Made by a program: the position numbers and the translations under genes
In this document: piece after piece, positions 1-25,156 of the stretch
Layout of the letters: every line of letters starts with the position of its first letter
How positions within the stretch are numbered: the stretch's first letter is position 1
NCBI GenBank assembly: GCA_002067795.1
Contig: MVQI01000024.1
Span: forward strand, 1-25,156
DNA: 25,156 nucleotides
Direction: 5' to 3'
DNA from: Methanosaeta sp. PtaB.Bin039
GTDB taxonomy: Archaea; Halobacteriota; Methanosarcinia; Methanotrichales; Methanotrichaceae
Notes under the pieces: model-generated
What the model was told of the DNA's origin: nothing
The model's input: the letters and a program-made list of their open reading frames with translations, nothing else
Database searches by the model: none

Positions 1-942
1 AGCGGCGGCGTTGCCGATGGCTGCCACGAGAGCTGTGGGGGTGGCCAGCACAATCACACATGGGCAGAAGACTATGAGCATGGTAATCGCCCTCATGACA
101 TCGCCGCTCCACAGCCAGAGCAGCCCGCCTGAGATCAGAGCCAAAGGCATGTAGATCTTGGCGTATCTGTTGAGAAGACGCTCAATTGGTGGTTTATGAG
201 ACTGCGCCTCCTCGATCAGGCTGCGGATATGGCCAAGAGCAGTATCGCCGCCGATCTTGCTTACCCGTATCTCAAGGGCGCCAACCTCACTAAGCGTTCC
301 GGCATAAACCTGATCTCCCGGCTTCTTCTCAACTGCCAGGCTCTCTCCAGTGATGGCCGCCTGGTTGACCGAGGCAGAGCCGGAGACGACCTCACCATCG
401 ACTGCAATTCTATCGCCCGACCGTACAAGTACAAGGTCGCCGACATCGACATCCTCCAGGCATACCACCAGATCGCCGCCGTTCCTGCGCACTGTAACCT
501 TGTCAGGCAGAAGGCCAGCCAAAGACACCAGGGATTGATTGGCTCGAGCCGCAACGAACTCCTCCAAGAGGCCGCCGATGAGCAGCAAGACCGCCACGAC
601 AGCTGCTGCAGAATATTCGCCAATGGCGATAGCCGCCATTGTGGCGATGGAAACGGGGATATCCGCCGTGAAGTCGCGCTCCCTGATGCCCCGGAGAGCT
701 GACATCCAGATGAAGGATGACCCAACCAAAGCCGCGATCAGATAGAGAACGCTTCCGCCTTCATGAGTCTCGCCATGATACAGTCCTCCAGGGTCGATGA
801 CGACTGCCAGGGTCAAGATCAGGCTGCTGACCACGGTGACGATGGTTCCAGGATCCAGCAGAAACTGGCGGTAACGGCTGAGCCAGTGTATCGTATTGAA
901 TGCAGCGGCGGACAAAGAGTCCTCCCTATCGTCGATGGACAT
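1..942 (-). CDS. Heavy-metal-translocating P1B-type ATPase, partial. The N-terminal ~314 aa are in the window and the C-terminus lies beyond position 1. There is no N-terminal HMA domain.
   Basis: I translated the minus strand by hand in frame with positions 1-3. It runs from an ATG at 942-940, just after a TAG stop at 960-958, and is open to the window edge. The translation contains the actuator motif ITGES and the transmembrane metal-binding motif FCPCVIVLATPTAL (CPC). It also has several hydrophobic helices and the sequence VRSGDRIAVDGEVVSGSASVNQAAITGES, typical of CopA/ZntA-type pumps. The six-frame track misses it because the gene runs off the edge. The track ORFs 196..702, 261..725, 350..538 and 539..745 are spurious overlaps. 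Confidence 0.9.
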   Translation of the reverse strand, partial: MSIDDREDSLSAAAFNTIHWLSRYRQFLLDPGTIVTVVSSLILTLAVVIDPGGLYHGETHEGGSVLYLIAALVGSSFIWMSALRGIRERDFTADIPVSIATMAAIAIGEYSAAAVVAVLLLIGGLLEEFVAARANQSLVSLAGLLPDKVTVRRNGGDLVVCLEDVDVGDLVLVRSGDRIAVDGEVVSGSASVNQAAITGESLAVEKKPGDQVYAGTLSEVGALEIRVSKIGGDTALGHIRSLIEEAQSHKPPIERLLNRYAKIYMPLALISGGLLWLWSGDVMRAITMLIVFCPCVIVLATPTALVAAIGNAAA

Positions 943-1132
943 AGTCACATCAATCTCCTACATCTCTGTGCACGGACATCGCCTGATAGCACATGCCATA
1001 GTGTAGGTAGCAATAAATCTTATGATATCTGCATCAAGTACAAATAAAACATGTAAAATAGTACATTATCATCTATGAATGTAGAGTTCAAATTGAAAAG
1101 GTTCTATCGGATAAGATAGTCTCGAACAACGA

Positions 1133-1972
1133 TCACTTCTCCCACCACATCTTCACTCTGGTCGACCATCCAGGCAGCACCAGCGCACCATCTTCCTCAC
1201 GCATGCCCTCCCGAAGGTATTCTCGCAATATCGACTTCTGCGCCTCTGTCTTCGCATCCGCCCGGAAAGCCATGTCCTGAGTGGCCTCATCAAGCGAGGG
1301 GTATCGTTGATCGTGCTCCAGCCTAAATGTCCTGATATGCGGATATATCCCCATCTGATAAAGCACGTTGTAGAGGACGTCGCTCTTCGGGCCAGGACGG
1401 TACTCTCGTCCATGCATGCTCTGCCAGATCCTCTCCCACTGCAGGTCCCAGGACGTCGGCCCGGCGAAATGATAGAGATAGACGTACCTCGAAGAGGCGT
1501 CAGTCATCTTCTGAATTGCCGCCCTGATATCCCTCATTCCAAGAGAGAAGGACGCGATCACCACATCGTATGGCGGATCAAGATCTCGCTCAACATCCAC
1601 ATCCTCCCATCGCTTCTTGACCACGGCGATGTTATGGACGCCGAACTCGGCCATCTTCTCTCTCATCACGCTGCACATGCCGTCGGCAGGCTCGACGGCT
1701 GTGACATGCGCCGCCTTCTGAGCAAAGGGGATTGCAAGCGTTCCAGGTCCCGCTCCGATGTCGAGGACCCGCGACTCTGCCGTGATATCCGTCTCCCAGA
1801 CTGTCTGGTCGATCCTGCTGCGCTCCCTTTGGCACATATCCCAGAAGCGCAGAGCGCTGTCCTTGCTCTCCCAGATGCGGGCACAATTTCGCCCGGGAGC
1901 CGATCCCCGGCTCCTATCAGTCCGGCTCTTCCAGACCTCATTCCAGTCGATTTCGTCACAAATATCGATCAT
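1133..1972 (-). CDS. Class I SAM-dependent methyltransferase, paralog A
   Basis: The Rossmann SAM-binding motif VLDIGAGPGTLAIP (motif I) is present. The acidic-loop pattern EDVDVERD..YDVVI follows it. The protein is strongly similar along its whole length to the ORF at 3582..4412. Shared segments include IDWNEVWK/VNWDELWK, VLDIGAGPG/VLDVGAGTG, YNVLYQMGIYPHI/YNLLAEMGIYADI and SLDEA. The track ORF begins at a GTG at 1984. I prefer the ATG at 1972 (MIDICDEIDWNEVWK) because it aligns with the paralog's N-terminus. Confidence 0.8.
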   Translation of the reverse strand: MIDICDEIDWNEVWKSRTDRSRGSAPGRNCARIWESKDSALRFWDMCQRERSRIDQTVWETDITAESRVLDIGAGPGTLAIPFAQKAAHVTAVEPADGMCSVMREKMAEFGVHNIAVVKKRWEDVDVERDLDPPYDVVIASFSLGMRDIRAAIQKMTDASSRYVYLYHFAGPTSWDLQWERIWQSMHGREYRPGPKSDVLYNVLYQMGIYPHIRTFRLEHDQRYPSLDEATQDMAFRADAKTEAQKSILREYLREGMREEDGALVLPGWSTRVKMWWEK

Positions 1973-2333
1973 GTCAATACCCACAGGATTTGAAGCGGAT
2001 TTATGAGGTATCGGCAGCTGCCAAAAAAAGCCGCCTCAGGCGCCCAGCTCCTCGCAAGAATCAATCATCCGATGCGTCAGTGCCGGAGAGCCAATGCAAT
2101 GCCAGAATCATACCTCTCGACTCCGGTCTATCATTCGTCCAAACACCTCAAACAAGGGATGTAATCAATTCCTTATTTAAGAATATTGCCACAACCAGTG
2201 TTACTGGATCCGACGCTAACCATCGATTGATTCCCCCCACTCTGCATATCTCCGAAAGATTCGCTCGATGACCTGAGGCGATAATCATAGTAGGCGAAGG
2301 ACATCTTGTCGATACGTCTATTAACAAAAACTC

Positions 2334-2341
2334 TTAAATAT
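2334..2341 (+). promoter_or_regulatory. TATA-like box (TTAAATAT) in the AT-rich leader of the ABC importer operon. A GGTGA ribosome-binding site lies at 2421..2425, 7 nt before the ATG.
   Basis: The intergenic region 1985..2432 lies between divergent genes. The TTAAATAT element sits about 95 nt upstream of ATG 2433. GGTGA matches the archaeal Shine-Dalgarno core. Confidence 0.3.
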
Positions 2342-2432
2342 TTCAATACTATTAACATCTAAATCGTAATTGATCATGAATCAGTGTGATGTGACGTATT
2401 GACAACCATCTGAGACAATTGGTGAGCTATAT

Positions 2433-3572
2433 ATGCATAAATCCTGTTTGCGAAATAAAACTCTGGCGGTAATATTGGTATGCTCTTTATTTGTTATTGG
2501 CATAACGGCAACGGCATCTTATCCTAAGGTCTTTACCGATACTCAAGGCCGGTATGTAATCCTGGATAAGCCCATCGAGAGGATAATCACCCGATCCCCG
2601 GACGAGGCCAGGATAGTCATAGCCCTGGGCTGCGGAGACAAGCTTGTTGCAGGAGAGCAGGCCACGAAATCCTGCCTGTGTCCCATGACATTCGGCAACA
2701 CCGAAGAAGGATGCAAGAGGTGTTTCGATGACATTATCGACGGACGCATGGCCTCCCTGCCAGAGATAAGCACCAGGTACGACATATATTTCGAGAAGAT
2801 AGCCCAGCTCAAGCCGGACCTGATCTTCTGCGGAAATCTGAAGGACGCAGAGGCCTTTGAGGACAAGATCGGCTGCCCAGTTGTTGTGCTGGGTGGACAG
2901 GGATGGAACTTAGGGGATGAGGGGTACTTCGAGAGCATACGCGTGGCTGGCCAGGCTCTGGATGCAGAAGATGAGGCAGATGATCTGATTGACTTTGTAA
3001 AGGGCAAGATAGACCTGGTAAAGACGAAAACGGATAACATGAAGCCCGAAGACAAGCCGCGTGTCTACTTTGCCTCACGCGGCGCAGGAGCGGGCTTTTA
3101 CGATCCGAAAGAGGGAAGGGATTTCACCAGAACCGAGCCCAAATACGACCCCCTGAAGATCGCCGGAGGCATCAACGTGGCCTCTGAGATCAATGGCTCG
3201 ACAGTCAATGTCGCCCTTGAGCAGATCATTGCCTGGAATCCGGACTTCGTATTCATATCGAACAGCGCAGCTAAAAACAGCACCGCATTGAATTTCATCA
3301 AGGGCAGTCCTGAGCTCTCCTCGGTCAATGCCATCAAGAACGGAGATGTGTACAACTGCTTCTATCCACACTGCCGCGGCACGCCTCCGGACAGAAACCT
3401 CATCAATATGATGTACATGGCCAAGCTGCTGCATCCCACAGAGTTCAGAGATCTGGACCTTGAGAAGGAGGGCAATGAGATATTCAAGGCCTTCTTGGGG
3501 GTTGACGGCGTCTTTTCCGAATACGCCGACTACCTCATCTGGCCCAGAGAGTACCTGGACAGCCTGAAGTAG
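2433..3572 (+). CDS. ABC transporter periplasmic substrate-binding protein, Fe3+-siderophore/cobalamin (FecB/BtuF/TroA-like, class III) family. It has an N-terminal signal/anchor.
   Basis: The N-terminus MHKSCLRNKTLAVILVCSLFVIGITATA is hydrophobic and signal-like. The mature start YVILDKPIERIITRSPDEARIVIALGCGDKLVAG is the characteristic opening strand-helix of PF01497 binding proteins. The gene sits in an operon with a FecCD permease and an FepC/BtuD-like ATPase. It also carries a Cys-rich insert, SCLCPMTFGNTEEGCKRCF. Confidence 0.85.
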   Translation: MHKSCLRNKTLAVILVCSLFVIGITATASYPKVFTDTQGRYVILDKPIERIITRSPDEARIVIALGCGDKLVAGEQATKSCLCPMTFGNTEEGCKRCFDDIIDGRMASLPEISTRYDIYFEKIAQLKPDLIFCGNLKDAEAFEDKIGCPVVVLGGQGWNLGDEGYFESIRVAGQALDAEDEADDLIDFVKGKIDLVKTKTDNMKPEDKPRVYFASRGAGAGFYDPKEGRDFTRTEPKYDPLKIAGGINVASEINGSTVNVALEQIIAWNPDFVFISNSAAKNSTALNFIKGSPELSSVNAIKNGDVYNCFYPHCRGTPPDRNLINMMYMAKLLHPTEFRDLDLEKEGNEIFKAFLGVDGVFSEYADYLIWPREYLDSLK

Positions 3573-3581
3573 TGATTGATC

Positions 3582-4412
3582 ATGCCAGGAATCGTAAACT
3601 GGGACGAGCTTTGGAAGGCCACACATTTCAGGGGCTTTCACCACCATGATCCAGACCTGATCTCCTACTGGGACAGAAAGGCAGAGCTGTTCAATAGAAG
3701 GGTCATGAGGCACAGGGAGAGGGCTGAAATCCAGGTGGCAAGTCTTGGGCTGCGTTCCTACGAGACCGTCCTTGATGTGGGTGCTGGAACCGGAAGGCTG
3801 GCGATCCCCATGTCCAAAGTGGCCAGTAGCGTTACAGCTCTCGACCAATCAGGAGGCATGCTGGCCTGCCTTAAGGAAAATATGCGCGCTGATGGGATAG
3901 AAAATATCCGGTGCATCCAGAAGAGCTGGCAGGATTTGGCGGTAGACGAGATAGAGCAGCATGACGTCGTCATATCCTCAAACTCCCTGGGTGTCTATGA
4001 ATTGAGAGAGGCGCTGGCCAAGATGGATTCGCTGGCCAAGAGCAGGGCTTACATATTCATCTTCACCGATCATAAGAGGGACGACGGTTTTTCGGATTTC
4101 TTAAGGAGAGATGTGGCGGTTAAGAATGCGCCCGGACCTGCGGATTATCTGGTGATCTACAATCTGCTCGCCGAGATGGGCATATACGCCGACATAGAGA
4201 TGGTTGACTGGCTGTACAAAGAGCGTTACTCCAGCCTCGACGAGGCAGCGTCCGAATGGATGCAGATGCATGACATCGCAGCCGATAAGGAGCCTGATCT
4301 GCGGGAATTCCTCTCTTTAAGGCTGGTGGGGGACGAGTCCGGAGTGTGCATGGTCCGCCACTACAAATCGGCCACGATCTCCTGGCGGAAAGGCAAGCTG
4401 GTTCGTGACTAG
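3582..4412 (+). CDS. Class I SAM-dependent methyltransferase, paralog B, embedded in the ABC importer operon
   Basis: It carries VLDVGAGTGRLAIP (motif I) and the acidic loop DEIEQHDVVIS. It is paralogous to the ORF at 1133..1972. The track ORF starts at a TTG at 3576 (MIM...). The ATG at 3582 lies 10 nt after the binding-protein stop and is the more likely start. Confidence 0.8.
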   Translation: MPGIVNWDELWKATHFRGFHHHDPDLISYWDRKAELFNRRVMRHRERAEIQVASLGLRSYETVLDVGAGTGRLAIPMSKVASSVTALDQSGGMLACLKENMRADGIENIRCIQKSWQDLAVDEIEQHDVVISSNSLGVYELREALAKMDSLAKSRAYIFIFTDHKRDDGFSDFLRRDVAVKNAPGPADYLVIYNLLAEMGIYADIEMVDWLYKERYSSLDEAASEWMQMHDIAADKEPDLREFLSLRLVGDESGVCMVRHYKSATISWRKGKLVRD

Positions 4413-4422
4413 GTGGGCGTGA

Positions 4423-5202
4423 ATGGTCTCCATAACCATTTTGGCCGGATCTGTCCTTTTGCTGGGTCTTTTGGCAGCATCGATAAGGGTGGTGAGGCAG
4501 TATGAACGGGCGGTCGTATTTCGTTTGGGAAAGCTGAAAGCCGAGAGAGGTCCTGGCCTCTTCCCACTCGTTCCGCTGGCGGATAATATGGTGCGGGTCG
4601 ACATGAGGGTGAGAGAGCTCGACGTCCCCAAGCAGACCGTGATCTCCAGAGACAATGTCACTCTTGAGGTGGACGCGGTCATATACTACAAGGTGACGAG
4701 CGCCTCGAAAGCCATTGTAGAGGTAGAGGACTTTGAGGCGGCCACGCTTCTGCTGGCCCAGACCACACTTCGTGATATCCTTGGACAAAACGAGCTGGAT
4801 ACTATACTATCAGACCGAGACGACCTCAACCAGAGGATCAAGGAGATATTGGATTTCACAACGGAGCCCTGGGGAATGCATGTGGTGATGGTGACAATGA
4901 GAGACGTCTCACTGCCCGAGAATATGCTGCGTGCCATCGCCCGCCAGGCGGAAGCAGAGCGCGAGAAAAGGGCACGCATAATACTGGCAGAAGGAGAGCT
5001 TCAGGCATCCAGGATGATGAACGAGGCTGCTGATATGTACGAGAACAAGCCCAGTGCTTTGAAGCTGCGTGAGTTTCAGACCTTAAATGAGATCGCCAAG
5101 GAGAAGAACCTCATCGTGGTATCGACTGGAGAGAGAGACGGCCATTGGGCATCAGACCTCCCATGTCTCATGGGTCTGGCCAGGGCGGCTGCTGATAAAT
5201 GA
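4423..5202 (+). CDS. SPFH/band-7 (stomatin/prohibitin-like) membrane protein
   Basis: An N-terminal transmembrane anchor (ITILAGSVLLLGLLAASIRVV) is followed by a typical SPFH core: YERAVVFRLGKL...VPKQTVISRDNVTLEVDAVIYYKV...ATLLLAQTTLRDILG. A C-terminal coiled-coil Ala/Glu-rich stretch (RAIARQAEAEREKRARIILAEGE) follows. The gene lies 10 nt after the upstream gene. Its stop overlaps the permease start (ATGATG). Confidence 0.85.
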   Translation: MVSITILAGSVLLLGLLAASIRVVRQYERAVVFRLGKLKAERGPGLFPLVPLADNMVRVDMRVRELDVPKQTVISRDNVTLEVDAVIYYKVTSASKAIVEVEDFEAATLLLAQTTLRDILGQNELDTILSDRDDLNQRIKEILDFTTEPWGMHVVMVTMRDVSLPENMLRAIARQAEAEREKRARIILAEGELQASRMMNEAADMYENKPSALKLREFQTLNEIAKEKNLIVVSTGERDGHWASDLPCLMGLARAAADK

Positions 5203-6329
5203 TGAGCGGAAAGGCGCTATTCTTCCGGGCCAAGACACGTGCAGAAATGTCCCAATCCAGGAGAGCTGGCAAGAGAAGCGCTATGCAGACGGCTCACGAT
5301 AGATTCAAGCTCGTCAGGATCTTCTTCGTGCTGGGCATCGCCGCCCTGCTGGTCTTTTTAACAGGCTTAATCATAACGCTTGGACCACTGGAGATTTCCG
5401 TGGCCGATGCCTATTCTGCTCTTCTGGCCCGCTTTTTGCCAGATCACTTCCAGTCGGAGGCGCTTACATCACGAGTCGTCTGGAATATCCGGTTTCCCCG
5501 CATACTGGGCGGGATGATGGCTGGATTTGGACTTGGGATATGCGGATGCGTCATGCAGGCAGTCCTCAAAAATCCGCTGGCCAGCCCCTTTACGCTGGGA
5601 ATCACCGCCGGCGCCCAGTTTGGCATATCAATGGCAGCCGTCATTGGATTTTCGGTTCTTGGCGGGCCTTATTTCATAATCGGCAATGCCTTCCTCTGCG
5701 CCCTGCTCTGCTCATTCTTCATCATAGGCCTGGCTGCCATCAAGGGCGCAACCTCTGAGAACCTGGTCTTAGCAGGCATAGCTGTCAACTACTTCTTCTC
5801 AGCCATCAGCCAGCTTCTCAAGTATTTCGCCAGCGATGAGCAGCTTCGACTCATGACCAACTGGGGAATGGGCGACCTGGCCGCCTTCTCCTGGGCGAAC
5901 TCCCAGCTGCTCCTTGCGGTATTCGTCATATGCGTTCCGCTGCTCATGTCCAAATGCTGGGACCTGAACATCATGACCGCCGGCGACGATACCGCCAAGA
6001 GCATCGGGGTAAATGCAGAGAATACCCGACTGTTCATCATGGCAACAAGCAGCCTGCTTGTGGCAGTTATCGTCTGCTTCATGGGAATTATCGCCTTCGT
6101 TGGCCTTGTGGCTCCTCATATGGCACGCATGGTGATCGGCGGAGATCACAGGTTTCTGATACCGGCATCCGGAGTGCTGGGCGCACTTGTCCTCATGTCG
6201 GCTGATGCCGTGGGAATGAATCTGATGGCACCTACCATCATCCCCACAGGGATCATGACATCCATTGTGGGCGTCCCATTCTTCATGTACCTCATGATGA
6301 AGGGAAAGAGAAAGGAGTTCTGGACATGA
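5199..6329 (+). CDS. ABC transporter permease, FecCD/BtuC family (iron-siderophore/cobalamin type)
   Basis: The protein is polytopic and about 370 aa with about 10 hydrophobic helices. It has the typical FecCD N-terminal region and a Gly-rich helix (GGMMAGFGLGICGCVMQ). Its ATGA overlaps with both the upstream and downstream genes. The true start could instead be ATG 5202 or 5283. Confidence 0.85.
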   Translation: MMSGKALFFRAKTRAEMSQSRRAGKRSAMQTAHDRFKLVRIFFVLGIAALLVFLTGLIITLGPLEISVADAYSALLARFLPDHFQSEALTSRVVWNIRFPRILGGMMAGFGLGICGCVMQAVLKNPLASPFTLGITAGAQFGISMAAVIGFSVLGGPYFIIGNAFLCALLCSFFIIGLAAIKGATSENLVLAGIAVNYFFSAISQLLKYFASDEQLRLMTNWGMGDLAAFSWANSQLLLAVFVICVPLLMSKCWDLNIMTAGDDTAKSIGVNAENTRLFIMATSSLLVAVIVCFMGIIAFVGLVAPHMARMVIGGDHRFLIPASGVLGALVLMSADAVGMNLMAPTIIPTGIMTSIVGVPFFMYLMMKGKRKEFWT

Positions 6330-7114
6330 TGATCAAGCTGCAGGCCAAAGAGATAGTCTTCGGCTACGACAGCAATCCCGTTCTGGACAGCGTGAGCTTC
6401 GAGATAGCCCCCTCAAAGCTTGTGACAATCGTCGGGCCCAATGGTTCTGGCAAATCGACCCTGATCAAGTGCATAAACAAAATAGTGTCTCCGCAGGGAG
6501 GAAGCATCCTGATCGACCGAAGAGAGGTAGCGAAGATGACCAGGATGGAGGTAGCCAGATATCTCTCCTATGTCCCGCAAAGCTCGGTGCGCATCTTTCC
6601 CACCAATGTCTTCGACACGATCCTGATGGGCAGAAGGCCCCATATCGGTTGGCTGGGCAGCGAGCGGGATGAAGAGAAGGTCTGGGATGTCTTGCAGCTA
6701 TTGAATATCGAGAGGCTTGCCATGAACAACTTCAGCGAGCTTTCAGGCGGCCAGCAGCAGAAGGTGCTCATTGCCAGAGCGCTTGTTCAGGAAGCGGAGG
6801 TGATGCTTCTTGACGAGCCCACCAGCAACCTGGATATCTGGCACCAGCTGGACGTCATGAACATAATTCGGGACGTCGTCAAGAAGAAGGAGATCACTGC
6901 AATTATGGCCTTGCACGACCTCAACCTGGCGTCATACTACTCGGATCGCATCATAATGATGAAGAGGGGAAAGATCGTGGCAGTCGGCGATCCGCACTCA
7001 GTGATCACAGAGGAGAACATAGCTTCCGTATATCGGGTGCAAGCGGCAGTGCGAAAGCTATCCGATAGGCCGATGATCATGCCACTTCGGCAGATACGTG
7101 GATCCAAGGCCTAA
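6326..7114 (+). CDS. ABC transporter ATP-binding protein (FepC/BtuD-like)
   Basis: It has Walker A GPNGSGKST, Q-loop VPQ, signature LSGGQQQKV, Walker B MLLDEPTSNLD and H-loop ALHD. The ATGA overlaps the permease stop. Confidence 0.9.
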   Translation: MMIKLQAKEIVFGYDSNPVLDSVSFEIAPSKLVTIVGPNGSGKSTLIKCINKIVSPQGGSILIDRREVAKMTRMEVARYLSYVPQSSVRIFPTNVFDTILMGRRPHIGWLGSERDEEKVWDVLQLLNIERLAMNNFSELSGGQQQKVLIARALVQEAEVMLLDEPTSNLDIWHQLDVMNIIRDVVKKKEITAIMALHDLNLASYYSDRIIMMKRGKIVAVGDPHSVITEENIASVYRVQAAVRKLSDRPMIMPLRQIRGSKA

Positions 7115-7151
7115 AGATCAATCGCAAGCTACTAGCCCGCGGCCGTCCAGC

Positions 7152-7158
7152 AAAAAAA
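7152..7158 (-). terminator. Oligo-T tract (TTTTTTT on the minus strand) downstream of the FmdE-like gene. A T5 tract on the plus strand at 7196..7200 lies downstream of the ABC operon. Both are in the convergent intergenic region.
   Basis: Archaeal intrinsic termination occurs at oligo-T runs. Both runs lie in the 90-nt gap between convergent genes. Confidence 0.35.
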
Positions 7159-7205
7159 GTTGCCAGGAAGCACCAATCTGGCACTGTCCCACTGACCCAA
7201 TTTTT

Positions 7206-8321
7206 CTACATCACGCCTGCTACCTTGAGCGGATGTACGCCTGCGCTCTGGAGCAAAGCCAGCCTCTCTGAGTCCACTTCGAACTCCTTTATGACCGAAA
7301 CAACGAGCTGTGGCTGGTTCCAGTACTCCATGAGCCGCACATCCTCGACCAGCTTGGCAGCCCACGACGGCCCCTTGAAATCGGCTGATCCGTCCAGCTC
7401 CCTGGCCCTTGTCCAGTTGAACCCAAGGACCAACGCATCACCCTGCTTGGCAGTCTGGTTCCAGCGAATGTAGATGCCTGCCACATCGCTCTGGTTGTAC
7501 CTGGCTCTCAGAGCGCTCTTCTCCGCGTCGGAGAGGGCCATAACGAACATGCTGCTCTTGCCTGGTGTTGCATCCCATCGCATCTGCAATAAGTCGTCCT
7601 TGCACCACTGGGGACAGGCGATCACTCTATAGCTCTGTGCAGAGATATCCTCGATGGGCAGCTTGCCTTCCACGAACTTGGCGAGCATATAGCCGCTTGT
7701 CACTCCTGGGCAGAGATGATCGTGAAACGCAGTGGCCTGCAGGAAGTCAAACGAGGACCCAGGCTGCGCCCAGACATTGGACATGCCCACAAGGGTGAAC
7801 TCGTTTCCACCAAAGGCTCCCTGGAAGGTGGCGTTGCCCTCATCGGTGTGGTTCAGCATGTAGTCCAGGTCCACGTTAGCCCTCGTGATCCTGGTGAATG
7901 CCTGGTCGGCAGGAAGAGAGGCGAGCTTTTGCGCAGACATGCCCACAGCCCGGTTGTCTGCCTGAAGGAAGATCGCCTCCCCCGTCTCCTTATCGAAGAA
8001 GTAGAACCACAGCGGCTTCCAGTATGGCCGCAGCACCTGAAGCAGGTTGCCGTCGCCGACGCTGCACCCGCTGGCCTCTGTCAGGCCTTTTAAGGCAGCC
8101 TGGGTGGTCTGGCCCTCCACGATGGCATGACCGGCATTTGTGAGTGCCAGTATGTCTTTGTCACCGCTCTGAAATCCCAGTTGAGCCATGGCCTCCTTTG
8201 CAGCCTTTGATCCAATTTCCTCCATAGCAGAGCCCTGCGCATGGACTGCGCATGGCATCGTGGCCAGCAGCAGCGCCAAAGCCACCAACCCAATCGCTTT
8301 AAACATCTTGATACCTCTCAT
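7206..8321 (-). CDS. Secreted FmdE/FwdE-domain protein (formylmethanofuran dehydrogenase subunit E-like; putative Zn/metal-binding)
   Basis: It has a signal peptide with an AXA site (MRGIKMFKAIGLVALALLLATMPCAVHA|QG). The motif AFHDHLCPGVTSGYMLAKF matches the FmdE-family H-x-H-x-CPG zinc-binding signature. A second Cys pair is present (ACPQWC). The track starts at a TTG at 8330. ATGs at 8321 and 8306 both give plausible signal peptides. Confidence 0.6.
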   Translation of the reverse strand: MRGIKMFKAIGLVALALLLATMPCAVHAQGSAMEEIGSKAAKEAMAQLGFQSGDKDILALTNAGHAIVEGQTTQAALKGLTEASGCSVGDGNLLQVLRPYWKPLWFYFFDKETGEAIFLQADNRAVGMSAQKLASLPADQAFTRITRANVDLDYMLNHTDEGNATFQGAFGGNEFTLVGMSNVWAQPGSSFDFLQATAFHDHLCPGVTSGYMLAKFVEGKLPIEDISAQSYRVIACPQWCKDDLLQMRWDATPGKSSMFVMALSDAEKSALRARYNQSDVAGIYIRWNQTAKQGDALVLGFNWTRARELDGSADFKGPSWAAKLVEDVRLMEYWNQPQLVVSVIKEFEVDSERLALLQSAGVHPLKVAGVM

Positions 8322-8663
8322 ACAAGCCAAAATCTCTTCGTCTATGACAGATGGCTTAACCGACCTCGTGATATCGGTTCAGTGCCAATATCCGGGCCTT
8401 GGCCAATACGATAATTGAAGCTGCGCCCAACATTTATGAATGTTTCTATATTTAGTAGCACAAAGAATTAATATACGAGAATTGTCTGTGACTGGAGCAG
8501 ATGAAACAGCTGCCAAGATCACATCTGAAATAAGAAATAGCATAGCTGCAATTCGATTCAGATATGTGTCTTCGTTTTCGCCGGGCTGCAAAATCGCCTG
8601 GCGAAAAAAAAGAGACAGAAGATCCCTGCTGTTGACTGGGGAAATGGGAGATGCAAGAGATCG

Positions 8664-9926
8664 ATGAGACTTGACCCCCCGATAGAGAGCATGCTTGTGG
8701 CATCCAACAGCTACGCCAATAAGGTGAGGCGCTTCAGCTCCAATGCCAGATTGTATCTGGCCTTCCATCTCCTGACCACCGTAAACGCAGGGATCTACGG
8801 GGTTATATTCAACCTCTATATCCTGAGCCTTGGTTTTCGTGAGGACTTCTTAGGTCTGATATTATCCATCTCATCCTTATCGGTCGGACTTTTCGCGATG
8901 CCATCGGCCTTCGTATGCGATCGTCTTGGAAGAAAGAGGACGCTGCTGCTCTCATCGGTTCTCCTTGCAGTATCGCTCCTGTTTCTCTACAACACAACGT
9001 CTCAGGTGCTGCTAGTGGCCTTCAGCATAGCGTTTGGGATGGCCTCAAGCTTGAGCCTGATAACAGGATCGATATTTCTGCTGGAGAATTCCTCAGCTGA
9101 GGAGAGAATGTACCTCTTCTCTATGTCCTCTCTGATCTACACCATCTCTGCATTATCCGGAAATATGATCGGAGGCTTTTTGCCGGGCATTCTTTCGGAT
9201 ATGTTCACACTGGATGCCGACAGTATCGTTGCATACAGAATTACCCTCTATGTTTCATTGACAGCGATAATAATCTCGATGCTGCCGCTGGCATATATGA
9301 GAGAGGAGCGCCGCATGGAAATGGCGATCTCAAGCGGCCAGCTTCTGGCCTATAAATCGGTGTTTGGGTCCAAGAACGCCAGAAGGATGGTCCTATTCTT
9401 TTGCCTTTTCGGCATAGGATGGGGCATGTCGCTTCCCTACTTCAACGTGTATCTCGATTCTTTCTTGGGTGCGAGTGCAAGCCAAATCGGCATGATCTTT
9501 TCTGCGTCTCAGGTGTTCATGGTGGTCGGATACTTCCTGGTGCCCATCTTCGCAGAGAGGGTCGGAAAGATAAGGCTGGCCTCCTCTGTTCAGATACTGT
9601 CCATACCGTTCCTGCTTATGTTCACCTTTGCCTCCAACCTGCTTGTGGCAGCAACTGGATTTGTGATGCGCTACATGCTGATGAACATGGCAAATCCGGT
9701 ATTGAACAGCTTCAAGCTGGAGATCGTCCGTCCAAACGAGAGATCGATGATCAACAGCATCACCTGGATGGCCTGCCATACCTTTGTGGGAGTTGGGACC
9801 TATGCGGGAGGAATGATGATGGCTAATGGATGGAACAGCATGCCGTTTCTGGTGACAGGCGTATTTTATGCGGTCTCCGCCGCATATTATTATATATGCT
9901 TCAATAAGCTTGAAGAGACGGCATGA
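8664..9926 (+). CDS. Major facilitator superfamily (MFS) transporter
   Basis: It is about 420 aa with about 12 predicted hydrophobic helices. An MFS-like loop motif DRLGRKRTLL (G-R-[KR] type) follows TM2. A second half-repeat is present. An AT-rich promoter region lies upstream (8340..8663). Confidence 0.8.
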   Translation: MRLDPPIESMLVASNSYANKVRRFSSNARLYLAFHLLTTVNAGIYGVIFNLYILSLGFREDFLGLILSISSLSVGLFAMPSAFVCDRLGRKRTLLLSSVLLAVSLLFLYNTTSQVLLVAFSIAFGMASSLSLITGSIFLLENSSAEERMYLFSMSSLIYTISALSGNMIGGFLPGILSDMFTLDADSIVAYRITLYVSLTAIIISMLPLAYMREERRMEMAISSGQLLAYKSVFGSKNARRMVLFFCLFGIGWGMSLPYFNVYLDSFLGASASQIGMIFSASQVFMVVGYFLVPIFAERVGKIRLASSVQILSIPFLLMFTFASNLLVAATGFVMRYMLMNMANPVLNSFKLEIVRPNERSMINSITWMACHTFVGVGTYAGGMMMANGWNSMPFLVTGVFYAVSAAYYYICFNKLEETA

Positions 9927-10247
9927 TAGCATGCACCCGAGTCAATGGAAATGCGATCAACAAGGCTGGGACCGAAAAACAAATGCATCCTGCCAGTGAC
10001 AAACCTATCACTTTGAACCACCCGCTTCTGTGTCCCCGGCTTTTCCGTCTCTCCCTTCCTGCTCCTTATCATCTGGTCTGCCGGCATCCTCCGCGTGGCC
10101 GTACCTCTCTGGAAGCTCCTCAGGAAGATCAGCGCCGCACACAGCTCTTCACAGCTGTATGACTAATCGCCACCAGAATTAAACCGTATCGATTCGTCCG
10201 GCCTGCTACCACAAGGGCTATTATCCCAAGGGCCCTCCTCCCCACCC

Positions 10248-11204
10248 ATGCCAAACCTCAACGTGGTGGTCCTGGGTCCAGCCGGCTACTCCAAGGAGCT
10301 GGGAAAGACGGGAACCACTAGCGATATGACCTTTTACAATCTGAAAAGGGGCGAGGATACCGTCACCTTCATAGAGCCCACCCGCTACCCGGAACGTCTG
10401 GCACCCCTCTTTTACGCAGCAACTCTTGCCAGGATGGCGGTTTTGGTGGTGGAGAAGATCGATCCGGCATTCGGAGAGTGCGTCCTGATGCTCGACTGCC
10501 TGGGCATATCCTCCGGCTATCTGATCCTCCGCAACTTCATCCAGAAGGAGCAGGTCTTGCCGCTCATCAAGGGAACGGTCGCAGAGGGCTATGAGCTGCT
10601 GGCAGACGATCCCATTGTCCTGCGTGAGCGCCTGCTGGAAGAGGCGACAAAGGAGAATCCGGCCTTAGACGCTCCCGTTGGCAGCATGCCTGTGGACCAC
10701 TTCTTCAGCGTCCGCGGCGTCGGCACGGTTGTCCTTGGTGCTGTCACCCGGGGCAGCTTAAAGAAGCACGACTCGTTGCGAATCCTGCCGGGCGAAAAGA
10801 CCGCCCAGATCCGCTCGATTCAGAAGCACGACCAGGATTTCGATGCGGCTGGTCAGGGTGAGAGGACCGGACTTGCGCTGAAGGGAATAGAGGTGGACGA
10901 CCTTGACCGCGGCGTTGTGCTCACCACTGATCCGTCCATCAAGGTCAGCAGCTCTGTGCAGGCAAAAGCGCGGCTGGTAAAATACTGGCCATCGCCGCTG
11001 AAGGAAGGCATGGTGCTGCACCTGGGCCACTGGATGCAGTTCGTGCCTGCCAGGGTCGAGTCGGCCAGCGGAGACGACTGGCACAGGCCACTTCTTCAGC
11101 TATCCCTCGACAAGCCACTCGTGCATCCGCCAGGCGCCTCTGGAGTGCTCACCTATCCGGAAGGAGGCAAGCTTCGAGTCGTGGGGACGGTAGAGCTGCC
11201 CTGA
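10248..11204 (+). CDS. EF-Tu/EF-1alpha/SelB-like protein with degenerate GTPase motifs (pseudo-GTPase paralog of translation elongation factors)
   Basis: The N-terminus NLNVVVLGPAGYSKELGK aligns with the EF1A G1 region NLVVIGHVDHGKST but lacks an intact P-loop. FIEPTRYP replaces the G3 FIDAPGH. Domain II beta-barrel signatures are well conserved (FSVRGVGTVVLGAVTRGSLKKHDSLRILPG...IRSIQKHDQDFDAAGQGERTGLALKGIEVDDLDRG). Confidence 0.6.
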   Translation: MPNLNVVVLGPAGYSKELGKTGTTSDMTFYNLKRGEDTVTFIEPTRYPERLAPLFYAATLARMAVLVVEKIDPAFGECVLMLDCLGISSGYLILRNFIQKEQVLPLIKGTVAEGYELLADDPIVLRERLLEEATKENPALDAPVGSMPVDHFFSVRGVGTVVLGAVTRGSLKKHDSLRILPGEKTAQIRSIQKHDQDFDAAGQGERTGLALKGIEVDDLDRGVVLTTDPSIKVSSSVQAKARLVKYWPSPLKEGMVLHLGHWMQFVPARVESASGDDWHRPLLQLSLDKPLVHPPGASGVLTYPEGGKLRVVGTVELP

Positions 11205-11256
11205 GAGGATCGGGGAACTCTAATCCCTCAGGGCCAGCCCCAAACACCACGCACTT

Positions 11257-11290
11257 ACACGCTTTTTCGGAAAAACCTGAAAAAGCGTGT
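11257..11290. terminator. Perfect 11-bp stem hairpin (acacgcttttt / aaaaagcgtgt, 12-nt loop) between convergent genes. It is a likely bidirectional terminator.
   Basis: I read it directly: ACACGCTTTTT cggaaaaacctg AAAAAGCGTGT. T-runs lie inside both arms. It is located in the 236-nt convergent gap 11205..11440. Confidence 0.4.
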
Positions 11291-11440
11291 TTCTCATGGG
11301 GCAGGTCTGAAAAGCCTGTCAGATTTTGCCAGGGAACCGAAAGATCGGATAAGAAAAGGAAAGGTCGAAGAGGATTGCGATAGGGAATTTGGTCCGGCCG
11401 AACACCTGCGGCCGAAACCGTCCTGTTGCCCATCTCCGTC

Positions 11441-12223
11441 TCACTGGGTCAGCCCTGCCCTCCACTTCAGCATCCTCTCCTCAACCACGTAGCGGAAGGC
11501 CCTGTCGATGAACAGGCCCAGCAATCCCAGGACTATCATGTAGAGGAGCACGTACTCCATCTTGTGCAGGTAGTAGTACGACCAGATGCGGTAGCCCAGC
11601 CCGCTGGTGCTGACACCGAACATCTCTGCAGCTACAAGGCACATCCAGGATATGCCCATGGCGATCCTTACGCCTCCGGCTATTGAGGGCAGGGCGTACG
11701 GGAAAGCCACGTAGCGGATAAGGTCTCGATTGCTTGTAGCACCCAGCACCTTGGCCGACTCCACGAATACCCGAGGCAGGCTTCTAAATCCCACATAGGT
11801 GTTGATCAGTATGGGAAAGACCGCTCCGACAAATACGATGAACCCGGCGGACTCGTGAGTCAGGCCGAACCAGACGATGGCGAACGGTATCCAGGCCAGC
11901 GGAGGTATGGGCCGTATCACCTCCACCATGGGGTCGATCAGCCGGTCCATGTGCCTAGACCATCCCATTCCCATGCCCAGTGGAAGGGCGAGGAGCACTC
12001 CGGCTCCCATGCCCAACCCGAAGTGAAGCAGGCTTATTGGCAGATCCTGAAATATCAGGGTCTTCCAGCTTGCCTCGAGGGCGACGAGGACCTGCAGAAA
12101 GCTGGGCAGGATCAGGGTGTCGCCCACGAGCATTGCCACGGCCTGCCATACAAGGACCAGGCTGGCAAGGGAGAGGGCGGAAATCCACTCCCTGCGAAGC
12201 GTCTTCGCCCAGTCGCCGTTCAT
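11441..12223 (-). CDS. ABC transporter permease, NitT/TauT family (SsuC/TauC-like; sulfonate/nitrate/taurine type)
   Basis: This is a binding-protein-dependent inner-membrane component fold with 6 TM helices. The EAA-like loop region is ESAKVLGATSNRDLIRYVAFPYALPSIAGGVRIAMGISWMCLVAAEM. The track ORF starts at a TTG at 12283 and would overlap the upstream gene by 20 nt. The ATG at 12223 (MNGDWAKTL) lies 40 nt after the binding-protein stop and is preferred. Confidence 0.85.
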   Translation of the reverse strand: MNGDWAKTLRREWISALSLASLVLVWQAVAMLVGDTLILPSFLQVLVALEASWKTLIFQDLPISLLHFGLGMGAGVLLALPLGMGMGWSRHMDRLIDPMVEVIRPIPPLAWIPFAIVWFGLTHESAGFIVFVGAVFPILINTYVGFRSLPRVFVESAKVLGATSNRDLIRYVAFPYALPSIAGGVRIAMGISWMCLVAAEMFGVSTSGLGYRIWSYYYLHKMEYVLLYMIVLGLLGLFIDRAFRYVVEERMLKWRAGLTQ

Positions 12224-12263
12224 CTTCGACTCCTGCCTGAGCCTGGTATCGCGATCCAGCTCA

Positions 12264-13241
12264 TCAGGCCTTCGCCCTGTCAAAGAAGCTGGTGTCGAAG
12301 AGCTCCTCCTCAGACAGCTCCTTTTGGGTGTAGTTCATCTGATAGTCCACCTTGGCATACTCCAGGGTAGAGGGGATCTGGATGTGGGGATCGCTCACCC
12401 ACTCGCCGTCCCAGTTCTTGACGGAGTGCATGACCGTCTTGAGATCCTGCTTGGTGCGGTTGGCGTAGATCTCCGCAGCCTCCTCCGGATGGGAGTTAAC
12501 ATACTCGGTTGCCTTCAGGTGGGTCTTGACGATCTGAGCCACCAGCTCCGGATTGTCCCGGATCAGCCGGCCGCTGACAACAAGGCTGCAGCAGGCGTGG
12601 TTGGGCCACATCTGGCCGGAGGGCAGCGCCTCCTGTCCTTTGCCCTCCAGGATGACTATCGACGGCGACGGTGCAGGCAGGAAGACCCCATCGACCTTGC
12701 CGGCGGAGATGGCAGTAACTGCATCTCCCGGCCCCATGGGCAGGATCCTTACCTTGTCGATGTCAACTCCGTTTTCCTGCAGCCACTTCTTCATCACAGT
12801 GTCCTGGATTGACCCAGGCGGAAATGTGCCGATGCTCATCCCTTCAAGTGAGGACGGTCCCAGATAGGCTTTATCTGGCCTCAGGACAAGGTCGGAGCCG
12901 TTGGTATTGACGGCGGCCACGATCTTGGCATCCAGGCCGCTGGCAATTGCCGAGATCGGCGGGGCTGTTCCTACGTAGGCCACATCAAGGCTTCCGGCCA
13001 GCATGGCCTGCATCTCAGGCGGACCGGAGGGAAATTCGAACTCCTTTATCTCGGTAATTCCGAAGGGCTTCAAGTCCTCCAGCCACCATCCTTTCTCCAT
13101 GGCCACCATCTCGGCGATCTGGTGGGTGCTGGGCTGGTAACCTATGTTCAATGTGGTCACCTCGGCCTTCTTCTCCGAGATGCAACCCAGCGTAGCAACC
13201 ACTGCCAGGGCAACAACAGCAATAATTATCTGGCTTCTCAA
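12264..13241 (-). CDS. ABC transporter substrate-binding lipoprotein, NitT/TauT (SsuA/TauA/NMT1-like) family
   Basis: It has a lipoprotein-type signal peptide with a lipobox-like LGC (M/L-RSQIIIAVVALAVVATLGC|ISEK). Its periplasmic binding-protein class II architecture is similar to aliphatic sulfonate/taurine binders (LNIGYQPSTHQ...DVAYVGTAPPISA). The only available start is a TTG at 13241, because a TGA stop lies 2 codons upstream in frame. Confidence 0.8.
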   Translation of the reverse strand: MRSQIIIAVVALAVVATLGCISEKKAEVTTLNIGYQPSTHQIAEMVAMEKGWWLEDLKPFGITEIKEFEFPSGPPEMQAMLAGSLDVAYVGTAPPISAIASGLDAKIVAAVNTNGSDLVLRPDKAYLGPSSLEGMSIGTFPPGSIQDTVMKKWLQENGVDIDKVRILPMGPGDAVTAISAGKVDGVFLPAPSPSIVILEGKGQEALPSGQMWPNHACCSLVVSGRLIRDNPELVAQIVKTHLKATEYVNSHPEEAAEIYANRTKQDLKTVMHSVKNWDGEWVSDPHIQIPSTLEYAKVDYQMNYTQKELSEEELFDTSFFDRAKA

Positions 13242-13675
13242 ATGGCATCACCCCGATGATACTTACGGATCGGATGAATCCATGACTCTGCTCGGTCGGT
13301 TTGTATAAAGTTCTTTCCCGCCAGGCAGCCTATTGTTCCTTTTCGGGCAAATCATCTCTTTGATTTGGACAAAAATATCTCGTATAGAGGTGCAAGCGGC
13401 ATAGATGGTCGCGAAAGGCGATCTGCAGCAAAGCAGATATCCTAAGAGAGCGAACTTGGGGCGAGGCCAGTGGATGCGATTGAGTCATTTTAGGATATGG
13501 CCTTCCGAGGAGACCAGGAGAGAACAGGATGCCTGAAATCCCAAAGGAAAAGAGACGTCTTATCCAAGGACCATGCAGCTCCTGCCAGAAAACTGTTCGA
13601 CGAGACGCAATTTTCGGCAAGATTAGATCCATTTCGCAGGCCAGGGATTCGCATCTACAAGGTTGCAGGTGAATA

Positions 13676-14932
13676 ATGAGATCGGCTTTCGAGATCTCGG
13701 AGAAGATAAGAAGAGGCCACGGAGTGGTGATGACAGTCGGCGAGCTCCAGCATCTGGCCGAGAGCGGAGACGGAGAGGGGATCGAGGAGGTTGACGTCAT
13801 AACCACAGCTACCCGTGCGGTCATGAGCGGAACTTATGCCGTTCTATCCTTTCCGGCAGCCTGTCCGGGCGCGTTCATCAGGGCCAGGTCTGCCAGGCTC
13901 AACGGCGTCTTGGCCAATGTGGGCCCATGCCCCAACGAGCGGCTGGGTGTGCTCGATCTGGTGGTGTTCGGCACCGGACACAGGGATGCCAGATATGGCG
14001 GCGGGCATCTATTCCGGGACCTGGTTGAGGGAAAAGGGGTGACAGTGGAGATCGAGACGTCAGATGGCCGAATCCTGAAGGACGAGACCTCCCTTGCACG
14101 GATGCAGTCCGCGCGGCTATTCGGAAGCCGCCACTGCTTCAAGAACTACTCCGCCTTCGTCAATCCGGGATGCCAGGATGTAAGGACCATATTTCATGCG
14201 GTCGGCTTTCCGCCGAACCTGGCTGCAGCCACCTTCTCCGGATGCGGCCGCTACAGCCCGCTGCAGTGCGATCCTCTTTTAGAGGGCATCGGCGCAGGCA
14301 GCCGAATACTGATGAACGGCGCAACAGGCATGGTAATTGGGCCCGGCACACGCAGCAGCAAACAGCGCCCGAACCTTAGCGGATTTGCCGATATGGCTGG
14401 AATGGACCCGCAGCTGATGGGCGGCTTCATCACGTCGGCAGGCCCGGAATGCATCTGCTCCTGGGCTGTGGCAATCCCTGTTGTCAGCCCATCCATTTTG
14501 CAGGCTGCCCTGACCCCTGACCGGGATATCCACATGCCTGTGATGGACGTCGTAGAGCGCAGGCCACTGGGAGAGGCAGACTACGGCCAGGTCTGGGACG
14601 ATGTGGACCTGGCGGTGCGATTCTCACCTCAGGCGTGCCGAGGCTGCCAGGCCTGCCAGGCAGAGGAGAGCTGTCCCACCCAGGCGATTGGCCGGGATAA
14701 AGGGATAAGGATTGACCGCAGCCTGTGCTTCAACTGTGGGCTTTGTTCTACGATCTGTCCGGACGTCTTCGCCGCCAGGCTGGGATCGATCGGGCTTGCA
14801 GGAAGACAGGTGCCGGTGGCCATGCGCCAGTCTGACCGGGCCAGGGCCCAGAAGATGGCTGCTGACCTGAAACGGCGAATACTCGACGGCTCTTTCCAGA
14901 TAACTCCGATGATCGATGCTATCCGGTTCTAG
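13676..14932 (+). CDS. COG1900/DUF39-domain protein with C-terminal 2x[4Fe-4S] ferredoxin domain. It is a homolog class of MA3299/MJ1681, a putative sulfoacetaldehyde-to-CoM sulfur-inserting enzyme. The homocysteine-synthesis protein MA1821 is a related paralog.
   Basis: The N-terminus ISEKIRRGHGVVMTVGEL matches the conserved start of DUF39 proteins. The C-terminus carries two ferredoxin-type cysteine motifs, CRGCQACQAEESCP and CFNCGLCSTICP. Its genomic context is convergent with comDE, and its stop overlaps the comE stop region by 14 nt. GGTGA lies 6 nt upstream of ATG 13676. Confidence 0.7.
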   Translation: MRSAFEISEKIRRGHGVVMTVGELQHLAESGDGEGIEEVDVITTATRAVMSGTYAVLSFPAACPGAFIRARSARLNGVLANVGPCPNERLGVLDLVVFGTGHRDARYGGGHLFRDLVEGKGVTVEIETSDGRILKDETSLARMQSARLFGSRHCFKNYSAFVNPGCQDVRTIFHAVGFPPNLAAATFSGCGRYSPLQCDPLLEGIGAGSRILMNGATGMVIGPGTRSSKQRPNLSGFADMAGMDPQLMGGFITSAGPECICSWAVAIPVVSPSILQAALTPDRDIHMPVMDVVERRPLGEADYGQVWDDVDLAVRFSPQACRGCQACQAEESCPTQAIGRDKGIRIDRSLCFNCGLCSTICPDVFAARLGSIGLAGRQVPVAMRQSDRARAQKMAADLKRRILDGSFQITPMIDAIRF

Positions 14933-15449
14933 TGGGGAGACAAGAGGTGAACCGGTCCCGGATCTGAAGAGGGGAGAGTGGGATGATCGGTACTTCGGCG
15001 TTTCCAGGCTCTACCCGGACAACCAGGACGCCGGATCGGTCAAGGCTGCGTCGCAGTTCCTCCGAAGTGGCGGCCTGGCCGACCTCCTCCACGCCGGCTG
15101 CCCTTGCCATCTGGACGAGATCGGTCTTCTGGGCTGTGCAGGTCAGCTGGCAGCCTGTGGAGCCGTAAGAGCAGTTATCAAGGATTATCAGCAGGTAGCC
15201 AGAAGGCGCATGGTGAGCGATCGTGGCCAGGGTGCCCAGGTTCATGAGGACTGAGCCGTCGCCGTCGATGACGAAGACCCGGCGTCCGCTGGCCAGCGCA
15301 AGCCCGAGGCCGATTGAAGAGGCGAGCCCCATCGAGCCCAGCATGTAGAAGTTCTCAGGCCGGTCGTAAACAGCGTAAAGCTCCCTGCTGGGATAGCCGA
15401 TGTTGCAGACGAGCAGGGCTTTCTGCCTCACAGCCTGCCCCGCCACCAC
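14919..15449 (-). CDS. comE: Sulfopyruvate decarboxylase beta subunit (thiamine-diphosphate-binding)
   Basis: It has the TPP-binding motif GDGS...N (VIDGDGSVLMNLGTLATI). LVCNIGYPSRELYAVYDRPENFYMLGSMGLASSIGLGLA closely matches the ComE N-terminus of methanogens. The start is a GTG at 15449. Confidence 0.85.
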   Translation of the reverse strand: MVAGQAVRQKALLVCNIGYPSRELYAVYDRPENFYMLGSMGLASSIGLGLALASGRRVFVIDGDGSVLMNLGTLATIAHHAPSGYLLIILDNCSYGSTGCQLTCTAQKTDLVQMARAAGVEEVGQAATSEELRRSLDRSGVLVVRVEPGNAEVPIIPLSPLQIRDRFTSCLPTRTG

Positions 15450-15493
15450 CTCGATAGCCTCGATGCGTCTCGTATACAGGCCTCCTCAGCTCT

Positions 15494-15967
15494 TCAGATC
15501 CCCTTCCAGAAGTCCAGGTCGAGGAGCACTGCCGCCAGAGTACCCCTTTCCCATGCTGCTGCAGCGGCATGGGCCACGAACGACCTGGCCTGCTGCGGCC
15601 GTGGTGTCCAGCTTGGTATGCCCAGAGCATCCAGCAAGGGCGCGGTCAGCCGGCCCATCGGGATCTGGCCGGAGATCTTCTCCCCACTGGACCCCCTGTG
15701 GCTTATTATCATCAGCAGGGGCAGCCCGTAGAGCTGATCCAGCGAGGCAAGGGCGTTGATGCTATTTCCCAGGCCGGAGTTTTGCATCAGAAGTGCAGGA
15801 CGGAGGCCTCCCAGGAAAGCTCCGGCGCAGATCCCTACCCCCTCCTCCTCCCTGGTGACCGGGACGAAGCGTATCTCAGGATCTGCCTCGACCATAGTCA
15901 GCAGCTCCTGTAGGTTGATGCAGGGGACGCTGGCCGCAAAGTCGATCCCGCCATCCTTCATCCCCAT
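15494..15967 (-). CDS. comD: Sulfopyruvate decarboxylase alpha subunit
   Basis: The TPP-enzyme N-terminal (pyrimidine-binding) domain is present: PVTREEEGVGICAGAFLGGLRPALLMQNSGLGNSINALASLDQLYGLPLLMIISHRGSSGEKISGQIPMGR. The track ORF extends to 16072 with a low-complexity 35-aa N-extension. I placed the start at the ATG at 15967 (MGMKDGGIDF). The ATG at 15961 is an alternative. A 44-nt gap separates it from comE, which is in a different frame. The two are therefore separate genes, as in Methanocaldococcus, and not the fused comDE of Methanosarcina. Confidence 0.85.
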   Translation of the reverse strand: MGMKDGGIDFAASVPCINLQELLTMVEADPEIRFVPVTREEEGVGICAGAFLGGLRPALLMQNSGLGNSINALASLDQLYGLPLLMIISHRGSSGEKISGQIPMGRLTAPLLDALGIPSWTPRPQQARSFVAHAAAAAWERGTLAAVLLDLDFWKGI

Positions 15968-16128
15968 GAAGATCCAATGGCTTGGGCTCGCAGGATGCTG
16001 GCCAAAAGTGGCCGAATGTCCATCAGAATCGGCTTGCCTGGGCGTTGGCGGCTTGATGTCCATCACCTTCATCTGCTGCAGCTTCTCTCCTGTTTTTCAG
16101 TGGATAAGCGACACCATCGTGGAGGATT

Positions 16129-16575
16129 TCAACGGCTGATGTTTCCGCCGCTGGCCTGGCCGCCCCTCAGATCTGCAGAGCCGGAGAGCTGTTCTTCAAG
16201 CAGAGTGATCATCCAGTTGTAGGCATCCTTAAGCCCCTGCACGTAGCCGGCCTTATACCCCTCCTGGTATCCCCGCAGATAGTCTTCCTGGACATCGGCA
16301 GATGGAGCGGTCCCTGCGAAGCGGCTCGATTGCGATCCTGCCATCCCGTATCCGGATGTGGCCGCGGTCCCTGTCGAGTGAGCCGAAGCAGACTTCTCTG
16401 AAGAGGAGGTCTTGCTCTGCAGCTCGGATCTCGTTGTCGAGGACCCATTGCCGATCGGATTTTGGCCTTCGGCCTCGTCAGGTCCAAAATCCTCGTCCCA
16501 TGGCTGGGATATGCCTGATGATCCTCCCACCACGGCAGCCCCCAGCACGATCAGAAGTAGCGCCAATCGCATCAT
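16129..16575 (-). CDS. Small secreted hypothetical protein with low-complexity Ser/Thr/Gly-rich middle region
   Basis: A signal peptide is present (MMRLALLLIVLGAAVVGGSSG). A long S/T/G-rich linker follows. The structured C-terminal segment EDYLRGYQEGYKAGYVQGLKDAYNWMITLLEEQL contains a Y-x-x-G-Y repeat pattern. It has an ATG start and sits directly upstream of comD on the same strand. Confidence 0.5.
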   Translation of the reverse strand: MMRLALLLIVLGAAVVGGSSGISQPWDEDFGPDEAEGQNPIGNGSSTTRSELQSKTSSSEKSASAHSTGTAATSGYGMAGSQSSRFAGTAPSADVQEDYLRGYQEGYKAGYVQGLKDAYNWMITLLEEQLSGSADLRGGQASGGNISR

Positions 16576-16955
16576 GATTTATCCTCTCCAGGAAGTGCTG
16601 GCCTCTCCTGCCTGCCAGCATATTGATCCACCGCTATGCCCTCTTTGGGCACCCAGCAGATATAATTTAGCCTGCTCTTCCGCATGGCCTGAAAGCCAGC
16701 TGCCTAAATAGAACATCTCACCCGCGGCTGCACAGCAGCTCTATTTCTTCTCTTCGTCGGCGCGTCTCATCCACTTAAGCAATATCCCGATCAGAGCCTG
16801 CGGTTGATGGACGCTTTACTGTCTGGACGAGGGGGCTATCCATCAGCCGAAAAGCAGGTGCCTGGACGGCATGACGGATGAAATAGCTGCTGGCGGCCCT
16901 CTGCATGGACTCAGCGAAATTGTCCAGCCATAGCAAAGATATAAATGGATTTAAC

Positions 16956-17819
16956 ATGACAAATTATATTAGAGATTCGTTTGGGGTGAGGCAATTGAGA
17001 AAGTTCGCTGTAGCTATGCTGGCGTGCCTTATGGTTTTATTACTTGCCACTCAGGCATCGGCCAGCCTGGATCAGTTCGCCGGACGCTGGGTCAACGCGG
17101 ACTCAGCCACAAGGGGAGTAACCACACTGGAGATAACCGTATCGGATAGCGATGCAACCGTCCAGGCCTGGGGCAGCTGCGTGCCGACCGACTGCGACTG
17201 GGGAGCGGTGCAGGCCGTGGCCTACGCGCCGGACGTATCTTCGGATATTGCCAGCACCGCCCTGGCCCTGACAGCTGGGTTTGATCCCGGATTTGCAGAG
17301 ACATTGATGGTAATCAGGCCAGACGGCGATCAGCTGTCGGTTCAGACCTTCACAAGGTTCAAGGACAGCAGCGGCCGCAGCAACTACGCTGCCGAGTACA
17401 GCTTCGTCAAAGAGGCGGGCGTTGTGCCCGAAGGACAGACTCCTGAGGGTGGCCTGCCCCCAGAAGGACAGACGCCTGAAGGCGGGCTGCCTGAGGTTGC
17501 CTTGCCAGCCCCAAGGCTGATCTCGCCGGTCGATGGGGTCGTATTCTACCACTACCCCAGGACAACTACATTGGCCTGGGAGCCGGTGGAGGGAGCCGAT
17601 ATCTATGGAGTTGAGATCGACTGCTTCCACTGCTGCCAGTCAGGCCAGTGGTGCACCGATGTCGGAGACACTTATCGGGTAGTGGACTTGCTGAACACAA
17701 CCAGCTACACCTTCGACTTCGTCGGTGCTCAGCCAGGTCGGTGGAGAGCCTGGGCCATCAGCCCGTCTGGAGAGATCGGTGAGAAATCGGCGTGGTGGGG
17801 ATTCGAGTACACCCAGTGA
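16956..17819 (+). CDS. Secreted hypothetical protein with an internal tandem PEGQTPEGGLP repeat
   Basis: A signal peptide is present (MTNYIRDSFGVRQLRKFAVAMLACLMVLLLATQASA|S). The tandem repeat PEGQTPEGGLP-PEGQTPEGGLP separates two Cys-containing domains (CVPTDCDWG; CFHCCQSGQWCTD). The track start at 16905 is also possible. An ATATAAAT TATA-like element lies at 16940..16947. Confidence 0.55.
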   Translation: MTNYIRDSFGVRQLRKFAVAMLACLMVLLLATQASASLDQFAGRWVNADSATRGVTTLEITVSDSDATVQAWGSCVPTDCDWGAVQAVAYAPDVSSDIASTALALTAGFDPGFAETLMVIRPDGDQLSVQTFTRFKDSSGRSNYAAEYSFVKEAGVVPEGQTPEGGLPPEGQTPEGGLPEVALPAPRLISPVDGVVFYHYPRTTTLAWEPVEGADIYGVEIDCFHCCQSGQWCTDVGDTYRVVDLLNTTSYTFDFVGAQPGRWRAWAISPSGEIGEKSAWWGFEYTQ

Positions 17820-17864
17820 CATAGGCAGAGACTAAGGGCTGCTTTTTTTTCCGAAAGAGAATTT

Positions 17865-17885
17865 GGCCGGAAAATTTTTCCGGCC
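17865..17885. terminator. 21-nt perfect palindrome GGCCGGAAAATTTTTCCGGCC, preceded by an oligo-T (T8 at 17843..17850). It is a bidirectional terminator candidate between convergent genes.
   Basis: I read it directly in the gap 17820..17991. Confidence 0.4.
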
Positions 17886-17991
17886 CCATATTTTCCTGTC
17901 GTTTCCCACACAAACCGACTTGGGCGGAGGTGAAGGGCCAATCATCCGGATCGTGCAGGATTGCTTTTCAGATCACGGATTGATTCGGACC

Positions 17992-18651
17992 TTACCAAAC
18001 CTTCAGGTCTATCCCCTCAATCCTCACCATCCGACCCTCGGAGTGCACAACCACTCCGGAATGCACCTTCTGCATCATGCAGTGCTCAGGCAGGAAACGG
18101 ACGGTCTGGCCCACAGACGGGATACTGCCACGGACCACCAGGCCTTCAAATGCTGCCACCATGCAGACGCCAAGGTCGTTGTATTCGGCCTGCTGTCCCA
18201 GCAGGTGCAGCGGGCCTACCATATGAACGGTCAGAATGCCGTGCTCCCATCCAAGCACCCGGGCGAAATGGGTCACCGGACAACCAAGTGGGCGATAGCG
18301 GATAAGGTCGCCTGGGCAAAATGTGAGACTTCGATCGAATGGAAATAGGTCCTCACGACAGGAGGGCTCGCCAGGCAGCGGCCCCAATGAGAAGTCAGCC
18401 AAAAGGCCGTCTATAACTCCCCGAACAGTCTCCTCCGACGCGGCCCTATTGCCGGAGAGGACTTCTCGGATGCCTTCTGCATGTCCTGCAAAGCGCTCCT
18501 GCCCAAGATAGGGACACTGCCCCGTATCGCCGCCACCGCTTGCCAGCAGCTGAGCGAAATTTTGGCAGCTCCTCTGGCCGCACTCTCCGCAGTTGAATCC
18601 GGGAAGCAGCCGCTCCACCTGTTCTGATAGGTTCAAGGCCTTGGTCCTCAC
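17992..18651 (-). CDS. Fe-S protein with an N-terminal RnfB/AcsC-type putative [4Fe-4S] domain (C-x2-C-x4-C...C) and an uncharacterized Cys-containing C-terminal domain
   Basis: The N-terminus [30 protein letters not shown] matches the PF04060-type cluster motif of the RnfB N-terminus and the corrinoid Fe-S protein large subunit. The C-terminal region has further Cys/His ([21 protein letters not shown]). The GTG start overlaps the upstream gene's stop (GTGA). Confidence 0.6.
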
Positions 18652-19346
18652 TCACCGGAGTATTCCATAAATCCGTCCATATGCCTGAGAACACCCCGGT
18701 GATATCGCTTGGAGACTCGCAGCTCGCCGCTGCAAAGAGTGCAGACGGCCAGCGGCGGATTGTGGCGGAGCATCATATTCTCTGCGGCAGGCGGAAGCGC
18801 CCGGATTATCTCTGCCAGATCGCTCCCGCCCTTCCCGGTAAGTCCATTGGCCTCAACTATCCTGCAATGCGGATTGGCCTCGAGCACCCTCTCTCTGAAA
18901 ACCTCGCGCTCGGCCTGCGATACCAGATCGCATTTGGTCGTGACCACCACGTCTGCGGTGGTCAGAAGCGGTCCAACCTTGAGCGGGGTGTTGGGTCCGG
19001 TCGTAACATCGATCACGCAGACGGCCAGGCAGTGGTCGGGATAGGGGGCGCACCTGAGACACAGCCCGGCAGTCTCGTTGAGCAGGACATCTGCATCCTG
19101 CTTCTTTGCCCATTCGAGCATCTCGTCCACGTTATATATGGAGAAGTGATCGGGACACATGTCCCTGGAGAGCGCCACATGTACCGGAATTCCCAGGCGG
19201 CCGATGCGCTTGTCGTCCTCAGTCCACAGGCAGTCCACCTTTACAACTGCTGGCCGGCTGCCGGATCCCTCAAGACACCTGGCCGCATGCATCAGGACCG
19301 ATGTCTTGCCTGATCCGGGGGTGCCAGCTATCACCACAAGCTTCAC
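18648..19346 (-). CDS. G3E-family P-loop GTPase (HypB/UreG/CobW/MeaB-like metallochaperone class) with a C-terminal CxxC motif
   Basis: It has G1 GTPGSGKTS, an E-x-x-G switch II variant LLNETAGL (G3E hallmark) and an NKxD-like TKCDL. The C-terminus carries CTLCSG. The GTG start overlaps the ABC ATPase stop (GTGA). Confidence 0.65.
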
Positions 19347-20104
19347 AGGGCCGCCTCCGCGGCGCTGACGGTCTCACCCCTGCGAATGGCCTCCCGCAGG
19401 TTGATCAGCCACCGGTCCACACGGCTCAAGCTGTTACAGACCTTTTGCTCCTCCTCGCTTGTCTGGATTACCCGGACCATATTTCCCTTCTTCATGACCA
19501 CACGCCGAGAGGTCATAAGGGCCAGGACCGGATCATGGGTGACCACCACCACGATCTTGCCCTCGCCTGCCAGGAGCTTGAGAGCCTCTTGCTTCTTGAT
19601 CCCGGCATTTTCTATCTCGTCGATGAGGACAATTGGAGAGTCGCTGATAACCGCTATATCGGCTGTCATCAGGGCCCGCGACTGGCCTCCGCTCAGAGCG
19701 GTCAGGTGGTGCTCCGGGTGTATGGGCTCGCCGGTCAGGGTGTTGGCGAGATCTATCACCTTTGCGATCAGGTTCTCCTCCCTACCACGGCTCTTTGCAT
19801 GCATTGCCAGGAAGTCCGAGACCGTCATATCTGCCAGGAAATGCATATTCTGGGAGAGCTGAGCCACAGGCTTTCTGCGCGGATCTGCCCTGACCTCTGC
19901 ATCTGGAGGCTGGCCATCGATGAGCACCTGGCGGCGGGATTCCGTATCTCTTTGGGCAAACTGCTCCAGGTCGGATATCAGCGTGCTCTTCCCTGACCCG
20001 GTTGGCCCAACGATTCCGACGATCTCGCCGCTATCGATATGTAGTGTCTCTATGTGATCCGCACATCCATCTTTGTCCACGCCACCCAGAATTGTAAGCC
20101 TCAA
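19343..20104 (-). CDS. Orphan ABC-type ATPase (single nucleotide-binding domain, no adjacent permease) with a ~45-aa C-terminal extension
   Basis: It has Walker [10 protein letters not shown], signature LSGGQSRAL, Walker B VLIDEIE and H-loop VVTHD. The TTG start lies 6 nt after the cysteate-synthase stop, in the same reading frame as that gene, separated by one TGA. Confidence 0.8.
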
Positions 20105-20110
20105 TTTTCG

Positions 20111-21409
20111 TCAACTCCTGATGAACTCCAGTACCTGCTTCTCCAGGTCGTCGGCCGGATGCCCCGGCCTGACCTTCATCTGGCAGGGAAGGATCGACGG
20201 CCCTAGTTCTTCCCAGGACCGCTTGACACCGCCTCCTGTGATGTTTAGGAGGACCATCTCTTCCTTTCTTACCGCCCCATCCTCCATTGCTTTCAGAAGC
20301 GCTGCAACTGCCACTGCTGGCGCCGGGAGGATGTCTATGCCTTCGCTGGACTCAAACAGCTGCCTGGCAGCTTCAGCCTCATCGTTGGCGACCCCCAAAA
20401 CAGCTCCGCTCGTCTCACGCAGGGCCTGCTCAACCCCCCCAGGAATGGCGTAGGGTGGATTTCTGTTGAACAGGACATCGTCATACATCTCATCCGGGCA
20501 GCCAAGCCCTTTCCATATCTCCGATAATCCTGACGGGGACTCGCCGCCAGGACCCGTCCATAGCCTATGAATAGGCGCACATGGCAGGTTTTGGGCCAGA
20601 TGCAGCCTGGGGATATTTGATCCGAAGCGGCCGTCTCCCGCCAGCCGCAATGCCGCCTCCCACGCAGCGATACCGCCGGTGCCGCTGCCCACTGCCTGGA
20701 AGTAATGATCTGGGATCACACCTGCGGTTGCGGCTGCCTCCAGCATCACTGTGCCCATCCCGTCACGCCGGGCGATGTTCCTGGCGCCGCCTTCCGGAAG
20801 GAATCCGGGGCGGCTGGCCAGACGGTCGGCCGCCTGTATGGCGTCAAGATAGTCGCCTTCTACTCCTGCCAGGCAGATCCGCCCGGGCTCCACCGTGGTC
20901 CACAGCCTGTGCAGAGAGGACGTCGGTACAAAAAGGACAACGGGTCGACCGGTCAGCGAGGCGGTCTGGGCGAAGGCCCTGGCTGTATTTCCTGCCGATG
21001 CCACAACCAGTACAGGGGCATTGTGCCCTCCCGGCACTCCGGCGACGGGCCTGGCAGTCTCGGATAGGCGCTGCATCGTGGGAGCTGCTTCCAGCTCCTT
21101 GAAGCTGCCGGTGACCATCGATGCTCCCATCTCTGGCCAAAAACCGGAGAAGCTTATAAAGAGCCTCTGAAGGCCTATCTCCCTGGCCAGTCCCTGGCTC
21201 TGATAGCACACCGATCCGGCGCCAGTTCGCATATCAGGGCTCTTTACCGGAAGCCAGGCAAGATGACGCCATACACCCGGCAGGTCCGCTATCTCCAGCC
21301 GCTTCTGGGAATAGACCGCACGCGGCAGCCCAGGATCCAGCCGACAGCTAGTGGCCAGATCATGGAGGACGGAGCCGCAGCCCTGGCAGCATACCTTGTA
21401 ATCTCCCAT
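20111..21409 (-). CDS. Cysteate synthase-like PLP enzyme (threonine-synthase/TrpB fold-type II family). Given the neighbouring comD/comE and DUF39 genes, it is most likely the Methanosarcinales-type cysteate synthase of CoM biosynthesis.
   Basis: It has the PLP-lysine motif VTGSFKELEA (family pattern T-G-S-F-K-D/E), the glycine-rich PLP phosphate loop VGSGTGGIAAW and an N-terminal Cys cluster CCQGCG. I cannot distinguish it from a true threonine synthase by sequence alone. Confidence 0.65.
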   Translation of the reverse strand: MGDYKVCCQGCGSVLHDLATSCRLDPGLPRAVYSQKRLEIADLPGVWRHLAWLPVKSPDMRTGAGSVCYQSQGLAREIGLQRLFISFSGFWPEMGASMVTGSFKELEAAPTMQRLSETARPVAGVPGGHNAPVLVVASAGNTARAFAQTASLTGRPVVLFVPTSSLHRLWTTVEPGRICLAGVEGDYLDAIQAADRLASRPGFLPEGGARNIARRDGMGTVMLEAAATAGVIPDHYFQAVGSGTGGIAAWEAALRLAGDGRFGSNIPRLHLAQNLPCAPIHRLWTGPGGESPSGLSEIWKGLGCPDEMYDDVLFNRNPPYAIPGGVEQALRETSGAVLGVANDEAEAARQLFESSEGIDILPAPAVAVAALLKAMEDGAVRKEEMVLLNITGGGVKRSWEELGPSILPCQMKVRPGHPADDLEKQVLEFIRS

Positions 21410-21669
21410 GATACACAGACCTCTCTCGCGGGGGCATATAATGTTTTCTGTTTATATCGATTTTTTATCCTTATTGGGAATATTGACAAATATAAGTTTC
21501 CTTTAATGGATACATTCCGGCCGAAAACATGCCAATTGGACCCGGCGGCAGGGGATGGATGAGTGCCCTTCAGAGCAGTAGCAGCATGCTGGAATGGCCC
21601 TTCTAATTCCCGCGGTTATCAGCATTGGATTCCAAAAGTACAAATATCATAAAATCGTAACCCAATAGT
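21410..21669. promoter_or_regulatory. Divergent AT-rich promoter region between the cysteate-synthase operon and the HTH regulator. TATA-like elements lie about 25-30 nt from each start codon, which suggests leaderless or short-leader transcripts.
   Basis: On the minus strand, CATTATAT lies about 30 nt upstream of ATG 21409. On the plus strand, AAATATCATAAAAT lies about 25 nt upstream of ATG 21670. Confidence 0.4.
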
Positions 21670-22188
21670 ATGCCACATACCGACCGGGTGATGAGAGCGG
21701 CCTTCCAGTCAGACGAGGCTTTGCGGGAGGCCATGAAGGCCGTCCTCGGCGAACTGGGCATGAGCGCGCGGGAGTTCTCCAAGCATTCTGGAATACCCCA
21801 GAGCACACTTTACAAGATCTTATCAGGCCATCGGGAGCCGAACATAACCACGCTTCGCCAGATCGTCCGAACAATCAGGCAGCTCGAGGGATCTGACGCC
21901 AAGTTCATAGCCATCATAGCTGCGAGGCCGGTTCTGGACAAGATCGAGGAGAAGAAGATGCGCATCGGCGACCGGATGATGACACTCCGAGAGTACTCGG
22001 CAACCAACATCGAGGAGGCCATTATCGCTGCAGTGCGAGCCGAGGCCGACGGAGCCGCAGCCCTGGTCTGTGCCCCAATCGTCAGCCCAACCGTAGAGAA
22101 GCTGCTATCCATCCCGGTAGCAACAATAATTCCCAGGGAGAGCGTCCTTCGGGCCATCGAGGTGGCTGCGAGAAAGGCGGAGGAATGA
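21670..22188 (+). CDS. HTH (XRE-like) transcriptional regulator with a C-terminal uncharacterized (possibly ligand-binding) domain
   Basis: GMSAREFSKHSGIPQSTLYKILSGHREPNITTLRQIV is a canonical helix-turn-helix. About 100 aa of Ala/Ile-rich alpha/beta domain follows it. The gene is divergent from the cysteate-synthase operon. Confidence 0.7.
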   Translation: MPHTDRVMRAAFQSDEALREAMKAVLGELGMSAREFSKHSGIPQSTLYKILSGHREPNITTLRQIVRTIRQLEGSDAKFIAIIAARPVLDKIEEKKMRIGDRMMTLREYSATNIEEAIIAAVRAEADGAAALVCAPIVSPTVEKLLSIPVATIIPRESVLRAIEVAARKAEE

Positions 22189-22296
22189 TGGGCAGCCCAA
22201 GCGACAGCAGTCGGCAAAGATCCATCAAGGACATTAATCATCTCCGTGGCCGCACTTCGAAAGGCTTTTATCGGCACCCGCATGAGAATTAGGCCC

Positions 22297-22710
22297 ATGA
22301 GAAAAATGGCCGGCCTGACGATTTCATCGGGTTTCCTCATGGTATGCCTGACGCTGATCTCGATTGCCGCGCCCTATATCCCAAACCACGATGCACCAGA
22401 CGATCGCTTCCAGAGCGTGAGCGGCAGCTTCGCCAGGCAGTGGCTTTTGGACAACATGGAGAGAAAGCCGGCCACGATCTCCATGCTCTTCAACCAGACC
22501 GCCCAGAACAACTCCAGCCGAGAGGGCGACCTCAAGATGGACCTGTGGAGCTGGGGAAATATCCCCAAAGGAAAGATCCTGCAGGACGGAAAGCTGTTGA
22601 ATGCCAAGAACGCCACATATCGGATCAACAGCTCTGAGTGGCTAGGAGGCATCTGGGATTACCCGCAAAACGCAGATAAGAACACTTGGCGTCCATCTTT
22701 GCAGGGGTAG
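22297..22710 (+). CDS. Hypothetical small membrane-anchored/secreted protein
   Basis: It has an N-terminal hydrophobic anchor (MRKMAGLTISSGFLMVCLTLISIAAPY) and protein-like composition. The track ORF starts at an upstream GTG at 22246. It has no recognizable domain. Confidence 0.35.
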   Translation: MRKMAGLTISSGFLMVCLTLISIAAPYIPNHDAPDDRFQSVSGSFARQWLLDNMERKPATISMLFNQTAQNNSSREGDLKMDLWSWGNIPKGKILQDGKLLNAKNATYRINSSEWLGGIWDYPQNADKNTWRPSLQG

Positions 22711-23001
22711 TCATGGTCAGTAATCGAGGTCCGACCTCTCCTGTGCCGTTTGAATATCCAGCCCGGGGTCTGCATATTCTCGTTTCGGCCCTGCACGCGG
22801 CAGCGGACGGCAGAGCGGCCAGAACTATCGCCACCGACCTTGACGGTGCCTTGTCCCTGTATCCATGATGCTTGCATCACATTTGCCAGCTGAAAGAGGA
22901 TGAAAGGTCGATTGGATTTGGCGGTCTTCCATCTATCATCGATTTGCAGATCACTCCAGTCCAGCCAATAGGCGATCTTCAATTTCCAGGAATAGGATAT
23001 C

Positions 23002-23310
23002 ATGTCCATCAATCAGTGGGATGTAGTTGGCGCAGCAGCCGGGATGCTGACGATGTTCGGCTTTTTCCCGCAGATCCTCAAGATGTACAAGACCAAATCG
23101 GTGGCAGATGTGAGCATCACAATGATGGTCCAGTACAGCCTGGGAATCTTCCTGTGGCTCCTTTACGGCCTCTCTCTTGCAAATCCCATCCTCATCATAT
23201 CAAACGGGGTCTCTCTCTTCAGCTTTATTGTGGGAATCGCCCTCTACCTCAGGTACAGGAGAGTCAATTCAGACCAAGGCCGGCCTGGGAAGCGGGCTGT
23301 CCGCGTCTAA
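23002..23310 (+). CDS. SemiSWEET / PQ-loop (MtN3-like) small transporter
   Basis: It is about 100 aa with three predicted TM helices. The PQ-loop motif FFPQILKMYKTKS in TM1 is followed by a conserved W..YG (LWLLYGLSL). T-rich tracts lie downstream (23370..23400). Confidence 0.7.
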   Translation: MSINQWDVVGAAAGMLTMFGFFPQILKMYKTKSVADVSITMMVQYSLGIFLWLLYGLSLANPILIISNGVSLFSFIVGIALYLRYRRVNSDQGRPGKRAVRV

Positions 23311-23505
23311 TTGCGGCAGGGGGGCAGGAGATAATGCCGATTTGCTGGCGACAGCTAAAGCTTCTTTTTTGCTTCTTTGCGGCAACTTTTCCGAAAAAAG
23401 CCTCGAGGGCTGCCGTGAATGCAGGACTTTTTAGATATCGTCGCTCGGCCAAGTGCCCGAGCCCTTCTGGAGAAAGATATTCAAGTCTTCAAGGCCAATA
23501 ATTAA

Positions 23506-24006
23506 ATGATGACGGGATCGGCTCAGCCTGGAGCAGACATCGAGGAGGTAGCCAAACAGATATTGCAGAGGCTAGAAGGGCTGTTATCCGCCCTTGATGA
23601 GGCTGCAAAGGCGAACTTAGCCCAAGGGCAATTCACGCTTGAAGGAAGAACTGTTGAGATCCGCCGGTCGGAATCCCTGGATGCGTCTGTGGCCTGCTTT
23701 TGGAAGGCCGAGGATTGCCTGGATCTGATGGAGGAGGTGGCCCAGTGCCTGGGATTCGGACTTGAAGCGATGGATGACTTCAGGATCAAGCTGCCTGAGG
23801 TGGAGTTCGAGCCTGATCTGGTGACGGGTTCCTTTGAGTCCTGGCGCGGCATCTCGGTCAAGCGCTGCAATCCGGTGGAGGAGCTGCTCTCGATCCTGGG
23901 CAAGAAGATGAGCCGCAGAGGAATAGAGCTGGGATGCCTGGACATATCCGGCGAGACCTACCTCGTCTTCTCTGTTCCGCGGTATCGGCGGCAAAGAGGG
24001 CCATGA
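23506..24006 (+). CDS. Hypothetical protein
   Basis: It is a 166-aa ORF with protein-like composition and an ATG start. It lies 5 nt upstream of the next gene. I recognized no motifs. Confidence 0.45.
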   Translation: MMTGSAQPGADIEEVAKQILQRLEGLLSALDEAAKANLAQGQFTLEGRTVEIRRSESLDASVACFWKAEDCLDLMEEVAQCLGFGLEAMDDFRIKLPEVEFEPDLVTGSFESWRGISVKRCNPVEELLSILGKKMSRRGIELGCLDISGETYLVFSVPRYRRQRGP

Positions 24007-24010
24007 ATAC

Positions 24011-24646
24011 ATGAGCCTGTTGTACAACTCAGCCCTGATAGGCATCTACTTCATGGCATTTGCCATGCTTCACAGCACTTTGGCAGGCAGCTGGGCAAAG
24101 GAGTATGCAAGACGAAGATGGTCGCTTTTTGGCAGAAGATACCGCATCCTGTACAACCTGGCGGCTGTGGCAACCGCCATTCCCTTGGTCATGGTGCTGC
24201 TCTTCTTGGAGGACAGAATCCTTTACCTGGCAAGACCACCCTGGCTGTACCTGGCACTGGCAATCCAGGCTGGAGCTATGCTGAGCATGGCCTATAGCCT
24301 GAAGCAGATGGGCGCAAGCCAGTTCCTGGGCCTAGCCGAGGAGGCTGCAGGGGAGGGGCTGGTGGTCAGAGGTTTGTTTTGCCGAGTTAGAAATCCGCTA
24401 TTTCTCTTCGCCACGATCCTGATCTGGGCCACGCCGGTCATGACCTGGAACCTGCTGACCATGAACCTGCTGATAACAGCTTACTTCTACCTGGGATCGG
24501 TCCTCGAGGAGAGGAGGCTCTCTGTGCAGCTTGGTGGGGATTACCAGGATTATCGCCGCTCTGTTCCCCGCTTCATACCCAGGCCTGGCAGATGCTACCG
24601 TCAAGACGCCCACTTTCCGTCAAGCAGGGGGCCGTCCAGACGGTGA
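24011..24646 (+). CDS. Isoprenylcysteine carboxyl methyltransferase (ICMT)/phospholipid methyltransferase-family integral membrane methyltransferase
   Basis: It has multiple TM helices. The C-terminal signature RNPLF...EERRL...GGDYQDYRRSVPRFIP matches the ICMT/PEMT SAM-binding region (RHPxY...EE..L...FG..Y..Y...V.R.IP). Confidence 0.75.
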   Translation: MSLLYNSALIGIYFMAFAMLHSTLAGSWAKEYARRRWSLFGRRYRILYNLAAVATAIPLVMVLLFLEDRILYLARPPWLYLALAIQAGAMLSMAYSLKQMGASQFLGLAEEAAGEGLVVRGLFCRVRNPLFLFATILIWATPVMTWNLLTMNLLITAYFYLGSVLEERRLSVQLGGDYQDYRRSVPRFIPRPGRCYRQDAHFPSSRGPSRR

Positions 24647-25156
24647 AACCGCCGATGTCCTGGGTGCCATCTGCATCATAATTGATTTCTACTGGCCGAA
24701 AGCTACGGACTGTGAAAATGATTACTCAAGATAGAGATAACCGCAACAGTTCTCGTGGATATATTTTATAAATGTTACGAATCAATTCTTCTTATACCCT
24801 GCTGCTCTGCTGCGGGGATAAAGTGCATACGATCTAATTCAAGGGATTGTTCATTACGTTATTTGCTGTCATATGTATGCTATGGCGTCTACGCATAATT
24901 CGCAGCATGCGAGACGGGATGCGCCGTTACGGGTGACTTATTTCTTGCCTGAATGTAAAATCTGCAATAGAAGATGGATTTTAGCTATAGTATTATCACT
25001 CGAGGATTACGATCAACGTTGGATTCTGAGACCTACATGAAACTATAGTTTTTGATTTTGAGGTCTTATGTCATGTAATTCTTTTTGGCGCTCAATTGTC
25101 GCAATTTACTTCCAGATTTTGCTAGCTTCCGCTAGGTCAGATGACTCCGGCTCTTC

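Follow-up and report, generated by a model that had tools for sequence, protein, structure and literature searches.

In M. acetivorans, ssuC is a standard non-essential target for gene editing, and Nayak and Metcalf reportedly found in 2017 that its loss gives resistance to the inhibitor BES. The published guide sequence for this gene has no match in the metagenomes scanned. The ssuABC genes of this methanogen (MA0063 ssuB, MA0064 ssuC, MA0065 ssuA) are treated as encoding an ABC transporter specific for coenzyme M (CoM); ssuA and ssuC are induced together with cs (cysteate synthase) and comDE on CoM starvation, and sub-micromolar CoM is enough to rescue CoM auxotrophs (PMC12068725). In M. acetivorans, CoM uptake by SsuABC already has a genetic definition. 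The earlier note on the DNA described here had called CoM uptake in methanogens poorly defined at the gene level, a statement that these CoM-starvation-induced genes have partly outdated (PMC12068725). Like SsuABC of M. acetivorans, the Methanothrix pair of transporter genes analysed here belongs to a methanogen, is annotated as a sulfonate-type importer and is tied to CoM homeostasis. However, the M. acetivorans transporter has an ssuB gene adjacent to it and does not lie beside the CoM genes (MA3297-99). Expression levels in M. acetivorans suggest the order substrate-binding protein (SBP), permease, ATPase, as in the ANME-1 relatives of the pair.

Three further systems are close enough for comparison. 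Bacterial SsuABC (E. coli; X. citri SsuA 3E4R, 3KSJ, 3KSX, 2X26) provides the best match to the SBP and has a permease of the same family. In X. citri SsuA the sulfonate is contacted by Gln36, Gly68, Gly86 and Ser141 (PMC3839906). Among NCBIfam families, the SaoA/SaoP/SaoX proteins of Clostridioides difficile and other anaerobes come closest to the permease and to the ANME-1 ATPase. SaoX is a lipoprotein of SsuA fold whose cleft contains CC, and the helix that gates the SaoP channel carries Sec or Cys; the CC motifs of SaoX in the C. difficile-type SAO system have been taken to act as metal or organometallic ligands (Haft & Gwadz, bioRxiv 10.1101/2022.07.06.499078). Structures of complete transporters of this family exist only for the cyanobacterial nitrate and bicarbonate importers NrtABCD and CmpABCD (8WM7, 9U9Z). 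Their SBP pocket differs from that of the Methanothrix pair, and their ATPases are encoded adjacently and carry a fused regulatory domain, whereas the pair has no adjacent ATPase.

Gene content of the locus

The window (the whole stretch of DNA analysed, 25,156 nucleotides) contains the pair and its neighbours as follows.

10248-11204, convergent with the permease gene: EF-Tu-like gene, from the list of open reading frames (ORFs)
about 11257-11290, no strand: inverted repeat with 12-bp arms, ACACGCTTTTTC ... GAAAAAGCGTGT, between the permease and EF-Tu-like genes
11441-12283, minus strand: NitT/TauT-type ABC permease gene (BPD_transp_1, E 1.8e-22)
12264-13241, minus strand: SBP gene, 325 aa, TTG start
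13242-13675, no strand: divergent promoter region between the SBP gene and MMP16, with a BRE/TATA element read from the sequence
13676-14932, plus strand: methanogenesis marker 16 (MMP16, ComF, CoM synthase; TIGR03287, 483.5 bits, cut-off 364)
14919-15449, minus strand: ComE, sulfopyruvate decarboxylase (TIGR03846, 225.9 bits)
15494-16072, minus strand: ComD, sulfopyruvate decarboxylase (TIGR03845, 199.3 bits)

The function of MMP16/ComF has been demonstrated in M. acetivorans (PMC12068725). The SBP gene and MMP16/ComF (start at 13676) are divergently transcribed across a gap of 434 bp, and the ORF list of the window holds no ATPase gene beside the pair. The earlier description of an SBP and a permease next to CoM genes and without an adjacent ATPase is thereby confirmed. 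The BRE/TATA element, CTTTATAC, has its TATA box at about 13304-13309 on the minus strand, some 65 bp upstream of the TTG start of the SBP. The block GGAAA..CTTTATAC and a second block upstream of the SBP gene are conserved in more than 35 Methanotrichaceae loci. Rfam gave no match across the whole window, the 434-bp leader included. At the other end, only 236 bp separate the permease from the next gene, and the inverted repeat in this interval is likely to mark the end of the operon.

Compared with bacterial SsuABC, the pair lacks both an adjacent SsuB and, in this anaerobe, SsuD/SsuE; genes for these desulfonating monooxygenases are absent from the window and from related loci. Of the nine genes that form the SAO neighbourhood, none (MerB-like SaoL, SaoB, SaoE, SaoC, SaoT) occurs in the window, CoM genes standing in place of the MerB-like lyase and its companions.

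Substrate-binding protein

The SBP matches Pfam NMT1_2 (E 2.7e-38) and NMT1 (E 1.7e-16). It passes the NCBIfam SsuA family model TIGR01728 by 1 bit (164.6 bits, cut-off 163.5) and fails the SsuA equivalog PRK11553 (66 bits, cut-off 299); the second-best NCBIfam match is SaoX, at 78 bits against a cut-off of 300. At the N-terminus a hydrophobic stretch runs up to a conserved Gly19-Cys20 (LGC), which fits a lipoprotein-type anchor. The AlphaFold2 (AF2) model has a pLDDT of 89. Its top Foldseek matches are SsuA of X. citri and E. coli (E 1e-20, TM 0.74-0.85), which are also the best PDB sequence matches, and all of the top 20 are NitT/TauT family members. Pfam, AF2 and Foldseek thus agree on an NMT1/SsuA-type class II periplasmic binding fold. 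HMP/thiamin binders (NMT1/THI5/ThiY) and nitrate or bicarbonate binders were considered as well, and both match less well than SsuA in sequence and in fold.

Identity to bacterial SsuA is about 20%, yet the elements that hold the sulfonate there, a Gln and the backbone dipole, are retained. Gln36, Gly68 and Gly86 of X. citri SsuA align with Gln36, Gly73 and Gly91 of the SBP, while Ser141 falls on the turn Gly143-Ser144-Ile145, one position out of register. The SBP residues aligned with these contacts are invariant across the archaeal clade. Trp185 of X. citri SsuA, which packs on the alkyl chain, is not kept. The pocket retains the SsuA sulfonate residues and is not of the HMP, nitrate or bicarbonate type that the earlier note had named as refuting its reading, and with SsuA as the nearest neighbour in sequence and fold the assignment of the pair to sulfonate-type (NitT/TauT, SsuA-like) importers stands.

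One motif sets the family apart. His215-x-Cys217-Cys218 is family-specific, H-x-C-C being present in 163 of the 167 family members, and together with a cysteine in the permease channel it is an addition relative to bacterial SsuABC. By analogy with SaoX, and because it stands where the second domain-crossing strand begins, the motif may lie in the cleft. The correspondence of the cysteine columns of the pair with those of SaoX and SaoP is approximate, being taken from HMM coordinates, and selenocysteines, a feature of the SAO system, do not occur in the pair. More distant H-x-C-C family members are carried by Desulfobacterales, where the sulfonate-contacting Gln is replaced; we know of no use for CoM in these bacteria.

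Permease

In a public annotation the permease begins 20 codons further in, giving 11441-12223 and 260 aa, and the start at 12223 is probably the right one. The best NCBIfam matches are SaoP (160 bits, cut-off 295), NtrB (132), TauC (126) and SsuC (114 bits, PRK11365 cut-off 347), all below cut-off. In an alignment with the solved NrtB and CmpB chains (E 4e-31), the matched region takes in both the EAA loop and the W-x-x-x-V-A-A-E helix. The latter contains the conserved cysteine of the motif WMCLVAAE, at a position held by Ala in the Nrt and Cmp systems; this cysteine (WMC) is kept in 132 of 136 homologues.

The EAA coupling loop reads VESAKVLG...ALP. Within the ATPase-less group it is 82% conserved, against 73% for the rest of the protein, and these permeases keep the E-S/T-A/G-x-x-L-G pattern of the ATPase-containing group, relative to which the loop shows no special divergence. 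Since an ordinary coupling loop is still present, a nucleotide-binding subunit must be needed. The features of a NitT/TauT importer (TC 3.A.1.17) are thus present as far as the SBP fold and the EAA permease are concerned, and a co-encoded TauB/SsuB/NrtD-type ATPase is absent.

Conservation in Methanotrichaceae and ANME-1

Genomes were scanned with an SBP alignment, and about 10 kb around the SBP gene was read for the best 80 of 434 relatives, all of them Methanotrichaceae. The SBP-permease pair occurs in 70 of these 80 species-level loci, with both ORFs intact and 61-78% amino-acid identity. Fifty-five loci have at least 1.5 kb of downstream sequence and so bear on the ATPase. Within 3 kb downstream of the pair, none of the 55 has an ABC ATPase on the same strand; a single locus has an ABC ATPase in that range, of ZnuC type and on the opposite strand. 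The ATPases found in the roughly 10-kb neighbourhoods are of DrrA, LolD, ZnuC, ABCE1 and MCR-A2 type, with no canonical TauB-type enzyme among them. An SBP-permease pair devoid of its ATPase is therefore the rule in Methanotrichaceae, and this family-wide loss of the adjacent gene indicates that ABC importers can be stably split.

Where enough upstream sequence is available, the gene directly upstream of the pair is MMP16 in 37 of 56 loci and comDE in 4 of 56 (41 of 56 in all), and about a quarter of the Methanotrichaceae loci have no CoM gene adjoining the pair. ANME-1 (Methanophagales) and contigs labelled 'Methanomicrobia archaeon' show a second arrangement, in which a gene for a helix-turn-helix (HTH) protein stands upstream of MMP16-cs-comDE-SBP-permease-ATPase, a co-directional cluster with gaps of 0-160 bp. 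The ATPase of this cluster carries LLMDEPFGSVDAQTR and scores 285 bits with SaoA (cut-off 360), 253 with TauB and 250 with NtrCD; on this pattern it is classed as a canonical TauB/SaoA-type enzyme.

Candidate regulator and promoter motif

A candidate regulator is encoded on the far side of the CoM genes.

17992-21409, minus strand: cysteate synthase (cs) operon, judged to lie outside the transporter and given for context
20111-21409, minus strand: cysteate synthase (TIGR03844, 545 bits)
21446-21501, no strand: palindrome-like element upstream of cysteate synthase, TTTTATCCTTATTGGGAATATTG..., from position weight matrix (PWM) scans
21670-22188, plus strand: HTH_3 (XRE-type) regulator, divergent from the cs operon (Pfam HTH_3, E 5.8e-10)

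In 19 loci the gene directly upstream of the SBP-permease pair encodes a homologue of the HTH protein with 76-81% identity, and other homologues with 50-55% identity are found upstream of the ANME-1-type cluster of CoM and transporter genes. The protein is thus a candidate for a common regulator of CoM synthesis and uptake. A PWM built from the SBP promoters of other Methanotrichaceae has its best match in the window at 21446-21501, albeit with low absolute scores. In L008, L009 and L090 the corresponding element upstream of cs is likewise the top match of the locus, and in L091 it ranks second. These scans weakly suggest a promoter motif common to SBP and cs promoters.

The CoM link, proposed in the earlier note from one genome, extends beyond it: the family adjoins CoM genes in two gene orders and in two archaeal orders, and a conserved HTH regulator is common to the transporter and the CoM genes. 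Gene context makes the tie between transporter and CoM well supported.

Proposed function

The pair may represent the NitT/TauT receptor and channel of CoM homeostasis, whose job is CoM salvage with a canonical ATPase encoded elsewhere, and we consider this reading somewhat more probable than its negation. Its most likely task would be to salvage CoM (2-mercaptoethanesulfonate) with high affinity; methyl-CoM, the CoM disulfide or another closely related derivative is an alternative cargo within the same explanation. The lipid-anchored SBP would hold the sulfonate as SsuA does, using the side chain of the Gln and the backbone NH groups at the ends of helices, and the thiol end of the ligand may be contacted by His-x-Cys-Cys and by the cysteine of the channel-lining permease helix. 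In Methanotrichaceae the ATPase gene would have become separated from the operon, its product most likely being of canonical TauB/SaoA type and encoded elsewhere in the genome. The conserved HTH regulator probably ties expression of the pair to that of the CoM synthesis genes. Weighing against the CoM reading are the narrow pass of TIGR01728, the distant H-x-C-C proteins of Desulfobacterales, the metal interpretation of the SaoX CC motifs, the quarter of Methanotrichaceae loci in which no CoM gene adjoins the pair, and the lack of a canonical ATPase in the roughly 10 kb read around each Methanotrichaceae locus. If the pair serves CoM salvage with an ATPase from elsewhere, as is probable, it is a variant of the Methanosarcina transporter and not a new kind.

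Among single biological sources of methane, Methanothrix is probably the largest, and ANME-1 is a major methane consumer; to our knowledge, neither is genetically tractable. A candidate route for CoM uptake is also a candidate route for BES and other CoM analogues, and a defined one would help to explain differences in inhibitor sensitivity and possible cross-feeding of cofactors in consortia. The His-x-Cys-Cys motif, the channel cysteine and the HTH regulator provide concrete hypotheses for the recognition and sensing of a thiol-sulfonate cofactor.

A CoM-linked importer could instead bring in a precursor or sulfur source, such as sulfite or thiosulfate, or else cysteate, taurine, isethionate or sulfoacetaldehyde, which would feed ComDE/ComF; this reading is unlikely. 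Sulfite is a co-substrate of cysteate synthase, and it could react with vicinal cysteines. NitT/TauT binding proteins take XO3-type anions (nitrate, bicarbonate and sulfonates among the PDB neighbours), the ANME-1 transporter genes directly follow comDE and cs, and sulfate reducers hold family members. A lone SBP paralogue, moreover, lies among genes of sulfur assimilation (ThiS, an O-acetylhomoserine sulfhydrylase-type PLP enzyme and rhodaneses). However, no sulfite- or precursor-specific feature was identified in the pair, and where CoM is made de novo from phosphoserine, there is no obvious need of precursor uptake. The Methanosarcina precedent, too, points to CoM and BES (PMC12068725).

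ATPase of the cysteate synthase operon

The earlier note had suggested that the missing ATPase might be supplied by the cs operon, and the following features bear on this.

6326-7114: ABC ATPase of a complete Peripla_BP_2/FecCD system (PF00005, 116.5 bits)
17992-18651, minus strand: Fe-S protein (PF04060), cs operon
18648-19346, minus strand: CobW/HypB-type GTPase, cs operon
19343-20104, minus strand: divergent ABC-type ATPase ("orphan"; PF00005, 59.8 bits)

With the gene at 6326-7114 belonging to a complete system, 19343-20104 is indeed the only unpaired ABC ATPase in the window. In this proposal it would energise a split importer, so that CoM synthesis and uptake share one ATPase. Its Walker A, Q-loop, LSGGQ signature, Walker B and H-loop are intact, and the pair and the cs operon are both linked to CoM. 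The distribution is complementary as well: Methanotrichaceae have the ATPase-GTPase-FeS trio after cs and a transporter without ATPase, and ANME-1 the reverse (two lineages seen).

Against this, the transporter family's own ATPase, seen in ANME-1, is of canonical TauB/SaoA type, and the cs-operon protein shares only 25% identity with it (41.6 bits). A BLAST search from the ANME-1 enzyme at E<=1e-10 missed the cs-operon ATPase and found unrelated LolD-, DrrA- and ZnuC-type proteins. With PF00005 and with each of the NCBIfam ATPase models, the cs-operon ATPase stays below 60 bits, where ordinary transporter ATPases reach 116-340 bits, and its D-loop is atypical (DEIENAGI instead of DEPxxxLD). 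The permease coupling loop, for its part, shows no special divergence. Methanococcoides burtonii, Methanolobus and Methanomethylovorans have tight cs-ATPase-GTPase-FeS-comD-comE operons whose surroundings, to a distance of 10 kb, contain neither an SBP nor a permease gene, and the proximity of some 6 kb between the cs-operon ATPase and the pair recurs in none of the 80 other Methanotrichaceae loci. A shared ATPase is accordingly rather unlikely, and this part of the earlier proposal is not upheld.

The highly divergent cs-operon ATPase is part of a conserved module. This lies between cs and comDE in L008, L090 and L091 also, and a literature search found no published account of a cs-ATPase-GTPase-FeS module. 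The best 120 matches of a homologue search from a Methanolobus orphan-type ATPase came from Methanolobus, Methanohalophilus, Methanomethylovorans, Methanosalsum, Methanococcoides and Methanotrichaceae, those listed being at least 71% identical; Methanosarcina was not among these best 120.

A broader version would have a CoM importer family that recognises the thiol through His-Cys-Cys and the channel cysteine, is controlled by the HTH protein and, in Methanotrichaceae, is driven by the cs-operon ATPase. This combination is quite doubtful. Were it true, Methanotrichaceae and ANME-1 would have a CoM importer family in common with a dedicated, CoM-responsive regulator; the His-Cys-Cys site might hold a metal, like the Zn sites of CoM methyltransferases; and the ATPase, the G3E GTPase and the Fe-S protein would form an unrecognised module coupling CoM synthesis to uptake. 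For annotation, the locus advises caution: when an importer is split, proximity does not by itself make an 'orphan' ATPase its missing partner.

Possible metal transport or loss of function

A relative of the SAO system could import a soft metal or an organometallic or metal-thiolate compound, with Cys-Cys and the channel cysteine binding the metal. In that case the CoM genes nearby would point to metal supply for the MMP16 'metalloprotein', or their proximity would be coincidental. The best NCBIfam matches of the permease and the ANME-1 ATPase are SaoP and SaoA, SaoX comes second for the SBP, and the H-x-C-C motif and permease cysteine, both hallmarks of the family, recall the CC in the SaoX cleft and the Sec or Cys at the SaoP gate (bioRxiv 10.1101/2022.07.06.499078). 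However, all three Sao models score far below their cut-offs (160 against 295, 78 against 300 and 285 against 360), the MerB-like lyase and other SAO genes are absent, and the archaeal clade retains the SsuA sulfonate-binding residues. The substrate of the SAO transporter is itself merely hypothesised, and a metal importer is very unlikely here.

That the pair is a decaying remnant, no longer working since the loss of its ATPase, is scarcely credible: the adjacent ATPase is missing from every one of the 55 informative Methanotrichaceae loci, but 70 of the 80 loci retain the two reading frames in full. Conservation also extends to the promoter, to the context of the TTG start and to every functional motif, and within the permease no part is better conserved than the coupling loop.

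Importer gene pair beside the coenzyme M genes

The window spans one contig of a Methanothrix/Methanosaeta MAG in full (25,156 bp), and its proteins are 99% identical to those of PtaU1.Bin028. Two of its genes (listed below) on balance probably encode a split ABC importer that salvages coenzyme M (CoM; 2-mercaptoethanesulfonate) or a close derivative, with its ATPase encoded elsewhere. An earlier note read them as a sulfonate-type importer linked to CoM synthesis and perhaps sharing the orphan ABC-type ATPase of the cysteate synthase (cs) operon; the analysis bore out the class of substrate and the tie to CoM, but not the shared ATPase.

Importer genes in the window
11441-12283, minus strand: permease (BPD_transp_1); start at 12223 in the public gene call (260 aa)
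12264-13241, minus strand: binding protein, 325 aa (Pfam NMT1_2, E = 2.7e-38; NCBIfam TIGR01728, SsuA_fam, 164.6 bits, barely above the cut-off of 163.5 bits)

The top curated matches of the permease are SaoP (160 bits), NtrB (132), TauC (126) and SsuC (114), each under its own cut-off. Both genes are real and no ATPase gene stands beside them: the permease stop is followed by 236 bp containing an inverted repeat with 12-bp arms, then by a convergent EF-Tu-like gene. On the other side, the binding-protein gene is divergent from, and 434 bp away from, the gene for methanogenesis marker 16 (MMP16; TIGR03287, 483 bits), with ComE and ComD (sulfopyruvate decarboxylase) beyond; cs lies 7 kb from the pair. 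The window's other ABC ATPase (6326-7114) is part of a complete Peripla_BP_2/FecCD system. With this layout, the original description of the window was accurate.

Binding-protein fold and predicted sulfonate pocket

Searching PDB sequences with the binding protein returned SsuA of X. citri (3E4R, E = 2.4e-13) and E. coli (2X26) as top matches, with NrtA/CmpA, ThiY, TauA and THI5 ranking below. Foldseek with its AlphaFold model (pLDDT 89) placed the same SsuA structures first (E = 1e-20, TM 0.74-0.85). X. citri SsuA holds the sulfonate through Gln36 and the backbone NH of Gly68, Gly86 and Ser141 (PMC3839906). By HMMER alignment these contacts correspond to Gln36, Gly73, Gly91 and the Gly143-Ser144 turn of the window protein, all invariant in the archaeal clade. 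The alkyl-packing Trp185 of X. citri SsuA is not retained. A pocket of the HMP, nitrate or bicarbonate type, which would speak against a sulfonate, was looked for and not seen. Import of a CoM-pathway precursor or of a sulfur oxyanion is possible but doubtful.

Association with CoM biosynthesis

Among the 56 loci with enough upstream sequence, MMP16 stands directly upstream of the pair in 37 and comDE in 4 more (41/56), while the outer flanks vary between Methanotrichaceae loci. When metagenomes were scanned with more distant family members as seeds, a sister clade of 51-59% identity came up, its proteins identical to entries of Methanophagales (ANME-1) and 'Methanomicrobia archaeon' MAGs. Here the transporter and pathway genes are clustered in a single direction, 0-160 bp apart, most clearly in the fetched locus L123: MMP16, cs, fused comDE, binding protein, permease and ATPase, headed by a divergent HTH regulator. 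The window encodes a homolog of this regulator.

Candidate regulatory features in the window
21446-21501: palindrome-like site TTATCC-N6-GGGAATA, between the HTH_3 gene and cs
21670-22188, plus strand: HTH_3 regulator, divergent from the cs operon; its C-terminal ~100 aa form an uncharacterised domain

Its homologs in the ANME-1 clusters share 50-55% identity with it. In 19 loci of Methanocrinis and M. harundinacea type, which belong to those where no CoM gene adjoins the pair, a homolog with 76-81% identity is the pair's immediate upstream neighbor, divergently oriented. The upstream MMP16/comDE genes, the ANME-1 cluster and the HTH synteny are three independent lines, and the CoM link thus exceeds adjacency. 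This HTH protein, a candidate for CoM-responsive control, accompanies either the transporter or CoM genes in three distinct layouts.

A position weight matrix derived from a conserved block upstream of the binding-protein promoters gave its top match of the whole locus just upstream of cs in the window (21446-21501), a second Methanothrix, Methanolobus and Methanococcoides, in each case above every equally AT-rich 200-bp window; in Methanomethylovorans the site upstream of cs ranks second. Because absolute scores are low, a motif common to the binding-protein promoters and the cs upstream region is suggestive only.

Loss of ssuC reportedly confers BES resistance (Nayak and Metcalf, 2017). The M. 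acetivorans genes ssuB, ssuC and ssuA (MA0063-65) are a routine non-essential editing target (PMC10750270), and MMP1197 is ssuC of M. maripaludis (PMC9430280). MMP16 was recently identified as ComF, the main CoM synthase of M. acetivorans, and MA0063-65 named the CoM-specific ABC transporter; in an MMP16-less strain deprived of CoM, ssuA rose ~3.3-fold and ssuC ~2-fold together with cs, comDE and hdrABC, ssuB was unchanged, and CoM addition reversed the response (PMC12068725). That a methanogen can have a CoM importer of Ssu type, regulated together with CoM synthesis, is thus established. New here are a stable ATPase-less form throughout one family, the physical joining of transporter and pathway genes in ANME-1, and a cysteine signature (H-x-C-C plus a channel Cys) with an associated HTH regulator.

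Missing ATPase

A scan with one genome per species kept 80 Methanotrichaceae loci of 434 relatives, in which ORFs were called and compared with the window proteins. The pair is present in 70 of the 80, and 10 carry a lone binding-protein paralog. An ABC ATPase occurs within 3 kb after the permease in only 1 of the 55 loci with at least 1.5 kb of sequence beyond it, and that one is ZnuC-type and on the opposite strand. The missing adjacent ATPase is not an accident of this one genome.

Two points favor sharing of the orphan ATPase (19343-20104) by the transporter: no other candidate came to light, and the two lineages compared are complementary. Methanotrichaceae have the cs-operon trio (orphan ATPase, CobW/HypB-type GTPase, Fe-S protein) without a transporter ATPase, and ANME-1 the reverse. 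However, the ANME-1 transporter ATPase is of canonical NitT/TauT type, with LLMDEPFGSVDAQTR and scores of 285 (SaoA), 253 (TauB) and 250 bits (NtrCD), whereas the orphan ATPase stays under 60 bits on PF00005 and every NCBIfam ATPase model, has an atypical D-loop (DEIENAGI) and shares 25% identity (41.6 bits) with it. BLAST from the cognate ATPase (E <= 1e-10) retrieved unrelated transporter ATPases but not the orphan. Moreover, Methanococcoides burtonii, Methanolobus and Methanomethylovorans have a tight cs-ATPase-GTPase-FeS-comD-comE operon, and neither a binding protein nor a permease is encoded within 10 kb of it; identity to the window is 66-73% for the orphan ATPase and 72-81% for the GTPase, versus 50-57% for cs, ComD, ComE and MMP16. 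The operon lies within 10 kb of the transporter in 0 of the 80 other Methanotrichaceae loci, which makes the 6-kb distance in the window a peculiarity of its lineage. In its EAA coupling loop the permease retains the pattern seen in the ATPase-containing clade, and this loop is the best conserved permease part in the ATPase-less group (82% versus 73% for the rest), which argues that the permease still docks an ordinary partner. Sharing is therefore unlikely; the partner is more probably a canonical ATPase that would be encoded elsewhere in the genome.

Conserved cysteines

A hallmark of the binding-protein family is His215-x-Cys217-Cys218, as a rule following W-P-x. Of 167 full-length homologs from the fetched loci, 163 have it, and it persists down to 27% identity, with members from Methanopyrus, Nezhaarchaeales, ANME-1, Hecatellaceae and Desulfobacterales. 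In the permease, the Cys of WMC[LVI]VAAE is kept in 132 of 136 homologs, whereas NrtB and CmpB have Ala. For the favored CoM importer, these cysteines may handle the non-sulfonate end of the ligand, which for CoM is the thiol.

A metal or organometallic substrate is improbable. Among curated families, those of the SAO system are nearest to the permease and to the ANME-1 ATPase and rank second for the binding protein; the cleft of SaoX contains a CC motif, and SaoP has its gating position occupied by Sec or Cys (bioRxiv 10.1101/2022.07.06.499078). However, every Sao score of the three proteins is far under the curated cut-offs and no other SAO genes are present. That the pair is a dead remnant is hardly credible; it is intact at 61-78% identity across Methanotrichaceae loci, with a conserved BRE/TATA at the binding-protein promoter.

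Additional observations

TTG initiation appears to be a fixed family feature of the binding-protein gene, the start (13241 in the window; L010-L089) lying in a conserved GGTGAT-N-TTG context. A second, solitary binding-protein paralog without a neighboring permease is present in many Methanotrichaceae, among them L002 (8632-11053), L057, L060, L080, L081 and L087-L089; that of L002 adjoins fragments of a further copy, with ThiS, Cys_Met_Meta_PP enzyme and rhodanese genes near, and a few (L081, L089) lack H-x-C-C.

The trio, a divergent ABC-type ATPase, a CobW/HypB-type G3E GTPase and a PF04060 Fe-S protein, directly follows cs in the window (17992-20104, minus strand), L008, L009, L090 and L091, and stands between cs and comDE in Methanococcoides, Methanolobus and Methanomethylovorans. 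No literature on it was found; the trio may serve the CoM pathway as an accessory or maturation module that has so far gone unrecognised.

In ANME nitrogenase loci, nifEN is reportedly replaced by three ABC transporter genes of NitT/TauT type (PMC12180501), a further instance in methane-cycling archaea of NitT/TauT transporters recruited beside a pathway for a cofactor or metallocluster. The EF-Tu/SelB-like protein convergent with the permease (10248-11204, plus strand) matches domain 2 (GTP_EFTU_D2) alone, with no G-domain match, and its position is kept in ~25 related loci. At 1133-8330 the Peripla_BP_2/FecCD/ATPase importer is interleaved with two methyltransferase genes and an SPFH/Band 7 gene and followed by an FmdE-domain gene (listed below), an unusual mix for uptake of the iron, siderophore or corrinoid type.

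Genes interleaved with or following the Peripla_BP_2/FecCD importer
1133-1984 and 3576-4412: class I SAM methyltransferases
4423-5202: SPFH/Band 7 protein
7206-8330: secreted FmdE-domain protein, following the importer

What the first reader, a model, noticed from the sequence alone, without database searches (positions are those of the whole stretch)
17992..21409. Uncharacterized three-gene module (orphan ABC ATPase, G3E GTPase with CxxC, RnfB-type Fe-S protein) co-operonic with cysteate synthase
Four minus-strand genes are packed with almost no spacing. There is a 6-nt gap after the cysteate-synthase stop, then two GTGA stop/start overlaps, which implies translational coupling and a functional unit. 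The first gene is a cysteate-synthase-like enzyme, which performs CoM biosynthesis step 1 (phosphoserine + sulfite -> cysteate).

The three partners are (i) a single-NBD ABC ATPase with no permease, (ii) a G3E-family GTPase of the metallochaperone class with a C-terminal CxxC, and (iii) a protein with an RnfB/AcsC-like 4Fe-4S domain plus an unknown Cys/His-containing domain. None of them belongs to the described CoM pathway.

The physiological source of sulfite for cysteate synthase in Methanosarcinales is, to my knowledge, unresolved, and sulfite is toxic to Mcr. A dedicated ATP/GTP-driven, Fe-S-containing accessory module for generating, channelling or activating the sulfur substrate would be novel. 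A module that matures a metal site would also be novel.
Basis: partly seen in the sequence, partly recalled or inferred. Interest (0 to 1): 0.8.

Follow-up and report, generated by a model that had tools for sequence, protein, structure and literature searches.

The report
Sulfur-handling NTPase trio in coenzyme M operon
Three uncharacterised genes (a soluble ABC ATPase, a HypB-like GTPase and a small iron-sulfur protein) really are fused into the cysteate-synthase operon. The same trio also occurs on its own in many anaerobic bacteria, often with a cysteine desulfurase, so it looks like a general sulfur or metal-cluster handling machine rather than a dedicated sulfite maker.

Summary
Cysteate synthase (TIGR03844, 545 bits), an ABC ATPase, a G3E GTPase and a PF04060 Fe-S protein form one tightly coupled minus-strand operon. 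It sits inside a full coenzyme M (CoM) island with SsuAC, MMP16/ComF and ComDE.

The synteny is real. Cysteate synthase lies directly upstream of the trio in 53 of 57 informative genome loci of Methanotrichaceae and relatives. Methanomicrobiales carry trio-MMP16-CS-ComDE operons.

The co-localisation is not new. A 2025 PLoS Genetics paper notes it in a figure legend and calls the role unknown.

What I add: the trio is autonomous and widespread. Bacteroidota-like bacteria, Phycisphaerae and Omnitrophota carry it with no CoM genes nearby, and relatives of the Fe-S protein are also named in WOR-3, Acidobacteriota and Oligoflexia. In the bacterial clade a NifS-type cysteine desulfurase sits directly upstream of the Fe-S protein gene in 18 of 41 informative loci. 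Rrf2, CysK/CBS-like and MetY genes recur nearby.

The Fe-S protein has a CFeSP/RnfB-type [4Fe-4S] domain plus a beta-barrel with no solved relative. That barrel carries invariant Cys124, His128, Cys191 and His197. The GTPase keeps the HypB metal ligands.

Best reading (confidence about 0.4): an NTP-driven reduced-sulfur or metallocluster mobilisation module recruited to CoM biosynthesis, probably serving ComF. A sulfite-generating role is not excluded but is unsupported.

The parts
20111..21409 (-). Cysteate synthase (CS), first gene of the operon
   Evidence: TIGR03844 scores 545 bits against a cut-off of 324.9; PF00291 also matches. All threonine-synthase models fall below their cut-offs.
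19343..20104 (-). Soluble single-domain ABC ATPase. TTG start 6 nt after the CS stop. Motifs: Walker A G33-S40, LSGGQ 137-141, Walker B/catalytic D162-E163 (DEIENAG), H-loop H190, plus a ~40-aa C-terminal helical extension.
   Evidence: PF00005 at 59.8 bits. The best NCBIfam transporter models reach 60 bits or less against cut-offs of 250-970. The closest solved chains are MacB and LolD nucleotide-binding domains at about 50-60 bits. Motifs were read. There is no permease in the operon.
18648..19346 (-). HypB/UreG-like G3E GTPase. Start overlaps the ATPase stop (GTGA). Motifs: P-loop G8-T15, C64-P-D-H67, E91-T-A-G-L-C96-L-R-C99, and a C-terminal C202-x2-C205...H216.
   Evidence: PF02492 at 51 bits; TIGR00073 (HypB) at 54.9 bits, below its 121.2-bit cut-off. 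The alignment to A. fulgidus HypB (2wsm) places CPDH on the HypB Cys-His motif and the CLRC motif next to the HypB Cys that follows Walker B. All motifs are conserved in archaeal and bacterial homologues, except that the C-terminal CxxC...H tail is missing from the shortened L087 copy.
17992..18651 (-). COG2000-type Fe-S protein (FES). Start overlaps the GTPase stop (GTGA). It has an N-terminal [4Fe-4S] domain and a C-terminal beta-barrel domain.
18514..18591 (-). Codons for the C21-x2-C24-x4-C29-x16-C46 [4Fe-4S] motif of FES
   Evidence: These four Cys are invariant across all clades (alignments A3 and A4).
18061..18282 (-). Codons spanning the family-wide invariant R120 (just upstream), C124-P125, H128, C191 and H197: the candidate Cys2His2 metal or sulfur site of FES
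   Evidence: These residues are invariant in A3, which spans sequences of 32-65% identity, and in the bacterial alignment A6. In the model each Cys/His pair flanks a beta-hairpin loop.
21410..21669 (.). AT-rich divergent intergenic region, the presumed promoter region for the operon and its regulator
   Evidence: Read from the sequence. No archaeal promoter tool was available, so this is an inference.
21670..22188 (+). Divergent HTH_3 regulator with a PrpR_N-like C-terminal domain, conserved next to the CoM/trio operon
   Evidence: PF01381 at 39.5 bits. It is found upstream of CS in most Methanotrichaceae loci. An orthologue with 44% identity lies upstream of the trio in Methanoculleus.
15494..16072 (-). 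Sulfopyruvate decarboxylase alpha subunit (ComD)
   Evidence: TIGR03845 at 199 bits against a cut-off of 148.
14919..15449 (-). Sulfopyruvate decarboxylase beta subunit (ComE)
   Evidence: TIGR03846 at 226 bits against a cut-off of 221.5.
13676..14932 (+). Methanogenesis marker 16 / CoM synthase ComF (COG1900 domain plus ferredoxin domain)
   Evidence: TIGR03287 at 483.5 bits against a cut-off of 364; PF01837 at 313 bits.
11441..13241 (-). SsuA (12264-13241) and SsuC (11441-12283), a sulfonate (CoM-type) ABC importer, with no adjacent SsuB
   Evidence: TIGR01728 at 164.6 bits and PF00528. No further nucleotide-binding domain motif occurs in the window.

Best explanation
The three genes encode a self-contained, NTP-driven module that mobilises reduced sulfur or a metal-sulfur centre. 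Class II methanogens and ANME archaea have recruited it into their CoM biosynthesis operons.

Proposed mechanism:
1. The Fe-S protein (FES) is the working part. A CFeSP/RnfB-type [4Fe-4S] domain passes electrons to a beta-barrel that carries an invariant Cys2His2 site next to invariant or near-invariant arginines.
2. The HypB-like GTPase keeps the HypB interface ligands (CPDH and CxxC) and adds a C-terminal CxxC...H tail. It loads or gates a metal (Ni, Fe or Zn) or a bridging cluster at that site.
3. The soluble ABC ATPase dimer acts as SufC does in SufBC2D, driving the conformational cycle or the hand-off.
4. The sulfur input is a NifS persulfide in bacteria and free sulfide in methanogens.
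5. In the CoM operon the output (activated sulfide, persulfide or an Fe-S unit, plus electrons) most likely serves the thiol-forming, Fe-S-containing last enzyme, ComF/MMP16. The sulfur donor of that enzyme is unknown.

Shown: the domain content, the conserved ligands, the operon coupling, the distribution and the gene neighbourhoods. Inferred: the metal identity, the direction of transfer, the role of the ATPase and the ComF client.
For: 1. The trio is an autonomous unit. The same ABC-GTPase-FES order, with overlapping or nearly abutting genes, is found in Methanotrichaceae and ANME-2, ANME-1, Methanomicrobiales, Bacteroidota-type genomes, Phycisphaerae and Omnitrophota.

2. Bacterial-clade neighbourhoods come from 80 metagenome loci.
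- A NifS/IscS-type cysteine desulfurase (496 bits to TIGR03402) is present in 35 loci.
- It lies directly upstream of FES in 18 of the 41 loci with enough upstream sequence.
- An IscU/NifU gene appears in only one locus, so FES occupies the position a scaffold gene normally takes after the desulfurase gene.
- Rrf2 (CymR/IscR-like) occurs in 11 loci, Crp/Fnr in 7, a CBS/CysK-like gene in 5 and MetY in 4.

3. FES carries four invariant cluster cysteines plus invariant R120, C124, H128, C191 and H197 across sequences of 32-65% identity. Its N-terminal domain matches only electron-transfer cluster domains of CFeSP and RnfB.

4. The GTPase metal ligands align with those of HypB and are conserved in all clades. 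The trio proteins are more conserved than CS itself: median identity to the window is 75% for the GTPase, 71% for the ATPase, 61% for FES and 56% for CS.

5. MobB-like P-loop proteins fused to a PF04060 domain exist as NCBIfam families (PRK14494 models). This weakly supports a direct interplay between an NTPase and this cluster domain.

6. Link to ComF. The FES gene overlaps the MMP16 start in Methanoculleus and abuts MMP16 in L086. In ANME-1 the trio's only CoM neighbour is MMP16. ComF is the only enzyme of the pathway with predicted Fe-S domains in these scans. The literature says the sulfur species and electron count for ComF are unknown, and that the paralogous enzyme L-ASST needs a sulfur-trafficking helper, MA1715 (PMC12068725).
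Against: - No experiment bears on this module, and the metal is unknown.
- In the most species-rich arrangement (Methanotrichaceae) the immediate neighbour is CS, not ComF. In Methanogenium the order is trio-CS-ComDE with ComF elsewhere. In ANME-2c, FES pairs with ComD and has no NTPase genes within 10 kb. The archaeal association is therefore with the pathway as a whole, not with one step.
- None of the 80 bacterial-clade loci carries a COG1900 gene, so any client there must be different.
- The ATPase shows no specific similarity to SufC. The barrel has no detectable relationship to IscU, NifU, SufB or HypA.
- I could not measure the spatial clustering of the four Cys/His ligands, because model coordinates are not exposed.
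- One lineage places the trio in a glycan-biosynthesis cluster, which this model does not explain.
Confidence: 0.4

Rival explanations
1. Sulfite supply. The trio oxidises sulfide or persulfide sulfur to sulfite, with NTP hydrolysis helping to push the electrons onto low-potential carriers. It hands the sulfite to cysteate synthase so that free sulfite never reaches Mcr.
For: - CS lies directly upstream of the trio in 53 of 57 informative loci and is translationally coupled in the window. Methanogenium has trio-CS-ComDE.
- The sulfite source for CoM is unresolved (PMC6286981).
- FES has several invariant or near-invariant arginines near the Cys2His2 site, which would suit an oxyanion.
- A NifS persulfide could be the sulfur input in bacteria.
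- One lineage embeds the trio next to a sugar-nucleotide SDR and a YeiH-family 'putative sulfate export' transporter.
Against: - No recognised sulfite-using or sulfite-forming enzyme recurs next to the trio in the 80 bacterial-clade loci. The recurrent partners handle sulfur at the -2 or 0 oxidation level (NifS, CysK/CBS-like, MetY, Rrf2).
- The CBS/CysK-like neighbour also partly matches the CapA cysteate synthase model, but at 254 bits against a cut-off of 600.
- The L087 SDR is GalE-like, not SQD1-like.
- From my own knowledge, there is no precedent for a 4-6 electron oxidation with oxygen from water by a 24-kDa protein carrying one [4Fe-4S] cluster and one small site.
- In ANME-1 and Methanoculleus the adjacent gene is ComF.
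- No name in the homologue lists I could see came from a class I methanogen, although those organisms also need sulfite. These lists are truncated, so this is a weak argument.
Confidence: 0.1
2. FES is a small redox enzyme or reductive activator whose job is not sulfur delivery, for example keeping an oxygen-sensitive CoM enzyme such as ComDE reduced. The GTPase and ATPase are simply its dedicated metal-insertion and assembly factors, as UreG and HypB are for urease and hydrogenase.
For: - G3E GTPases are typically co-operonic maturases of one metalloenzyme (family knowledge).
- The HypB-type ligands are conserved.
- FES pairs with ComD alone in eight ANME-2c loci.
- The FES N-terminal domain is the type used for reductive electron delivery in CFeSP.
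- From my memory of Graupner et al. 2000, which I did not check here, M. jannaschii ComDE is inactivated by oxygen and reactivated by dithionite.
Against: The bacterial hosts have no ComDE nearby. The frequent insertion of NifS between the GTPase and FES genes, and the Rrf2 regulators, point to sulfur or Fe-S chemistry rather than a generic redox role.
Confidence: 0.15
3. The genes are ordinary maturation factors for a known Ni enzyme: HypB for [NiFe]-hydrogenase, or a CODH/ACS accessory set. Their position next to CS is incidental.
For: The best family hits are HypB for the GTPase and the ACDS gamma subunit (CdhE) and RnfB for the FES N-terminus.
Against: - All these hits are far below the family cut-offs: 55 against 121 bits, 34 against 306, and 31 against 69.
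- No hypA or hypC-F, cooC or cdh genes lie nearby in any locus examined.
- The trio is conserved with CoM genes across archaeal orders, and it stands as an operon in bacteria with none of those genes nearby.
Confidence: 0.03
4. The 'orphan' ABC ATPase is the missing SsuB energiser of the nearby SsuAC sulfonate importer.
For: SsuA and SsuC at 11441-13241 have no adjacent ATPase, and the window holds no third nucleotide-binding domain.
Against: - The ATPase scores 60 bits or less against every transporter ATPase model. The genuine importer ATPase in the same window scores 230 bits.
- It is invariably coupled to the GTPase and FES, including in loci with no ssu genes.
- Its D-loop region is atypical (DEIENAG).
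Confidence: 0.02

Closest known systems
HypB / UreG G3E metallochaperone GTPases (Ni insertion into hydrogenase and urease)
   Same: Shares the P-loop, the ExxG Walker B and a Cys-(Pro-Asp)-His motif that aligns with the HypB Cys-His. It also has a Cys after Walker B at the presumed dimer interface.
   Different: Scores below the HypB and UreG cut-offs. It has an extra Cys (CLRC) and a C-terminal CxxC...H tail. No HypA, SlyD or UreE/F/D partner genes are nearby. It is always paired with an ABC ATPase and a PF04060 protein.
SufBC2D / SmsCB Fe-S scaffold complexes with the soluble ABC ATPase SufC
   Same: Both use a permease-less ABC ATPase encoded with a Cys-bearing acceptor protein. In bacteria a cysteine desulfurase and an Rrf2 regulator are encoded alongside.
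   Different: There is no sequence relationship to SufB or SufD. The ATPase is not specifically SufC-like; its nearest solved relatives are MacB and LolD domains. A G3E GTPase is an added component.
NifS-NifU / IscS-IscU (a desulfurase followed by a scaffold that carries a permanent redox cluster)
   Same: In 18 of 41 informative bacterial loci a NifS-type gene directly precedes FES. FES combines a permanent cluster domain with a second Cys/His site, as NifU does.
   Different: No homology to NifU or IscU is detectable. The candidate site is Cys2His2 on a beta-barrel that has no solved relative.
N-terminal [4Fe-4S] domain of the corrinoid iron-sulfur protein large subunit (AcsC/CdhE) and of RnfB
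   Same: Shares PF04060 with the CX2CX4CX16C motif. These are the best matches among solved structures (E = 4e-9 to CFeSP 4djd_C).
   Different: FES has no TIM-barrel or corrinoid-binding part, no ferredoxin dicluster domains and no membrane anchor. Its scores fall below the RnfB and CdhE cut-offs.
MA1715-type sulfur-trafficking helper of the COG1900 enzyme L-ASST in Methanosarcina
   Same: Conceptually the same: an accessory factor that makes sulfide usable by a COG1900 aldehyde sulfurtransferase (PMC12068725).
   Different: Different protein families. No relationship to the trio was tested.
The trio itself, as noted in PLoS Genet 2025;21:e1011695, Fig 2 legend
   Same: It is the same three families (an ATPase, a 'Ni2+ binding GTPase' and a 'COG2000 domain Fe-S protein') co-localised with CoM genes.
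   Different: That paper assigns no function. In the text I searched it does not mention the bacterial distribution, the NifS/Rrf2 association or the conserved Cys2His2 site.

Membership tests
Cysteate synthase (TIGR03844) | Whole-protein score above the curated cut-off, with threonine-synthase models failing | tested here: met
   545 bits against a cut-off of 324.9. The best ThrC model scores 78 bits against a cut-off of 303.
ABC transporter ATP-binding subunit | Walker A, Q-loop, LSGGQ signature, Walker B with catalytic Glu, and H-loop | tested here: met
   [20 protein letters not shown] and THD are all present. PF00005 scores 59.8 bits against a cut-off of 25.
ABC transporter ATP-binding subunit | A cognate permease or substrate-binding partner encoded with it, and a score reaching a named transporter family | tested here: not met
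   No permease occurs in the operon in any of about 100 loci with the complete trio. All NCBIfam transporter models score 60 bits or less against cut-offs of 250-970.
SufC (the ATPase of Fe-S scaffold complexes) | Specific similarity to SufC and a SufB/SufD partner gene | tested here: not met
   SufC is not among the best 25 NCBIfam hits or the top 20 solved-structure hits. No SufB or SufD gene is adjacent.
HypB (TIGR00073) | Score above the curated cut-off | tested here: not met
   54.9 bits against a cut-off of 121.2.
HypB (TIGR00073) | G-domain metal ligands (Cys-His in the switch region and a Cys after Walker B) | tested here: met
   C64-P-D-H67 and C96/C99 align with the HypB ligands in 2wsm and are conserved in all clades.
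HypB (TIGR00073) | Works with HypA/SlyD and the hyp operon for [NiFe]-hydrogenase | tested here: not met
   No hyp genes occur in the window or in any locus examined. The whole genome could not be searched.
G3E P-loop GTPases (PF02492) | Pfam gathering score | tested here: met
   51 bits against a cut-off of 20.7.
PF04060 putative Fe-S cluster domain | Gathering score and the four-Cys motif | tested here: met
   38.6 bits against a cut-off of 23. C21, C24, C29 and C46 are invariant.
RnfB (TIGR01944) / ACDS gamma subunit CdhE (NF003195) | Full-length match above the cut-off, including the ferredoxin dicluster domains or the corrinoid-binding domain | tested here: not met
   31.5 bits against a cut-off of 68.7, and 33.9 against 306. 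Only the first ~55 residues match.
COG2000-type '(Fe-S)-binding protein' family | Full-length homology including the C-terminal barrel with C124, H128, C191 and H197 | tested here: met
   726 homologues were found, and the best 120 listed are 55-99% identical over at least 93% of the query. The family is narrow: 177 clusters among 1.84 billion representative proteins. The ligands are invariant.
IscU / NifU / Nfu Fe-S scaffolds | Sequence or fold similarity to a known scaffold domain | tested here: not met
Any Fe-S / sulfur mobilisation system (functional class) | Accepts sulfur from a desulfurase or sulfide and passes it, or a cluster, to a client | not testable with these tools
   This needs biochemistry. 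Only gene-neighbourhood evidence is available.

The most novel reading that the evidence does not exclude
The trio is an anaerobic, NTP-driven sulfite synthase. FES oxidises sulfide or NifS-derived persulfide sulfur to sulfite at its Cys2His2/Arg site, while the GTPase and ABC ATPase push the electrons to low-potential acceptors. This would supply cysteate synthase in methanogens and would answer the long-standing question of where the sulfonate sulfur of CoM comes from.
Probability: 0.1. Interest if true: 0.95.

Novelty: new variant of a known kind. Interest (0 to 1): 0.62.

Why it matters
CoM is essential for all methane formation and for anaerobic methane and alkane oxidation. Two aspects of its biosynthesis are still open: where the sulfite comes from, and how sulfur and electrons reach the last enzyme, ComF. 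A conserved, uncharacterised, energy-consuming three-protein module wired into the CoM operon is the obvious candidate for one of these gaps.

The same module stands alone in many anaerobic bacteria, often with a NifS-type desulfurase and Rrf2 regulators. This suggests a previously unrecognised sulfur or metallocluster mobilisation system alongside NIF, ISC, SUF and SMS/MIS. Its ingredients are unusual: a G3E GTPase, an ABC ATPase and a PF04060 protein whose metal-binding barrel has no solved relative.

The finding gives concrete handles for testing: four invariant ligands, two NTPases and a natural NifS partner.

Tried and rejected
- **Searching with the most diverse FES alignment (A3).** A narrower alignment (A5) returned only the 80 best of 408 loci, all Methanotrichaceae, ANME-2 or close relatives, so other orders had to be reached through single-protein look-ups.
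- **SQD1 idea.** I considered whether the SDR interleaved with the trio in L087 is a UDP-sulfoquinovose synthase, which would have supported the sulfite hypothesis. It is GalE-like: 92 bits to GalE, and only an N-terminal 31-bit match to the sulfoquinovose synthase model. Its nearest solved structures are UDP-glucose 4-epimerases, and its motif is YYHQK, not the YH..K I recall for SQD1. Rejected.
- **Bacteroidota and cysteate.** I considered that the trio might travel with the sulfonolipid cysteate synthase CapA. No such gene lies in the Bacteroidota-type loci, and NCBIfam shows that a CysK-like protein partly matches the CapA model, which suggests CapA belongs to the CysK family rather than the ThrC-like family of the archaeal enzyme. 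Rejected.
- **An M. acetivorans orthologue and its response to CoM starvation.** The paper's expression table is truncated in the held copy. The ABC genes I could trace (MA0063-65) are ssuBCA. Inconclusive. I do not know whether Methanosarcina or class I methanogens carry the trio.
- **Literature.** Searches for COG2000, PF04060 and related term combinations found no functional study.
- **Also rejected:** hydrogenase or CODH maturation, and the SsuB reading of the ATPase (see the rival explanations).

Full report
**1. What is in the window**

Four minus-strand ORFs occupy 21409 to 17992:
- a 432-aa PLP enzyme (20111-21409)
- a 253-aa ABC ATPase (19343-20104)
- a 232-aa G3E GTPase (18648-19346)
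- a 219-aa Fe-S protein, called FES here (17992-18651)

The sequence shows the first stop codon, a 6-nt spacer and an in-frame TTG start. AGGAG lies 10 nt upstream of that start. Two GTGA stop/start overlaps follow, and a GGAGG lies 7 nt before the GTPase start. A divergent regulator gene bounds the unit upstream and a convergent gene bounds it downstream, so it is a discrete four-gene operon.

The PLP enzyme is a genuine cysteate synthase (CS): TIGR03844 scores 545 bits against a cut-off of 325, and every threonine-synthase model fails. They reach no curated orthologue group. HypB scores 55 bits against a cut-off of 121. RnfB scores 31 against 69. CdhE scores 34 against 306. No transporter ATPase model exceeds 60 bits.

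The window as a whole is a CoM island. It carries:
- SsuC and SsuA (11441-13241)
- MMP16/ComF (13676-14932; TIGR03287, 483 bits)
- ComE and ComD (14919-16072)
- two secreted proteins with no family hits
- the operon and its HTH regulator

**2. Prior knowledge**

A full-text search found that Chadwick et al. (PLoS Genet 2025;21:e1011695; PMC12068725, preprint PMC11844431) already remark on this trio in the legend of Fig 2. [quoted passage not shown] The co-localisation is therefore published, but the function is open.

The same paper stresses two further points. The sulfur species and the electron count for ComF are unknown. The paralogous enzyme L-ASST needs a sulfur-trafficking helper, MA1715.

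Yu et al. 2018 (PMC6286981) confirm that the origin of sulfite for CoM is unresolved. Searches for COG2000, PF04060 and related term combinations found no functional study.

**3. Synteny in archaea**

A scan of one genome per GTDB species found 408 loci encoding an FES relative. The best 80 were kept, and all are Methanotrichaceae, ANME-2 or close relatives. Among these 80:
- 63 carry the complete ABC-GTPase-FES trio.
- CS lies directly upstream of the ATPase in 53 of the 57 loci with enough upstream sequence.
- 8 ANME-2c loci have FES immediately followed by ComD.
- 10 loci have at least 1.8 kb upstream of FES but no NTPase gene there; L070 shows none within 10 kb.
- A few ANME-2 loci have a solitary FES.

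Median identity to the window proteins is 75% for the GTPase, 71% for the ATPase, 61% for FES and 56% for CS. The accessory proteins are thus under stronger constraint than the enzyme.

Other arrangements appear outside this group:

| Locus | Organism | Arrangement |
|---|---|---|
| L001 | ANME-2-like MAG | CS-ComDE, three genes, then the trio |
| L086 | Methanomicrobiales-type contig (organism not named) | HTH (divergent), then ABC-GTPase-FES-MMP16-CS-ComDE, tightly packed |
| L089, L090 | Methanoculleus | HTH (divergent), then ABC-GTPase-FES-MMP16-CS-ComDE; most junctions overlap |
| L088 | Methanogenium | trio-CS-ComDE |
| L084 | ANME-1 (Methanophagales) | trio convergent with MMP16, within a few kb of IscS, NifU, Thi4 and NadA |

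The association is with the CoM pathway as a whole. Depending on lineage, the immediate neighbour is CS, ComF or ComD.

**4. The trio outside CoM biology**

FES belongs to a narrow family: 177 clusters at E < 1e-3 among 1.84 billion representative proteins. The family is nonetheless not restricted to methanogens.

A clade 47% identical to the window protein sits in 6-Mb genomes with bacterial-type genes (F-type ATP synthase, L32p, FabH, bactofilin) and in a 'Bacteroidetes bacterium' MAG. There the trio follows a HisKA_3/NarL-type two-component system, and no CoM gene is nearby.

A more distant clade (32-34% identity) carries names from Phycisphaerae, Omnitrophota, WOR-3, Thermoanaerobaculaceae, Oligoflexia and a Helarchaeota MAG.

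I fetched 80 metagenome loci of this bacterial clade, clustered the neighbouring ORFs and annotated the recurrent clusters. Recurrent partners:
- A NifS/IscS-type cysteine desulfurase (496 bits to TIGR03402) is present in 35 of 80 loci. It lies directly upstream of FES, between the GTPase and FES genes, in 18 of the 41 loci with at least 1.3 kb upstream. The GTPase gene is the direct upstream neighbour in 16 more. Locus L091 showed the same arrangement earlier.
- An Rrf2 regulator with near-equal similarity to CymR and IscR occurs in 11 loci.
- A Crp/Fnr regulator occurs in 7 loci.
- A CBS/CysK-like enzyme occurs in 5 loci.
- An O-acetylhomoserine sulfhydrylase (MetY) occurs in 4 loci.

An IscU/NifU gene occurs in only one locus and a COG1900 gene in none. 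In many bacteria the unit is therefore [Rrf2/Crp]-ABC-GTPase-NifS-FES. This looks like a sulfur or Fe-S mobilisation operon in which FES takes the position a scaffold gene normally takes after the desulfurase gene. Methanogens use sulfide directly, and no methanogen operon I examined has a desulfurase gene inside it. I take this as consistent with the model.

**5. Anatomy of the proteins**

*FES.* Four cysteines (C21-x2-C24-x4-C29-x16-C46) are invariant. Among solved structures, the family profile matches only the N-terminal [4Fe-4S] domains of the corrinoid iron-sulfur protein and RnfB. Those domains are electron-transfer modules.

Across all clades the only invariant barrel residues with ligand character are C124, H128, C191 and H197. 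R120 is also invariant, and further arginines are near-invariant. Each Cys/His pair flanks a beta-hairpin loop in the model, the geometry seen in zinc-ribbon-like knuckles. This is an inference, because distances could not be measured. Other cysteines (C98 and C163 here; C119, C143 and C196 in bacteria) are clade-specific.

*GTPase.* It has the G3E P-loop and ExxG motifs. C64-P-D-H67 aligns with the HypB Cys-His metal ligands, and C96-x2-C99 sits next to the HypB Cys after Walker B. A C-terminal C202-x2-C205...H216 tail is also present. All of these are conserved from Methanothrix to Omnitrophota, apart from the tail in the shortened L087 copy.

*ATPase.* It carries every catalytic ABC motif, with an atypical DEIENAG after Walker B and a conserved C-terminal helical extension. 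Its nearest solved relatives are MacB and LolD nucleotide-binding domains at about 50-60 bits, not SufC.

NCBIfam also holds families in which a MobB-like P-loop protein is fused to a PF04060 domain (PRK14494 models). I read this as a weak Rosetta-stone hint that an NTPase and this cluster domain work together.

**6. Interpretation**

The only components conserved everywhere are the three proteins. The core activity must therefore be carried out by them, together with generic cellular partners.

The bacterial neighbourhoods tie that activity to sulfur at the -2 or 0 oxidation level and to Fe-S-type regulation. The GTPase ties it to metal handling. The FES N-terminal domain ties it to electron transfer.

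My best-supported model (confidence about 0.4) is a compact NTP-driven sulfur or metallocluster mobilisation machine:
- FES is the acceptor or scaffold, with a built-in electron-transfer domain.
- The G3E GTPase loads or gates the metal or cluster.
- The ABC dimer is the conformational motor, as SufC is in SufBC2D.

In CoM operons the most plausible client is ComF/MMP16. It is the only enzyme of the pathway with predicted Fe-S domains in these scans, it inserts the thiol sulfur, and its sulfur donor is unknown. It is the immediate neighbour of the trio in Methanoculleus, L086 and ANME-1.

The CS-adjacent arrangement in Methanotrichaceae and Methanogenium, and the FES-ComD pairs in ANME-2c, prevent a firm assignment to one step.

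Points in its favour are the CS adjacency, the conserved arginines and the open sulfite question. Against it:
- No recognised sulfite-using enzyme recurs near the bacterial operons.
- The one lead that could have supported it, an SDR next to the trio in L087, proved GalE-like rather than SQD1-like.
- From my own knowledge, the chemistry has no precedent for so small a protein.

Hydrogenase or CODH maturation, and an SsuB role for the ATPase, are effectively excluded.

**7. Caveats**

- All functional statements are inferences from sequence, a predicted structure and gene context.
- Homologue lists are capped at 120 rows and loci at 80. I therefore cannot say whether Methanosarcina or class I methanogens carry the trio.
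- Some MAG labels on Methanothrix-like contigs look like binning errors ('Anaerolineales' for L051, 'WOR-3' for L069).
- ORF calls in the metagenome loci were made with a simple longest-ORF rule, so the counts are approximate.

**8. Verdict**

The co-localisation was already noted in 2025. The function is still unknown. The bacterial distribution with NifS and Rrf2, and the invariant Cys2His2 site, are additions not found in the 2025 paper or in my literature searches. Together they make the question directly testable.

Noticed in passing
window 21670-22188 (+); L089 7927-8412 (-); most Methanotrichaceae loci: An HTH_3 regulator with a weak PrpR_N-like C-terminal domain is always transcribed divergently from the first gene of the CoM/trio operon. 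It is orthologous between Methanotrichaceae and Methanoculleus (44% identity). It is a candidate CoM-responsive regulator, and I found no mention of it in the papers I read.
   Followed up: partly
window 10248-13241; L003 13120-14954: SsuA and SsuC (a sulfonate or CoM importer) have no SsuB ATPase next to them. Instead, a 318-aa ORF with only an EF-Tu domain-2 / SelB / CysN-like region (10248-11204, +) follows. The same pairing occurs in L003.
   Followed up: partly
window 14919-14932: MMP16/ComF (+) and ComE (-) converge, and their 3' ends overlap by 14 nt.
   Followed up: no
window 16129-16575 (-) and 16905-17819 (+): Two ORFs with signal-peptide-like N-termini and no family hits separate ComD from the operon. 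The 304-aa ORF contains tandem PEGQTPEGGLP repeats. They appear unrelated to the module.
   Followed up: no
L087 8372-12982 (contigs holding other members of its protein cluster carry the same legionaminate synthase): A Methanomicrobiales-related variant reads FES, GalE-like SDR, ABC, then a shortened GTPase (185 aa, without the CxxC tail). It is embedded in a pseudaminic/legionaminic acid glycan cluster next to a YeiH-family 'putative sulfate export' transporter. No model I considered explains this.
   Followed up: partly
L082/L083 6796-10669; L097 4622-8586: In Bacteroidota-type genomes the trio directly follows a HisKA_3 sensor kinase and a NarL/GerE response regulator. These FES proteins are closer to the Methanotrichaceae clade (47% identity) than the Methanomicrobiales proteins are, which suggests transfer between domains.
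   Followed up: partly
L070 9998-11177 and seven similar ANME-2c loci (L020, L042, L052, L060, L062, L071 and one more): FES is followed 26 nt later by ComD alone. In L070, which has full 10-kb flanks, no ComE, ATPase or GTPase gene is detected. Related Methanogaster-type loci (L074, L043, L045) have a solitary FES beside a gene I took, from a glance at its N-terminal sequence only, to be a polyprenyl synthase.
   Followed up: partly
protein P0167 (210 aa): This ORF joins the N-terminal two-thirds of the trio ATPase directly to the C-terminal third of FES. It is either a real fusion or deletion, or an assembly artefact.
   Followed up: no
L084 1973-5829 and 12157-13065: In ANME-1 the trio-MMP16 pair sits among IscS, NifU, CysRS, Thi4, NadA and two GMC-type oxidoreductase genes. 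This is a dense sulfur and Fe-S cofactor neighbourhood.
   Followed up: no
window 2433-8330: Upstream of the CoM island lie a FecB/BtuF-type binding protein, a methyltransferase, an HflK-like protein, a FecCD permease with its ATPase, and an FmdE-domain protein (7206-8330, -). I saw no link to the finding.
   Followed up: no
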